Origin: Candidatus Saccharimonadota bacterium
Lineage (GTDB): Bacteria; Patescibacteriota; Patescibacteriia; 2-12-FULL-60-25
Direction of reading: 5' to 3'
NCBI GenBank assembly: GCA_023898425.1
Contig: CP060222.1
Span: forward strand, 900,001 to 932,000
Length of the DNA stretch: 32,000 nucleotides
Part shown: piece by piece, positions 1 through 32,000 of the stretch
Numbering within the stretch: position 1 is the first letter of the stretch
How the letters are laid out: each line of letters begins with the position of its first letter
Position numbers and translations under genes: made by a program
Notes under the pieces: generated by a model
What the model saw: only the letters and a program-made list of their open reading frames with translations
What the model was told of the DNA's origin: nothing
The model's database searches: none

Positions 1-4
1 GAAG

Positions 5-373
5 TTGGAGCGCAACGATGCGATCTCTAGCTTGGCCGTGATGCTCACCCTGAGCGCCGTAAGCCTAGCGGCTTATGCGCTAACGGGCGACCACTCCTTC
101 AAGGGTGTGTCGCTGGTACTGGGTGGCCTCGGTTGCTACCTCTTCTGGTACAAAAACCTGAAGCTGGACTACCGAGACGAGTGCGAGAGCAAGGCATCGC
201 CTCGCTACAGCCGGTATCTACCGGTTCTCGCGGTTGGTGTCGTGGCGGCTTACTTTGGGGTAACCCTTTTGAGCCACCTTGGCACCGATCATCTCTTCAC
301 CACCTTCACGAAGCTGGCGCATCTTGTGCCGGCTTCTTTTATATCTAAAAAATTTGATTCCCTATTCTCTTGA
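5..373 (+). CDS. hypothetical small membrane protein, GC-rich; frame is open to the left window edge so it may be 5'-truncated
   Basis: 122-codon ORF with three hydrophobic stretches (AISSLAVMLTLSAVSLAAYAL, VSLVLGGLGCYLFWY, YLPVLAVGVVAAYFGVTLL). Composition is G/C-rich, unlike neighbouring ruvC. No family recognised. Confidence 0.4.
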   Translation: MERNDAISSLAVMLTLSAVSLAAYALTGDHSFKGVSLVLGGLGCYLFWYKNLKLDYRDECESKASPRYSRYLPVLAVGVVAAYFGVTLLSHLGTDHLFTTFTKLAHLVPASFISKKFDSLFS

Positions 374-838
374 TTTCATTGTTGAACCAGCGATCGCGAT
401 AGCAAGTGCATCCGCTGCATCATCTGGTTTTGGAATATCGTCCAATTTTAATATACGTTTTACCATTTCTTGTATCTGATCTTTTTTTGCTCCACCATAC
501 CCTGCGGCAGCTTGTTTGATTTGATTTGGTGTTAACTCGATCATTGGAATACCCGCATCTGCAATCGCAAGCAAAATCACTCCTCTCCCCATTCCAACAT
601 TGATTGCTGTTTTCGCATTGCTCGAAAAAAACAATTTTTCTACAACAACAAGATCAGGTTTTGCTTTTTCGATAATACGCTTTACTCCGTCACGCGTTTC
701 TTGAAGACGTTGAGTAAAATCATCTTTTGATGAGGTTTGAATACAGCCATGACCAATCCAGCGAAACTCATTTTTTATCACATCAATAACGCCCCAACCC
801 GTTCGGTCAAATCCTGGATCTATTCCGAGAATGCGCAT
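362..838 (-). CDS. ruvC: crossover junction endodeoxyribonuclease RuvC
   Basis: 158 aa from the ATG at 838. N-terminus MRILGIDPGFDRTGWGVIDV, then VVVEKLFF and DDAADALAIAIA motifs typical of RuvC. The track ORF (to 982) adds 48 non-homologous codons. Confidence 0.85.
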   Translation of the reverse strand: MRILGIDPGFDRTGWGVIDVIKNEFRWIGHGCIQTSSKDDFTQRLQETRDGVKRIIEKAKPDLVVVEKLFFSSNAKTAINVGMGRGVILLAIADAGIPMIELTPNQIKQAAAGYGGAKKDQIQEMVKRILKLDDIPKPDDAADALAIAIAGSTMKSRE

Positions 839-1225
839 ACTACTGTTAAGGCTAGTGGATGAATGATTTATGGTCAACGAAGCGCTGCTCTTGGCAAGGA
901 TTTTTTGATAGACTAAAGTCTTGTCACATCTTTGGAGAAAGGAGGTTTTATCGGAACTTACCAGCACTCTGGACATGACCAATGTCGAAAGAAATGGTTT
1001 CTACGCCCAGTGGCGCATTGCGTCGGTGGTGCCTAGCGATATTTCAAAAGCGTCAGAGCGCGTTCCGAAGAGCAGGATGTAGATACTTCCAGCACATAAT
1101 CGAAGTCTTACGGTAACACGTGAGACACGTTGAAAAAAATAAGGGGACTCCCCCTCTGGTCACGTGGATACTCTCCCGTGACCACTTTTATTTCATAGAG
1201 GGTTATTCTCAGCAAGTAACAAAAA

Positions 1226-1250
1226 ACACCCCCAAAGGGGTGTTTTTTAT
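1226..1250 (-). terminator. intrinsic terminator after rpoC (bidirectional hairpin)
   Basis: ACACCCC-AAA-GGGGTGT stem flanked by an A-run and a T-run, directly after the rpoC stop at 1259. Confidence 0.7.
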
Positions 1251-1258
1251 TAAGAAGA

Positions 1259-4200
1259 TTATGCTTCTTCTTTTATTTCTTCTTTTTCTTTTTCAACTTT
1301 TGTTTCTGGGTCTGCGATATCCTCTTCAGGAGCAGCAACCGGTTCTGGTTCATCACCAGAAAGATCTGCGCCGAAGCCAGTACCTGCAGGTGTTAAACGA
1401 CCGATAATCACATTTTCTTTTAGACCTTCGAGATGATCGACTTTACCATTTACGGCTGCGTCGATCAGCACGCGAGCTGTTTCCATAAAGGATGCAGCTG
1501 ACAAGAAGGACTCGGTAGAAAGTGCCACCTTGGTAATACCCATAAACAATGGGCGGAACGTTGCTGTTGTGCCTTTGCCAAGTTCGAGAAGACGTTTGTT
1601 CTCGGTTTCAACACGATAGCGATCAACAATTTGCCCTGGTAGGAGCTCGGTGTCACCAGCGTCTTTAACAAGCACACGCAAGAACATTTGACGGATGATC
1701 ACTTCAATATGCTTTGCATTTAGTTTCTGACCTTGTGATGCATAGATCGCGAGAACCTCTTTAAGAAGGTAACGCATGACCGCATCTTGGTTACGAAGTC
1801 TAAAGAGCTCTTGAAGATCAAATTGACCTTCGGTAAGCACATCACCCATAGCAACTTCTTGCCCATCTTTTACGTATAGCGTGTATCCAGAAGGGATTTC
1901 TGCCTCCCAAGCATTAATCGCTTGGTAAACAAAACGTAATTTATTTTTAACGATCGACACCACACCCTTGTTTGGAGCTGTGATTTCTTCGCCGTCAGCT
2001 TTGACGATAAGTACGGCTCCTTCTTTTACGCTTTGTCCATCTTCTACTTTTACCGTGTCGCGCTTAAGGAAGGCGTGAACCTGTTCTGTCTCGGCCATAT
2101 GGTCGATAACAAGTGTACGTGTAGCAGAAGCGTTATCAACGAGGCGATCGCCCTTTGCGGTGCGTAACTCGCGTTTTTCGCCTTCAACAATACGTACCTT
2201 ACCTGCGACTTCAGCCAAGATCGCTTTGCGCTTAGGGATACGTGCTTCGAACAATTCTTCAACACGTGGAAGACCTTGCGTAATATCAGCAGCAGCGACA
2301 CCACCAGAGTGGAACGTACGCATTGTAAGCTGAGTACCAGGCTCACCAATGGATTGAGCAGCAACGATACCAACAGCTGTGCCAAGTTTTACCATTTGGT
2401 TATAAGCAAGATCGTAACCGTAACAGTTCTGACAAAGACCGCGTTTAAGCTTACACGTCATCACTGAACGCACGTTTGCTTCAAGAATTTCTTTGCCTTG
2501 TAACTCTTTGACGTGATCCTCGACAATAAGTGTGCCTTTTTTGAGGAGGACTTTTTTGTCTGCGTCTTTGAGATCCTTAAGCAAGATACGACCAAGCAAA
2601 CGCGTAAGCATTGGCTCACCGATTTCTTCACATTCTTCGTGTGTAATAATAACACCTTCGGTATCACCACATTCTTCTGCGTTAATAATGACATCTTGCG
2701 CCACATCAACGAGACGACGGGTAAGGTAACCAGCGTTTGCCGTACGAAGAGCCGTATCCGTAAGACCCTTACGTGTACCGTGAGACGAAATAAAGTACTC
2801 AAGCACATCTAGACCTTCGCGGAACGATGAACGAATAGGAAGCTCGATAATGTCACCAGCTGGGTTTGAAACAAGACCTTTCATACCTACCACGTTGGTA
2901 AGCTGAGAAGCTGAACCACGAGCACCGGAGTCCATCATGGCAAACACAGCTCCTTCTTTATCAAGCGAGTCTTTTGACATGCGCTGCAACTGATCTTTTA
3001 CATCTGACCAAATACGAATGATTTGGTTATAGCGTTCTTTTCTCGTAAGAAGACCTTCTTTGTACTGATCTTCGATTTCTTCGACTTTGTCATCACCGCG
3101 TTGTAAGATTTCTTGCTTTGGTAAAGCAGGGAGTTCACCCATACCGTACGAGAAACCAGATTTCGTGATGTACAAGAAACCCATCGATTTCACTTCGTCC
3201 AAGAAACGCGCAGTACGCTCGAAGCCACGAAGTTCAATGGTGCGATGCACAATTTCACTCAATTGCTTTGTACCGATAACTTCGTTTCTAAAACCAATTT
3301 CTTTTGGAAAGAGTTCGTTTAAGAGAACGCGACCGATATTTGTTTCGATGATTGGCTCACCTTGTCTTACGCGTACCTTAATGGTTTCGCGAATATAAAG
3401 TTTACCGGTATTGAAGAGATATTTTGCTTCTTCTACTGAGCCAAACATCTTCATCTTTCCGTCTACCGGAGGAAGAGATGTTGTCATGTAGTACGTACCC
3501 CAAGCGATATCCTTATCAGGTTTTGCTACAGGCTGACCGGTAGCAGGTTTAAGAAGGTTCTTGGTCGAAAGCATGAGATTCTTTGCCTCCCAACGCGCTT
3601 CTTCGGTAAGTGGAATATGAACAGCCATTTGATCACCATCGAAATCGGCGTTAAAGGCAGGACATACCATCGGATGGATTTGAATCGCTTTACCTTCGAT
3701 AAGCTTTGGCTGGAAGCCTTGAATACCAAGACGATGAAGCGTTGGTGCACGGTTCAAGAGCACAACAGCATCTTCGGCAATTTTTTCGAGAATATCCCAA
3801 ACTTCTGCGTGATCGGCTTCGATGTAGCGGTTTGCTGAACGAATATTGTGAACGAGTTCACGATTAATCAATTCAGAAATGATAAATGGCTTGAAGAGCT
3901 CGAGTGCCATGGTCTTAGGAAGACCACATTGGTGCAATTCGAGATTCGGACCAACGACGATAACTGAACGACCAGAGTAATCGATACGCTTACCGAGCAA
4001 GTTTTGACGGAAGCGACCTTGCTTACCCTTCAAAATATCTGCTAGGGATTTAAGCTGACGCTTTTTACCTGTTGGGGCTGTAACCGCTTTTGCAGAACGT
4101 GCACTATTATCAATGAGTGAATCTACAGACTCTTGTAACATGCGTTTTTCGTTACGCACGATAACTTCTGGAGCATTCAATTCGAGTAAACGCTTAAGAC

Positions 4201-5245
4201 GGTTATTGCGATTAATAACACGACGATAAAGATCATTGAGATCTGAGGTCGCAAAGCGTCCACCGTCGAGAGCCACCATCGGACGTAGGTCTGGTGGGAT
4301 CACTGGTAAGACCTTTAAGACCATCCAGGATGGATCAATTTGATTTTGTACGAGTGATTTCAAAAGCTTCAAACGACGCGTAAGTTTATCGTGTTTTGCT
4401 TCTGATGCATCTTTAAGTGCTTCGCTGAGATTAGCAACAGTTGCCTGAAGATCAATGGAGCTCAAAAGCGCATTAACAGCTTCTGAACCGATTTTTGCTT
4501 CAAAAACATGACCGTACTTTAGCGAAAGTTCGTGATATTCGGTTTCTGTAAGAATCTTAAGAGGTTTAAGATCTTTGAGCTCTTTATCGGCGATATCAAA
4601 GTCCGCATCAAGTTCTTCGAGACGGCGCGTTTGTTCTTCTTGCGCTTTGTCCATCTCTTTGTTCAATTTTCCAGCATCCCAGCTTTGCTCGGTTGCTTGC
4701 TTTTGAAGACGTTCGCGATTACGTTCGCCTTCTGATTCGATGCCTTTGCGTTTGCCTTTATACTCGGCGCGTACCATTTCTACTGTTTGCTCACGAAGAG
4801 TTTCGTCAACAGCCGTGATAATGAATACAGTGAAGTAAATCACTTTTTCGAGTGATTGAATGGACATGTCGAGCACCATACCGATTTTGGATGGCACAGA
4901 ACGCAAGAACCAAATATGTGTAACAGGCGCTGCAAGCTCAATGTGACCCATACGTTCGCGACGAACGAGTGAGTGCGTGACTTCAACGCCACATTTGTCA
5001 CAAATAATGCCTTTGTAACGAATCTTCTTATACTTACCACAATAACACTCCCAGTCTTTTGACGGACCGAAAATTTCTTCAGCAAAGAGACCGCTCTTTT
5101 CTGGTTTTTGTGTGCGGTAGTTAATGGTCTCCGGTTTGGTGACTTCACCATAAGACCAGCCGCGAATCACCTCAGGAGAGGCGACGCGCAAGCGGATAGA
5201 ATCAAAGTCCGTGGACTTGATATGTTCCGTGTGGAAATAGGCCAT
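1259..5245 (-). CDS. rpoC: DNA-directed RNA polymerase subunit beta-prime
   Basis: 1328-aa ORF with the catalytic NADFDGDQM motif, an N-terminal Zn-finger ([23 protein letters not shown]), and position directly after rpoB. Confidence 0.97.
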
Positions 5246-5271
5246 ACGTTTTTTTGGTCGATTAGGGTGAG

Positions 5272-8200
5272 TTAGAATTCAGCTGGAGGCGCAGCATCCC
5301 AATTTTCTTCTTCATTTGCTGCTGGCGTTGGACGTGTGCGGAAGTGCTCTGGTTTTGGCGAGCTGTCTTCGAGACGTTCACCGTTTTTAAGCAATTCGAC
5401 ATCAAGACCTAAGCCCTTCAACTCACGAACGAGAACGTTAAAGGATTCTGGCACATTCACCTTTTTAATTGGCTCACCTTTGATAATTGCTTCGTAGGCT
5501 TTTGAACGTCCAGGCACATCATCAGATTTAATCGTCAAAATTTCTTGAAGCGTATGTGCAGCACCGTAGGCTTCGAGCGCCCACACTTCCATTTCACCAA
5601 AGCGCTGACCACCAAATTGCGCCTTACCACCAAGAGGTTGTTGCGTAATCAATGAGTATGGACCGATAGAACGTTGGTGAATCTTGTCTTCAACCATATG
5701 GTTGAGTTTCAACATATAGACCATACCAACCGTTGGATCATGATCATATTTTTCACCGGTACGACCATCATAAAGAGGGATTTGACCGTCTTCTGGGAAG
5801 CCGGCGCGAACAAGCTCTTCACGAATCGTTTCTTCTGGAACACCGTCAAACACTGGCGTTGCCACCATATATCCGAGAGCATTTGCTGCTAGACCAAGAT
5901 GCGTTTCGAGCACCTGACCCAAGTTCATACGAGAAACAACACCAAGCGGCGAAAGAATAATGTCGACAGGAGTACCGTCCTCAAGGAAAGGCATATCTTC
6001 GACCTTAACGATACGAGAGATAACACCCTTGTTACCGTGACGACCTGCGAGCTTATCACCAACTTGAATCTTACGAAGATCTGCAACCGAGACAACGATT
6101 TGTCGTAAAACACCTGGCTGCAATTTGTCACCGTTATCGCGTGAGAAGACTTTTACATCAACCACTTTGCCTTTTTCGCCGTGCTCAAGATACATAGAAG
6201 AATCGCGAACATCGCGTGCCTTCTCACCAAAAATAGCACGAAGAAGTTTTTCTTCTGCAGATAGATCCGTCTCACCCTTTGGCGTGATTTTACCAACAAG
6301 AATATCACCGGATTTTACTTCTGCACCGACGCGCACAATACCGTGCTCGTCTAAGTGGCGGAATTTTTCTTCTGAAACGTTTGGAATATCAGACGTCACA
6401 ACTTCTTCGCCAAGCTTTGTATCACGTACGTCTAAGGTGTGATGCTCAATGTGGATCGAGGTAAAACGATCTTCATGAACAAGACGCTCAGACAAAATAA
6501 TAGCATCTTCATAGTTATAACCATCCCATGACAAGAACGTCACGAGAAGATTTTGACCAAGAGCGAGCTCACCATGTTGTACGGATGTACCATCAGCGAG
6601 AACTTCACCAGCATAAATCTTTTGTCCTTTGTTTACCGTCGGACGGAAGTTTAAACACGTGGAGTGGTTAGAGCGTTGGAACTTTGCGAGTTCATAACGA
6701 CGAATAGCGCCGTCCTCACCCTGCAATTCAACCAAGTTACCCGAGACACCAACAATCAAACCATCGACAGGAGCGATGATGGCATGACCTGCATCAATAG
6801 CCACACGTCGTTCGACACCCGTACCAACAATTGGAGCATCAGGCTTGATACAAGGAACCGCCTGACGTTGCATGTTTGTACCCATGAGAGCGCGGTGACC
6901 ATCATCATGTTCAACAAACGGAATGAGTGACGTACCAACTGAAAGAATATGCTTGGATGAAACATCAACATAATCAATCTCGTGAACATCAACAATCGTA
7001 GGCTCGCCGTTTTTACGCGCAGGCGTACGTTCGTGCATAAACTTACCATTCTTATCGATAGCTGTTGTTGCAGGTGCTGTTGTACCGCGTTCTTCTGTGA
7101 ACGCGTTCAAGTAAATAATTTCACTTGTTACGGTAGGCACCACTGGCAATTTATCAATCGAAACTTTTGTGAGTTTTTCTGCAAGTTTCTTGTCGACTTC
7201 TTCCCCTGCTTTTGCCACTTTTTTGCCTTCGCCGTCATTAATGTCAACGCGCAATACTTCGCCGATAGCATCTTTACCGTCATTTTTTGCCCAGTTTTTT
7301 ACAAGACGGTATGGCGCTTCGATAAAGCCATATTCGTTGATACGCGAATAACTCGCCATGTGACCTACGAGACCGATGTTTGGACCTTCAGGTGAAGCGA
7401 TCGGACAAATACGGCCATAGTGAGTGCGATGCACATCACGAACATCAAAGCCCGCACGTTCACGCGTAAGACCACCAGGACCCATCGCGGACAAACGACG
7501 CTTATGCTCAAGTTCCGCAAGTGGATTTGTTTGCTCCATGAATTGCGAAAGCTGTGAACTCATGAAGAATTCGCGAATCGCACCAATCACCGGACGTGCA
7601 TTAATCAACTTTGCTGGGTTGATATCGTTCATGTCCATGGTGGACATACGATCTTTGACGATACGCTCCATACGAGCAAGACCAATGCGGAAACGACTTT
7701 GAACAAGCTCACCTACCGCACGCACACGACGATTACCCAAGTGATCAATATCATCGGCTTCGTCTTGTGAGACATTGAGCTGAATCAATTCGCGCAACAA
7801 AGCAATTACGTCTTCTTTTGAAAGAATGCGGTTTTCTTCTTTTGCAACAAAGTCATGCTCAGCATTGGCATTAAAGCGCTTGTTGAATTTGTAACGACCT
7901 ACTGCAGACAAATCATAACGATCGAAGTTAAAGAACATCGAGTGAATGAGTTGTTTTGCATTTTCTGCCGTTGCGAGATCACCAGGTCTGATACGTTTGT
8001 AGACTTCGATATACCCTTCTTCTTCGCTAGAAGAAACGTCTTTTGCCAAGGTAGAATCAACGTATTTGTTTAATGGATGGATATCAACATCTTGAAGAGC
8101 CTCGCGGATCTGCTCATCTGAACCCAAACCAAAAGCACGCAAAAGCGCTGTTGCTGCAACTTTACGTTTACGATCGATTTTTACCCAAAGCACATTGTTT

Positions 8201-8736
8201 GCATCGGTCTCAAATTCGAGCCAAGCACCACGTGAAGGGATAATTTTTGCACCATAGTAACGACGGCTATGCATGGTCTCAGCGGTGAAAAAGACACCGG
8301 CGGAGCGCACAAGCTGTGTGATCACCACACGTTCGATACCGTTCACGATAAAGGTACCGCGATCGGTCATGAGAGGAAGATCTCCAAGGTATACCTCGGA
8401 TTCCTTTTCAAAATTAGAACGCTTATTTGTAAGACGAAGTTTTACACGGATAGGAGCCTCGTAGTTAACGTGTTTCTCCTTAGATGTTTTCTCGTCAAAC
8501 TTTGGTTCGTCGAAATAATAATCAACGAAGGACAATTCGAGATCACGACCGATAAAATCTTTTATCGGTGAGATTTCTTTAAATAAGTCGCGGATACCTT
8601 CTTCAAGGAACCAACGATAGGAGGTTTTTTGCACCTCAATCAAATCTGGCAAGGCCATGGCATCGCGTGCCGCCGTAAAATAACGGCGATCGCGGTCCTT
8701 TGGCTCTTGTCGCTTAAACGACATCGCTTGTGACAT
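5272..8736 (-). CDS. rpoB: DNA-directed RNA polymerase subunit beta
   Basis: 1154-aa ORF with motifs GDKLAGRHGNKGVIS, NMQRQAVP and YNYEDAI. It lies 26 nt upstream of rpoC. Confidence 0.97.
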   Translation of the reverse strand: MSQAMSFKRQEPKDRDRRYFTAARDAMALPDLIEVQKTSYRWFLEEGIRDLFKEISPIKDFIGRDLELSFVDYYFDEPKFDEKTSKEKHVNYEAPIRVKLRLTNKRSNFEKESEVYLGDLPLMTDRGTFIVNGIERVVITQLVRSAGVFFTAETMHSRRYYGAKIIPSRGAWLEFETDANNVLWVKIDRKRKVAATALLRAFGLGSDEQIREALQDVDIHPLNKYVDSTLAKDVSSSEEEGYIEVYKRIRPGDLATAENAKQLIHSMFFNFDRYDLSAVGRYKFNKRFNANAEHDFVAKEENRILSKEDVIALLRELIQLNVSQDEADDIDHLGNRRVRAVGELVQSRFRIGLARMERIVKDRMSTMDMNDINPAKLINARPVIGAIREFFMSSQLSQFMEQTNPLAELEHKRRLSAMGPGGLTRERAGFDVRDVHRTHYGRICPIASPEGPNIGLVGHMASYSRINEYGFIEAPYRLVKNWAKNDGKDAIGEVLRVDINDGEGKKVAKAGEEVDKKLAEKLTKVSIDKLPVVPTVTSEIIYLNAFTEERGTTAPATTAIDKNGKFMHERTPARKNGEPTIVDVHEIDYVDVSSKHILSVGTSLIPFVEHDDGHRALMGTNMQRQAVPCIKPDAPIVGTGVERRVAIDAGHAIIAPVDGLIVGVSGNLVELQGEDGAIRRYELAKFQRSNHSTCLNFRPTVNKGQKIYAGEVLADGTSVQHGELALGQNLLVTFLSWDGYNYEDAIILSERLVHEDRFTSIHIEHHTLDVRDTKLGEEVVTSDIPNVSEEKFRHLDEHGIVRVGAEVKSGDILVGKITPKGETDLSAEEKLLRAIFGEKARDVRDSSMYLEHGEKGKVVDVKVFSRDNGDKLQPGVLRQIVVSVADLRKIQVGDKLAGRHGNKGVISRIVKVEDMPFLEDGTPVDIILSPLGVVSRMNLGQVLETHLGLAANALGYMVATPVFDGVPEETIREELVRAGFPEDGQIPLYDGRTGEKYDHDPTVGMVYMLKLNHMVEDKIHQRSIGPYSLITQQPLGGKAQFGGQRFGEMEVWALEAYGAAHTLQEILTIKSDDVPGRSKAYEAIIKGEPIKKVNVPESFNVLVRELKGLGLDVELLKNGERLEDSSPKPEHFRTRPTPAANEEENWDAAPPAEF

Positions 8737-8878
8737 GGGGCGATGAAAAATTTAACGAATTTGCTTACTACAGTGGGGCCGTCGAAAAAAGACAAAGCCG
8801 CCAGTGCTGACGGACGTCACTGTAAAATAGAGCAAACCGTATCTTCTGATTTAGGTGAAATCACACCGGAAAGCAGCC

Positions 8879-8918
8879 AAAATATCAAAACGCCTCCCAA
8901 CGGGGAAAGGTTGGGAGG
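8879..8918 (-). terminator. terminator-like hairpin inside the rpoB leader (attenuator, or 3' end of a small RNA)
   Basis: On the minus strand, CCTCCCAA-CCTTTCCCCG-TTGGGAGG is followed by CGTTTTGATATTTT. It sits about 145 nt downstream of the candidate promoter at 9031-9059 and about 140 nt upstream of the rpoB ATG. Confidence 0.45.
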
Positions 8919-9030
8919 ATTCTCGATTAAAAGTTGGTGTATAGCATTGCAGTGAAAGGGGATCAATCTTTCACGAAAGCCGTGACAGGAGTCTGCGCAG
9001 ACACCTGTCAAGCCGCGTGGTTTCGTGCGG

Positions 9031-9059
9031 ATATTAACAAGAAAGAACCGTCAAGTCAA
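9031..9059 (-). promoter_or_regulatory. sigma70-type promoter reading toward rpoB
   Basis: Minus strand: TTGACT (9059-9054), 17-nt spacer, TAATAT (9036-9031). Confidence 0.5.
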
Positions 9060-9218
9060 GCGAATGGTTATAACGAACCTTTTTGTCAATTTTGGCTGTA
9101 GAAAGTCAAAATTGTGCTTTTTCACTATAGAAATAAAAGCGATTATCCACAGAGTCATTACAGGACCCTTTATTAACGATCGAGTCGTGTTATAGGATGA
9201 ATAGTGACAACACGTATG

Positions 9219-9247
9219 TTGACAATAATACTGTTTTAGTATATATT
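9219..9247 (+). promoter_or_regulatory. near-consensus sigma70 promoter P1
   Basis: TTGACA (9219-9224), 17-nt spacer, TATATT (9242-9247). Confidence 0.6.
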
Positions 9248-9310
9248 ATGCAGGCACATTTCTCATTTTCGGCGAATTGCCAGAAAGAAGGTCCCGTGGA
9301 GGAATTGATC

Positions 9311-9985
9311 ATGAAGAACGGTGTGTGGAAGCACAAGCCCCCGACCGAGAAGATCCCCAAGCAGACCATCCGGCATCACGCCACCTTCCGTCGACTGGAT
9401 ATCTGGGAGACCCGTGAAAACGAACGCAACGCGTTCAACGGAGATTCGGCCGAACTTCAGCGGAAAATGATCCGCTTGGAAGATCAGCTCGAGGCTGGAT
9501 ACATGGACGAAGAGTCCATCCTCAAGGCGCTCGAGCGCATCACTCGTGAGATCAAAGATCTGATCAACGAGGGCAATCGGATCCTCTCGAACCAGAGAGG
9601 CTACCTTGGTCTCGCGCTGGAACTGGATACCATCTACATCCAACTCCAGACATGGAAGACCTGGATCAAGCCCCTGAAACGCCAACTGCGCAAGCAGAAG
9701 GCCACGGTCTTCATCATGAAGATGAAAAAGGCAGAACGCGACCTCGACGTGTTCGACCCCACTCACGCCCCGCAGATGTGGCGCGCCAAGCTGATGCTTC
9801 CGCGCAAGCCGGGTCGCTGCGGGTACAAGAGCGCGCACTACTTCATCCCGGGCAAGCACAAGCACACCCGGGTTGAGCGGTCCTTCGTCGAAGAAAGCCG
9901 CTACGGCAAGAAGGGCCAGCGCTACAGCGCGGCTCGCAAAGAGCGCGAAGACGAGCGCATGACGCTCATCAGCCAAATGGCCTAG
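9311..9985 (+). CDS. orphan protein A (224 aa), coiled-coil-like middle, basic C-terminal module shared with protein B
   Basis: GGAGGA SD at 9298-9303, 7 nt before the ATG at 9311. GC3-biased frame. The track start at 9197 lies in the AT-rich promoter, so I moved the start. Confidence 0.6.
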   Translation: MKNGVWKHKPPTEKIPKQTIRHHATFRRLDIWETRENERNAFNGDSAELQRKMIRLEDQLEAGYMDEESILKALERITREIKDLINEGNRILSNQRGYLGLALELDTIYIQLQTWKTWIKPLKRQLRKQKATVFIMKMKKAERDLDVFDPTHAPQMWRAKLMLPRKPGRCGYKSAHYFIPGKHKHTRVERSFVEESRYGKKGQRYSAARKEREDERMTLISQMA

Positions 9986-10003
9986 CACTTTTCAACACTG
10001 CTG

Positions 10004-10046
10004 AATCCCCCACTCACTGCTGAGTTGGGGGATTTTGCGTTTTTTA
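10004..10046 (+). terminator. intrinsic terminator after protein A gene
   Basis: AATCCCCCACTCA / TGAGTTGGGGGATT stem followed by TTGCGTTTTTT. Confidence 0.65.
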
Positions 10047-10073
10047 GACACTGTGTTTATGACAATTAAAATA

Positions 10074-10102
10074 TTGACAAATTATTATAAATAAGCTATC
10101 TT
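10074..10102 (+). promoter_or_regulatory. near-consensus sigma70 promoter P2
   Basis: TTGACA (10074-10079), 17-nt AT-only spacer, TATCTT (10097-10102). Confidence 0.55.
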
Positions 10103-10123
10103 GTACCGGTACATTTTAGGCGA

Positions 10124-10633
10124 ATGTCGCCAGATTGGAGTCTAATGTCGAGCAACGAGAAGTCCTGGAACGACATGTCGATGGATGAGCCCCTCGATGA
10201 CGCGGGGTATAACCCCAGTCTATTCGAGGACTTCGACTTCGATGATTTCGACGATCATCATGAGTACGATGATCATTTCGAAGATACCTTCAGGGATGCC
10301 TTCGACGAGTTCGAAGACTACCCCAAGGAGACCGCCTCCTACATCGACAAGCTCGAGGAGGAGCGCAAGGACTGGGAGTTCGAGGTCGAAGCATGGGCAG
10401 AACAGCTCGAACTTCTCGATCCCACTCTGGATCCGAAGATGTGGCGCGCACGCGAAGGCTGTGGCACCAATTGCTTCAACTTTGTGCCTGGCACGGGCAA
10501 GAAGCTTGACGTCCAGTCGTGCCGCAACTACGGTCATCGCTCCGGCTACAAGCCCCGTCTCCGCAATAAGGAGCGGATGCGTGAACGCGAGATCTGGCGC
10601 GAACGTCAGCTCGAACAGGCCTTCAGCGCCTGA
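10124..10633 (+). CDS. orphan protein B (169 aa), extremely acidic N-terminal half, C-terminal module paralogous to protein A
   Basis: GC3-biased ORF. An alternative start at ATG 10145 is preceded by GGAG. Shares DPTxxPxMWRA and CGxxxxxF(I/V)PGxxK motifs with protein A. Confidence 0.6.
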   Translation: MSPDWSLMSSNEKSWNDMSMDEPLDDAGYNPSLFEDFDFDDFDDHHEYDDHFEDTFRDAFDEFEDYPKETASYIDKLEEERKDWEFEVEAWAEQLELLDPTLDPKMWRAREGCGTNCFNFVPGTGKKLDVQSCRNYGHRSGYKPRLRNKERMREREIWRERQLEQAFSA

Positions 10634-10643
10634 CACTACTACA

Positions 10644-10697
10644 AGCCCCGCCTCTAACCACATTCTGTGGCTTAGAGGCGGGGCTATTTGTGTTGTG
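10644..10697 (+). terminator. intrinsic terminator after protein B gene
   Basis: 14-bp perfect stem AGCCCCGCCTCTAA / TTAGAGGCGGGGCT followed by ATTTGTGTTGTG. Confidence 0.6.
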
Positions 10698-10709
10698 TAA
10701 ACAATCATC

Positions 10710-10738
10710 TTGACAGAATGTCGATAATAGGCTATATT
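10710..10738 (+). promoter_or_regulatory. near-consensus sigma70 promoter P3
   Basis: TTGACA (10710-10715), 17-nt spacer, TATATT (10733-10738). Confidence 0.55.
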
Positions 10739-10771
10739 CTCACCGTGTTTACCCACGTCGCCGATGGCGAA

Positions 10772-11293
10772 ATGGTCGGTCAGGTTTCGCGCCTGGCTCA
10801 ATACAAGAACCTTTTGCTCCGTGATCAACTCACGGACGATCCCAAGCTTCGGATGTTGGGCGAGCTCGCACTCGTGACCGACATCACGAAGAAGCTCTTC
10901 GCAGAAAAGGGTGCCAATCCACCCTTGAAACTGCTCTACACTCTTCTATCGTTCACGTCTGAGATGGACGAGAATGATGAAGACTGTTGGGTGCAGTGGG
11001 AGGAACTCCCCGAAGAGAAGCGTCTTCTCACGGAACTCCGTTGGGATCTCGAGGCCATGGAGCCCAACTCGTGCTACTGCGCGCGTTGCCGTGGTGTCGA
11101 GGAAGACGACGTCCCGCCCCTCAAAGTCTTCACGCCTACCGCAGACATGCGCTTGGCGGCGAAGAGGGAGAAAACGCTCCGCAATGGCGGGCGGCGGGTA
11201 CGGCGGAGCACGAATGAGGACGAGGCTGAAGAGCTGACTCCGAAGCGTAGCCTTCGCGACTTTCGTCGCGGAGCCGACTCCGTTTCCTGGTGA
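10772..11293 (+). CDS. orphan protein C (173 aa from ATG 10772; start uncertain)
   Basis: GC3-biased ORF downstream of P3. The track start at 10688 lies upstream of the promoter. Contains a CYCARC cysteine cluster and a basic tail. No family recognised. Confidence 0.5.
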   Translation: MVGQVSRLAQYKNLLLRDQLTDDPKLRMLGELALVTDITKKLFAEKGANPPLKLLYTLLSFTSEMDENDEDCWVQWEELPEEKRLLTELRWDLEAMEPNSCYCARCRGVEEDDVPPLKVFTPTADMRLAAKREKTLRNGGRRVRRSTNEDEAEELTPKRSLRDFRRGADSVSW

Positions 11294-11300
11294 GAAACTG

Positions 11301-11352
11301 ACCCTGTCCCAAACTGTGATCTTCATGGTTTGGGACGGGGTCTTGTAATTTC
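11301..11352 (+). terminator. intrinsic terminator after protein C gene
   Basis: ACCCTGTCCCAAAC / GTTTGGGACGGGGT stem followed by CTTGTAATTTCT. Confidence 0.55.
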
Positions 11353-11386
11353 TGCATACTTTCTCCCTCGATGCCCCCTACCCCTG

Positions 11387-11416
11387 CCCCTTCTACCTTT
11401 GTGGAGGGGGTTTTAT
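11387..11416 (+). terminator. second terminator-like hairpin
   Basis: CCCCTTC / GGAGGGG stem followed by GTTTTATGG. Confidence 0.35.
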
Positions 11417-11438
11417 GGTAAAAATAAACCCTATATAC

Positions 11439-11467
11439 TTGATTTTTTGTCAAAAATATGCTATACT
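11439..11467 (+). promoter_or_regulatory. sigma70 promoter P4a
   Basis: TTGATT (11439-11444), 17-nt spacer, TATACT (11462-11467). Confidence 0.45.
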
Positions 11468-11525
11468 TATATCGTAATACAGTGACGTATGGATGCACTT
11501 TCAACCCATATATTAGACATATAAC

Positions 11526-11537
11526 GCTAATATTAGC
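11526..11537. promoter_or_regulatory. perfect 12-bp palindrome, candidate operator
   Basis: GCTAATATTAGC is its own reverse complement. A related half-site, CGCTAATGTTA, lies about 30 nt downstream. Both sit between P4a and P4b. Confidence 0.3.
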
Positions 11538-11583
11538 CAAATATAATAAATAATCGCTAATGTTATAAAAGAAAAGCATTAAC

Positions 11584-11612
11584 TTGACAGTTTATACGGT
11601 ACATGGTATAGT
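11584..11612 (+). promoter_or_regulatory. near-consensus sigma70 promoter P4b with extended -10
   Basis: TTGACA (11584-11589), 17-nt spacer ending in TGG, TATAGT (11607-11612). Confidence 0.6.
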
Positions 11613-11618
11613 AATACG

Positions 11619-11763
11619 TCGAGGATGAAACAGCCTTACATTTAAAGAGCTAGTCACAGTGGAGAGCTTGGACAGCAATGAACGAACTTACCGGCCATTA
11701 GGGCTAGGTGTAGCGATTATTGTTTTGCTCAATTCACTTGTGACGTTATCAACGTCATTTTTT
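11619..11763 (+). ncRNA. candidate small RNA of about 145 nt (P4b to first terminator)
   Basis: Predicted TSS is about 7 nt after the -10. No ORF. The region ends in a TGACGTT-ATC-AACGTCA hairpin plus TTTTTT (11741-11763). Confidence 0.35.
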
Positions 11764-12247
11764 GTTGTCTTGATCGTTTTGGAGGAGGCAAGCAGATGAA
11801 CGATGTGAGAATCCGGTTTCGACTGGGATCTCTCATCTGCAATCTGTTACGGATTCAACCGCTTCGGCGGATTTGAGCCACTTCTCGTTGGATCTTTATC
11901 CGATGAGTCGCCGCCTCTAAAACGATCATCGCAACAGAGAAAGACGGGTGGAGAAGAACCTCACAGGCAACCGAACATGGTGCGTCTGTGAGCGGTAGGC
12001 AAAATTAGACTCGGTGGTTTCGACTGCCAACTCTAACATGTAGCCCACCACACGCAGGCAATGCCCTCGGGTATTCGCCCGCCTCTTCTTCAACCGTCTT
12101 TCTCTCGTTCACCATCATCCTGCTTTCATTTCTATCTCTGATCCTTTTGCTCCACGAATGCGTTCGTGCCAGCCAAGAGTTGATCGAGAAAGAAATGAGA
12201 GCGGGACGTGCGATTTTGCACCTTACAGTCCGCTCCAAAGGCAAAAG
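11764..12247 (+). ncRNA. long GC-balanced non-coding stretch; candidate structured RNA or 5' leader of the downstream operon
   Basis: No plus-strand track ORF of 60 codons or more starts between 10988 and 12146. The sampled line at 11881 is about 48% G+C, unlike the AT-rich spacers. Helices: cUUCGg hairpin 11859-11870, CTCACAG/CTGTGAG 11960-11992, GGTGG/CCACC 12013-12049, and a hairpin at 12057-12079. Confidence 0.35.
11796..11876 (+). CDS. 26-codon sORF (MNDVRIRFRLGSLICNLLRIQPLRRI) with strong SD; possible leader peptide or small toxin-like peptide
   Basis: GGAGGAGG at 11781-11788 lies 7 nt before the ATG at 11796. Too short to judge coding potential. Confidence 0.25.
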   Translation: MNDVRIRFRLGSLICNLLRIQPLRRI

Positions 12248-12481
12248 ATGTCCAAGAAGATCACCCTTTCGATCTGTGCCTTCTTCTTCACCGTCGTCGG
12301 CGCGATGCACTTCATCGATGTGCCGAACACCAACGAGGAGGAGATCGCGGCGATCAAGAACGGTCGCATCTGCCACCGCGAGAGGTGCACCTTCCTCAAC
12401 GGGCCCTTCACGGGATACGTGAGGTACCAAGTGGATGAAACAGGGTTCATCTATGTCTCTAACGGGACAGCGATGAACTGA
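12248..12481 (+). CDS. small membrane or secreted protein (77 aa)
   Basis: ATG at 12248. N-terminal hydrophobic segment KKITLSICAFFFTVVGAMHFI. GC3-biased frame. Weak SD (AAAGG). Confidence 0.5.
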   Translation: MSKKITLSICAFFFTVVGAMHFIDVPNTNEEEIAAIKNGRICHRERCTFLNGPFTGYVRYQVDETGFIYVSNGTAMN

Positions 12482-12484
12482 GAG

Positions 12485-12623
12485 TCTGAATCCGACATCA
12501 CGAATACTCGTGCTCTGTCGGACTCCCAATCTTGATCAGAACGAATGTTGTGACCAAGACATGGAGTTACAATCCTGCTCTCACTTTTTTGACCGACATC
12601 GCTCGGTACAAAAAGCGAGAGCG
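12485..12623 (+). repeat. intergenic repeat copy R1 (139 nt)
   Basis: Near-identical to 13551-13688. Begins with the hairpin TCCGACA-T-CACGA-ATAC-TCGTG-CTC-TGTCGGA immediately after the upstream stop codon. Confidence 0.85.
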
Positions 12624-12671
12624 GGAACCCCAAGTACAAATTCGTACATTCACACCCGTTCAAAGGAAACT

Positions 12672-13544
12672 ATGACCAAAATCAATTTCGTGCTCGCGTC
12701 TAACCACACCAACCTCGCCACTGCCATCGAAGGCAAGGCGAGCGCCACGGTGGAGGCTGAGTTCGGCGACATCACCGTCGCTGGCTCGGTGCTCACCATG
12801 GCGCATCACGGCGTCAATGCGGGTAACCGCGCGCCGTGCGCGTACCCCAACGGGTGCGCGGAAGGCGTCGAGGTGGTGGGTTTGTCCCACTTCGACCTCG
12901 ACACCCTCGGTGGGTGTGCGGCCGTCATCGGTCGCAAGCCGGAGGCCGAGAGCTTCTGGATTCTCTCCGAGTTCGTGGACCTTAATGGTCCGCACAAGCT
13001 CGGTGTGAGCGGCGCGTCCGACGAGGACATCCGCCGCCTCAACGCCTTCTGGGCGTGGAGCGAAAAGAACCGAGTGTTCGCCAACCGCGACGGCTCGGTG
13101 TCCGACGTGACCGACAAGGTCATCGAGGGCATCGAAGCGCTCGAGAGGATCCTCGCCGACGATGAGCAGATGCTCGTCGCGGGCGACGAGTTCAAGGCGA
13201 AGGGCGACAAGCTCAACGCCGAGAGCTTCGTCGAGTACTACGAGGATCTCCTCGTCCGAGTTTCGCCGAGCTTCACCAACCACCTCTACGTCGCCCCCGA
13301 CGGAAAGGTGGCCAAGGCCGTCATCGCCTTCAACACCCTCAACGGCTCGATCACGATCTCGTTCGCGGATGCGCCCAAGGGCACGAACGCGCGCGACATC
13401 GTGCAGAAGCTGTGGGGGCCCGAAGCTGGCGGTCACGCTGGCATCGCTGGCAGCCCGCGTGACAAGCGGTTGAACCTCGATGACCTGAGCGAAGCGCTCA
13501 GCGCGACGATGCTCGCGCTCGACGAAATGGACAACATTTCGTAG
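12672..13544 (+). CDS. divergent DHH/DHHA1-like phosphoesterase (290 aa), assignment tentative
   Basis: SD AAAGGAAA before the ATG at 12672. SHFDLDTLGG resembles DHH motif I (H..D.D..G). C-terminal GGHAGIAGSP resembles the DHHA1 GGGH..A.G motif of NrnA/RecJ-type enzymes. A canonical DHH triad is not obvious. Confidence 0.45.
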   Translation: MTKINFVLASNHTNLATAIEGKASATVEAEFGDITVAGSVLTMAHHGVNAGNRAPCAYPNGCAEGVEVVGLSHFDLDTLGGCAAVIGRKPEAESFWILSEFVDLNGPHKLGVSGASDEDIRRLNAFWAWSEKNRVFANRDGSVSDVTDKVIEGIEALERILADDEQMLVAGDEFKAKGDKLNAESFVEYYEDLLVRVSPSFTNHLYVAPDGKVAKAVIAFNTLNGSITISFADAPKGTNARDIVQKLWGPEAGGHAGIAGSPRDKRLNLDDLSEALSATMLALDEMDNIS

Positions 13545-13550
13545 AGCAAC

Positions 13551-13688
13551 CTGGATCCGACATCACGAATACTCGTGCTCTGTCGGACTCCCAATCTTGA
13601 TCAGAACGAATGTTGTGACCAAGACATGGAGATAAATCCTGCTCTCACTTTTTTGACCGACATTGCTCGGTACAAAAAGCGAGAGCGG
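13551..13688 (+). repeat. intergenic repeat copy R2 (138 nt)
   Basis: Differs from R1 by one A/G, one C/T, and TTACAA versus ATAAA (a 1-nt indel). Confidence 0.85.
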
Positions 13689-13727
13689 TACGTGCAATCA
13701 CGCACCTTAAAACACGCTCCGGAGATT

Positions 13728-13937
13728 ATGGAAAATTCCATTTCCCGGTCCGAGGCGCGCCACGTGCTCGCCTCATACATGAACGAGGGTGCCCGGCACC
13801 CCCTCTTCACGGAGGCGTGCGCGATCTGTCGCACGACTCCGGAGGCGGTCGAGGCCGCGCGCAAAAGCGTGCGTGGCATCGAGCGCTCGTTCAAGGGAGT
13901 GATCCTCACTCCCTTGGGCGGGCGTCGTCGCAACTAG
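13728..13937 (+). CDS. orphan protein (69 aa)
   Basis: GGAG SD 3 nt before the ATG at 13728. GC3-biased. The track start at 13575 lies inside repeat R2. Confidence 0.45.
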   Translation: MENSISRSEARHVLASYMNEGARHPLFTEACAICRTTPEAVEAARKSVRGIERSFKGVILTPLGGRRRN

Positions 13938-13959
13938 CGACACGACCTCGCACACCTCA

Positions 13960-14000
13960 CTGGATCCGACATCACGAATTCTCGTGCTCTCTCGGACTCC
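13960..14000 (+). repeat. partial repeat copy R3 (hairpin module only, 41 nt)
   Basis: CTGGATCCGACATCACGAATTCTCGTGCTCTCTCGGACTCC matches the first 41 nt of R1/R2 with 2-3 substitutions. Confidence 0.75.
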
Positions 14001-14062
14001 TCCTCTTGTTTATGACATGTCGTCGTAAGCAAGAACGGGAGATATCCCAGAAAGGTTAAGCC

Positions 14063-14329
14063 GTGGAAACAATAAACTCAAATATCAAACGCGGGCGAGA
14101 ACTCATCCATGACGCTGGCCGTCTGGGTGGTCTCGTGGAGAGCGGGTTTCCTCAGTCGAGGGATCTCGCAAATAAACTGCGTCGCATCGCCACGAAGAGC
14201 GATGACGTGCACAGCTGCATCCTTGCCTACGTTCAGGCACAGGGCAACAAGCTCACGGGCACAGAGCGGCGTGGCTTGCAGATTCTTCTTACTCATGAAG
14301 AATTTGCCCAGATCGTGAGCTCAAACTGA
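14063..14329 (+). CDS. orphan protein (88 aa), GTG start
   Basis: GAAAGG SD 7 nt before the GTG at 14063. Ends in tandem TGA TGA stops. Confidence 0.45.
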   Translation: METINSNIKRGRELIHDAGRLGGLVESGFPQSRDLANKLRRIATKSDDVHSCILAYVQAQGNKLTGTERRGLQILLTHEEFAQIVSSN

Positions 14330-14514
14330 TGAGCAATCTGAGTAGAGGCGAAAGACAGTCACTCTGATTTCGCTCCCTCAATCCGTCCATGATTCATTCG
14401 TGGATGAAGAAGGGAAAAATATCTACGCAGCTACCAACAAGGAGGTTGGTGGCGTCGCGGGTATTTTTGCCCGAAAACAAAACAGGCGTAAGGTCTGAGA
14501 AAGTTAAGGTCGTC

Positions 14515-15123
14515 ATGAGCATTGCCATCGCAATAGCCATCGTTCTCATGGAGGAATTCAGTGTGATGATTGGTCAACAGCTGATCATCCAAAGCATGAT
14601 CGACCGCATCGACAAGGTGCGTCGCCATGCTCTCAATCACATTAACGAGCCGAAAATTCTGCTCGATGAAACGTGGTTGATCCCAACGCATGAGTTGTGC
14701 GACGTGCTAGGCGTAGACTCACTGGAAGAGATCCTCTCTTCCAAAATCCGAGGTATTGCGCTCGCACTCGCAGGAAAGAAAGAGTATCATCCTCGTTCGA
14801 TCGCGGGTGGTGCTGAGCAACTCATGGAGTTGCTCCGACCGGCGGCTGATGAAGAGCAGGCGGAAGATGAACGTAAATTACGCAATCGGATTCTCGGTCT
14901 CGCCGCGCGCTATCTGTCAGCATCCGTTGAAGAACGGACAAAGATACTGATTTCTTTGGAGGGCAGTCGAACGCGGGCGCTTAGTGACACTGAGGAGGTA
15001 ACCGAACTCGTACGACTCAGGATCAACGCTGATCACGAGTATGAGCGAGTCTCAAAACAACTCCGTAAACTTCAGGTAAAAAACGGATCACTCCTGAACC
15101 GGAATGTGATCCTCGATGCCTGA
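14515..15123 (+). CDS. orphan protein (about 200 aa; start ambiguous among 14515, 14548 and 14563/14566)
   Basis: Long ORF, helical and charged sequence. GGAGGA at 14550-14555 favours the 14563/14566 starts. No family recognised. Confidence 0.45.
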   Translation: MSIAIAIAIVLMEEFSVMIGQQLIIQSMIDRIDKVRRHALNHINEPKILLDETWLIPTHELCDVLGVDSLEEILSSKIRGIALALAGKKEYHPRSIAGGAEQLMELLRPAADEEQAEDERKLRNRILGLAARYLSASVEERTKILISLEGSRTRALSDTEEVTELVRLRINADHEYERVSKQLRKLQVKNGSLLNRNVILDA

Positions 15124-15231
15124 GTGAACAAGATCTCACGCTCCACACTCATCTCTACCGAGAAGAGGTACGGAGACTCAAAAACAATTCGCTCGAGAAA
15201 TACGAAATCAAGAGCAGCAACAGGAGGCCTC

Positions 15232-15408
15232 ATGAGCTACGTTAGCGCCGCGTTCACCGTGGCATACAATCGCACCTGTGAAGATCTGACCGAAGAAACG
15301 GTCAAGATCGACACAGCACGTCTCGCTGAAAAGCTCGAAGAGAGCGGCGAGTACGACATGGCCATTCGGCTGCGTCGTTCGTCTCGGCCCCCTGGGCCGA
15401 GCAACTAG
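15232..15408 (+). CDS. orphan protein (58 aa)
   Basis: AGGAGG at 15222-15227 lies 4 nt before the ATG at 15232. The track ORF starts earlier, at GTG 15124. Confidence 0.4.
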   Translation: MSYVSAAFTVAYNRTCEDLTEETVKIDTARLAEKLEESGEYDMAIRLRRSSRPPGPSN

Positions 15409-15417
15409 ATGAATCTA

Positions 15418-15460
15418 CTCGGAGGTGTACTATTGCGAACTGCTTTAGTACACCTCCGAG
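15418..15460 (+). other. 13-bp perfect hairpin after the 58-aa ORF (terminator-like, no T-run)
   Basis: CTCGGAGGTGTAC (15418-15430) pairs with GTACACCTCCGAG (15448-15460). Confidence 0.6.
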
Positions 15461-15476
15461 ACCCCCTATTACACTA

Positions 15477-15580
15477 AGCGATATGGAGGAGGCACCTCAA
15501 CAACTTGTTGGGGAAGACAGGCTATTCCTCGGCTGCGGCTGAGCAATTCTCTCCCCCGTCCCATCACCTCCATATCGCTT
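15477..15580 (+). other. long-range 14-bp helix enclosing a 76-nt structured insert (leader of the 398-aa ORF)
   Basis: AAGCGATATGGAGG (15477-15490) pairs perfectly with CCTCCATATCGCTT (15567-15580). Internal hairpins: CAACA-ACT-TGTTG and CTCGGC-TGCG-GCTGAG. Confidence 0.5.
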
Positions 15581-15668
15581 CGTGGAATATCGAAGCAACC
15601 CTCCTCGGGTTTAGAGGAAAAAACGTTCCTTAAAATCCGCAAAGCGGAAGAAAAAGAAAGAGAAAAAA

Positions 15669-16865
15669 ATGTCCCTCAACTTCAGCATCACCAGGAATCC
15701 CAATATCCTTTCGGCGGCAGCCGGTCGTGAGGTGAGTCAGGAGGAGACGAATGACATCGTCGCTCCCCTGGACCACCACTGCGGAGCTCAGTACGAACTT
15801 CGCAACAACCGCCTTTTGCGGCGGCTACAGCTCCAGATCTTCGCCTGCTTGTTGCTGGCGAAGGAAGAGATGTTCGACATGAGCGATGAGCTCATCGAAA
15901 GCAACGGCCTCGACCCCGTTCTTGCGGGGTTCATGAAGGGGCAGGTCCTCAACCAGCGCAGCACGAAGTTGCTCACCATGGTCGACAACCAGGGCGAGCT
16001 CTTCACGCCCCCCATGTTCGTGATGAACATGAACGACCTGACGAAGCCCGGTCGCAAGGATCGTCCGGTCCGCCGTGTGTGGGTGGACGCTCACAACTTC
16101 GATCGCGTCACGGCCAGCAATGGCCAGGTCTCGTCGCGACCAAACCGCGTTGGTACGTTCATGCAACGCGTCAACACGCACGGCACCTTCGAGAACGGTG
16201 GTGAGCGCGACGCGCTCATCATGGGCTTCAGGCCTGAGTTCGAAGAGCGTCGTGACACGGCCGTCATCACGAGCAAGGATCAGGTTCTGAAGAGCTACAT
16301 CCTCCTGGTCGTCGGCGCCAACCTCGATCTGCTCATGCAGATCGTGGACATCGCCGGCGACAGCGTCGCGCCGATGTTCTTCGGTGGCGAGGTAGACCCC
16401 AAGATGGCCTACTTCGGTCCCGTGGAGGTCCAAGACACGAAGGTGTCGACCGACCCGAAGCTCAAGATGGACGAGATCCGCGAGAAGGTGAAGAGCACGA
16501 AGCTGACTCACACCATGGCTCAGGACCTCGAGGGCGTCGTGATCGACGACGAAGACGAGTCGCCCGAGGATAGCTCAGACGACGTGAGCGACGACCTCAG
16601 CGCCAGTGATGGCAACGAGGACGAGACCTCCGATGCCTCCTCGACCGAGGAGAGCGATGGTGACATCGCTCCGCCGGTCGCCAACGAGAAGCGGAGCGAC
16701 GCTCCGCTGACGGCGAAGCAGAAGCGGATGCTCGAGAACAGCGAAGAAGGCAAGACGCCCTCCACTCCTCCCGCCACGACGAAGAAGCCCAAGAAGGCTT
16801 CGACGCCTAGGCAGAAGAAGGGGCTCGAAGACCTGGAAAACGTTCAGCTTCCCAGCGCCGAGTGA
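15669..16865 (+). CDS. orphan protein (398 aa) with acidic Ser/Asp-rich tail followed by a Lys-rich end
   Basis: GC3-biased ORF preceded by a purine-rich leader, GAAGAAAAAGAAAGAGAAAAAAATG. No family recognised. Confidence 0.6.
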   Translation: MSLNFSITRNPNILSAAAGREVSQEETNDIVAPLDHHCGAQYELRNNRLLRRLQLQIFACLLLAKEEMFDMSDELIESNGLDPVLAGFMKGQVLNQRSTKLLTMVDNQGELFTPPMFVMNMNDLTKPGRKDRPVRRVWVDAHNFDRVTASNGQVSSRPNRVGTFMQRVNTHGTFENGGERDALIMGFRPEFEERRDTAVITSKDQVLKSYILLVVGANLDLLMQIVDIAGDSVAPMFFGGEVDPKMAYFGPVEVQDTKVSTDPKLKMDEIREKVKSTKLTHTMAQDLEGVVIDDEDESPEDSSDDVSDDLSASDGNEDETSDASSTEESDGDIAPPVANEKRSDAPLTAKQKRMLENSEEGKTPSTPPATTKKPKKASTPRQKKGLEDLENVQLPSAE

Positions 16866-16912
16866 CCTCACCGCTCCGATTAGCAACTGCTAATCGTTGA
16901 GCAAAAAAACTG

Positions 16913-16958
16913 ACCCCCAGTGTATACCGTATGGTGTACTCTGGGGGTTTTCGTTTTT
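16913..16958. terminator. bidirectional intrinsic terminator at the right island boundary
   Basis: ACCCCCAG...CTGGGGGT extended stem flanked by AAAAAAA upstream and TTTTCGTTTTT downstream. It lies between convergent genes. Confidence 0.7.
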
Positions 16959-16966
16959 CTCTCTTT

Positions 16967-17668
16967 TTATTGCTGTGTACTTGTCGCTGTTAATGCACGC
17001 TCATACATCACACGCCTTACCTCTACCGTCTCTGAACCACGACGACGTTTGGCGGTAATAACCAACATCGTTGTTCCTTGTGGAATACGAATAGTTTGTT
17101 CAAAATCCCCGTCAGGCGAAACCGCTGCTGCTGCGCCATTGATCATCACCAATGCACCGACATCCGTTTTACCTTTAATAAATACTTCCGGCTGATCAAG
17201 CCTCGCACCATCGATAGGCGTTACAATTTGTAGCTCAGGCGCGCTTGTAATGGTGCGTGCTTGATACACAACATATCCGCCAAGCGCCAAAATAAAGAGA
17301 GCAAATCCTGCTGCGGCAAATAAACGTGGCGTAACAAGAAAAGCGCTAGCGGCTACTTTTACCGGTCGAGGTAAAAATTGCGAGGCGTCTTTTTCAATTT
17401 TTCGTAACCGTAATCCATCACGGTATTTGTGTAAGTAATAACTCTCGCTTACACCAAAACGCGAGACATACATTTTTAATAATCGCTCTACGTATGCAGG
17501 ATCTGGTAACTCTGACCAACGTTCGCCTTCGAGCGCACGAATAAAACCAGGGGTCAGCTTTGAAAGCTTGGCTGCTTCTTCGACGCTTAATCCCGCGCGC
17601 TCACGTAACTCAATAAGATCTGGACCAAGCGCTGCTGTTCCGTTTACTTTTTTTAAGATAAAAGCCAT
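16967..17668 (-). CDS. RodZ-like helix-turn-helix membrane protein
   Basis: N-terminal HTH (LRERAGLSVEEAAKLSKLTPGFIRALEG), a single TM segment (LFAAAGFALFILALGGYVVY), and an extracytoplasmic C-terminal domain. Confidence 0.6.
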   Translation of the reverse strand: MAFILKKVNGTAALGPDLIELRERAGLSVEEAAKLSKLTPGFIRALEGERWSELPDPAYVERLLKMYVSRFGVSESYYLHKYRDGLRLRKIEKDASQFLPRPVKVAASAFLVTPRLFAAAGFALFILALGGYVVYQARTITSAPELQIVTPIDGARLDQPEVFIKGKTDVGALVMINGAAAAVSPDGDFEQTIRIPQGTTMLVITAKRRRGSETVEVRRVMYERALTATSTQQ

Positions 17669-17671
17669 AGA

Positions 17672-19990
17672 TTAGAATCCTTCTTCGTCACCGTCATCAT
17701 CTGTATTCATGTCCATCGTCGCTGCGGTAGCGGCAACGGCTGCTGACAATGCTGGATCTTGAGTGCGCGTAAATTCTGCCTGCAAAATCTCACGTGGTTT
17801 TGCACCATCTGATGGACCAATGAAGCCCTCTTCTTCTAAGAGGTCGAGAATACGTGCGGCGCGTGCATACCCAACCTTAAGACGACGTTGTAACAATGAC
17901 GCGGATGCTTTACCAGCGCGTAAAATCTCTTCTTTTGCTAAATCAATTAATGGATCTGAGTCTGCCTCGTCGCTTCCCCCACCTCCAAAAGCAGTAGCAT
18001 TTGCCGAAGGACGTTCGGTAACTGTGTAATCATAATCAACCGGTTCATAATGTGATTTTACAAACTCAACAACTTTTGCGATTTCAGCTTCTGAGACAAA
18101 GGAGCCTTGAATACGCTTAGGCATTGGCAACTCTGCCGTCGACAATAACATATCACCACGACCAAGAAGTTTTTCTGCACCTTGTTGATCAAGAATGGTG
18201 CGAGAGTCTGTTGCGGAGGCGACGGCAAAGGCAATACGACCAGGGATATTTGCTTTGATCAAACCCGTAATAACATCAACCGAAGGACGCTGTGTTGCCA
18301 GAATCAAGTGAATACCGACTGCGCGTGACATTTGAGCCAAACGTACAATAGGACCTTCAACTTCTGCAGCAGACGTCACCATGAGATCAGCCAACTCATC
18401 AATGATGATGACGATATATGGCATCTTTTCTTGAGCATAGCGTTGGTTAAACGTCGCTAAGTCACGGACGCCTTTTTGTGCCAAAAGATCATAACGACGA
18501 TCCATCTCACGCAATGCCCATTTGAGTGCGTTTACCGTTTCTGGGACCTTGGTGATAACCGGTGTGAGCAAGTGTGGAATACCGTTATAGTTTTGTAACT
18601 CAACACGTTTTGGATCAACCATGATGAGTTTTACATCATCAGGACCAAGTCCAAAGAGGTACGACATGATAATCGTATTGAGACAAACAGACTTACCAGA
18701 ACCTGTTGCACCAGCTACCAGCATATGCGGCATACGGATCAAGTCCGCTACCCATGGCTTGCCTGAAACGTCTTTACCCAAAACAAAGGTAAGTGGGCTT
18801 TTACGTTCTTTAAATTCTTTTGAATCGATAAGCTCACGTAAGCCAACTGTAGCGATAGTTTGATTTGGCACTTCGACACCGACCATCGATTTGCCTGGGA
18901 TCGGTGCTTCGATACGAATAGGATGCGCCGCCAAGGCGAGAGCTAAATCATTATGTAATGCCGTAATTCGCGAAAGCTTAATCCCTTCTGATGGTTTAAA
19001 GGCAAATTGCGTCACAGTAGGACCTACTGATACTTCGTTCATCTCAACAGGGATACCAAAGTTTTCGAGCGTGCGACGAATCACTTCGCGATTATGAACA
19101 ATATCCCCTGCTTGAGGGCGTGAATCACGTTTTTCAAGTAAATCTGGCGTGACTTCGATAAGTGGCTGTCTACGACGTTTTGTCTTTACAGGAGCCGCTT
19201 CATCATCTTCTACATCTTCATCCTCCTCTTCGGATTCTTCTTCGTCTGATTCTTCCTCCTCATCACTCTCCTCTTCTTCCTCTTCATCAATAGCCTCCTC
19301 CTCTTCTAAGTCGTCGCTTGGCTCTTCTTCGACAGCTTCTTCTGAATCATACAAGTTATAAACCGTCTTATCTGCTTGTTCGCGTGCTTCTGATCTTGCT
19401 TTTATCCAGTGGATAATTGGTAAAACCATGGCACGACAAAGCGCCGCGATAGACTTCCAAATTACATCAATAACAAAGAGTAGCTGTTTGAGCGAAACAT
19501 TAAATCCTAGCAAAAGTGACAAGATAAAGAGTGCAAAAAAGACAATGATTGCTCCAGCACTCCCAAGCATCCCAACAAATGGGTCTGCTAACATCATGCC
19601 GAGTTTACCGCCCGCATTCATTAATGCGCTGTCAGCAATAGGCAATGTGCCTTGATCGGCAAACGTAATAACATGAATAAGTGGATTTAATGAAAGAAAA
19701 ACTAACAAGAATCCAATGACATTACGAAAATGCAGCACAAGACGATCCGGAGCAAGAATGTGATACATCCAAGCAAACAACAAAAAGGGCACAAAAAGCT
19801 TATCCCAACCAAAAACATAGGCCATTGCCTCGCTTAAAGCGCGACCAAATGCACCTGCAAAATCAAAAAAACCCAATAACATCAGGGTTGATAATGCAAA
19901 CAAGAAAACAAACCCGACAGCCTTGCGTGTATCGGGGTCTAACGACAAATCAAGAGATTGCTTCCTTCTTCTGGCCATGGTTGTGCTCAT
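17672..19990 (-). CDS. ftsK: DNA translocase FtsK
   Basis: Walker A GATGSGKS, Walker B IIIDELADLM, and a gamma-domain-like LLQRRLKVGYARAARILDLLEEEGFIGP. N-terminal TM segments. Start at 19990 or 19978; the track start at 20056 overlaps the ugd promoter. Confidence 0.9.
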   Translation of the reverse strand: MSTTMARRRKQSLDLSLDPDTRKAVGFVFLFALSTLMLLGFFDFAGAFGRALSEAMAYVFGWDKLFVPFLLFAWMYHILAPDRLVLHFRNVIGFLLVFLSLNPLIHVITFADQGTLPIADSALMNAGGKLGMMLADPFVGMLGSAGAIIVFFALFILSLLLGFNVSLKQLLFVIDVIWKSIAALCRAMVLPIIHWIKARSEAREQADKTVYNLYDSEEAVEEEPSDDLEEEEAIDEEEEEESDEEEESDEEESEEEDEDVEDDEAAPVKTKRRRQPLIEVTPDLLEKRDSRPQAGDIVHNREVIRRTLENFGIPVEMNEVSVGPTVTQFAFKPSEGIKLSRITALHNDLALALAAHPIRIEAPIPGKSMVGVEVPNQTIATVGLRELIDSKEFKERKSPLTFVLGKDVSGKPWVADLIRMPHMLVAGATGSGKSVCLNTIIMSYLFGLGPDDVKLIMVDPKRVELQNYNGIPHLLTPVITKVPETVNALKWALREMDRRYDLLAQKGVRDLATFNQRYAQEKMPYIVIIIDELADLMVTSAAEVEGPIVRLAQMSRAVGIHLILATQRPSVDVITGLIKANIPGRIAFAVASATDSRTILDQQGAEKLLGRGDMLLSTAELPMPKRIQGSFVSEAEIAKVVEFVKSHYEPVDYDYTVTERPSANATAFGGGGSDEADSDPLIDLAKEEILRAGKASASLLQRRLKVGYARAARILDLLEEEGFIGPSDGAKPREILQAEFTRTQDPALSAAVAATAATMDMNTDDDGDEEGF

Positions 19991-20067
19991 CCTAACACAA
20001 AAGGTGTTCAGAGAAAAAGCTCCTTGAACCTTGTCATTTATCGGCACTCCCTGCACTATAATGTTCT

Positions 20068-21363
20068 ATGAGAATCGCTGTTATCGGTACAGGATATGTA
20101 GGACTTGTCTCTGGGACCTGTTTTGCTGAAATTGGTCATGATGTTATCTGTCTCGACACCGATGCCGGCAAGATTGAGAAATTAAAAAAAGGAATCATTC
20201 CTATTCATGAAGAAAGTTTAGAGGAGATGGTGGTTCGCCACCAAACGCATGGCACACTTTCTTTTACCACCGACTATACCGAAGCACTCACTAATGCAGA
20301 AGTGATCTTAATTGCGGTCGGCACGCCCGCATCTTCTGATGGCGCTGCTGATCTTCGATTTGTTTTTCAGGTTGCTGAAGAAATTGGCAAACAGCTCACA
20401 GGCTATGCCGTTATCGTTGATAAGTCGACGGTACCCGTTGGAACAGCCGAGCAAGTAAAAACCATCATTGCCAAAAATACCCAACAATCTTTTGATGTTG
20501 TTTCAAATCCTGAGATCTTGCGAGAAGGCGTTGCTGTGAACGACTTTATGAATCCTTCTCGCGTTATTATTGGTTCAGATTCAAATAAAGCGACCGCGAT
20601 CATGCTTGAGCTTTATGCTCCGCTCTCATGCCAGAAACTCGTTATGTCACCACGTTCTGCTGAGCTTACAAAATATGCCGCAAACTCCTTTATCGCCACA
20701 AAAATCAGCTATATAAACGAACTCGCACGCTTAGCCGAAAAAGTAGGTGCCTCTATTGAAGAAGTTGCTTTAGGTATTGGCACGGACCCACGTATTGGCA
20801 TGGGATCACTACGTCCAGGCCCAGGCTGGGGCGGATCGTGTTTTCCAAAAGACGTAAAAGCGCTGATACATATGGCGCATGAGCAAGATATGGATTTACC
20901 TATTATCGAGGCGGCACATCATTCAAATATCACCATGCGCGAACATGTGGTAAAACGTCTCGAAAAAGCGCTCGATGGACTTTCAGGTAAAACGATTGGC
21001 GTCTTGGGTATTGCGTTTAAAAATAATACCGATGATATTCGTGAATCACCGGCAATTGATATTATGAAACATCTCGTGTTTCGTGGCGCGATGGTTAAAG
21101 CGTTTGATCCAATAGCTGCTCGCGGTGAAGATGAACATAATCAGGTCTTCGCGCGAGTTATTTCTCCAGAGGTGGCAGCACAAGATGTAGACGCACTCAT
21201 TATCGCCACTGAATGGGAAGAATTTAAACAGCTAGATCTCGTAAAGATAGCAGAAGTAATGCGAGGCAAGGTGCTTTTTGACGCACGTAATATGCTACAA
21301 GCAAACGATAAGCGTTTAGATGCGTTCGACTACTACCGTATTGGTCACGACAAACTCCAATAA
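20068..21363 (+). CDS. ugd: UDP-glucose 6-dehydrogenase
   Basis: 431 aa with the Rossmann motif IAVIGTGYVGLVSG and the catalytic-Cys motif GGSCFPKD. Confidence 0.85.
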   Translation: MRIAVIGTGYVGLVSGTCFAEIGHDVICLDTDAGKIEKLKKGIIPIHEESLEEMVVRHQTHGTLSFTTDYTEALTNAEVILIAVGTPASSDGAADLRFVFQVAEEIGKQLTGYAVIVDKSTVPVGTAEQVKTIIAKNTQQSFDVVSNPEILREGVAVNDFMNPSRVIIGSDSNKATAIMLELYAPLSCQKLVMSPRSAELTKYAANSFIATKISYINELARLAEKVGASIEEVALGIGTDPRIGMGSLRPGPGWGGSCFPKDVKALIHMAHEQDMDLPIIEAAHHSNITMREHVVKRLEKALDGLSGKTIGVLGIAFKNNTDDIRESPAIDIMKHLVFRGAMVKAFDPIAARGEDEHNQVFARVISPEVAAQDVDALIIATEWEEFKQLDLVKIAEVMRGKVLFDARNMLQANDKRLDAFDYYRIGHDKLQ

Positions 21364-22259
21364 TCCATCAAATCTTTTAAGCCTTTTTCAAAATTCATAC
21401 TCGGCGTCCAGCCGAGTTTTTCTTTTGTCTCGGTGATATCCGCTAACGAATCCGCTGGATCGCCTTTACCTCGTGGGTTTTCGAGATGAATACTCTCCCC
21501 TCCCATTGTTTCTGCCACCGTGTTTACGGTAAACGATTGTCCAGACCCAATATTAAATACTTCGCCACCTTTCATCTGTTCTGAGCTCATTGCGGCAATA
21601 TTTGCTTTCGCGATATCTGTTACATGAATAAAATCACGCGTTTGTTTACCATCACCAAAAATGGACATTGGCTTACCGGCGCGTTTCTGACCAGCAAAAA
21701 TAGAGATTACATTTACATAAGCACCAACCTCCGCCATGCGAGGGCCGTACGCATTAAAATAACGCAAGCTTACAATCGGTAGATTGAATAGCGTAGAAAA
21801 CTGCTTTGCATATAACTCCCCAATAAACTTGTGTAATGCGTAGGGATTTAAAGGATCTGCTTTTGCGCTTGTCGTTGTTGGTAGCATTGTTGGATTACCA
21901 TATACCGCTGCAGATGAACTAAAGACAACACGCTTAACACCCGCGTCACTCGCGGCTTTAAACACATTTAACGTACCATTTACGTTTACTTCGTGTGTCT
22001 TTATTGGATCCTCGATTGATAATGTAACGCTCGGGTAAGCTGCAAGATGAAAAACTCCATCAATACCTACAAACGCAGGTTGGATGGCAGAAAGATCACA
22101 AATATCCGCTTCAAAAAGTTCTACGCCTTCTGCAAGATTTTCGTGTTTGCCAGTAGAAAAATTATCAAGCACACGAACACGATGACCTTGCTGTAAAAGC
22201 TGCTCACAAATATGCGAACCAATAAAACCGGCCCCACCGGTTACGAGATAATGTGACAT
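21345..22259 (-). CDS. NAD-dependent epimerase/dehydratase (GalE / UDP-sugar 4-epimerase family)
   Basis: 304 aa with VTGGAGFIGSH and YxxxK (YALHK). Convergent 19-nt overlap with ugd. Confidence 0.8.
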   Translation of the reverse strand: MSHYLVTGGAGFIGSHICEQLLQQGHRVRVLDNFSTGKHENLAEGVELFEADICDLSAIQPAFVGIDGVFHLAAYPSVTLSIEDPIKTHEVNVNGTLNVFKAASDAGVKRVVFSSSAAVYGNPTMLPTTTSAKADPLNPYALHKFIGELYAKQFSTLFNLPIVSLRYFNAYGPRMAEVGAYVNVISIFAGQKRAGKPMSIFGDGKQTRDFIHVTDIAKANIAAMSSEQMKGGEVFNIGSGQSFTVNTVAETMGGESIHLENPRGKGDPADSLADITETKEKLGWTPSMNFEKGLKDLMDYWSLS

Positions 22260-22315
22260 GAATTGAGTATAAAGATCGCGTTGACAAGCAACAAGTTTCA
22301 GATAACGGAGTATAT

Positions 22316-23518
22316 ATGACCTTTGCTCAATTTAGCGGGCATCTTTTGCTCGCGTTTTTACTTGGTGTTTCATTTGCCGCCTTTAGTAATGTGCTGATGG
22401 TTACCGGTATTTGTTGCTGCTTAGCTCTTTATATATTTCTTTTTCGTATCGAATCTACACACCTTATTGGGTTACTCCTTTGTTGTTGTTTAGGTATTTG
22501 GCGATTTGAATCAGCATCACTTGGAGTAAAAAATCTTGTTCCTTTTAAGAGCACGTCTCTTTCAACAAGTGCATGCGTACAAAATACAACGGATATTCCT
22601 GTGATCGTTGCTTTGAGGACATCTCTTAGCGACCGCATACAAAAACGATTACCGGGCGACGAAGGAGCATTACTCGCTGGAACACTCTATGGCGAGCGTG
22701 GCTTAAGTAGCGAAATGAAGCTCGCATTTCGGAATGCTGGTATGACACATCTCGTTGCTGTAAGTGGGTCAAACCTTTCTATTATTGCTGCTGCATTGTT
22801 TTCTCTACTTGGTGGACTCGCTCTACACAAACGATCGATGGTAGGTCTTTTGTTCTGCGTCATTGTGTTGTTTATTCTTTTTGTTGGGTTGCAAGCACCG
22901 GTTGTACGCGCTGGCATTATGGCAATACTTTCAGCCGCTGCCCCTCTCACGGGACGTTTTGCAAATGGTCCACGTCTCCTTTTGGTTTCGTGTGCGCTTT
23001 TTGTGTTCTTTCGTCCTTGCGCACTCTTCTTTGATCCGGCTTTTGCCTTATCGTTTTTTGCTACCTGGGGACTTATGTCTTATGGAGCAGCGCTTAATAA
23101 AAAACTTGAACCCTATTTCAAAATAACCCTACTTCGCTCACTCTTTGCAGAGTCAACTGCTGCATCGCTTATGACCATGCCATATGCGGCTTGGGCATTT
23201 GGGCAAGTGAGTTTACTTGGCCTTATAAGCAATCTTTTTGCTGTGCCTATTGTGCCTTGGGCGATGAGTCTTGGCTCGCTTTGTCTACTATTACCCGAAT
23301 GGACGCATAGTTGCACGGCAGCAAAAGGATCGCTAAGCGCTATGCTTTGGATTGCGAAACTCGCAGACACATTACCTTATGGTGTTTGGCAGAAAGTTCT
23401 TTTTCGTACACCGAGTTTATTGATCGTGATGGGCATTCTGATCTTTTATGCACAAAAACTTTCACGTCGTCATGTGGATAACGAGGCGGACGATACTTTC
23501 ATGTCTCCCCTCGCGTGA
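22316..23518 (+). CDS. comEC: ComEC/Rec2-family competence channel protein (short form)
   Basis: 400 aa, polytopic, with the GMTHLVAVSGSNLSI motif of the competence domain. Confidence 0.7.
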   Translation: MTFAQFSGHLLLAFLLGVSFAAFSNVLMVTGICCCLALYIFLFRIESTHLIGLLLCCCLGIWRFESASLGVKNLVPFKSTSLSTSACVQNTTDIPVIVALRTSLSDRIQKRLPGDEGALLAGTLYGERGLSSEMKLAFRNAGMTHLVAVSGSNLSIIAAALFSLLGGLALHKRSMVGLLFCVIVLFILFVGLQAPVVRAGIMAILSAAAPLTGRFANGPRLLLVSCALFVFFRPCALFFDPAFALSFFATWGLMSYGAALNKKLEPYFKITLLRSLFAESTAASLMTMPYAAWAFGQVSLLGLISNLFAVPIVPWAMSLGSLCLLLPEWTHSCTAAKGSLSAMLWIAKLADTLPYGVWQKVLFRTPSLLIVMGILIFYAQKLSRRHVDNEADDTFMSPLA

Positions 23519-23991
23519 CAATAATTCATCACGACAGACATATGCATAATGACTAGGTGTTTTTCTTATCTCCTTACATTTTTGTCTGCTTTTTTAATAC
23601 GCTCTATCGTTAAATAGCGGTCGTGAGACCTCGCAAACACAATAGCAAATCTATTTTTTTACTCATCGCTGGTAGTGCGTGACCTGGGATATAACCGGCC
23701 TAGAATCATGCGGCGTCTTGGATACGTCTGGGACGCATATCGTTGCACGAGGAGTAAAAACAAATGATGGAGCACATTATCTATCACCAACCACTCAGCT
23801 CTGAAACTTTCAGCGTTGATGTTGTGTCATAATGATGTGTTGACCTCGGTCTCTTCATTTGGTGGTGCCGTGCCGGAGGGTAGCGAACCTGACCCCGCTA
23901 CCCTCCGACGCGCACAACTGCGGCGTTATTGTCGATATGCTCGTGACTAGTAGCGATCATTTCGGCAATAACGCCATCAAGGAGAATTGTT

Positions 23992-24612
23992 ATGCGTAAC
24001 CTTTGTTTGTTTATTTCTTGCGCTCTCTTGTTTGTGTTTGGTTGTGAAACTCCAAACGCCGCCACCTTTCGTACTCCCATTCTTGATGGAGATGCAGGTA
24101 ATACCGACATCCCCGCCTCTTGGGAGGGTGACTGGACCTGGGAAGAAGATGACATCGCTCTGGATCTGGGTGTTGTTTATCATGACACCCCTCAAGACGC
24201 AGGGACTCAAGAAGCCCCTATGCAAAACTGTGTGAGCGGCACTCGTTTGGATGGCCAAATGCGTGTATCAGTGAGCTCGGGGCTTATCCCAAACTGCATG
24301 CAAGGCCACATCATTCATTTGTGGGGTCCACAAGGTGAAGAATATCTTTCGGAGCCAGATCATACGCTCACAGTTTCAGTGAATGATCCCTGGCAAGGCT
24401 GGGTCGCCTTTACCGTAACTTGCGGCGATAGCTGGGAATCCGTTATTGATTGGTCAACGGTTGAAGACAGCGATCTCGTTGGACGCGGTCTACTCGCTGT
24501 CACAAGTGACGGTGTTGATCTGACGCCTTATATCAAACTTTGTCCGTCGGCGGTCGACTCAACCATTCTTCAGCCACGGATACCGCTTACATGTGGTTTC
24601 GAACCTTGTTAA
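23992..24612 (+). CDS. putative lipoprotein (206 aa), orphan
   Basis: Signal peptide with lipobox (LLFVFGC). AAGGAG SD at 23979-23984. G+C visibly higher than the neighbours. Confidence 0.6.
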
Positions 24613-24630
24613 CCTCATATCTCATCTTAA

Positions 24631-24670
24631 AAGCCCCTCCGTTTACGCCTGTAACGGCGGGGCTTTTCTT
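24631..24670 (+). terminator. intrinsic terminator after lipoprotein gene
   Basis: AAGCCCCTCCGTT / AACGGCGGGGCTT stem followed by TTCTTC. Confidence 0.6.
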
Positions 24671-24746
24671 CATTCATCCACAGGTAACACTTTACACTCC
24701 TTTTCATTCATCCTATCGTATAGAACATAAACAGAACACTTTATCT

Positions 24747-25832
24747 ATGGCCAAAAAAACAACAACCGACGAAAGCTCCGGTAAAAAAGCAGCTATCTCA
24801 GGCGCAATCGACCAAATCAAAGAAAAATTTGGCGAAGGCTCCATCATGAAACTTGGTGAGGCACGCAAAATGCAGGTAGAAGCTATCCCAACAGGCTGTC
24901 TCTCTATCGATATGGCGCTTGGTGTACTCGGTGTACCGCGTGGACGTATTGTAGAAATCTACGGACCTGAATCATCTGGTAAAACAACGCTCGCTCAACA
25001 TATTATTGCCGAAGCACAAAAGCGTGGTGGCGTTGCTGCCTTTGTTGATGCAGAACATGCTCTCGATCCAGATTATGCACGTAAAATTGGTGTAGACGTA
25101 GACAACCTTCTTATCTCTCAACCAGATAATGGTGAGCAAGCGCTCGACATTGTAGAAACCTTGGTTCGCTCAAATGCTATTGATGTTATCGTTATCGACT
25201 CCGTAGCAGCACTTACACCAAAAGCTGAAATTGATGGTGAAATGGGTGATTCGCATATGGGCTTACATGCTCGTTTGATGAGCCAAGCCCTTCGTAAGCT
25301 CACAGCTATTGTATCAAGATCAAATACAACGGTTATCTTTATTAACCAAATTCGTATGAAGATTGGCGTGATGTTTGGCAATCCAGAAACAACCACTGGT
25401 GGTAATGCGCTTAAGTTCTATTCTTCCTTACGTATTGAGATTCGTCGTGCAGCACAAATCAAACTAGGAGATAAAATTATCGGTAATCACGTAAAGGTAA
25501 AAGTTGTTAAAAACAAAGTCGCAGCACCTTTCCGCACCTGTGAATTTGATATCATGTATAACGAAGGCATTTCGCTCGCGGGTGATATCTTGGACGTTGG
25601 TACTGAGCTTGGCGTTATTCAAAAATCAGGTCACTCCTACTCATTTAACGGGGAAAAACTGGGTATGGGACGTGAAAACGCCAAAGCAGGATTACGTGAA
25701 CGCCCAAGCATGATCAAAGAAATTCGCGAAAAAGCCATTGCTATTTGGCAAGCATCAGAAACGGCTGTTCCTGCAAAAGCAGATCCAGACAATGACAGTG
25801 ATGAGATAGAAGAAGCTCCTCCTGAAGAATAG
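24747..25832 (+). CDS. recA: recombinase RecA
   Basis: 361 aa from the ATG at 24747. Walker [19 protein letters not shown], and loop motifs. The track ORF has a 69-codon spurious N-terminal extension. Confidence 0.95.
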
Positions 25833-25842
25833 GCTTAGAAAA

Positions 25843-25870
25843 AACACTCCGTTGACGGAGTGTTTTGTAT
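25843..25870. terminator. bidirectional terminator between recA and ychF
   Basis: AACACTCCGT-TGA-ACGGAGTGTT flanked by an A-run and TTTGTATTT. Confidence 0.7.
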
Positions 25871-26953
25871 TTAGGCGTTTACTCTGAAGTAACACACGTC
25901 ACCATCTTGCATGACATAGTCTTTACCCTCTACACGCATGAGACCTTTTGCTTTACAGGCACTTTCGCCTCCTTCACGCGCATAGTCTTCGTAAGGAGTT
26001 ACTTCTACGCGGATAAAGTTTTTCTCAAAATCTGTGTGAATAACAGCAGCTGCTTGTGGGGCTTTTGTACCAACTTTTACTGTCCATGCTCTTGTTTCAA
26101 CTTCACCTGTGGTGAGATAGGTGATCAAACCAAGCAGTCTATAAGACTCTTTAATAAGTAGATCGAGACCAGATTCTGTTTGTCCTGCCATTTCGAGCAG
26201 CTCCTTTTTTTCTTCACCTTCTACATTCATGAGCTCCGATTCTAGCTTTACACATACCGGTACTAATAAACCCTTAAGCCCTTCGACGCGCTGCTTCCAA
26301 GAACCGTCTTGTAATTGATCTTCGTTAACGTTTACCACATAAAGCATTGGCTTCATGGTAAGTAAATGTAAATGTTTTAACATTGCCCGTTCATCATCCG
26401 TCCATTCAAGTTCGCGTAGCATCACTCCATTGTTTACGTTTTCGATACAACGTTTAACGATCGCAAACTCTAATTCTAGATCTTTTGTTTTACCGCTCTT
26501 CATCTGCTTCTCAATTGTCTGAGAACGTTTGGTGAGCTGCTCAAGATCAGCAAGAGCAAGTTCTGTATTAATAGTATCTGCATCACGAACAGGATCAATC
26601 GAACCATCGACGTGCAAAATATCGTCGTTTTCAAAAGCACGAACCACTTGAGCGATGGCATCCGTCTCGCGAATATTGGCTAAGAACTTATTGCCGAGAC
26701 CCTGGCCCTCGGCGGCGCCTTTTACCAAACCTGCAATATCAACAAACTCAATAATAGTAGGAATAATTTTTTTACTACCACTAAGCTTTGATAAAACAGC
26801 TAAGCGCTCGTCAGGTACCTCAACAACACCCACATTTGGGTCAATAGTGCAGAATGGATAGTTGGCGCAATCTACCTGTTTTTTGGTGATTGCACTAAAC
26901 ATGGTGGATTTACCGACATTTGGTAGACCGACGATACCGATTTGTAGAGCCAT
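25871..26953 (-). CDS. ychF: ribosome-binding ATPase YchF
   Basis: 360 aa with the G1 motif [12 protein letters not shown] and a conserved C-terminal TGS-like region. Confidence 0.9.
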
Positions 26954-27034
26954 AATGTCGCGGAGCGTAGCGTTTTATGAAAAAAAAGACAAGTTTTTTG
27001 TCTTTTTTGCATAAACCTCTTCGTGAGGCCTTTA

Positions 27035-27063
27035 TTGACGAAATGGCTTATTTTTACTAGAAT
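27035..27063 (+). promoter_or_regulatory. sigma70 promoter of tig giving a near-leaderless mRNA
   Basis: TTGACG (27035-27040), 17-nt spacer, TAGAAT (27058-27063). The ATG at 27074 is only 10 nt after the -10. Confidence 0.55.
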
Positions 27064-27073
27064 CCGCGCAACT

Positions 27074-28360
27074 ATGCCTACGTCCAAGACCACCCTCCTG
27101 CCAAAAGCGCAGGTTCAAATCTCCTTCGAAGTCGAATGGAGCGAAGCTCTTCCGTATCTCGAAGAAGCAGCAAAAGAAATCTCAAAAGCAAAGCCTTTGC
27201 CAGGCTTCCGTCCAGGCCATGCAACTTACGAAGACGTAAAACGTACACATGGCGAAATGGCGATTCTTGAGACAGCAATCGAACGCATTGTTCGTGGTGC
27301 GTATGTAAAGACTGTTTTGGCAGAAAAGCTAAACACGGTTGGCTCCCCTTCTATTACGATGGATACGCTTACACCAGGTCAAACGATTAAATTTACCACT
27401 ATTGTTTCAATTGTTCCGACAATCCAAAAACTCGCTGATTACAGTGCTGGAAAAGTCACAAAGAACAAAACAGAAATCAATGACGCCCAGGTAGAAGAAG
27501 CGGTTGATCAAATGAGAAAGATGCGTGCTGAAGATCTTAAGGTTGACCGTGCAGCAACGCTCGAAGATATGGTGATGATTGATATGGAGATGTTACACAA
27601 CAACGTTACTCTCGAAGGCGGTAAAGGTACTGATTATAAAGTCTATCTTAGCGAGCCACACTATATCCCTGGTATGGCTGAACAGCTCGTCGGCGTAAAA
27701 GAAGGCGAAGAAAAATCATTTGTTCTTCCTTTTCCTGACAACCATTATCAACAACACTTGGCTGGTAAAGACATTACTTTTAAAACAACGACAAAAGGTG
27801 TTTTTGAACGCAAGATGCCAACAGCAAACGATGAGTTTGCAAAAGCTTATGGTCTTGAAAGCATCGCCGAACTACGTTCTAAGCTTAAAGAGAATCTCGT
27901 AAACGAAACCGAATCTCGCGCAGCAGAGGCAGCCGAAATTCAAATGCTCGAGAAACTTGTTGATGCTTCGACCTTTGGCGAAGTGCCTGATGTTCTTATC
28001 AACGAAGAAGTAAATCGTATGATGAAAGAACTCGAGCACGGCATCGAAGAACAAGGTATGACGATGGAAAACTATCTTGCCTCCATCAATAAATCAAAAG
28101 ACGATCTTAAGCTTGATTTCATTCAACAAGCTATCCGTCGCATCAATACAGCGATTTTGATTAAAGAAGTTTCGGTAAAAGAAAACCTCGATGTAACAGA
28201 AGAGGAAATTGATAAAGAGATAGACACTATTCTTGATCAAATTCCAGCTGATGACGCTGCATCACGTGAGCGAGTAATCTCTCCTGAATATCGCGAATAC
28301 GTCTCGATTCAAATGCGTAATCGTAAAACCATCGAATTTTTAAAAGGCAAAATGTATTGA
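27074..28360 (+). CDS. tig: trigger factor
   Basis: 428 aa from the ATG at 27074. GFRPGH ribosome-binding signature near the N-terminus, and typical three-domain length. Confidence 0.85.
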   Translation: MPTSKTTLLPKAQVQISFEVEWSEALPYLEEAAKEISKAKPLPGFRPGHATYEDVKRTHGEMAILETAIERIVRGAYVKTVLAEKLNTVGSPSITMDTLTPGQTIKFTTIVSIVPTIQKLADYSAGKVTKNKTEINDAQVEEAVDQMRKMRAEDLKVDRAATLEDMVMIDMEMLHNNVTLEGGKGTDYKVYLSEPHYIPGMAEQLVGVKEGEEKSFVLPFPDNHYQQHLAGKDITFKTTTKGVFERKMPTANDEFAKAYGLESIAELRSKLKENLVNETESRAAEAAEIQMLEKLVDASTFGEVPDVLINEEVNRMMKELEHGIEEQGMTMENYLASINKSKDDLKLDFIQQAIRRINTAILIKEVSVKENLDVTEEEIDKEIDTILDQIPADDAASRERVISPEYREYVSIQMRNRKTIEFLKGKMY

Positions 28361-28368
28361 AGCTTAGT

Positions 28369-28628
28369 TTAAAAACAACACTCTGTAACAAGAGTGTTTT
28401 TTTTATTAATCTTTTCAATCAAAATTGTTTTTATTCTTCCGGTCAAACCTTTCTTTAGAGTAATCTGTGACTTAGAACAATCATAGTACTTTGATAATAC
28501 TTGTATAAGCTCTTCATTTGCTTCACCGTCAACAGGAGCTGATTTGAGCTTTACGATTAAAACGCCCTCCTTCTCCCCATCACTTCGGACTTACTACTGC
28601 GTGGTGTAACTTTTACTTTTATTTGCAT
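28369..28628 (-). pseudogene. yggU: DUF167 (YggU-family) gene interrupted by one frameshift
   Basis: MQIKVKVTPRSSKSEV is in one frame. GEKEGVLIVKLKSAPVDGEANEELIQVLSKYYDCSKSQITLKKGLTGRIKTILIE is in the -1 frame. The junction is at the G4 run (plus-strand CCCC, 28575-28578). Confidence 0.6.
28377..28405. terminator. intrinsic terminator after tig (bidirectional)
   Basis: AACACTCT-GTAACA-AGAGTGTT followed by T8. Confidence 0.7.
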
Positions 28629-28629
28629 A

Positions 28630-28870
28630 CTATGGCACTGGATCGAATCCACCTTCATTCCAAGGATGGCAACGCGTAATACGTTTTGCTCCTAACCACG
28701 CACCTTTAAAAAACCGTATTTTCGAATCGCTTGTTCGGTGTATTCAGAGCAAGTTGGATGAAATCTACAGGTACGATTTCTTATCACATGACGAAGTGGG
28801 CCATGATCGGGTGATAGCGTTTTTGATAAAGTTTAATAAGCATTACACCCATCCATGCAAGTGGACTCAT
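28630..28870 (-). pseudogene. yidD: yidD (membrane protein insertion efficiency factor) split over three reading frames
   Basis: MSPLAWMGVMLIKLYQK is in frame a (the same frame as rnpA). [22 protein letters not shown] is in frame b. [24 protein letters not shown] is in frame c. The second shift is at T TTA AAG (28704-28710). Confidence 0.6.
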
Positions 28871-29272
28871 ACGTCTTTTTATAAACGACTGATGTTTTGC
28901 GCTTTGCTTTGATGTTTTTCTTGGCGTTGGCGGTAATGCAAGCGCTGCTGGAATCTTTTCGAAGGCGTGCAAGATAGATTGTTTGAGCACGGCAAAATCA
29001 ACATCAAGAACATTGGCTTTGATCATAAACATGAGATCAAGTTTTTCTGGCCAGTTTGTTTGCAGATCACGCAAAGCTGCACGCATGCGACGTTTTACGC
29101 GATTACGTTTATTGGCGCGCTTAAATACTTTTGTAGATGCAACAAAACCAATCTTCGTTGTCTCTGATGGGCGAAAGCGTAAGGTAAATTCTTGCGCATA
29201 CACAACACGCCCTTTTTGCGATAAGAGCGCGAAATCACGTTTACGACGTAAGCGGTCTGGTTGAGCTAGCAT
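28784..29272 (-). CDS. rnpA: ribonuclease P protein component; ORF runs on into the yidD N-terminus
   Basis: RNR-type motif KRANKRNRVKRRMR. There is no stop codon between the RnpA domain and the in-frame yidD start at 28870. Confidence 0.8.
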   Translation of the reverse strand: MLAQPDRLRRKRDFALLSQKGRVVYAQEFTLRFRPSETTKIGFVASTKVFKRANKRNRVKRRMRAALRDLQTNWPEKLDLMFMIKANVLDVDFAVLKQSILHAFEKIPAALALPPTPRKTSKQSAKHQSFIKRRMSPLAWMGVMLIKLYQKRYHPIMAHFVM

Positions 29273-29310
29273 AAAATAAAAAAGGGGCTAGTAGCATAAC
29301 TACCAGCCCT
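29273..29310 (-). terminator. hairpin plus T-run between rpmH and rnpA (attenuator/terminator)
   Basis: Minus strand: AGGGCTGGTAG-TTATG-CTACTAGCCCC followed by TTTTTTATTTT. Confidence 0.55.
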
Positions 29311-29316
29311 ATTCTT

Positions 29317-29487
29317 TTAGCGACGTGAGCGAACAACTTGCGTTGTTTTAATTGCAATCGTCTTACGACCCTTGGCGCGGCGGCGGCCTAAAACCGCTAC
29401 TCCGTCCTTGGTCTTCATGCGTGCAAGGAAGCCATGTACGCGGGCGCGGCGTCTGGTGCGCGGCTGATAAGTTCTTTTTGTAGCCAT
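29317..29487 (-). CDS. rpmH: 50S ribosomal protein L34 (56 aa, C-terminally extended)
   Basis: [29 protein letters not shown]...RRAKGRK signature. Too short to appear in the ORF track. Confidence 0.9.
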
Positions 29488-29507
29488 AGGGTTAATCTAT
29501 GGACGGG

Positions 29508-29535
29508 ATCTTAGGCTAAAAGTGTTTTTTGGCAA
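29508..29535 (-). promoter_or_regulatory. candidate rpmH promoter
   Basis: Minus strand: TTGCCA (29535-29530), 16-nt spacer, TAAGAT (29513-29508). Confidence 0.4.
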
Positions 29536-29750
29536 TAGTTAGGGATGAAAGAAGGCCCAGCGTTCACAAAATAGTATTTTGTTACTAGCTGAGCCTTGTT
29601 TTAGAGCCCTTTACGAGCGAAGAAAGTGTTTCGTGAACCGACATTGATACCTCTTGCCATTGATCGCCCTTTGGGACCATATAGCAACAAGGGTGTTGCC
29701 TCCATGCGTTTTTTATCCGTTCTGAAAGCGCTTCTGCGGTTTCGTAGTCT

Positions 29751-30719
29751 TCAGAACGAGGCGGGGTTATTGCTCCGCATACGTTCGTAGACTTCTTGAC
29801 TCGGTTGAGAGAGACAGATTACTGCTTGATAGCGAGCATACTCTGCTTCTCGAGTAGTACGGAGGAGGCTCGTAAGTGTCTCTACACCTCCGTCGATATA
29901 AGCAGCATTATCCATGCTACCGCGATCGAGAATGATGGCTTTTTTGCCATCACGGATCGCCTGATCTTGGGCCGCATGCTCAAAAGCACGTTGAACGGCA
30001 TAGATCAGCTTTTGAAACTTCGCTGAGCCCACAGCATCACCCACAGGCGGCCTAATACCTACCTGAGCAATAACAATGGTTGCTACTTCTGGCACAAAAG
30101 CGAGTTCTGGATACCGCTCGCGCAACTCCTGCATCGAGGTGCTCTTACCAGAGCATGGCCCACCCGTCAGAACAACCATCGGCAGCGGAGTGACTGACAT
30201 GAGCGTAAGAAGCTGGTTTGGATCTACGTTCTCGGTAAGCATGGCGCTTGCTTCGGCGAGGGCCAAATTATTAATCGAATTTGTTACTTCTTGATCCATC
30301 TCAAGAAAATCCGGAAAAGGCGGCAGCTCCTCATCTTCTGATAAAAGTTCACGCTCGAGAAGCACAAGACCCTTTAGCGGACCCTCAAAAATATCCAACT
30401 CCCAGCCATCAAAAGTATATCTCGTCTTGGACAGGGTAAAGACACAAGCGTCGAGTGCCGCCTTACCGATATTCTCATTTATTACCGTCGTCTCAATCTC
30501 GTCTCGCGAGATCCCAGAACCACGTTTTACGGTAAAAATAGTCGTACTATTGTTTTTGATGCGTACTCGCATCGTTTTTCCGGGCAATGAACCAAAGTAT
30601 CCTTGCGAAATATGATCCTTGGTACATCCTGACAATGGCTTATTTGTCTTGATGCGCTTCACAAGAAAGCGCCGCTCAATTTCGATACTTGTTTTGCTAC
30701 TTGGCGCAGAAGAATCCAC
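29751..30719 (-). CDS. CYTH-domain / P-loop NTPase fusion protein
   Basis: N-terminal IEIERRFLV (CYTH ExExK-type signature) and Walker A LTGGPCSGKST at about residue 185. GTG start preceded by AAGAGG. The sampled line at 29821 has 31/60 G+C. Confidence 0.65.
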   Translation of the reverse strand: MDSSAPSSKTSIEIERRFLVKRIKTNKPLSGCTKDHISQGYFGSLPGKTMRVRIKNNSTTIFTVKRGSGISRDEIETTVINENIGKAALDACVFTLSKTRYTFDGWELDIFEGPLKGLVLLERELLSEDEELPPFPDFLEMDQEVTNSINNLALAEASAMLTENVDPNQLLTLMSVTPLPMVVLTGGPCSGKSTSMQELRERYPELAFVPEVATIVIAQVGIRPPVGDAVGSAKFQKLIYAVQRAFEHAAQDQAIRDGKKAIILDRGSMDNAAYIDGGVETLTSLLRTTREAEYARYQAVICLSQPSQEVYERMRSNNPASF

Positions 30720-30808
30720 GGCAAACCTCTTTGTGAAAGACCTGGTTCAATCGTAGTCCTCTCGTAAACCATCGTCAAAACTATTAGAGAAAAGTATTTT
30801 TCTTTTTG

Positions 30809-30860
30809 TTATGCACATTTCTTCCACAGCGATGTCAAAAAGTTGACACACTTATACACA
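30809..30860 (+). promoter_or_regulatory. three DnaA-box-like 9-mers in one orientation
   Basis: TTATGCACA (30809-30817), TCTTCCACA (30820-30828) and TTATACACA (30852-30860), against the consensus TTATCCACA. The last lies inside the dnaA promoter spacer. Confidence 0.5.
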
Positions 30861-30871
30861 GCTGGAAATAT
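30843..30871 (+). promoter_or_regulatory. dnaA promoter
   Basis: TTGACA (30843-30848), 17-nt spacer, AAATAT (30866-30871). The ATG lies 11 nt downstream. Confidence 0.5.
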
Positions 30872-30882
30872 CGTGACTAACT

Positions 30883-32000
30883 ATGGATCTTCAAGCGTTG
30901 TGGCAAGCTTCACTAGGTGAACTTGAGCTCTCTCTCACGAAAGCAAATTTCACGACCTGGTTTAAAAATACCTACTTAGCCCAGATCGAAGGCTCAAAAG
31001 CGACCGTTTGTGTCCCAAACACATTCACACAAGCTTGGTTACAAAAGAAATATAACGATCAAATTGTTCGTGCTTTGCGTAATGCGTCCAATCTACCTGT
31101 CCGTGAGATCGTTTATCGCGTTGAGGTGAAAAACACTACTCAAATCGCTTTAGAAAACACCCCCGCACCAACAGCGAGCGGCATGTACAGCGAATCTTCA
31201 CAGGCATTTGCTACCGAAGCCCCTGTATCTACACCACAAACACATTCTTCTAACGATATTGGGCTTAATCCTCGCTATCTTTTTAATGCGTTTATTGTAG
31301 GTAAAGGCAATGAGCTTGCTCATGCCGCCTGCCAAGCCGTTGCAAGTAAAATCGGTGAAGTCTATAACCCATTATTTATCCATGGTGATGCTGGTATGGG
31401 TAAGACACATCTTGTTCAAGCTATTGGGCATCACGTCTTACAAACAAACCCAAATGCGAAAGTTCGTTATGTTTCTTGCGAACGTTTTGCAAATGAATTC
31501 ATTCAATCGGTACGCAGTGGTCGCATGAATGAATTTAAAGATCGTTATCGTTTGGTAGATGTGCTCCTTATTGATGATATTCAATTCTTACAAGGCAAAG
31601 AAGGTACACAAGAAGAGTTTTTCCATACCTTTAACGCACTTCATCAAGCAAATAAACAGATTGTTATTACATCGGATCGTCCACCAAAAGACATTCAAAC
31701 GCTCGAAAGTCGTCTCCAATCGCGTTTTGAATGGGGCATGATGGCAGACATCTCAAAACCTGATTTTGAAACACGTGTGGCAATCTTGCAGGCAAAAACA
31801 CGCGAAAAGAACTATCCACTCTCTGTTGATATTCTTCACACAATCGCAGGATCCATTCAATCAAATATTCGTGAGCTTGAGGGAGCATTAAATAAAATCA
31901 TCGCCTACCATCAATTTAAAAACATTCCTCCAACGCTTGAATCTGTACAGCCATTATTACAGAGCTTCACGCCTACCATTACCAAGCGTTCGATCACTCC
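30883..32000 (+). CDS. dnaA: chromosomal replication initiator DnaA (3'-truncated by the window end)
   Basis: My own translation gives MDLQALWQASLGELELSLTKANFTTWF..., Walker A GDAGMGKTHL, Walker B LLIDDIQFL, and sensor motifs. It is absent from the ORF track, probably because the frame has no stop in the window. Confidence 0.92.
   Translation, partial: MDLQALWQASLGELELSLTKANFTTWFKNTYLAQIEGSKATVCVPNTFTQAWLQKKYNDQIVRALRNASNLPVREIVYRVEVKNTTQIALENTPAPTASGMYSESSQAFATEAPVSTPQTHSSNDIGLNPRYLFNAFIVGKGNELAHAACQAVASKIGEVYNPLFIHGDAGMGKTHLVQAIGHHVLQTNPNAKVRYVSCERFANEFIQSVRSGRMNEFKDRYRLVDVLLIDDIQFLQGKEGTQEEFFHTFNALHQANKQIVITSDRPPKDIQTLESRLQSRFEWGMMADISKPDFETRVAILQAKTREKNYPLSVDILHTIAGSIQSNIRELEGALNKIIAYHQFKNIPPTLESVQPLLQSFTPTITKRSIT

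Follow-up and report, generated by a model that had tools for sequence, protein, structure and literature searches.

A GC3-rich variable gene island with predicted hyperstructured messages in a Patescibacteria chromosome

What is a 7.7-kb block of mostly unknown genes, GC-rich in its coding parts and AT-rich in its spacers, doing between rpoB and a RodZ-like gene of an ultra-small bacterium (Patescibacteria)? The question arose from a first-pass annotation of a 32-kb stretch of a Candidatus Magasanikbacteria (Patescibacteria) chromosome (the window), which singled out positions 9197-16960 as an orphan island of about 11 foreign-looking open reading frames (ORFs) under host-type promoters, inserted at the rpoB/rodZ junction. 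The observation was confirmed: a compositionally distinct block is present at 9.2-16.95 kb. The interpretation as foreign ORFs wired to host signals was only partly supported, since the GC excess proved to be confined to synonymous positions and to be accompanied by a large excess of predicted RNA structure.

Composition, junctions and transcription units

The coding sequence of the island has a GC content of 58.6% and a GC3 of 0.76, whereas ten backbone genes gave 44.4% and 0.37, which puts the backbone at about 44-45% rather than the 40% first estimated. The spacers fall to 29-38% GC at about 9100-9250, 10000-10150 and 11400-11650. The same junctions were found in NCBI, JGI, ENA and Logan assemblies, which excludes the chimeric join that had been named beforehand as a possible refutation. 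That the block was inserted between rpoB and the RodZ-like gene was not shown; all three lineages available, at 97.5-99.8% backbone identity, carry the island. No integrase, transposase, tRNA, Rfam family or flanking direct repeat was found in it, and searches with PADLOC, Pfam, NCBIfam and PHROGs gave nothing significant.

A promoter scan returned 17 promoter-like sites against 4.7 ± 2.1 expected. Four of them, at 9219, 10074, 10710 and 11584, consist of an exact TTGACA box, a 17-nt spacer and a TAnnnT −10 box, and these are the only exact matches on either strand of the 32 kb. They therefore do not match the backbone promoters, as had been stated, but are better than any backbone promoter in the window. 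The features described below all lie on the + strand, except for the closing hairpin, to which no strand is assigned. There are 10 ORFs (O1-O10), arranged in three single-gene units (O1-O3), each with a consensus promoter and an intrinsic terminator, and one operon of 5.3 kb.

Promoter P1 (9219-9247, TTGACA-17-TATATT, 11 of 12 matches) lies inside the originally called ORF 9197-9985; the likely start of O1 is the ATG at 9311, behind a GGAGG. O1 (9311-9985) encodes 224 amino acids, a coiled-coil plus a basic, Cys/His-containing C-terminus; its GC3 is 0.80, its only relative is 99% identical, and its dN/dS is 0.20 against L051 (L051, L007 and L075 denote the island loci of other strains). It is an orphan and a C-terminal paralog of O2, with which it shares the DP.MWRA motif as a 44-nt repeat at 77% identity, and it is followed at about 10006-10045 by an intrinsic terminator hairpin with a T-run. 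Promoter P2 (10074-10102, TTGACA-17-TATCTT) precedes O2 (10145-10633; 162 amino acids with an acidic N-terminus; dN/dS 0.38), which ends in a terminator (inverted repeat 10633-10696). Promoter P3 (10710-10738, TTGACA-17-TATATT) precedes O3 (10772-11293; 173 amino acids), a protein with conserved ends and a hypervariable middle, which is followed by two terminators (11300-11342 and 11386-11411). O3 is 100% identical in L007, but its tblastn identity to L051 is only 44% (52% in the MAFFT alignment), with a dS of about 2.

Promoter P4 (11584-11612, TTGACA-17-TATAGT with an extended TG) is the only promoter-like site on the + strand before the end of the island, no other being found between 11584 and 17700. 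At 16912-16955 lies a hairpin with flanking A- and T-runs (local z −7.4 on the + and −5.1 on the − strand for 16900-17099), which is the likely two-way terminator closing the operon and the convergent RodZ-like gene.

A near-invariant leader followed by exchangeable cassettes

Behind P4 lies the ORF-free region of about 630 nt (11619-12247) that had been noticed at first; its longest ATG ORF is 30 amino acids. What had escaped notice is that this RNA is the most conserved part of the island. Its first 487 nt (11619-12105) form a predicted structured leader with three domains at about 11653-11744, 11763-11936 and 11937-12104. The minimum free energy is −207.1 kcal/mol against −144.2 ± 5.9 (z −10.6), whereas the reverse strand gives −175.9 (z −6.1), a difference of 31 kcal/mol in favor of the + strand. 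Across seven assemblies the leader differs at only 3 positions, two of which (11963 and 11989) form a compensatory A-U to G-C pair, while the 190 nt upstream differ at 11; the leader thus varies about ten times less than the adjacent spacer, although its near-identity could partly reflect a recent recombinational sweep rather than constraint. No Rfam match was found, even at E up to 5. Within the leader lies a putative 26-amino acid ORF (11796-11876), whose Shine-Dalgarno sequence (GGAGGAGG, 11781-11788) is buried in the predicted 37-nt stem 11753-11789/11910-11946.

Variation between strains begins exactly at the end of the leader, all differences starting at 12106. The segment 12105-12247 contains a first long hairpin (the B module), a small hairpin and the Shine-Dalgarno sequence ahead of O4; Rfam gave only hairpin-type chance matches at 12105-12215. 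The private repeat family reported for the island is real: a 37-nt core occurs three times with at most 2 mismatches, against 0 expected, and lies inside 140-nt units (copies 1 and 2) and a partial copy. It was not seen at first that these repeats mark cassette boundaries. Copy 1 (12486-12626; z −7.3) forms three predicted hairpins, A at 12490-12526, a middle one, and B at 12571-12626; copy 2 (13551-13688; z −6.8) is 98% identical to it; in the partial copy 3 (13960-14043) the A hairpin is conserved and the rest has diverged.

The first cassette, O4 (12248-12481), encodes a 77-amino acid protein with an N-terminal hydrophobic segment; it is present in L051 at 92% amino acid identity and is replaced in L007 and L075 by a 125-amino acid multi-pass membrane protein (O4′). 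O5 (12672-13544; 290 amino acids; GC3 0.87) is flanked by the two 140-nt repeat units and is absent from L051 and L075, the deletion lying exactly between the repeats. All four combinations of O4 or O4′ with O5 present or absent exist. O6 (13728-13937; 69 amino acids; GC3 0.81) is 96-97% identical in L051 and L007, whereas O7 (14063-14329; 88 amino acids) has deeply diverged alleles, with 98% identity to L007 but 67% to L051 (dS 1.36). O8 (202 amino acids from 14515, an upstream ATG at 14389 being possible) and the abutting O9 (15232-15408; 58 amino acids), together spanning 14515-15408, co-diverge: O8 is 62-63% and O9 69-74% identical to L007 and L051, while O10 and O1-O3 are 100% identical to L007. 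No relatives of the pair were found outside the species group. A predicted hairpin at 15467-15589 (23-nt arms, 91% complementary) buries a GGAGGAGG upstream of O10; it resembles the leader stem and shares a direct repeat with 11775-11790. O10 (15669-16865; 398 amino acids; dN/dS 0.31) consists of a globular N-terminal domain of about 290 amino acids, an acidic Ser/Asp/Glu tail and a Lys-rich end; its AlphaFold2 model was unusable (pLDDT 32).

Most of the ORFs are near-orphans, as first stated. O1, O8 and O10 have relatives only within the same species group (88-98% identical for O10), plus one 28%-identical protein for O10 among 1.84 billion representatives. The genes are real but weakly constrained, with dN/dS values of 0.13-0.50 against 0.01-0.07 in the backbone, and the O3, O7 and O8 alleles have dS values of 1.4-2.2 next to segments with a dS of 0.03.

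O5 is the exception. The first-pass annotation had pointed to a weak DHH/DHHA1 resemblance, which is borne out by the predicted structure (AlphaFold2 pLDDT 95.8): the top Foldseek hits are NrnA, Pde2, TM1595 and RecJ-like proteins (PDB entries 5o4z, 8iu7, 8ioo, 9r7o and 9lq9 at E 4e-5 to 4e-3), and viral DHH phosphohydrolases were also hit. The protein has 824 homologs. H45, H46, H73, D75, D77, D103, H108 and G253-G254-H255 are invariant.

Synonymous GC and excess predicted folding

That the island looks foreign rests on GC alone. GC1, GC2 and amino acid composition equal those of the backbone (0.599/0.399 against 0.582/0.380; GARP 0.257 against 0.257), whereas a truly GC-rich relative shows 0.632/0.429 and a GARP of 0.295. 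The anomaly is therefore synonymous. It is coupled to excess predicted folding: in 200-nt windows the local dinucleotide-shuffle z averages −3.51 on the sense strand, −2.61 on the antisense strand (paired p = 3e-4) and −0.45 in the backbone. Synonymous-codon shuffles gave z −3.4 (O2) to −6.0 (O3), against −0.3 to −2.2 for five backbone genes. Since the synonymous shuffle also gave z −6.2 for the 5′ part of rpoC, this test alone is not specific, and the claim, which is based on thermodynamic prediction throughout, rests on its agreement with the local dinucleotide test. GC-rich housekeeping genes in a 62%-GC relative gave z near 0, indicating that GC3 itself is not the cause.

The island is not a one-off. 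In 10 of 13 Patescibacteria O5 loci an exact consensus promoter is followed by an ORF-free leader of 270-1800 nt with z −6 to −14, and most of the Patescibacteria homologs of O5 examined lie in similar GC-rich, hyperstructured islands. Such islands are clear in the scans of L013, L025 and L027 (handles of further O5 loci, as are those that follow) and the signal is weaker in L028 and L050, while L029 and L030 are GC3-rich without strong excess structure. All five islands checked have private intercistronic hairpin repeats. The comparison loci were all found via O5, which restricts the generality to O5-containing islands. The leaders of different lineages are not alignable, only L050 and L031 sharing a core, and a shared 5′ motif was not significant, so that a single RNA family is not shown.

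From these results we propose, with about even confidence, that the block is a hypervariable accessory-gene island that runs on the cell's own sigma-70-type signals. The analysis shows the layout of the units, the third-codon-position nature of the high GC, the excess folding (in silico only) and the fact that the conserved leader and the hairpin modules are the places where cassettes are swapped, lost and gained between strains. The rest is inferred: that transcription starts at the promoter at 11584 and runs through the leader and the promoterless cassettes O4-O10; that the GC3 enrichment is largely a consequence of, or is maintained together with, selection for very stable transcript structure and is not simply the footprint of a GC-rich donor; that cassettes are exchanged most simply by homologous recombination; and that on the RNA the same modules probably act as processing or stabilizing hairpins and as Shine-Dalgarno-masking switches. 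The cargo, one widespread DHH-fold phosphoesterase, likely acting on short or signaling nucleotides, plus fast-evolving small proteins, points to a conflict or host-interaction role, which is the weakest step of the inference.

Other explanations and comparison with known systems

The foremost alternative, which we consider doubtful, is a genomic island recently imported from a GC-rich bacterium, phage or plasmid, with unameliorated donor composition and host-type promoters acquired or selected afterwards. The compositional jump is large, most ORFs are orphans and O5 is present or absent between strains. O5 homologs sit on GC-rich contigs at 53-72% identity (L017/L049, L021, L055), the O5 tree shows recent transfer between lineages, with near-sister genes in backbones of different GC, and the L013 island has raised GC1, GC2 and GARP, as expected for import. 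In the window, however, GC1, GC2 and amino acid composition are those of the backbone, no mobility gene, tRNA or flanking repeat was found, and the island is syntenic in all three lineages available. Import does not predict that native sequences fold far better than their own synonymous shuffles, which the genes of a truly GC-rich relative do not. No donor was found for O1, O8 or O10 in collections of 5.8 and 1.84 billion proteins.

GC-biased gene conversion at a recombination hotspot, in which frequent recombination in this variable locus would drive third positions to G or C with the extra structure as a by-product, is unlikely. It would agree with the restriction to third codon positions, with the extreme mosaicism (neighboring segments differ 50-fold in dS), with the shuffling of cassettes between strains and with the presence of RecA and ComEC in the backbone. 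But biased conversion changes composition, and both null models preserve composition, yet the native sequences still fold much better; the sense strand folds better than the antisense strand; and the least recombined, most conserved part, the leader, is the most structured although it is only 49% GC.

Still less likely is an integron-like cassette array without a nearby integrase (CALIN-like), in which the hairpin repeats would be single-strand recombination sites, the leader end at 12105 would act like an attI site and a common promoter would express the cassettes. In its favor are promoterless, same-orientation cassettes behind one strong promoter, variation that begins exactly at 12105 and cassette loss exactly at the repeats. 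Hairpin A is an imperfect inverted repeat with a 3-nt bulge, whose cores, ATCCGAC and GTCGGAC, match the attC R″/R′ consensus at 6 of 7 positions, and similar CCGAY...RTCGG hairpins recur in other islands. However, no tyrosine recombinase lies in the 32 kb or in the called genes of the related contigs; hairpin A, of about 34 nt, is shorter than known attC sites and lacks the GTT triplet; the 140-nt direct repeats at 97-98% identity suffice for RecA-dependent deletion; and the allelic replacements of O3, O7 and O8 look like homologous exchange, not site-specific insertion.

A decayed prophage, or a phage-derived early region or moron cluster kept by the host, is about as unlikely. Strong promoters and terminators surround small unknown genes, and the inter-gene hairpins resemble the RNase III sites of the phage T7 early operon. 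O5 relatives occur on viral contigs and in one GenBank phage, the Foldseek hits include jumbo-phage DHH phosphohydrolases, and O1 has a weak match to the C-terminal part of a large serine recombinase family (phrog_95, E 5e-4). But there are no structural, replication, lysis or integration genes and no significant PHROG match, searches of viral contigs with the O8 protein alignment and with one 31-nt leader pattern found nothing, and position and content are the same across lineages.

An assembly or binning artefact, conceivable for a metagenome-assembled genome with sharp GC steps, is in practice refuted by the independent assemblies: the right junction (O10, terminator, RodZ-like gene) recurs in at least six independent assemblies from Logan, JGI and NCBI, and the left part (rpoB side through O1-O3 and the leader) recurs in ENA, Logan and JGI contigs. 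The AT-rich spacers inside the island carry the promoters, and a GC-rich O5 homolog also sits in the 36%-GC genome of a cultured isolate, Shimazuella kribbensis. The block has no hallmark of a prophage, IS or ICE, in agreement with the first-pass annotation, and with similar blocks in other Patescibacteria it looks like an undescribed way of packaging accessory genes.

Setting, genes and strain variation of the island

The window is a strain variant of contig JAGQLA010000001.1 of assembly GCA_020429715.1. Its proteins are labelled Candidatus Magasanikbacteria, a Patescibacteria/CPR lineage. The source environments are anaerobic-digester or wastewater-type samples such as SRR14234115-125, SRR15882951, SRR12358676 and SRR14932560, and JGI 3300010349 and 3300009779. 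The backbone order is ruvC, rpoC, rpoB, [island], an HTH_25 RodZ-like gene, ftsK, ugd, an epimerase, comEC, a lipoprotein-like ORF, recA, ychF, tig and rnpA. FtsK (17672-20056, minus strand) carries a run of about 50 residues of Glu and Asp between its membrane and motor parts, and the lipoprotein-like ORF between comEC and recA (23992-24612, plus strand; 206 aa) has no family match. The right junction of the island recurs in independent Logan, JGI and NCBI assemblies and its left part recurs in ENA, Logan and JGI contigs, and a chimeric join is therefore excluded.

What the first-pass annotation had observed, a block of GC-rich genes with AT-rich spacers and consensus promoters, proved to be real. 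Island coding GC is 0.586 and GC3 is 0.76, as compared with 0.444 and 0.37 in the backbone, and the spacers fall to 29-38% GC. Four exact TTGACA-N17-TAnnnT promoters lie at 9219, 10074, 10710 and 11584 and are the only exact matches anywhere in the 32 kb; the scan found 17 promoter-like sites against 4.7 expected, and none on the plus strand between 11584 and the end of the island. Since terminators follow O1, O2, O3 and O10 (the ten ORFs of the island are numbered O1 to O10), the island has four transcription units: O1, O2, O3 and a 5.3-kb unit made of a leader plus O4-O10. No integrase, transposase, structural or conjugation gene, tRNA, Rfam family or flanking direct repeat of the kind that borders a prophage, an ICE or an IS element was found.

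Searches of Pfam, PHROGs, PADLOC and NCBIfam with all ten ORFs gave nothing significant, the only leads being DHHA1 below its cut-off for O5 and a coiled-coil match of O1 to phrog_95, which we regard as spurious. O5 (12672-13544) has at least 824 homologs, mostly in Patescibacteria at 50-80% identity, and also occurs on viral contigs and in one phage record. With a 20-sequence alignment AF2 models it at pLDDT 95.8, and the model has the two-domain DHH + DHHA1 fold of phosphoesterases that cut short or signalling nucleotides. The Foldseek probability is 0.93-1.00 for the 15 DHH-family hits with E below 1e-3, including the TM1595 pApA phosphodiesterase, NrnA/Pde2, a RecJ-like protein, DhhP, and NrN with SAM-AMP; jumbo-phage DHH phosphohydrolases are also matched. 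The TM-scores are low (0.21-0.37), which might most simply be explained by a different angle between the two domains in the model and in the crystal structures. At the sequence level Pfam stays below its gathering score (DHHA1 16.6 bits against a cut-off of 25.9, and no DHH hit), and a profile search of PDB sequences found nothing.

With the DHH/DHHA1 phosphoesterases of the NrnA, Pde2, TM1595, DhhP and NrN type the predicted O5 structure shares the two-domain fold, a Gly-Gly-His motif in the C-terminal domain, a cluster of invariant His and Asp residues and a similar size (about 290-320 aa), but the sequence identity is only 11-16%. As read from the alignment alone, H73-x-D75-x-D77, D103, H45-H46 (as AHH) and G253-G254-H255 are invariant in 20 sequences, and their order, AHH first and then H-x-D-x-D, looks altered from the canonical one (DxD, D, DHH, D and GGGH). 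From sequence, the invariant His, Asp and Gly-Gly-His residues suggest an active enzyme.

O1, O8 and O10 have relatives only in the same species group, except that O10 has a single 28%-identical relative among 1.84 billion representatives. A search for relatives of O8 found none in viral contigs and returned only the already known contig from metagenome contigs. Sequence searches of PDB with O1, O8 and O10 were not significant. A weak match of O10 to yeast exopolyphosphatase (E 0.13) suggested that O10 might be a second DHH protein, but a profile-profile comparison with O5 rejected this (probability 0.2%); the AF2 model of O10 from four sequences reached a pLDDT of only 32 and is unusable. An apparent replacement of the 398-aa gene by a 348-aa gene in the loci L003-L005 turned out to be an antisense ORF call on 99.7%-identical DNA. 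All ORFs are under purifying selection, but weakly (dN/dS 0.13-0.50 against 0.01-0.07 in the backbone); they are therefore real genes.

Against a lineage with 97.5% backbone identity (L051), O1 and O6 are nearly identical (dS 0.03-0.04), whereas O3, O7 and O8 are only 44-67% identical, with saturated dS of 1.4-2.2. Against GCA_020429715 (L007), O1-O3 and O10 are identical, but O8 and O9 are 62% and 69% identical. O8 and O9 (14515-15408) abut, with a 4-nt overlap in L007, and diverge together (62% and 69-74% aa identity) while flanking genes are identical between the same strains, which suggests an interacting pair such as toxin and immunity. O4 is replaced by an unrelated 125-aa membrane protein in L007 and in a further strain locus, L075, and O5 is missing from L051 and L075, cut out exactly between two 140-nt direct repeats; all four O4/O5 combinations exist. 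The repeats are predicted to fold into three hairpins (z about -7) and sit between the stop codon of one cassette and the ribosome-binding site of the next.

A predicted structured leader RNA and a synonymous composition shift

From the inferred transcription start at about 11619 to 12105 the ORF-free RNA is predicted to fold at -207 kcal/mol, whereas shuffles give -144 +/- 6 (z -10.6), and the opposite strand folds 31 kcal/mol worse. Across seven assemblies only three positions vary, two of which form an A-U to G-C compensatory pair. The 190 nt just upstream differ at 11 positions in L051, and variation resumes at exactly 12106. In Rfam 15 there is no hit at gathering score in the window; between 8700 and 17000 only chance-level hits up to E = 5 were found, none of them in 11619-12100. 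ARAGORN also found nothing, and a scan of viral contigs with a leader DNA pattern was without result.

In the predicted fold the second domain of the leader buries a GGAGGAGG ribosome-binding site (11781-11788) in a 37-nt stem (11753-11789 / 11910-11946), and seven nucleotides downstream of that site a 26-codon ORF begins (11796-11876; MNDVRIRFRLGSLICNLLRIQPLRRI). A look-alike hairpin precedes O10. The arrangement, a small ORF whose strong Shine-Dalgarno is masked by long-range pairing in a highly structured, conserved message, recalls translation-masked type I toxin messages (hok/sok-like) or a regulatory leader peptide. A hok/sok-like locus also has a hydrophobic membrane-peptide toxin and an antisense RNA gene. 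By our reading the predicted peptide is cationic and amphipathic rather than clearly transmembrane, and on the minus strand only weak promoter-like sites (9 of 12 matches) lie at 11744 and 11569.

The interpretation in the first-pass annotation, foreign-looking ORFs wired to host-type signals, is supported only in part. The nucleotide composition does deviate from that of the genome, but GC1, GC2 and the amino-acid classes (GARP and FYMINK) equal the backbone, whereas a truly GC-rich relative differs in all of them, and the island is present in all three lineages available. The excess is coupled to predicted folding. Local 200-nt dinucleotide-shuffle z-scores average -3.51 on the sense strand and -2.61 on the antisense strand (paired p = 3e-4), as compared with -0.45 in the backbone. 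Every island ORF tested folds better than its synonymous-codon shuffles (z from -3.4 to -6.0), while five backbone genes gave -0.3 to -2.2. The first 1.5 kb of rpoC (1259-5245, minus strand), however, also gave -6.2 in the synonymous test although its local dinucleotide z-scores are ordinary, which is either real structure in rpoC or a weakness of that test when codon usage varies along a gene; we therefore rely on the agreement of both null models. Housekeeping genes of a 62%-GC relative, with GC3 about 0.8, give z near 0, and high GC3 alone therefore does not produce the effect. An ORF at the left edge of the window (5-373, plus strand; GC3 0.67, synonymous-shuffle z -5.8, no Pfam match) may be the end of another region of the same kind, to the left of ruvC.

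Similar islands around O5 homologs and what they may mean

O5 homologs are GC3-rich (0.62-0.97) inside backbones of 36-50% GC in most Patescibacteria loci. The same holds for the cultured firmicute Shimazuella kribbensis DSM 45090 (L035, 10001-10789), which in a 36%-GC backbone carries a single O5 homolog at 60% GC (GC3 0.76, synonymous-shuffle z -3.4); the anomaly is therefore not confined to metagenome bins or to Patescibacteria. In 10 of 13 Patescibacteria O5 loci an exact consensus promoter is followed by an ORF-free leader of 270-1800 nt with z from -6 to -14. Neighbouring GC-rich genes are predicted to be hyperstructured: in the O5 locus L013, MoxR, VWA and two unknown genes give z from -7.5 to -10.9, and the loci L025 and L027 reach down to -11.6. 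In the local scans the islands stand out clearly from flat backbones in L013, L025 and L027, whereas the signal is weaker and patchier in L028 and L050. The O5 tree shows the GC3-rich state across most of the Patescibacteria clade and some recent transfers between lineages.

A tblastn search with O1-O10 against the other islands hit only O5, and the islands therefore share architecture, not gene content. Each of the five islands checked has its own private intercistronic hairpin repeats; in L013 a 179-nt repeat flanks the O5 homolog, just as in the window. The hairpins of different islands (window 12490-12526; L028 9872-9929 and copies; L050 8413-8459 and copies; L027 about 8960-8985) share a CCGAY...RTCGG core. 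The leaders are not alignable, and nhmmer searches with the leader and all spacers against 40 other loci found nothing. The exception is two Magasanikbacteria leaders (L050 6650-6760 and L031 9340-9440), which share a core of about 130 nt with conserved unpaired stretches (CGCUCGYGAYAUYCCUACC and AGUAGUACCGAGUGCGU) and two stems kept by compensatory changes. This core is a candidate new RNA motif; its 17- and 19-nt conserved cores are absent from the window. A 5' leader motif seen by eye (GAUGA ... ACCUUAC ... GAGAGAG) was not significant against shuffles (7 of 10 sequences; the null reached 7 in 1 of 30 trials).

Recognisable neighbours of the O5 homologs are typical of nucleotide-centred conflict systems or RNA handling. 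They are a DEAH/HA2 RNA helicase in L025 (12881-14833), a Csx3-like protein with bpMoxR and VWA in L013 (11485-15668) and, in the uniformly GC-rich contig L049 (9167-12739), 2H-SAK and an M78 peptidase, which lie with AAA_28 next to the O5 homolog. A TrmB-family regulator is transcribed divergently from the leader promoter in three other islands (L013 7908-8813, L014 4811-5623, L050 5137-5940), but no such gene lies next to the island of the window.

What the analysis demonstrates is a chromosomal, strain-variable island with four host-type transcription units, a near-invariant leader predicted to be structured, a cassette array punctuated by hairpin repeats where exchange occurs, and a synonymous GC excess coupled to predicted RNA hyperstructure. 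From this we infer, but have not demonstrated, that the GC3 excess is maintained with, or by, selection for transcript structure, that the modules serve on DNA as anchors for homologous exchange and on RNA as processing, stabilising or translation-masking elements, and that the cargo serves conflict or host interaction. Import from a GC-rich donor, biased gene conversion and an integron-like mechanism each explain part of the data and may contribute, and O5 itself clearly moves between lineages. None of them, however, accounts for the folding excess over composition-preserving nulls together with backbone-like amino-acid usage.

A bolder reading, which we consider possible but rather unlikely, is that Patescibacteria carry a previously unrecognised class of gene islands in which whole transcription units, long leader and coding regions alike, are selected to be extremely folded RNA. 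In this view G or C would be driven into synonymous sites to achieve this, and a lineage-specific, near-invariant leader RNA of several hundred nucleotides would act as both expression platform and recombination anchor for a shuffling array of cassettes. One attractive purpose would be that such messages survive single-strand-specific ribonucleases unleashed during conflict, for example nucleotide-signal-activated RNases. This would fit the cargo of putative nucleotide phosphodiesterases (O5; a Csx3-like protein and MoxR-VWA in L013) and an RNA helicase (L025).

GC-rich patches in AT-rich genomes are routinely read as foreign DNA. Here the excess is purely synonymous and tied to predicted RNA folding, so that this inference can be wrong, and island-finding and contamination-filtering tools may be mislabelling such regions in Patescibacteria genomes. 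The data point to a testable and apparently widespread design, a consensus promoter, a very long structured leader and hyperstructured cassettes with private hairpin punctuation, in a huge, uncultured part of the bacterial tree where almost nothing is known about gene regulation or accessory functions. The analysis also provides a 487-nt candidate RNA for structural work, a large uncharacterised DHH-type enzyme family (more than 800 members and a confident model), and a natural system for asking whether message structure is selected for stability or nuclease resistance.

Comparison with known systems

Variable islands, cassette arrays and DHH enzymes are all known. The combination of third-position GC enrichment with predicted transcript-wide hyperstructure, very long structured leaders, private hairpin punctuation and recurrence across Patescibacteria was not found in Rfam or in four protein-family libraries, and a literature search, which was limited and is no proof of novelty, found no description of GC-rich or hyperstructured islands in Patescibacteria. 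We conservatively regard the island as a departure, in this combination, from systems already described, with a substantial chance that it represents a new class once expression and covariation data exist.

As in integron gene-cassette arrays and integrase-less attC clusters (CALINs), one upstream promoter is inferred to drive promoterless cassettes, all in one orientation, a structured imperfect-palindrome repeat follows each cassette, cassettes are present or absent between strains, and the boundary between the conserved platform and the variable array is fixed. However, no Phage_integrase hit was found among the island ORFs or among the called genes of the 20-kb flanks (an IntI next to the array is not required for a CALIN). 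attC sites are imperfect palindromes of about 55-140 nt with RYYYAAC ... GTTRRRY cores, whereas hairpin A of the repeat (12490-12526, with further copies at 13555 and 13964) is about 34 nt, and its cores, ATCCGAC and GTCGGAC, match this consensus at 6 of 7 positions and lack the GTT triplet. The repeats moreover extend into 140-nt near-identical direct repeats that include the next gene's leader, alleles appear to be exchanged homologously, and the platform is a 487-nt structured RNA rather than attI.

In the early operon of phage T7 a strong host-type promoter likewise drives a long polycistronic message, which is cut at inter-gene RNase III hairpins. In the island, too, stable predicted hairpins lie between the cistrons and could, if cleaved, define and stabilise individual messages, but the island is chromosomal, without phage genes, and the coding regions themselves are also predicted to be hyperstructured and are GC3-enriched.

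With flexible or hypervariable genomic islands and defence islands of bacteria the locus shares strain variability at a fixed chromosomal position, many genes of unknown function, deeply diverged alleles kept side by side and weak purifying selection. Such islands are usually AT-rich or compositionally unremarkable and carry recognisable defence or mobility genes, whereas this one has a third-position-only GC excess, excess predicted RNA folding, a conserved leader RNA and no PADLOC, Pfam or PHROG match.

The leader resembles the large structured bacterial noncoding RNAs (OLE, GOLLD, ROOL, HEARO, raiA) in being several hundred nucleotides long with a predicted multi-domain fold, in being very strongly conserved relative to its surroundings and in its association with variable or mobile DNA, as for GOLLD and ROOL. 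It differs in that it matches no Rfam family even at E up to 5, that its covariation support is one pair only, that it contains a small ORF with a masked ribosome-binding site, and that it appears to be the 5' leader of an operon rather than a free-standing RNA.

Follow-up and report, generated by a model that had tools for sequence, protein, structure and literature searches.

An Array of Lineage-Restricted Orphan-Gene Cassettes Beside rpoB in an Uhrbacteria-Type CPR Bacterium

In an uncultured Uhrbacteria-type CPR bacterium with a genome of ~1 Mb, three small genes, here called A, B and C, each with its own predicted promoter and terminator-like hairpin, occupy the chromosomal spacer between the divergently oriented rpoB gene and a structured non-coding RNA (~490 nt). 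Comparison with related lineages shows that promoters, leaders and terminators of these units are retained while the reading frames, and even parts of reading frames, are replaced. The best overall explanation, to which we assign a probability of roughly 55%, is that the locus is a chromosomal accessory array shuffled by recombination, not an early region of a phage or plasmid. The initial annotation had compared the layout to phage and plasmid early or anti-defense genes, and this comparison is not supported, as the locus is chromosomal and syntenic and the proteins have no viral, phage or plasmid match. We found no literature on the cassette locus or on the adjoining RNA.

Locus Organization and Predicted Expression Units

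In the window (the whole stretch of DNA analyzed, 32,000 nt), the left flank of the array is rpoB (5272..8736, minus strand), an ORF of 1154 aa with Pfam RNA_pol_Rpb2 domains, preceded by a promoter-like site at 9031..9059, minus strand (TTGACT-17-TAATAT, with an extended TG), which has counterparts in the related lineages L013, L014 and L018. The other side of the locus is formed by a RodZ-like gene and ftsK, and this synteny is kept in every relative fetched. The remaining content of the window is housekeeping; neither integrase nor phage genes are present in it, and no tRNA or att repeat was found there.

The initial annotation had described each unit as a TTGACA-17 nt-TAT(A/C)TT promoter, one GC-rich ORF, and a GC stem with a T-run. 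The three promoters, matching 10–11 of 12 consensus positions, and the three GC-rich ORFs are indeed present. All features of the array listed below are on the plus strand. The promoter of cassette A, further referred to as the slot-1 promoter, is located at 9219..9247 (TTGACA-17-TATATT, 11/12), that of cassette B at 10074..10102 (TTGACA-17-TATCTT, 10/12), and that of cassette C at 10710..10738 (TTGACA-17-TATATT, 11/12). All three are within the six best sites of a 7-kb region, where 19 promoter-like sites are observed compared to 5.6 ± 2.3 in shuffles. The stems are also found in all three units, but the uninterrupted T-run only in one. The terminator of cassette A (9999..10046) is a GC stem (–24.6 kcal/mol, z –5.3) followed by the U-run UUUUGCGUUUUUU, the only canonical uninterrupted one, whereas the terminator-like hairpins of cassette B (10633..10700, inverted repeat I3, –42 kcal/mol, z –8.7) and cassette C (11300..11352, a 20-bp stem, –35 kcal/mol, z –8.65) have interrupted U-rich tails. 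A second hairpin past cassette C, with UUUUAUGG, is at 11386..11420 (–21.7 kcal/mol, z –3.6). With the 17-nt promoter spacing and a hairpin 3' of each ORF, all three cassettes are predicted to be sigma-70 monocistronic units. Candidate hairpins in the 5'UTRs of A and B were rejected, these leaders folding no better than shuffles. The promoter and 5'UTR of cassette B resemble those of slot 1 (ACATTT..GGCGAAT..GCCAGA), a sign that the unit was duplicated in its entirety.

Proteins A and B

ORF A (9311..9985) encodes a protein of 224 aa with a net charge of +18 (GC3 0.80), consisting of a helical N-terminal part and a C-terminal module; its ATG is preceded by a GGAGG ribosome-binding site at a distance of 7 nt. 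ORF B (10145..10633) encodes 162 aa with a net charge of –21 (GC3 0.74), with an acidic N-terminal half followed by a basic C-terminal module, so that the last ~60 residues are net positive despite the overall charge. The modules correspond to 9743..9985 in A (LDVFDPTHAPQMWRAK ... IPGKHK ... basic helix) and to 10406..10633 in B (LELLDPTLDPKMWRAR ... VPGTGKK ... basic helix), and comprise about 80 aa with the pattern LDPTxDPxxWRA, a variable linker, PGxGK, and a basic helix.

The similarity of these C-terminal parts, proposed in the initial annotation, proved significant. A and B are aligned by BLASTP with E = 1e-5 across 45 residues, and an HMM built from B-type proteins without A retrieves, from 17,925 ORF translations, both A (1.9e-4) and its A-like relatives (1.5e-7 and 3.4e-19). 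At the DNA level the same region appears as direct repeat D5 (9743–9786 vs 10406–10449, 77% identical). In the eight-sequence alignment A4, comprising A, B and six relatives, the D, P, W, K, and R columns are invariant. We define the module family by LDP[TH]xxPxxW[RK], a PGxGK-like turn, and a basic C-terminal helix. Judged by their similar promoters and 5'UTRs and the common module, A and B are tandem paralogs.

The N-terminal heads of the two proteins are unrelated, that of A being a basic helical bundle and that of B a hyper-acidic segment. In the AF2 model of A, helices span residues 24–146, followed by a low-confidence stretch (152–206) and a C-terminal helix; the model of B has pLDDT 61 and pTM 0.23, and the acidic region is modeled with low confidence. 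Foldseek comparison of these low-confidence models with PDB and BFVD yields generic helical bundles only. The acidic segment of B has exactly the reported composition, 22 D/E and 8 F in 49 residues, and all peptides quoted for the three proteins are present as well. B has only three homologs, P0023, P0024, and P0025, in which the acidity is kept and the phenylalanine pattern is not. The head of B looks more like a disordered polyanion than a folded mimic of the Ocr/ArdA type, although at such low model confidence it may still fold on a partner.

Protein C

ORF C (10745..11293; GC3 0.70) encodes 182 aa if started from the GTG at 10745, or 173 aa from the ATG at 10772. The GTG lies 6 nt past the –10 box, and the mRNA of C is probably leaderless. 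Four lineages share the N-terminus VFT.. that results from this start, and the L018 protein has no internal methionine. The C family consists of five clusters, none carrying a Pfam domain, and has its own conserved basic tail. The weak echo of the A/B module noted earlier in C is not significant under formal comparison: a diverged membership of C in the A/B family was rejected (BLASTP against A or B, E at least 25), and the profile–profile match to the module is not significant (hhalign E = 0.26 over 11 columns). The cysteines are not supported as a conserved feature: they are absent from P0023, P0024, and P0025 and are not conserved in the L012 version of C, and hence were rejected as a zinc site.

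Orphan Status and Coding Potential

Protein A matches only itself among 5.8 billion proteins, and the profile of the A/B module retrieves four clusters among 1.84 billion representatives, with no known family matched; the suggestion of a private protein family is thus borne out for A and B. All relatives of the three proteins come from a single genus-level clade of Uhrbacteria-type CPR bacteria, and the A/B family is absent from distant Uhrbacteria in a profile search of ORF translations. Scans of A, B, C, and seven proteins of the downstream island against Pfam, NCBIfam, PADLOC, and PHROG produced nothing above noise, profile searches with the module against Pfam, NCBIfam, and PDB were empty, and B has no PDB match by phmmer (E at least 0.4) and none to BFVD folds. 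For genes of the downstream island, jackhmmer finds no relatives in distant Uhrbacteria either. As possible ancestors of the module, we considered basic ORFs of 60–65 aa located between rpoB and the RNA in distant relatives, and found this origin unsupported (hhalign E = 0.29).

The three ORFs have GC of 0.56–0.58, GC3 of 0.70–0.80, and GC2 of 0.36–0.42, compared to GC3 of 0.33–0.39 in the flanking core genes (0.39 in rpoB). The dN/dS ratio equals 0.20 for A (with L012), 0.38 and 0.31 for B (with L012 and L011, respectively), and 0.22 for C. As these ratios are 0.2–0.4 and GC3 is far above that of core genes, we regard A, B, and C as real genes which, by these measures, are under purifying but relaxed selection. 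Their GC3 remains at 0.7–0.9 across lineages irrespective of the host core GC3, an excess of about 40 points over the host core; this high GC3 may also be explained otherwise, e.g., by a donor pool or biased gene conversion.

Exchange of Cassettes Between Lineages

The number of cassettes in related strains varies from one to three, and their content differs. The window and L012 have A-B-C, L011 has B'-X, L013 has B and an A-like cassette, L014 has B-C-DUF559, L017 has B alone, and L018 has an A-like cassette, C, and DUF559. Six lineages retain the slot-1 promoter and 5'UTR, in front of A-like and B-like ORFs alike; the two elements are nearly identical in L014, where they precede B, and L018, where they precede an A-like ORF. 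Similarly, the C-type promoter behind the terminator of B is conserved in L012 and L014, in both cases ahead of C, and is partly conserved in L011, there ahead of the different ORF X. Comparison of lineages thus shows that the units act as slots, where the promoter, 5'UTR, and terminator are kept, and the ORF is duplicated, replaced, or recombined. Moreover, the A-like protein of L013 (248 aa) has a module of the same type as the B protein of L014, and the alignments show that module and head have been recombined between A- and B-type proteins.

Judged by protein comparison, A, B, and C diverge far faster than core genes: B proteins are 30% identical (BLASTP) where RpoB is 96% identical. Divergence at synonymous sites is uneven, the dS between the window and L012 being 0.076 for rpoB, 0.029 for A, 0.10 for B, 2.1 for C, 1.3 for g88, and 2.1 for g203. 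Among strains L001–L003, there are only 3 variable sites in the region 8850–12105, compared to 103 in rpoB and rpoC together. Such mosaic divergence is consistent with recombination among related lineages that exchange genes from a common pool.

A Conserved RNA at the Array Boundary

The right boundary of the array is a conserved structured non-coding RNA (11619..12106, plus strand, ~490 nt), which was exposed by this analysis and has no Rfam family. It is preceded by two conserved promoter-like sites on the same strand, 11439..11467 and 11584..11612, the latter being TTGACA-17-TATAGT with a TG, and equivalents of this pair are found in L013, L014, and L018. Homology between lineages resumes at about position 11448 and ends exactly at the 3' end of the RNA. 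The mean column identity across seven lineages is 90%. Of the 167 predicted base pairs, 14 show compensatory changes, compared to 6.4 ± 1.5 in shuffles and 0–2 in slid alignments, and the covariation score is 0.546 vs 0.155 for shuffled data.

The covariance model identifies the RNA core in 35 out of 80 fetched related loci, in every case divergent from rpoB; in distant relatives, the core is located ~0.5–2 kb from the start of rpoB, and in several of them the full-length RNA would begin so close to it (only ~240–460 nt away) that cassettes would not fit in between. As the RNA is much more widespread than the A/B module, the module cannot be its obligatory partner. No Rfam family was matched at the gathering score or at E ≤ 1–10, and assignment to tmRNA, RNase P RNA, or another Rfam family was rejected (ARAGORN and Rfam searches were empty). 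The UUCG-containing GGUUUCGACUGG elements proved to be ordinary tetraloop hairpins, with loops alternating between UUCG, UACG, and GCAA in relatives, and short ORFs within the RNA were rejected as genes, with neither length nor frame conserved as read from the alignments. Even when three mismatches are tolerated, the window has a single copy of the 24-mer at the RNA 3' end, and no att-type repeat of it was found. This previously undescribed RNA, ~340–490 nt long, is probably of greater importance than the cassettes beside it.

Alternative Explanations and Possible Function

An origin of the cassettes from phage or plasmid early or anti-defense genes, with B as a DNA mimic blocking restriction–modification or other DNA-binding defenses, seems improbable to us. 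The genes are indeed small, with a promoter and a terminator each, their codon usage is foreign to the host, their presence varies among strains, the arrays of L014 and L018 contain a gene of the DUF559 (Vsr-like endonuclease) family, and the density of acidic residues and phenylalanines in B is reminiscent of a mimic. However, no match to the cassette proteins exists in IMG/VR viral contigs, INPHARED phages, PLSDB plasmids, PADLOC, or BFVD folds. The sole PHROG match, of A (residues 28–145) to the integrase family phrog_95, is borderline (E = 7e-4) and overlaps the predicted long helices of A, and therefore we read it as coiled-coil composition, not homology. The lack of an integrase, tRNA, att repeat, or phage gene in the window, and the presence of a syntenic, module-bearing locus in every genome of the clade, also speak against mobile origin, as do, against mimicry, the mostly disordered prediction for B, its basic tail, and the phenylalanine pattern not conserved among its homologs.

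Slightly less credible still is a role of the proteins as accessory factors of RNA polymerase, where the acidic head of B would compete with nucleic acid, and the module would dock on the polymerase encoded next door. Within the clade, the first gene divergent from rpoB–rpoC is always module-bearing, the protein combines an acidic disordered segment with a basic tail, and the promoters are strong. Yet the adjacency to rpoB is uninformative, since synteny by itself would produce it at 94–96% RpoB identity; moreover, the family is missing from more distant Uhrbacteria, shows homology to neither RpoE/delta nor any Pfam family, and diverges at a rate unusual for a core transcription factor.

The adjacent, oppositely charged A and B might also form a pair of the toxin–antitoxin type, with basic A as a nucleic-acid-binding toxin, acidic B as its neutralizer, and the common module mediating hetero-association; this is very unlikely, given that B occurs without A in L011, L014, and L017 and an A-like gene without B in L018, that each gene has a separate promoter and terminator with no operon, and that PADLOC and Pfam give no toxin–antitoxin signal. 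Finally, the reading of the ORFs as spurious or decaying GC-rich transfer remnants with coincidental promoters and hairpins, to which the absence of known domains and the long open antisense frames might point, is largely refuted: dN/dS is well under 1 for each of A, B, and C, the annotated frames show a strong periodicity of GC at third positions, the promoters are conserved, and the proteins keep 30–70% identity across lineages with intact frames.

Returning to the recombination-shuffled chromosomal array, we can suggest a mechanism only tentatively, guided by conservation, context, and the distribution of charge. Nucleic acid or an RNP is the probable ligand of the basic tail, and the C-terminal module would dock on such a polyanionic partner, which may be the transcription machinery or the neighboring RNA. 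This interaction would be modulated by the exchangeable heads, and the disordered acidic head of B would act as a polyanion, either within the molecule or in competition. The cassettes turn over rapidly, which suggests involvement in conflict or host interaction rather than housekeeping. The bolder proposal of an exchangeable-head, constant-tail system of one CPR lineage, in which the module docks on the RNA or RNA polymerase and the heads tune or defend the complex in host/phage conflict, is a long shot; if true, it would be a new RNA–protein accessory system built into natural promoter–terminator expression slots, with the head of B acting as a polyanionic nucleic-acid mimic.

CPR bacteria are rich in unannotated genes, and few loci provide a handle on them, as the rpoB-adjacent array does. 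It represents natural insulated slots with fixed promoters, where ORFs and even ORF halves are swapped while third-position GC stays far above that of the host core, and a clean case for studying the birth, shuffling, and exchange of orphan genes in reduced genomes, while the A/B family, as delimited by alignment, would yield a defined peptide of ~80 aa for work on nucleic-acid or RNA polymerase binding.

Comparison With Known Systems

T7 Ocr and plasmid ArdA resemble B in being small, having dense Asp/Glu amid aromatic residues, and being expressed from a strong promoter of their own. Still, B has no sequence or fold similarity to them, its acidic part is fused to a basic tail and is predicted to be disordered instead of forming a rigid array shaped like DNA, and its gene belongs to the chromosome of one clade of CPR bacteria and not to a phage or plasmid. 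The C-terminal domain of the delta subunit of Firmicute RNA polymerase and region 1.1 of sigma-70 are acidic disordered segments that compete with nucleic acids. B similarly has a hyper-acidic, probably disordered segment and is encoded beside RNA polymerase genes, but lacks a HARE-HTH or sigma domain and belongs to a very fast-evolving family of one genus-level clade.

As in tRNA and tmRNA islands, hypervariable and compositionally deviant genes abut a conserved structured RNA, and divergence is mosaic. Here, however, the RNA is neither a tRNA nor a tmRNA, neither a recombinase nor a direct repeat of its 3' end was found in the window, and the A/B/C cassettes adjoin the RNA at its 5' end, where its promoters lie, rather than at its 3' end. 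With integron arrays the locus shares a fixed chromosomal site with a varying number of exchangeable single-ORF units among close relatives. In contrast to integrons, there is no IntI in the window, no attC-like repeat family emerged, and the inverted repeats at the cassette ends are only GC-rich terminator hairpins; each unit has its own promoter and terminator, and it is this regulatory scaffold that is conserved as the ORF changes.

Genomic location

The locus was identified by exact-protein look-up in CPR metagenome-assembled genomes (one a 1.03-Mb contig), named Ca. Nomurabacteria or Magasanikbacteria in NCBI; the nearest rpoB genes belong to Ca. Uhrbacteria and Patescibacteria. RuvC, rpoC and rpoB, in this order and all on the minus strand, are followed by an approximately 8-kb island of plus-strand orphan genes (9.2–16.9 kb, GC 0.50–0.64), and then by a RodZ-like HTH gene and ftsK. 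Elsewhere the window carries housekeeping genes (RecA, ComEC, trigger factor, YchF, RnpA), and no integrase or phage genes occur there. The cassettes are chromosomal and lie next to a conserved RNA.

The rpoB promoter (9059–9031, minus strand) is separated from the rpoB start by two terminator-like hairpins (8918–8893 and 8813–8798), probably transcription attenuators. This 5′UTR pair (8798–8918, minus strand) is conserved in the related loci L013, L014 and L018, and strain L003 has 21 clustered differences at 8758–8843.

Cassette architecture and coding status

The initial annotation described three promoter–ORF–hairpin units at 9219–11352, and all these elements are found. The promoters of A (9219–9247, TTGACA–17–TATATT), B (10074–10102, TTGACA–17–TATCTT) and C (10710–10738, TTGACA–17–TATATT), all on the plus strand, score 11/12, 10/12 and 11/12 in the consensus scan, and the surrounding 7 kb contains 19 promoter-like sites, compared to 5.6 ± 2.3 in shuffles. 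Behind each promoter there is one plus-strand ORF: A at 9311–9985, with a GGAGG ribosome-binding site, B at 10145–10633, and C at 10745/10772–11293, with two candidate starts. GC stems follow A (–24.6 kcal/mol, z –5.3), B (–42 kcal/mol, z –8.7) and C (–35 kcal/mol, z –8.65), as annotated, while the accompanying T-run is clean only for A, the U-rich tails of the other two hairpins being interrupted. The three cassettes appear to be independent expression units.

A, B and C are real genes: GC3 in the annotated frame is 0.70–0.80 vs. second-position GC of 0.36–0.42, all flanking core genes having GC3 of 0.33–0.39, and comparison with orthologues of other metagenomes yields a dN/dS of 0.20 (A), 0.38 and 0.31 (B) and 0.22 (C), with 0.005 for rpoB. 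The C start is probably the GTG 6 nt past the –10 box, as the VFT.. peptide there is kept in four lineages and the internal Met is absent from L018; the C mRNA would then be leaderless.

Protein families and predicted structure

The C-terminal module shared by A and B is recovered with BLASTP (E = 1e-5). Searching 17,925 ORF translations with an HMM of B-type sequences, A being left out, retrieves A at 1.9e-4, as well as the A-like proteins from L018 (1.5e-7) and L013 (3.4e-19). In the alignment of eight module sequences, a variable linker separates LDP[TH]xxPxxW[RK] from a PGxGK-like turn, which a basic helix follows; conservation does not extend to the cysteines. A and B form a modular paralogous family. 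The peptides quoted in the initial annotation are exact, as are its residue counts for B (22 D/E and 8 F within 49 residues), but the weak echo of the module that it noted in C is not significant (BLASTP E at least 25, hhalign E = 0.26). C is rejected as a member and, with a conserved basic tail of its own, is a separate family.

By database search, the families are private. Among 5.8 billion proteins A has no relatives besides itself, and word search gives a single diverged relative for B; exhaustive scanning of 1.84 billion representatives by HMMER with the module profile yields four clusters, and C has five. The earlier reading of a private modular family is right. No matches for the cassette proteins are found in Pfam, NCBIfam, PADLOC, PDB and BFVD, nor in phage, plasmid and viral-contig collections; the sole PHROG match, of A to an integrase coiled coil (E = 7e-4), we take as compositional. 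AF2 models A as a helical bundle with a disordered module (pLDDT 59) and B as largely disordered (pTM 0.23), and Foldseek yields no match below E = 0.03.

Cassette content and mosaic divergence

In the genus-level clade (RpoB N-terminal 300 aa 94–96% identical), the cassette content is A–B–C in the window and L012, B′–X in L011, B and A-like in L013, B–C–DUF559 in L014 and L015, B only in L017, and A-like, C and DUF559 in L018. The DUF559/MTES_1575 (Vsr-like endonuclease) gene fills the last slot (L014 11443–11802, L015 9150–9509, L018 7711–8070) and has host-like GC3, 0.43–0.47.

The slot-1 promoter and 5′UTR are kept in all lineages irrespective of the ORF behind, being nearly identical in L014, where they precede B, and L018, where they precede the A-like gene; the promoter 3′ of the B terminator is shared, whether C or X comes next. 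The ORFs are replaced slot by slot. The promoter and 5′UTR of B resemble slot 1, which points to duplication of the whole unit as the origin of A and B. Heads and modules recombine: the L013 A-like protein has a module of the same subtype as B of L014.

Divergence is far faster in island genes than in core genes: for the window vs. L014, identity is 96% for RpoB, 30% for B (BLASTP), 68–70% for C and 47% for the gene g203. The divergence is mosaic, dS between the window and L012 being 0.076 for rpoB, 0.029 for A, 0.10 for B, 0.16 for g77, 0.21 for g398, 1.3 for g88, and 2.1 for both C and g203. Even compared to the near-identical strain L001, whole segments are non-homologous. Window segments 12105–12486 and 14792–15322 have no detectable DNA homology in L001, and 10821–11127, in L012; they interrupt strains otherwise 98–99.8% identical, and the adjoining stretches are only 87–92% identical, a pattern that indicates allelic replacement within the island. 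Among L001–L003, 3 variable sites are observed at 8850–12105 (3.25 kb) and 103 in rpoB and rpoC together, 101 of them synonymous. Island-gene GC3 is 0.6–0.9 in every lineage, core GC3 is 0.38–0.61 in the close clade, and the excess persists in more distant relatives. From the fast, mosaic divergence and this persistent excess we infer a gene pool exchanged via recombination among related lineages, many of them GC-rich.

Further downstream, copies of a ~140-nt intergenic element at 12486–12626 and 13551–13689, 98% identical, precede two island genes, with a third, partial copy at 13960–14043 (all plus strand). It opens with a hairpin (CCGACAtCACGA...TCGTG...TGTCGG) directly after the preceding stop codon, and could be a common element for processing or regulation. 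A 290-aa orphan (12672–13544, plus strand; GC3 0.87), which the window shares with L001 and L014 and which L012 lacks, has a GGHAGIAG motif, matches DHHA1 weakly (E = 0.008), and is possibly a diverged DHH-type phosphoesterase. The 398-aa orphan at the island end (15669–16865, plus strand) is globular in its N-terminal part, with an acidic stretch rich in S, D and E and a K-rich tail; its relatives (27–88% identity) come from the same clade only.

A conserved structured RNA

By far the best-conserved part of the island across aligned lineages is non-coding: a structured RNA of ~490 nt (11619–12106, plus strand), 90% identical in lineages where the B proteins are only 30–56% identical. Promoter-like sites lie ahead of it at 11439–11467 and 11584–11612 (plus strand), TTGACA–17–TGnTATAGT directly preceding the RNA, and inter-lineage homology ends abruptly at its 3′ end. 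The structure predicted by RNAalifold for seven close lineages has 167 pairs; compensatory changes occur in 14 of these, compared to 6.4 ± 1.5 in column shuffles and 0–2 in slid registers; 99% of the alignment cells are able to pair, vs. ~40% in slid registers. Of 80 related loci fetched, 35 were found to contain the RNA, first with nhmmer and then with a covariance model of a 92-nt core; its orientation is invariably divergent from rpoB, and it mostly lies 0.5–1.7 kb upstream of the rpoB start. The covariation score over 42 covariance-model matches is 0.546 (shuffles 0.155, slid at most 0.063), and a MAFFT alignment of 20 sequences has 41 consensus pairs, 28 of them compensatory, with tetraloops interchanging among UUCG, UACG and GCAA.

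Rfam 15 yields no match at gathering score or permissive E-values, and ARAGORN finds no tmRNA. As rnpA is present (28787–29272, minus strand), the genome should encode RNase P RNA; none is detected within the window, and the new RNA, matching no RNase P model, was rejected as a candidate. This uncharacterised neighbour merits separate study.

The full-length RNA would begin only ~240–460 nt from rpoB in several distant relatives, and in others a single basic ORF of 60–65 aa, with no detectable relationship to the A/B module, lies between them; the A/B/C cassettes are therefore lineage-specific occupants of the rpoB–RNA spacer. These basic ORFs, on the minus strand, are at 9099–9296 (L019), 9157–9354 (L023), 9067–9258 (L024), 9193–9378 (L025), 9197–9394 (L027) and 9064–9246 (L028); they come from more distant Uhrbacteria, their GC3 is ~0.9 and their tail is of the ...NRRR or RKRKFKR type.

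The 5′ part of the RNA (~145 nt) looks like an attenuator or riboswitch: a terminator-like hairpin (11740–11758), followed by a U-run, competes with an alternative pairing, and covariation is seen in both. Some relatives have two or three tandem matches to the core model, all on the minus strand (L049 at 9289, 8837 and 8651; L059 at 9395 and 8230; L057 at 9272 and 8898; L043 at 1007 and 571), and within the window RNA itself two UUCG hairpin elements, CCGGTTTCGACTGG and GGTGGTTTCGACTGCC, resemble each other; both observations point to internal duplication of a domain.

Possible role and comparison with known systems

We tentatively propose, giving the scheme as a whole a probability of about 0.3, that the basic conserved module binds a polyanionic partner, with nucleic acid or an RNP as candidates, which might be the adjacent RNA or the transcription machinery, and that the exchangeable heads modulate this interaction, the disordered acidic head of B serving as a polyanion that acts intramolecularly or as a competitor. 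Cassette turnover suggests a role in conflict or host interaction. The RNA occurs far more widely than the module, which counts against a tight link between them.

The initial annotation had compared the units with early or anti-defence genes of phages and plasmids, the charge pattern of B recalling DNA mimics; with no phage, plasmid or viral-contig matches and no mobile-element context, the phage and plasmid framing is not supported, and an anti-defence role with B as a DNA mimic is unlikely. An RNA polymerase accessory factor is slightly less probable still, a toxin–antitoxin-like charge pair is improbable, and non-functional DNA, given that the ORFs are real genes, is hardly credible. The docking-module scheme remains our preferred reading.

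Like an integron array, the locus holds interchangeable single-ORF units at one fixed position, but it lacks IntI and attC; like islands adjoining stable RNA genes, it is a variable array that abuts an RNA gene, but with no recombinase or att repeat. B is superficially similar to DNA mimics and to acidic regions of transcription proteins, but shows no homology to them and no confident predicted fold. The array is a strain-variable accessory island, unusual in combining conserved promoter/terminator slots with an extreme and persistent GC3 excess.

Follow-up and report, generated by a model that had tools for sequence, protein, structure and literature searches.

Large structured bacterial RNAs outside the known families are rare, and OLE, GOLLD, ROOL, HEARO and raiA each opened new biology. 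These ornate RNAs were discovered by comparison and without an obvious function. They span several hundred nt, consist of multiple domains with strong covariation and are found in a variable or island-like context. In attenuators and riboswitch platforms the 5' arm of a terminator pairs alternatively with an upstream segment, and the unit sits behind a promoter and ahead of genes. Tandem-aptamer leaders (glycine riboswitch, tandem T-boxes) place two similar domains behind one promoter. RNase III precursors (rRNA operons, phage T7 early transcripts) combine tandem promoters, long helices which enclose domains, and hairpins between genes. Patescibacteria are abundant, mostly uncultured, host-dependent, ultra-small bacteria, and literature searches on non-coding RNA in these bacteria and on the motif string described below found no lineage-specific non-coding RNA class.

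The locus presented here lies in a window of 32,000 nt (the whole stretch of DNA that was analysed) from a Candidatus Saccharimonadota bacterium. Positions 11584-12105 were confirmed to encode a conserved, structured non-coding RNA of about 490 nt on the + strand, with a 5' attenuator and two larger modules, B and C. Like an attenuator, it has a terminator 5' arm with an alternative upstream partner, both helices being conserved with a conserved hairpin between them, and it lies behind a promoter and ahead of genes. However, it has no matching known aptamer or conserved leader peptide, its downstream genes vary, and about 340 nt more of conserved structure follow the terminator. Two similar domains behind one promoter and, in one lineage, a downstream GlyRS (glycine-tRNA ligase) gene recall the tandem-aptamer leaders, but there is no Rfam match, the modules of about 170 nt form a four-way junction with a long closing helix, their copy number is 1, 2 or 3, and the associated genes are mutually unrelated. 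Size, domain structure, covariation, context and the manner of discovery are those of the ornate RNAs, whereas no model matches, and this one consists of a repeated module, so far seen in few Patescibacteria contigs. With RNase III precursors it shares the tandem promoters, predicted enclosing helices and intergenic hairpins; unlike there, it encloses domains of about 120 nt that are not rRNA.

Extent, fold and conservation of the RNA

The RNA is carried by eleven related metagenomic or MAG loci, with homologues in L034, L035-L037, L042, L043, L045-L047 and L051-L053. It is a new RNA family whose distribution is narrow so far, with few Patescibacteria contigs as carriers. Conservation among the homologues begins exactly at the -35 box of the promoter and ends sharply at 12105. 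RNA identity is 86% between lineages whose neighbouring genes share 74-76% at the nucleotide level; compared with L052, the RNA is 96% identical and the upstream protein only 42%. The earlier note, made from the window's letters and ORF list, had assigned the RNA to 11619-12247. This stands up to 12105, but 12108-12220, in the final 140 nt or so of the claimed region, is a separate long hairpin. The 5' and 3' ends of the RNA, like any processing, are predicted.

On the + strand 11584-12105 has an MFE of -262.9 kcal/mol (z = -10.0 relative to dinucleotide shuffles, which give -186.3 +/- 7.6). For the - strand of the region the value is -234.7 (z = -7.1), and the + strand folds better, most clearly across 11601-11900. 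An alignment of 9 sequences supports 161 consensus pairs, with 99.6% of pair cells paired and compensatory double changes at 13 pairs (0-1 with slid partners). None of 500 shuffles reached the observed values. The substitution rate is 8.7% at paired and 24% at unpaired positions, and in L043 one loop has CUUG in place of UUCG. The check by homologues and covariation which had been suggested earlier came out in favour of an RNA, with the 13 compensatory pairs, a conserved promoter and ORFs that are lost in relatives. Stable hairpins predicted at 11859-11870, 11960-11992, 12013-12049 and 12057-12079 all fall within the conserved consensus structure. A predicted AATCCG/CGGATT pairing is absent from it: AAUCCGG instead pairs locally with CUGGGAU.

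Comparison with known RNA classes

At gathering thresholds none of the 4227 models of Rfam 15 matched anywhere in the window (cmscan). With permissive settings, everything that Rfam returned for 11200-12700 stayed below threshold at chance level, and 11619-12105 itself was free of matches. Both there and in the RNA of a more distant locus (L044), such scans picked up nothing but miRNA, leader-peptide and sRNA models at chance level; the models for tmRNA, RNase P, glycine, T-box, OLE, GOLLD, ROOL, HEARO and raiA had no match. Glycine riboswitch and T-box models found no match in the window RNA or the L044 RNA even at E-values up to 5-10, and ARAGORN detected no tRNA or tmRNA in the window. The earlier note could match the region to no RNA class, and the Rfam/Infernal scan it proposed agrees at both gathering and permissive thresholds.

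That the models overlooked a diverged known class (tmRNA, RNase P RNA, tandem glycine riboswitch or T-box, large ornate RNA) is hardly credible, given the negative Rfam and ARAGORN results for the window and the negative Rfam results for the L044 RNA. The narrow distribution and the variable gene block are also unlike a housekeeping RNA. What speaks for such a class is the tandem arrangement of the L044 RNA upstream of a glycine-tRNA ligase gene, together with GGUUUCGAC, which is similar to the tmRNA 5' region and the tRNA T-arm.

Promoter and upstream control region

The main promoter, P1 (TTGACA-17-TGgTATAGT, 11584-11612, + strand), was identified by promoter scan and homologue comparison. 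Its -35 box and TG are unchanged across all homologues, while the spacer varies, and transcription would start at about 11618-11620. The description of the region as promoter-driven is borne out, the extended -10 TG promoter TTGACA-17-TATAGT being kept in homologues. The promoter scan also detected an upstream promoter-like site, P2 (TTGATT-17-TATACT with TG, 11439-11467, + strand), whose TGnTATACT part is also found in the L035 and L047 lineages. A perfect palindrome, GCTAATATTAGC, which has no strand, was read directly from the sequence at 11526-11537 and is a candidate operator. Relatives carry TTAGCCAA/TTGGCTAA repeats at the same AT-rich control region. The spacer in question (11412-11612) is a conserved control region with a G+C content of 26.9%, compared with 48.8% in 11619-12247, in agreement with the roughly 48% that had been noted as unlike the AT-rich spacers.

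The 5' attenuator module

The attenuator module (11619-11763, + strand, about 145 nt) consists of a sensor-like hairpin and two mutually exclusive helices. The hairpin at 11674-11724 is nearly invariant in homologues and is likely the sensor. In the antiterminator conformation (+ strand), 11648-11659 pairs with 11738-11747 in 10 pairs; in the alignment of 9 sequences this helix is 100% paired, with one compensatory and two one-sided changes. The intrinsic terminator (11740-11763, + strand), found by terminator scan and alignment, has the stem 11740-11746/11752-11758 and U6 at 11758-11763. A hairpin followed by T6 had been reported at 11741-11763; it was recovered as a hairpin at 11740-11758 with T6 at 11758-11763. 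One terminator-stem pair switches from U-A to C-G between lineages and the stem is kept. Antiterminator pairing consumes the terminator 5' arm, 11740-11747 being common to both helices. Both are intact in 9 of 9 sequences, and base 11746 co-varies with both its partners, with the caveat that this support comes essentially from two lineages and one compensatory event per helix. The consensus energies of the two forms are near-equal (terminator -38.7, antiterminator -37.0).

The module had been proposed as a terminated sRNA of about 145 nt. It does end in a terminator with a covarying stem, but an attenuator is the better reading, because the terminator competes with the conserved antiterminator helix. 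The module shows the elements of an intrinsic-terminator attenuator: a hairpin containing G+C, a U run, and an exclusive antiterminator conserved in two main lineages.

Modules B and C

In the remainder of the RNA a recurrent four-way-junction module is present twice, which gives substance to the larger structured RNA suspected earlier. Module B, the junction domain at 11765-11932 (+ strand), is closed by the helix 11771-11789/11910-11928 (GAUCGUUUUGGAGGAGGC / GCCGCCUCUAAAACGAUC), and its consensus structure contains three hairpins (11792-11848, 11851-11879 and 11884-11907, + strand). The tip of its first arm, the hairpin CCGGU-UUCG-ACUGG (11813-11826, + strand), is invariant in all homologues. 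Module C, the four-way junction at 11934-12107 (+ strand), has a 22-bp closing helix (11936-11957/12084-12105) and consensus hairpins at 11960-11992, 11994-12049 and 12054-12082 (+ strand). The UUCG hairpin recurs as GGUGGU-UUCG-ACUGCC (12013-12028, + strand) at the tip of this module's middle arm. Both modules carry this GGUUUCGACUG UUCG-loop hairpin, and the 11-mer GGTTTCGACTG is, as had been noticed, present twice (11815-11825 and 12016-12026).

In the closing helices of B and C (18-22 bp) a Shine-Dalgarno-like (A)UGGAGG strand is paired to CCUCCA. At 18+5 and 22 bp they would be candidate RNase III substrates. Both modules come after the terminator and so are unable to control it, a point against reading the whole unit as a leader.

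Small open reading frames

In agreement with the earlier reading, the + strand has no start between 10988 and 12146 that opens an ORF of at least 60 codons. The ORF list contains a 26-codon sORF (11796-11876, + strand), and it does lie behind a strong Shine-Dalgarno sequence, GGAGGAGG, as claimed, but its reading frame is not conserved: a stop shortens it to 14 codons in L043 and six L035-type sequences. The Shine-Dalgarno sequence forms one strand of a conserved helix and is not a conserved translation start.

It is extremely unlikely that the region encodes small proteins or a leader peptide and that the fold is that of an mRNA, e.g. of a type I toxin. The coding candidates would be the 26-codon sORF and a 46-codon hydrophobic ORF at 11659-11799. 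GGAGGAGG is found 6 nt 5' of an AUG or GUG in every module B homologue, long-range pairing sequesters the Shine-Dalgarno sequence in the manner of type I toxin mRNAs, and the 46-aa ORF includes a hydrophobic stretch. However, the sORF has only 14 codons in most homologues, and compensatory base-pair changes explain its differences, with no clear third-position bias in our own alignment count. Frameshifting indels break the 46-codon ORF in L035. The shared 14-mer sits in two different frames in the L044 units, and module C and a further module copy at 15470-15586 have the UGGAG strand without a start codon behind it. Coding potential was rejected for both sORFs, the frames being broken in relatives. 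A type I toxin-antitoxin mRNA was also rejected: the Shine-Dalgarno sequence is sequestered, but the ORF behind it is basic, not hydrophobic, and shortened in most homologues.

Genes downstream of the RNA

The long hairpin at 12108-12220 (+ strand), outside the conserved RNA, is a repeated pre-gene hairpin whose 3' arm, GAGAGCGGGA, is as at 12610-12626. It is related to the repeated intergenic units 12571-12626 and 13635-13688 and precedes a 77-aa gene starting at 12248. The block that follows the RNA spans about 5 kb and contains the 77-aa gene, a DHH-family phosphoesterase and, as far as 16865, more orphan genes. The promoter scan found no sigma-70-like + strand promoter downstream of the RNA promoter in 3 lineages, and in the window and L047 a simple scan of the + strand from the attenuator to the block end revealed no convincing terminator. 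The window's weak 5-bp terminator match is at 12068, within module C, and in L035 a weak 7-bp match (9865-9881) lies immediately past the RNA 3' end. Gaps between module and gene without a terminator measure 58-82 nt (L138, L047, and the window from 15586 to 15669).

The gene directly 3' of the RNA varies by lineage (77-aa, 112-aa, DHH-family or membrane protein), which is unlike a metabolite riboswitch tied to a single pathway and argues against a leader. The RNA is not tied to the DHH-family gene, because 33 genome loci with the gene contained no RNA homologue in blastn, nhmmer and covariance model searches. The upstream 201-aa gene was abandoned as a functional lead, its family having only 5 clusters.

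Searches of the block's proteins against Pfam, PHROGs, NCBIfam and PADLOC gave no defence or mobile-element annotation, the sole match being a weak PHROG integrase (E = 5e-4). The region had no blastn match in phage and plasmid collections, and two specific patterns had none in IMG/VR. An integron cassette array (attI/attC) was rejected, no recombinase domain having been found in the block. TIGR-Tas arrays seem an unlikely match: their repeats are much shorter than the 170-nt junction unit, and Pfam detected no domain in the block's proteins.

A role at the DNA level, with ssDNA hairpins as recombination or replication sites (an integron-like attI/attC junction or a single-strand origin), is very unlikely. 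The sharp end of conservation at 12105 with genes beyond it that differ between lineages, an ORF swapped exactly between conserved hairpin units (window 12237-12485 compared with L034), and the unusually good folding of the 9000-17000 block on both strands are consistent with it. Apart from the weak integrase match, however, the four collections revealed no integrase, relaxase or Rep protein in the block. Conserved G-U pairs, whose opposite-strand counterparts would be C-A mismatches, and a more favourable + strand energy for 11601-11900 point to RNA; a conserved promoter lies directly upstream, and related modules occupy ordinary 5' leaders elsewhere.

Module copies beyond the main RNA

The third, shorter copy of the module (15470-15586, + strand) retains the closing helix (AAGCGAUAUGGAGG/CCUCCAUAUCGCUU) and the middle arm with a different tip hairpin. 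It lies 82 nt upstream of a 398-aa gene, and its conservation in 4 lineages includes 5 compensatory pairs. Strong promoters precede one or two module copies in two further Patescibacteria lineages. Covariance model R1, built from module C, matches both L044 RNA units (46 and 40 bits), and R2, built solely from the L044 units, scores 120 bits for L138, 68 for module C, 35 for 15470-15586 and 27.2 for module B (filters off). Module B and the 15470-15586 copy are weaker, partial members of the family.

An alignment of 7 modules has 95% paired cells and shows compensatory changes at 37 of 58 pairs (3-9 when slid), with the caveat that this alignment was fitted to the model and leans towards structure. 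The UGGAG/CUCCA pairs are invariant in it, and B, C, 15470-15586, both L044 units and L138 all have the closing helix of (A)UGGAGG with CCUCCA. The family is recognised by a UGGAG:CUCCA closing helix, a multi-arm junction with a GGU-UUCG-ACU-type hairpin and reciprocal covariance-model recognition. This clamped junction module defines a previously undescribed RNA module family.

The 14-mer CCGGTTTCGACTGG was rejected as a marker of the family: most of its IMG/VR occurrences are ordinary terminator hairpins, and 0 of 80 loci match the module model. Since the hairpin is also an ordinary phage terminator, it proves nothing alone. L048 and L049 were dismissed as relatives, being unrelated G+C-rich tandem repeats. 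No shared function was found among the genes downstream of modules. In L044/L054 a strong terminator separates the two modules from the GlyRS gene that comes next; with a terminator in this place the unit resembles a self-contained RNA gene, which argues against a cis-acting leader.

Discussion

We regard it as somewhat probable, at slightly better than an even chance, that the structured RNA with its attenuator and modules B and C acts in cis as the leader of a lineage-specific operon of about 5 kb. A strong, probably operator-controlled promoter would drive + strand transcription of the leader, and the terminator/antiterminator switch would set the amount of read-through transcription. The modules would act on the read-through transcript, either as platforms for binding a factor or as processing or stability elements, and their closing helices of 18-22 bp would suit RNase III in length and form. 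The cis action, the nature of the sensed signal and any processing we only infer.

It is possible, although unlikely, that the locus instead produces one or more stand-alone, trans-acting stable RNAs. Modules B and C (about 120-170 nt) would then be excised from a precursor at their closing helices by RNase III-like cutting, as for 16S/23S rRNA, to become free RNAs or the RNA part of a ribonucleoprotein, with recognition at the invariant UUCG hairpins and at the UGGAG:CUCCA helix. The closed unit of L044/L054 (promoter, two modules, strong terminator), the closing helices of 18-22 bp that flank each module, and the tandem promoters and leader layout, which recall an rrn operon, all suggest this. 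So do the invariance of the UGGAG:CUCCA helix and hairpin tip across lineages which share almost no other sequence, and the conservation of the RNA, far better than that of its neighbours, next to a variable downstream gene. However, no terminator follows the module in the window lineage, L138 or 15470-15586, where a gene starts 58-140 nt on; no candidate partner protein is common to the window block and the L044/L138 loci; and the processing step is itself predicted.

For the biology of Patescibacteria, the RNA offers a module that is backed by covariation and contains invariant elements, as well as a candidate genetic switch, and through it strong promoters are clearly linked to rapidly exchanging orphan genes. 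The promoter-leader unit is a potential expression tool in the few cultivable Patescibacteria. A more far-reaching and rather doubtful suggestion is that the UGGAG:CUCCA-clamped module represents a new Patescibacteria-specific class of functional RNA which would work in translation or in RNA metabolism, as a sensor or as an excised stable RNA. In sequence its invariant closing helix amounts to a pre-formed Shine-Dalgarno/anti-Shine-Dalgarno duplex, which a ribosome-associated factor could therefore read. A sensor would be riboswitch-like or protein-binding, and the module in the window would couple a fast-changing, lineage-specific gene set to a signal.

Conservation of the RNA and its control region

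The RNA (11584-12105 with its promoter, about 490 nt) was found in several relatives of the source bacterium. The closest of these, GCA_020429715.1 (locus L034), carries the same gene block around the RNA in the same position and is 98% identical over 9000-12236. In a second lineage (loci L035-L037) the position is also the same and identity over 11448-12105 is 82%. A scan of metagenome contigs for two copies of the hairpin added five further full-length homologues (L042, L043, L045-L047), and look-ups through the upstream protein added three more (L051-L053). Conservation among the aligned homologues begins at the -35 hexamer and ends abruptly at 12105, beyond which at least three unrelated sequences are found. 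By sequence comparison the RNA is better conserved than its neighbouring genes: its identity across the two main lineages is 86%, against 74-76% (nucleotide) for adjacent genes, and reaches 96% between the window and L052, where the upstream protein is just 42% identical.

The promoter claimed in the earlier note is a near-consensus TTGACA-17-TATAGT with an extended -10 TG (11584-11612). Its -35 box and TG are invariant and the spacer is variable, the pattern expected of a working promoter. It lies in a conserved, AT-rich control region (11412-11612, 27% G+C), where a further promoter-like site (11439-11467) and the palindrome GCTAATATTAGC (11526-11537) are also found. At the matching position relatives have TTAGCCAA/TTGGCTAA inverted repeats, which are likely operator sites for a regulator. 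Two lineages have an inserted gene for a DUF559-type endonuclease (very-short-patch-repair-like; L035 8716-9075 and L047 4356-4715) that separates the 201-aa gene from the control region; the window is without it.

Consensus structure

The earlier note had proposed about 630 nt (11619-12247) of ORF-free sequence forming a small RNA plus a large structured RNA or leader. The features it listed were recovered with a deviation of at most one base, including both copies of the 11-mer GGTTTCGACTG (11815 and 12016). No plus-strand ORF of at least 60 codons starts between 10988 and 12146, and G+C content over 11619-12247 is 48.8%, against 26.9% in the adjacent upstream spacer. The suggestion that the RNA matches no known class also held: no Rfam family reached threshold in the whole window, a permissive Rfam scan gave no matches inside 11619-12105, and ARAGORN found neither tRNA nor tmRNA. 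The extent stood in part. Conserved RNA accounts for the stretch up to 12105, and 12108-12220 is a long hairpin of another kind, whose 3' arm GAGAGCGGGA is shared with repeated intergenic units (12571-12626 and 13635-13688).

The minimum free energy of the plus strand is -262.9 kcal/mol, compared with -186.3 +/- 7.6 for dinucleotide shuffles (z = -10.0); that of the minus strand is -234.7 (z = -7.1). The covariation check on homologues raised in the earlier note used a 9-sequence alignment that represents only three or four lineages. Its RNAalifold consensus has 161 pairs with 99.6% of cells paired, and compensatory double changes occur in 13 pairs (28 cells). When partners were slid by 1-3 columns, only 0-1 compensatory pairs and 33-48% pairing were left, and none of 500 column shuffles equalled the observed values. 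The main lineages differ at 8.7% of paired and 24% of unpaired positions. One loop changes from UUCG to CUUG, both unusually stable tetraloops. The AATCCG/CGGATT pairing suggested earlier is absent from the consensus.

Two short ORFs were rejected as coding. The 26-codon frame behind GGAGGAGG, pointed out in the earlier note, is cut short at 14 codons in L043 and every L035-type sequence, and its differences are compensatory changes of the hairpin it overlaps. In L035, indels disrupt a 46-codon hydrophobic ORF (11659-11799).

A probable attenuator at the 5' end

The 5' module (11619-11763, plus strand) combines a terminator with an alternative helix. The terminator expected from the earlier note is a hairpin at 11740-11758 followed by six T; its stem (11740-11746/11752-11758, then U6) is kept in the homologues, one U-A pair being replaced by C-G. 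In the alternative helix, 11738-11747 pairs with 11648-11659 (10 pairs), which is intact in all nine sequences with one compensatory and two one-sided changes. Base 11746 co-varies with its partner in both helices. The consensus energies of the two forms are nearly equal (-38.7 and -37.0 kcal/mol), and the arms of the alternative helix flank a nearly invariant hairpin (11674-11724). This layout is that of a predicted terminator/antiterminator switch. It resembles a transcription attenuator in both structural features tested.

Tandem modules and their relatives in other lineages

Module B (11765-11932, plus strand) is closed by GAUCGUUUUGGAGGAGGC/GCCGCCUCUAAAACGAUC and module C (11934-12107, plus strand) by a helix of 22 bp. 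Both modules have three hairpins each; in either case one carries the GGUUUCGACUG UUCG-loop hairpin at its tip. A third, shorter copy (15470-15586), with the closing helix AAGCGAUAUGGAGG/CCUCCAUAUCGCUU and the middle arm, is found in the 260-nt spacer 5' of the 398-aa gene (spacer folding z = -7.6). It is conserved in L034, L035, L047 and L038, with five compensatory pairs.

The hairpin pattern scan also returned a different organism (L044/L050), whose nearest named relatives are likewise Patescibacteria. In L044 (4520-4990, minus strand) the interval between frr and the glycine-tRNA ligase gene holds, in this order, a strong promoter, two units in tandem (about 176 nt each) and a strong terminator. 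A covariance model of module C matched both units end to end (46 and 40 bits). The reciprocal model, built from the L044 units only, scored module C in four lineages at 66-72 bits, 15470-15586 at 35 bits, module B at 27 bits with filters off, and the single unit of L138, from an organism that is 68% related, at 120 bits. The reverse complement of the module likewise scores about 40-50 bits, so long symmetric helices supply much of the covariance score. In an alignment of seven modules 95% of cells are paired and compensatory changes occur in 37 of 58 pairs, against 3-9 when slid, although fitting this alignment to the model biases it in favour of the structure. Neither the UGGAG:CUCCA pairs in the closing helix nor the middle-arm tip shows any variation.

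The 14-mer CCGGTTTCGACTGG is common in phage contigs (IMG/VR, L055-L134) as a terminator hairpin. It occurs there as AGCCCGGTTTCGACTGGGCTTTTTT, which reads as a typical intrinsic terminator with a UUCG loop; alone, the 14-mer is therefore merely a very stable hairpin. In L048/L049 it lies within G+C-rich tandem repeats of about 200 nt. No modules were found in 33 loci carrying the DHH-family gene or in 80 viral loci. The known carriers are about a dozen contigs from three lineages.

The surrounding gene block

The source bacterium has a small genome. In the window, minus-strand RuvC, rpoC and rpoB are followed by RodZ-like, FtsK, Ugd, ComEC, RecA, YchF and trigger factor genes, and the RNA lies in the middle of an 8-kb plus-strand block (9197-16865) between rpoB and the RodZ-like gene. 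No block protein reaches any Pfam, NCBIfam or PADLOC family, and PHROGs gave one weak match. Across 9000-17000, G+C content is 54%, against 44-45% in the flanks, and folding of 200-nt windows, those in coding parts included, is far stronger than that of shuffles for either strand (mean z = -3.5 on the plus and -2.6 on the minus strand; -0.8 outside the block).

Identity to L034 varies in a mosaic fashion: the four proteins encoded at 9197, 10124, 10688 and 15669 are 100% identical, a 244-aa protein only 68% and a 94-aa protein only 63%. This suggests frequent recombination within the block. The 262-aa and 169-aa proteins are probably paralogues, because they share the motif L-D-P-T...P-x-M-W-R-A and their genes a 77% identical DNA stretch (9743-9786 and 10406-10449). 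Each gene has a separate near-consensus TTGACA-17-TAT promoter.

Over 800 homologues of the 290-aa protein (12672-13544) occur in Patescibacteria and Clostridia, the nearest from a Candidatus Magasanikbacteria MAG. This well conserved family is without a Pfam assignment, no Pfam family scoring above cutoff. The AlphaFold model (pLDDT 95.8) has DHH/DHHA1 phosphoesterases as top solved-structure matches (NrnA/Pde2, TM1595 pApA phosphodiesterase, GdpP, RecJ-like). A role of the protein as nanoRNase or dinucleotide phosphodiesterase is probable.

Repeated units of about 140 nt lie between genes (12486-12626, 13551-13688, 13960-14043). There are two long hairpins per unit, identity between copies reaches 98%, and no site resembling a promoter or terminator occurs in them. 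The units may serve in processing or stability, or provide homology arms for recombination. The slot of the 77-aa gene (12237-12485) holds an unrelated 112-aa gene in L034 (9250-9815) and a membrane-protein gene in L047; L035 is without the slot. The ends of the 77-aa/112-aa swap coincide exactly with the pre-gene hairpin, which is conserved, and the repeated unit that comes next. The pattern resembles an exchange of gene cassettes, with no recombinase recognised.

Possible mode of action

The promoter of the RNA, with its upstream partner, is the last sigma-70-like plus-strand promoter in the window, L035 and L047. A simple scan found no convincing plus-strand terminator before the block end in the window and L047; L047 has a strong terminator at the block end, and in L035 the scan gave a single weak match to a terminator (7 bp, 9865-9881), immediately 3' of the RNA. 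In L138 (1917-2210) and L044 one or two modules directly follow TTGACA-17-TGnTATAGT-type promoters downstream of frr, and the L138 module is followed 58 nt later by the start of an orphan 154-aa gene. For L138, L047 and the 15586-15669 interval, the gap from module to start codon measures 58-82 nt.

The simplest reading, towards which we lean slightly, is a cis-acting leader. The switch would set read-through, and the modules, riding at the head of or within a long transcript, would serve to bind a factor or to steer processing or stability. By form, the closing helices (18-22 bp) are putative substrates of RNase III. Downstream genes vary between lineages and have no common function, which, together with the position of modules B and C 3' of the terminator, points against a classical riboswitch. 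It is rather unlikely that the modules are instead stable RNAs acting in trans, a reading kept in play by the terminator that the L044 modules have of their own.

Modules B and C, being in tandem, are reminiscent of tandem-aptamer leaders and of large ornate RNAs, but no curated model matches them. The RNA was filed as a new family within a known kind, the structured bacterial leader or non-coding RNA.

Follow-up and report, generated by a model that had tools for sequence, protein, structure and literature searches.

Do the near-identical repeats that separate small genes in a chromosomal island of an uncultured bacterium act as switchable leaders of the genes behind them, or do they serve another purpose? 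The stretch of DNA analysed here, 32,000 nucleotides in length and referred to as the window, had been described in an initial annotation as containing such a repeat, which was read there as a leader with mutually exclusive helices in the manner of attenuators or riboregulators. The island in question is GC-rich, hypervariable and made up of ORFan genes; it belongs to an uncultured Candidatus Magasanikbacteria (CPR) genome and, in three or more diverged lineages, has rpoB on one side and rodZ/ftsK on the other. The CPR (Patescibacteria) are uncultured, and gene regulation and accessory-gene exchange are almost uncharted in these bacteria. The locus offers a compact example of both, in which one promoter and leader would drive a series of ORFan and cargo genes, each bracketed by portable hairpin modules. 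From our analysis we conclude that the modules are most likely RNA punctuation, which also provides shared homology for gene swapping, rather than a riboswitch-like switch.

Results

The cassette operon and its leader

A consensus scan of the + strand revealed no sigma-70-like promoter between positions 11613 and 16900 of the window, and no U-tract terminator was found in the same interval, while canonical signals are located at both ends of it (Table 1). Because of this arrangement, the genes are likely to form a single operon, and its layout predicts one polycistronic mRNA that would extend from the promoter at 11584 as far as the terminator at 16912 and include the leader of about 490 nt as well as the cassettes. 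The leader shows a mean column identity of 89% and 163 predicted pairs, 10 of which are compensatory. Within it, at 11640-11770, an anti-terminator helix and the intrinsic terminator are mutually exclusive; this part is a better candidate for a switchable leader than the R1/R2 repeats, and the leader represents a candidate new riboswitch or attenuator.

Searches of Pfam, PHROGs, PADLOC and NCBIfam with 10 island proteins yielded a sub-threshold DHHA1 match and one weak match, of coiled-coil type, to a profile of an integrase, and nothing else; neither an RNA-binding protein nor a nuclease could be identified among the island proteins, and no tRNA or tmRNA genes were found. The 398-aa protein has just 2 homologues. 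The AlphaFold2 model of the DHH-like protein reached a pLDDT of 95.8, with RecJ-like, NrnA and GdpP proteins as top Foldseek matches, and a sequence-profile search of the PDB returned no match; its putative placement among the DHH/DHHA1 phosphoesterases thus comes from the fold search only.

Table 1 Features of the cassette operon and of the repeat modules with their positions in the window.
Feature	Position	Strand	Remarks
Sigma-70-type promoter	11584..11612	+	TTGACA-17-TATAGT, TG in front; last promoter-like site before the cassette operon
Structured leader RNA, ~490 nt	11618..12110	+	Internal intrinsic terminator 11740-11765; 14-codon leader ORF, ATG 11796
Fourth copy, M2 only	12119..12249	+	Long HP3 variant, HP4, CCGCUC box, SD; ahead of the 77-aa gene; covariance model 76.4 bits
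77-aa cassette gene, predicted membrane peptide	12248..12481	+	Unrelated 112-aa gene instead in strain L016
R1 M1	12486..12568	+	CTGAAT, HP1 12491-12522, HP2 12523-12568; 79.2 bits
R1 M2	12574..12675	+	HP3 12574-12625, HP4 GUAC/GUAC, box CCCGUUC, SD AAAGG; ends at ATG 12672; 88.7 bits
DHH/DHHA1-like phosphoesterase cassette gene (putative), 290 aa, cargo	12672..13544	+	824 homologues in CPR genomes
R2 M1	13551..13633	+	79.0 bits
R2 M2	13638..13733	+	HP3, HP4 GUGC/GCAC, box ACGCUCC, SD GGAG; ATG 13728; 97.9 bits
69-aa core gene	13728..13937	+	Kept in all island variants; 80% amino-acid identity to L001
R3 M1, without M2	13960..14043	+	HP1 kept in sequence; HP2 a 13-bp hairpin with other inner sequence
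88-aa core gene	14063..14329	+	
Bidirectional intrinsic terminator (A-run, GC hairpin, U-run), canonical	16912..16958	.	z = -9.8; closes the operon

Anatomy of the repeat copies

A repeat search delimited the two long copies to 12486-12624 (R1) and 13551-13688 (R2), and a global alignment showed that 135 of 140 positions are identical (96.4%), in agreement with the roughly 95% given in the initial annotation, with a one-base indel (TTACAA/ATAAA) between them. The pattern of the first hairpin, HP1, occurs three times in the 32-kb window compared to 0.00 expected occurrences (100 shuffles). As had been described, the copies follow stop codons: HP1 is located 9, 11 and 27 nt past the stops of the 77-aa, the DHH-like and the 69-aa gene, respectively. 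The third copy, R3, starts at 13960 and matches in 38-39 of its first 41 nt. It had been regarded as a 41-nt copy of the first module alone; however, a full-length match to the covariance model, with 84.9 bits, covers 13965-14043.

The element consists of two separable modules, namely a 3' module, M1 (HP1 and HP2), located 9-27 nt past stop codons, and a 5' module, M2 (HP3, HP4, a CCGCUC box and the SD), located ahead of start codons. Copies with M1 only, with M2 only and with both modules were all found, always after stops and before starts. In M1, HP1 is invariant in sequence and its asymmetric internal loop is conserved, with U on one side and CUC on the other, and HP2 directly abuts it. 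HP3 is an irregular hairpin of about 20 bp (18-20 bp with internal loops), and the R1/R2 repeat stops exactly at its 3' arm (GAGAGCGG); HP4, box and SD, which lie downstream of the repeat, differ gene by gene.

The description of the repeat as a structured, non-coding element that is conserved at the nucleotide level and precedes the genes named there could be validated. This includes the view that the N-terminus shared by the open reading frames is not a real peptide: the frames beginning at GTG 12510 and GTG 13575 represent spurious N-terminal extensions, and a length of about 283-293 aa in its homologues places the start of the DHH-like protein at ATG 12672.

RNA pairing and sequence constraint

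Single copies folded well below shuffled sequences (z = -7.9 for R1, -7.2 for R2 and -4.6 for R3), and for R1 and R2 both the MFE and the centroid structure consist of three independent hairpins. We then aligned 18-19 distinct copies from 14 related loci, whose diversity goes back to a small number of lineages, about three clades and, in addition, paralogues. Pairing was found in 93.1% of the cells for the 18 distinct copies of M1, compared to 23-40% with the partners slid, and in 96.5% for the 19 distinct copies of M2, percentages which are inflated because the model structure guided the final alignments. Compensatory changes affect 8 pairs in M1, two of them in HP1, and 7 pairs in M2, so that the covariation check suggested earlier supports the hairpins with 15 base pairs; since the HP1 stems are almost invariant, just two covarying pairs back the pairing of HP1. 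In HP2 and HP3 the interiors are replaced between copies and the pairing is kept. At orthologous sites, HP1 is 88-91% identical, compared to 47-73% at third codon positions of the flanking genes, whereas HP2 (72%) and M2 (64%) are less conserved and nevertheless paired.

The wobbles within the helices point to the gene strand as the transcribed one, with 32 G·U compared to 11 A·C cells (about 3:1), and U49-G61 is retained in 16 of the 18 copies. The minus strand of R1 also folds well (z = -6.8); a strand assignment from single-sequence folding energies was therefore rejected, and because both strands of R1 fold about equally, the strand was called from the wobble bias, whose cells are not independent of each other. 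With compensatory pairing on the transcribed strand, the modules have the general properties of structured cis-acting RNAs.

Promoter and terminator signals

One explanation of this layout would be a gene-cassette system of CPR that has so far gone unrecognised, in which one riboswitch-like leader and promoter, an array of promoterless ORFan cassettes that can be exchanged, and standardised RNA or ssDNA hairpins, some associated with stops and some with starts, work together. A dedicated protein would read the hairpins, either for cassette capture or for the maturation of the polycistronic RNA, and in its function the system would be an integron analogue without IntI. Taken as a whole, we regard such a system as unlikely.

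We judge with similarly little confidence the possibility that the copies are cassettes of a terminator plus a promoter, resembling the PeSLs of T4-type phages, with M1 terminating and M2 initiating transcription by means of a non-canonical polymerase or sigma factor. The copies resemble PeSLs in their position, with small ORFan genes on either side in a hyperplastic region, and in the modular shuffling (PMC2839356, PMC4122927), and in a distant CPR or phage-like locus (L048) small genes are likewise separated by a hairpin, present in 6-7 copies, with UUUUAGGUAUAAGAAUAUG behind it. As for PeSLs, copies flank variable ORFan genes, and the indels that distinguish relatives are bounded by copies. 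However, sigma-70-like hexamers are present in no module, although the island's own promoters are near-consensus: R1 and R2 contain TTGACC with no -10 element at a distance of 16-18 nt. Nor did we find a PeSL-type terminator at HP1, HP2 or HP3, as HP1 is directly followed by HP2 and HP2 by UUACAAUCC, with no U-tract after either hairpin, unlike the real terminators of the operon; moreover, the invariant GAGAGCGGG sits within a hairpin. A putative ECF-type promoter (GGAAC...CGTAC after HP3) was rejected, its spacing being 14 nt and the motif being missing in other copies.

The proposed switch

The mutually exclusive helices of the initial annotation depend on competitors, the second CCGACATC and the internal CGCTC, which are located in the variable interior of HP3. 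Both are absent from L001-type copies, whose interiors read CUAACGACAACGUUAG or CCGAACAUCGG instead, and the proposed helices are not conserved. The more general suggestion of alternative structures fared better in one respect, since a different pairing is conserved: the invariant 3' arm of HP3, GAGCGGG, can pair with the CCGCUC box just 5' of the SD. This arm-box pairing is kept in 97.6% of the cells, the sole changes being C-to-U substitutions with retention of a wobble pair, although in R2 of the window two substitutions cut it to 5 bp. In the full transcript the arm-box helix is 5-12 kcal/mol weaker than HP3 and is therefore not an equilibrium switch, whereas 5 of 6 leaders form it once the RNA is truncated at HP3. 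Most leaders leave the SD region largely unpaired: of 7 that were folded, 5 show a mean unpaired probability of about 0.5-0.7 and the other two one of 0.22-0.37.

That each element is a riboregulator or attenuator, toggling between exclusive helices and thereby switching the downstream gene in response to a signal, thus appears quite unlikely to us. Such a reading would account for the conserved layout of three boxes (CCCGCUCUC, then the invariant GAGAGCGGG, then CCCGCUC beside the SD), for the retention of the arm-box pairing and for CUCC after HP1, which pairs either with an upstream GGAU or with the GGAG closing HP2. However, apart from the loss of the proposed competitors in L001-type copies, HP3 not only wins over its alternative energetically but is also transcribed first, and the alternative is not coupled to a terminator or to SD sequestration, so that the combination of comparably stable exclusive helices with either output, as in riboswitches and attenuators, was not observed. 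There is also no conserved junction resembling a ligand pocket, U8 and CUC being the only invariant unpaired bases of M1, and Rfam 15 returned 0 matches at gathering scores, the island showing only sub-threshold chance matches (E 0.1-0.8).

Cassette turnover and recombination

Between the window and strain L016, identity is about 100% as far as 12105 and once more from 12486 onwards; in the interval, g112, M1 and a mini-ORF unit take the place of g77 in L016. More generally, the gene content between modules varies among strains with breakpoints that fall at modules, and at least five different cassette orders are present among the relatives. In L011, the unit of element and 69-aa gene is duplicated in tandem, and the junction lies in 20 nt common to R2 and R3.

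Turnover of this kind would also be expected if HP1 folded in single-stranded DNA like attC sites or the ends of IS200/IS605 elements, and a recombinase encoded elsewhere moved the cassettes. In line with this, promoterless small genes on the same strand are each followed by a conserved imperfect hairpin with an asymmetric internal loop, cassette content and order differ between strains, the duplication junction of L011 falls within HP1, and HP1 is constrained in sequence besides its pairing. Several observations nonetheless make site-specific recombination at the DNA level improbable in our view. In the 10 island proteins encoded in the window, Pfam, PHROGs and NCBIfam revealed neither an integron integrase nor any other recombinase domain, and tyrosine, serine and HUH recombinases went undetected among them, the only match being the weak coiled-coil match to phrog_95 (E = 5e-4). 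Neither of the attC cores, GTTRRRY and RYYYAAC, occurs in R1, in R2 or in the M2 copy, a lone chance GTTAAGC at 14055 lying outside the hairpins. HP1 comprises 32 nt, and attC sites range from about 57 to 141 nt, so that it is well under this range. In addition, the left breakpoint between the window and L016 is located at M2 and the right one at M1, not at one fixed point, and a second hypervariable block (14470-15350) has conserved intergenic regions of unrelated sequence as its borders, which fits general homologous recombination.

Distribution outside the island

The repeat is private to the island, as had been proposed: all 9 true metagenome matches are syntenic with the island, and the species-representative genomes yielded a single match, which lies within it. 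No modules were present in about 24 kb of window flanks and in the host flanks of the 20.9-kb locus of L016; both covariance models gave no match on 13 viral loci and two other CPR loci with the same DHH-like gene, an exact HP1 pattern scan of viral contigs gave 0 matches, and a blastn comparison of the whole island with collections of phages and plasmids was likewise negative. Five single metagenome matches to a loose HP1 pattern (L005, L010, L012, L013 and L014) were dismissed as chance. Many copies dispersed over a genome, as known for REP/BIME, were thus seen neither in the metagenomes nor in the representative genomes nor in the flanks scanned, and literature searches turned up no account of repeats of this kind in CPR.

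Other CPR islands, namely L045, L047 and L048, harbour cousins that share the architecture and are unrelated in sequence. Among these, L045 is another Magasanikbacteria island with the same two-hairpin architecture.

It is very unlikely that the copies are selfish or neutral repeats, be it a MITE- or REP-like mobile element or intergenic DNA copied along with the cassettes, since the 96% identity of R1 and R2 around one inserted gene, as in a recent duplication or insertion, is set against the lack of terminal inverted repeats (best end-to-end inverted match 4 nt) and of target-site duplications (flanks unrelated), the confinement to one island, the conservation of HP1 across lineages far above that of synonymous sites, the 15 compensatory pairs with HP2 and HP3 interiors swapped yet paired, and the recurrence of the architecture in L045. 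Template/variable repeats of DGRs, CRISPR or TIGR arrays, retrons and small ribozymes were rejected as well, given the lack of a reverse transcriptase, the spacing of 400-1000 nt between genes, the palindromic hairpin interiors, and U and CUC as the only invariant unpaired bases.

Discussion

We give an even chance to the explanation that the modules act between cistrons in RNA processing, stability and translation and at the same time serve as recombination anchors. Read in this way, M1 would close each cistron, not as a terminator but as a boundary recognised by a protein and as a barrier to 3'-exonucleases, and M2 would supply a standard leader to each cassette. An RNase III-type endonuclease specific for double strands could cut HP3, after which the invariant 3' arm GAGAGCGGG would be free to re-pair with the box, giving rise to a protective 5' stem-loop beside a free SD. 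On the DNA level, the modules would provide the homology for insertion, deletion, replacement and duplication of cassettes; the order R1, DHH-like gene, R2 would be expected after one crossover in which a unit of gene plus element, circular or allelic, recombines with a resident element.

The modules are better conserved than synonymous sites and coincide with the breakpoints of strain-level turnover. If they are processing or translation signals, they would give newly acquired genes an expression context that can be reused; if they are read by a recombinase or an RNA-binding protein, they would mark out a new cassette system. The two covariance models, for M1 and M2, can be used to find further copies.

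Comparison with known systems

In T4-type phages, PeSLs combine a sigma-70 promoter with a terminator stem-loop, and recombination between their copies explains insertions, deletions and replacements among close relatives, a gene between two copies being the expected product of the reintegration of a circle (Arbiol et al. 2010, PMC2839356; Comeau et al. 2014, PMC4122927). Like PeSLs, the modules are short conserved intergenic cassettes that flank small ORFan genes in a hyperplastic region. However, they contain neither a promoter nor a U-tract terminator, they are longer (about 80 + 100 nt) with four hairpins, and they are located within one operon of a chromosomal island, whereas PeSLs are located in a phage genome.

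The SAS/ESAS elements of Cluster K mycobacteriophages lie just upstream of the starts of non-structural genes of different families, and the inverted repeats of ESAS do not covary as RNA hairpins, so that the authors favoured DNA-binding sites (Pope et al. 2011, PMC3203893). Both SAS and the modules are private to their element, occur in one orientation and combine an SD and conserved bases beyond 16S pairing with an inverted repeat upstream. The modules differ from ESAS in that HP3 and HP4 covary, from SAS in that the box reads CCGCUC instead of GGGATAGGAGCCC, and by an additional, separate module associated with stop codons.

REP/BIME sequences of enterobacteria occur genome-wide in hundreds of copies, are tied to RAYT transposases and can stabilise upstream mRNA. 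They resemble the modules as mosaics of few hairpin motifs in 3' UTRs and between operon genes, whereas the modules are confined to one island and include a half that is associated with starts. In integrons, each promoterless cassette gene is followed by attC, an imperfect hairpin with conserved unpaired bases that recombines in single-stranded, folded form (bottom strand). High similarity within one array and variable cassette content are common to both systems; in contrast to attC, the modules come with no IntI and no R''/R' cores, their hairpin falls far short of the length of attC, breakpoints occur at no fixed position, and the wobble bias fits a transcribed strand.

The early and late mRNAs of T7 carry intercistronic RNase III sites, which are similar irregular hairpins of about 20 bp in long polycistronic transcripts; after cleavage by RNase III, the upstream mRNA keeps a hairpin at its 3' end by which it is stabilised, and the ribosome-binding site further downstream can be remodelled. 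The modules share with them a family of irregular hairpins of about 20 bp between cistrons, and by analogy a similar cleavage may take place here, although they have no sequence similarity to the T7 sites, are bipartite and contain the sequence-invariant HP1, which resembles a site for a specific protein. PeSLs, SAS/ESAS and the RNase III sites of T7 are the closest analogues of the modules.

Two separable modules make up the intergenic repeat

A repeat search of the window recovered the two long copies, R1 and R2, and a third copy, R3. The near-identity of R1 and R2 reported in the initial annotation was borne out, with 135/140 positions identical (96.4%, global alignment) and a single-base TTACAA/ATAAA indel, and R3 matches the repeat at 38-39 positions over its first 41 nt. 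The pattern of the first hairpin, HP1, occurs three times in the window versus 0.00 times expected from 100 dinucleotide-preserving shuffles, and it begins 9, 11 and 27 nt downstream of the stop codons of the three upstream genes. Folded as RNA, R1 and R2 form HP1, HP2, HP3 and a small HP4 in series (z = -7.9 and -7.2 vs shuffles).

Comparison with relatives splits the element into a 3' stop-associated module (M1) and a 5' start-associated module (M2), and the R1/R2 repeat stops exactly at the HP3 3' arm. One covariance model was built per module and run over the 32-kb window, which yielded exactly three copies of each and no others, save weak matches: reverse-strand echoes of palindromic module sites and one at 14347-14416. 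From these copies and the comparison with relatives we conclude that two features had been overlooked, the HP2 of R3 and, ahead of the 77-aa gene, a copy consisting of M2 alone; R3, described initially as the first module only, keeps HP2 after HP1 as a 13-bp hairpin of different sequence. The ORF N-terminus shared by the long copies (GTG 12510, GTG 13575) is, as already suspected, not real: the long ORFs are artefacts, and homologues of the DHH/DHHA1-like phosphoesterase (DHH) gene product have about 283-293 aa and the start is ATG 12672. The HP3 preceding the 77-aa gene is unusually long, and its tip (12153-12168) has CACGAAUGCGUUCGUG, closely like the HP1 apical stem-loop CACGAAUACUCGUG and possibly the same putative protein-binding motif in a second copy.

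Modules, island features and cassette arrangements. Cassette genes (g) are named by length in aa; L numbers are loci of relatives or other carriers of the DHH-like gene.
Feature	Position	Description
Long copy R1	12486-12624
Long copy R2	13551-13688
Third copy R3	from 13960
M1 copies	12491-12568, 13556-13633, 13965-14043	CTGRAT, HP1 (UCCGACA-U-CACGA-loop-UCGUG-CUC-UGUCGGA), abutting HP2
HP2 (in M1)		closing helix CUCC/GGAG, variable interior
M2 copies	12119-12249, 12574-12675, 13638-13733	HP3, HP4, box YCCGCUC, SD, start codon, in that order
HP3 (in M2)		base CYCGCUCUC/GAGAGCGGG, variable interior of 25-90 nt
Island	~9050-16960	all genes on + strand, 52-61% GC
Island flank, one side		ruvC, rpoC, rpoB; ~44% GC
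Island flank, other side		RodZ-like gene, ftsK, sugar-nucleotide genes, comEC; ~44% GC
Sigma-70 promoters	9219, 10074, 10710, 11584	near-perfect, consensus scan
U-tract terminators	11300-11342, 11386-11411, 11740-11758, 16912-16958	third within leader, fourth at island end
Leader RNA	11618-12110	~490 nt, promoter 11584-11612
Structured intergenic regions	14330-14517, 15409-15671	z = -4.8, z = -7.5
Second diverged block vs L016	14470-15350	46-86% identity per 50-nt window, mostly 55-75%
Window arrangement		g77, DHH, g69, g88
L016 arrangement		g112, mini-ORF unit, DHH, g69, g88
L001, L006, L008 arrangement		TM113, g122, three mini-ORF units, g115, g156, g69, g88
L007 arrangement		g112-like gene, three mini-ORF units, g115
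L004, L021 arrangement		same upstream units, then DHH, g69, g86
L019, L020 arrangement		leader, M2, DHH, M1 ... M2, g127, M1+M2, g69

The modules form conserved, strand-specific structures

In hand-checked MAFFT alignments of sequences from about three clades plus paralogues, with non-independent cells, 94.0% (M1) and 94.6% (M2) of the cells were paired, and shifting the 3' partners by 1-3 columns lowered pairing to 22-53%. Model-fitted alignments of all distinct copies, which favour the model, gave 93.1% paired cells and 8 pairs changed on both sides for M1 (18 sequences), including the HP1 pairs 1-32 (UA to CG) and 5-28 (AU to GC), and 96.5% and 7 such pairs for M2 (19 sequences). The interiors of HP2 and HP3 have been swapped wholesale among copies with the hairpin form retained. 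Folding energy alone did not separate the strands; the gene-strand helices contain 32 G·U cells versus 11 A·C cells, a bias that points to the sense strand, i.e. mRNA or an equivalent single DNA strand, and U49-G61 is present in 16/18 M1 copies.

At orthologous positions of the window and L001, HP1 is 88-91%, HP2 72% and M2 64% identical, compared with 73% and 47% at third codon positions of the 69-aa and the 88-aa gene. HP1 is thus constrained in sequence, its asymmetric internal loop included, which suggests a specific protein partner; the constraint on HP2 and HP3 is mainly one of shape.

Transcriptional context and upstream leader

Two of the first three promoters fall within the starts of ORFs as listed mechanically, which places the true starts farther downstream. 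The consensus scan found no sigma-70 promoter on the + strand from 11613 to 16900, no U-tract terminator was found at the M1 or M2 modules, and other intergenic regions of the operon are strongly structured as well. Most simply, the region would be read as a single long and heavily structured polycistronic RNA in which the modules are internal punctuation. That the modules represent PeSL-like terminator-plus-promoter cassettes, served by a non-canonical polymerase, is unlikely.

The leader RNA is conserved above the island genes (84-100% nucleotide identity, 89% mean column identity) and has no Rfam match. In the RNAalifold prediction, 163 pairs (10 compensatory) are arranged in three domains, of which the second and the third are each closed by a ~20-bp long-range helix; in the first, pairing of AGUCAC (~11652) with GUGAC (11740-11744) is mutually exclusive with the leader terminator and its U-run, and the anti-terminator and terminator helices show one compensatory change each. 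The leader is a candidate for a new riboswitch or attenuator of the entire cassette operon. Within it (11780-11876), a strong SD, GGAGGAGG, precedes a short ORF (ATG 11796) and is sequestered by a long-range helix with CCGCCUCU (~11910). In relatives this ORF has 14 codons (M-N/D-x-V-R/G-I/L-R-F-R-L-G/E-S-L/F-I/V-stop); its TGA is lost in the window, so that it runs for 26 codons. Islands of the L001 type have a low-GC, hairpin-flanked DUF559/Vsr-like endonuclease gene inserted upstream of the leader promoter (L001 1133-1492; also L006, L007, L008, L019 and L020), which the window lacks.

An alternative pairing between the HP3 arm and the box

The initial annotation had proposed a switchable leader with competing helices. 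These helices are used by neither the MFE nor the centroid structure, and the supposed competitors, a second CCGACATC and an internal CGCTC, lie within the variable HP3 interior and are missing from L001-type copies. What is conserved is another alternative pairing: the invariant HP3 3' arm, GAGCGGG, has its complement in the box immediately 5' of the SD, and 97.6% of the cells are paired. One-sided changes (7 cells at 3 pair positions) are all C-to-U and keep a wobble pair, and the 2 broken cells are both in R2 of the window. Forcing full-length leaders into this helix costs 5-12 kcal/mol. When the RNA was started in the HP3 loop, folding produced it spontaneously in 5/6 leaders, and we take it for a possible processing-dependent refolding, not for an equilibrium switch. 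The feature is real and non-random and its initial description essentially right; the mechanism is not supported as stated, and a riboregulator, which the conserved arm-box pairing would suit and its energetic cost would not, is quite improbable.

A private island with module-bounded cassette turnover

None of the island genes received an assignment in Pfam, PHROG, PADLOC or NCBIfam. Its left part holds two paralogous ORFan genes (9197-9985 and 10124-10633) with a common C-terminal 'LDxxDPTxxPxMWRA...' and a repeat (9743-9786 / 10406-10449), and a third gene (10688-11293).

The DHH-like protein is 94% identical to one in the Candidatus Magasanikbacteria MAG JAGQLA010000001.1 (L016), in which this island occupies the same site. 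Scanning species-representative genomes for the pattern gave one other MAG, JAMIEW01 (L001), and a metagenome scan gave 14 loci, i.e. 9 syntenic island fragments and 5 chance matches; the variants L019-L021 were taken from contigs encoding the closest DHH-like proteins. In L008, too, rpoB (85% nucleotide identity to the window) and rodZ/ftsK (77%) enclose the island, whose genes are 71-82% identical to those of the window. From this distribution we conclude that the element, as far as the metagenomes and ~40 kb of host flanking sequence show, is island-private and not a genome-wide repeat, in agreement with the initial view.

At least five arrangements are evident from the gene/module map. Up to 12105, and once more from 12486 onwards, the window and L016 are ~100% identical; in the stretch from the first M2 to R1, a different gene, accompanied by an additional M1 and a mini-ORF unit, takes the place of one gene. 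Such units (three in L001 3456-3859, one in L016 at ~9750-9800, none in the window) are placed between one M1 and the following M1+M2 and consist of a purine-rich SD (AAGRAAGMRG), a 6-codon ORF (MHFSRR, MKISRG or MYFSCG) and a stop codon within a GC hairpin; their conservation is seemingly at the nucleotide level. The second diverged block is flanked by the two structured intergenic regions, in which L016 is identical to the window (100%), and the genes in between (14515-15408, identity mostly ~55-75%) look like an allelic replacement anchored in conserved RNA-like intergenic DNA. In L011 (1-600), M1+M2 and the 69-aa gene are tandemly duplicated with the junction in 20 nt common to R2 and R3, within the HP1 5' half; the gene copies are one SNP apart, which argues against misassembly. 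R1-DHH-R2 is what one would expect if a resident element underwent one crossover with leader tail, DHH and element in circular or allelic form. Site-specific recombination on folded DNA is no more probable than a riboregulator, and selfish or neutral repeats are slightly less probable still.

We give about an even chance to the whole package, in which the modules are intercistronic RNA elements and also recombination homology. M1 would be a protein-recognised double hairpin marking the 3' end of each cistron and protecting it, and M2 a standard leader whose ~20-bp HP3 is a plausible substrate of a double-strand-specific endonuclease; after the cut, the 3' arm would pair with the box to form a 5' stem-loop beside the SD. 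The shared modules would provide homology for cassette gain, loss, swap and duplication, as a by-product or a second function. Cleavage and stabilisation, which we infer by analogy, are far less firm than the conserved strand-specific structure and the module-bounded turnover.

The DHH-like cargo gene and similar islands

The DHH-like family has 824 matches across CPR and occurs on 22 IMG/VR viral contigs; the predicted fold is a DHH/DHHA1 phosphoesterase (pLDDT 95.8; top fold matches RecJ-like, NrnA and GdpP). The covariance models found neither M1 nor M2 in 13 viral loci or two other CPR loci with this gene; the modules were not brought by the DHH-like cargo. In distant CPR genomes (L045, L046, L017, L047), the gene has 58-67% GC and 67-75% nucleotide identity, and in L045 (7155-8036) the host flanks have merely 25-39% GC, which means that AT-rich CPR genomes share a circulating pool of strongly GC-rich genes. 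It adjoins a Cas_csx3 ring-nuclease-like gene in L047 and lies downstream of a TrmB-family regulator in L045 and L047.

L045 has a private repeat of unrelated sequence and the same architecture (8413-8525, 9240-9390, 10240-10320; z = -6.6, -6.1, -3.0), in which a conserved hairpin, CCGAUGACG...CGUCGG, abuts one closed by UCCCUC/GAGGGA with a variable interior of 25-95 nt. In L047, 179-nt direct repeats (5715-5893 and 7080-7258, 88% identical) flank the DHH-like gene, each of which has two hairpins after a hydrophobic mini-ORF of 22 aa, MIYQITYIASAIGTLGFMLGLS. In L048 (2841-6600), a stem-covarying hairpin with UUUUAGGUAUAAGAAUAUG behind it is present in 6-7 copies between small ORFan genes that share one strand and surround the DHH-like gene; it is a PeSL- or SAS-like terminator-plus-start cassette. 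In this handful of sampled loci, the architecturally similar private repeats suggest a wider habit of CPR accessory islands.

Relation to known systems

The modules are structured intergenic cassette-junction repeats, of which we found no description for their uncultured phylum in the literature searched. There is a modest chance that they belong to a new cassette system and are what is visible of it, and the finding is solid and testable. Membership tests rejected an attC site, a MITE, a REP element and any Rfam family. In their proposed biochemistry, the modules resemble T7 RNase III sites and REP stabilisers. In their evolutionary behaviour they are like PeSLs (PMC2839356, PMC4122927), but they lack both defining features of these, the promoter and the terminator. 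Their start-associated half is similar to the SAS/ESAS of Cluster K mycobacteriophages (PMC3203893), from which the modules differ by showing RNA covariation.
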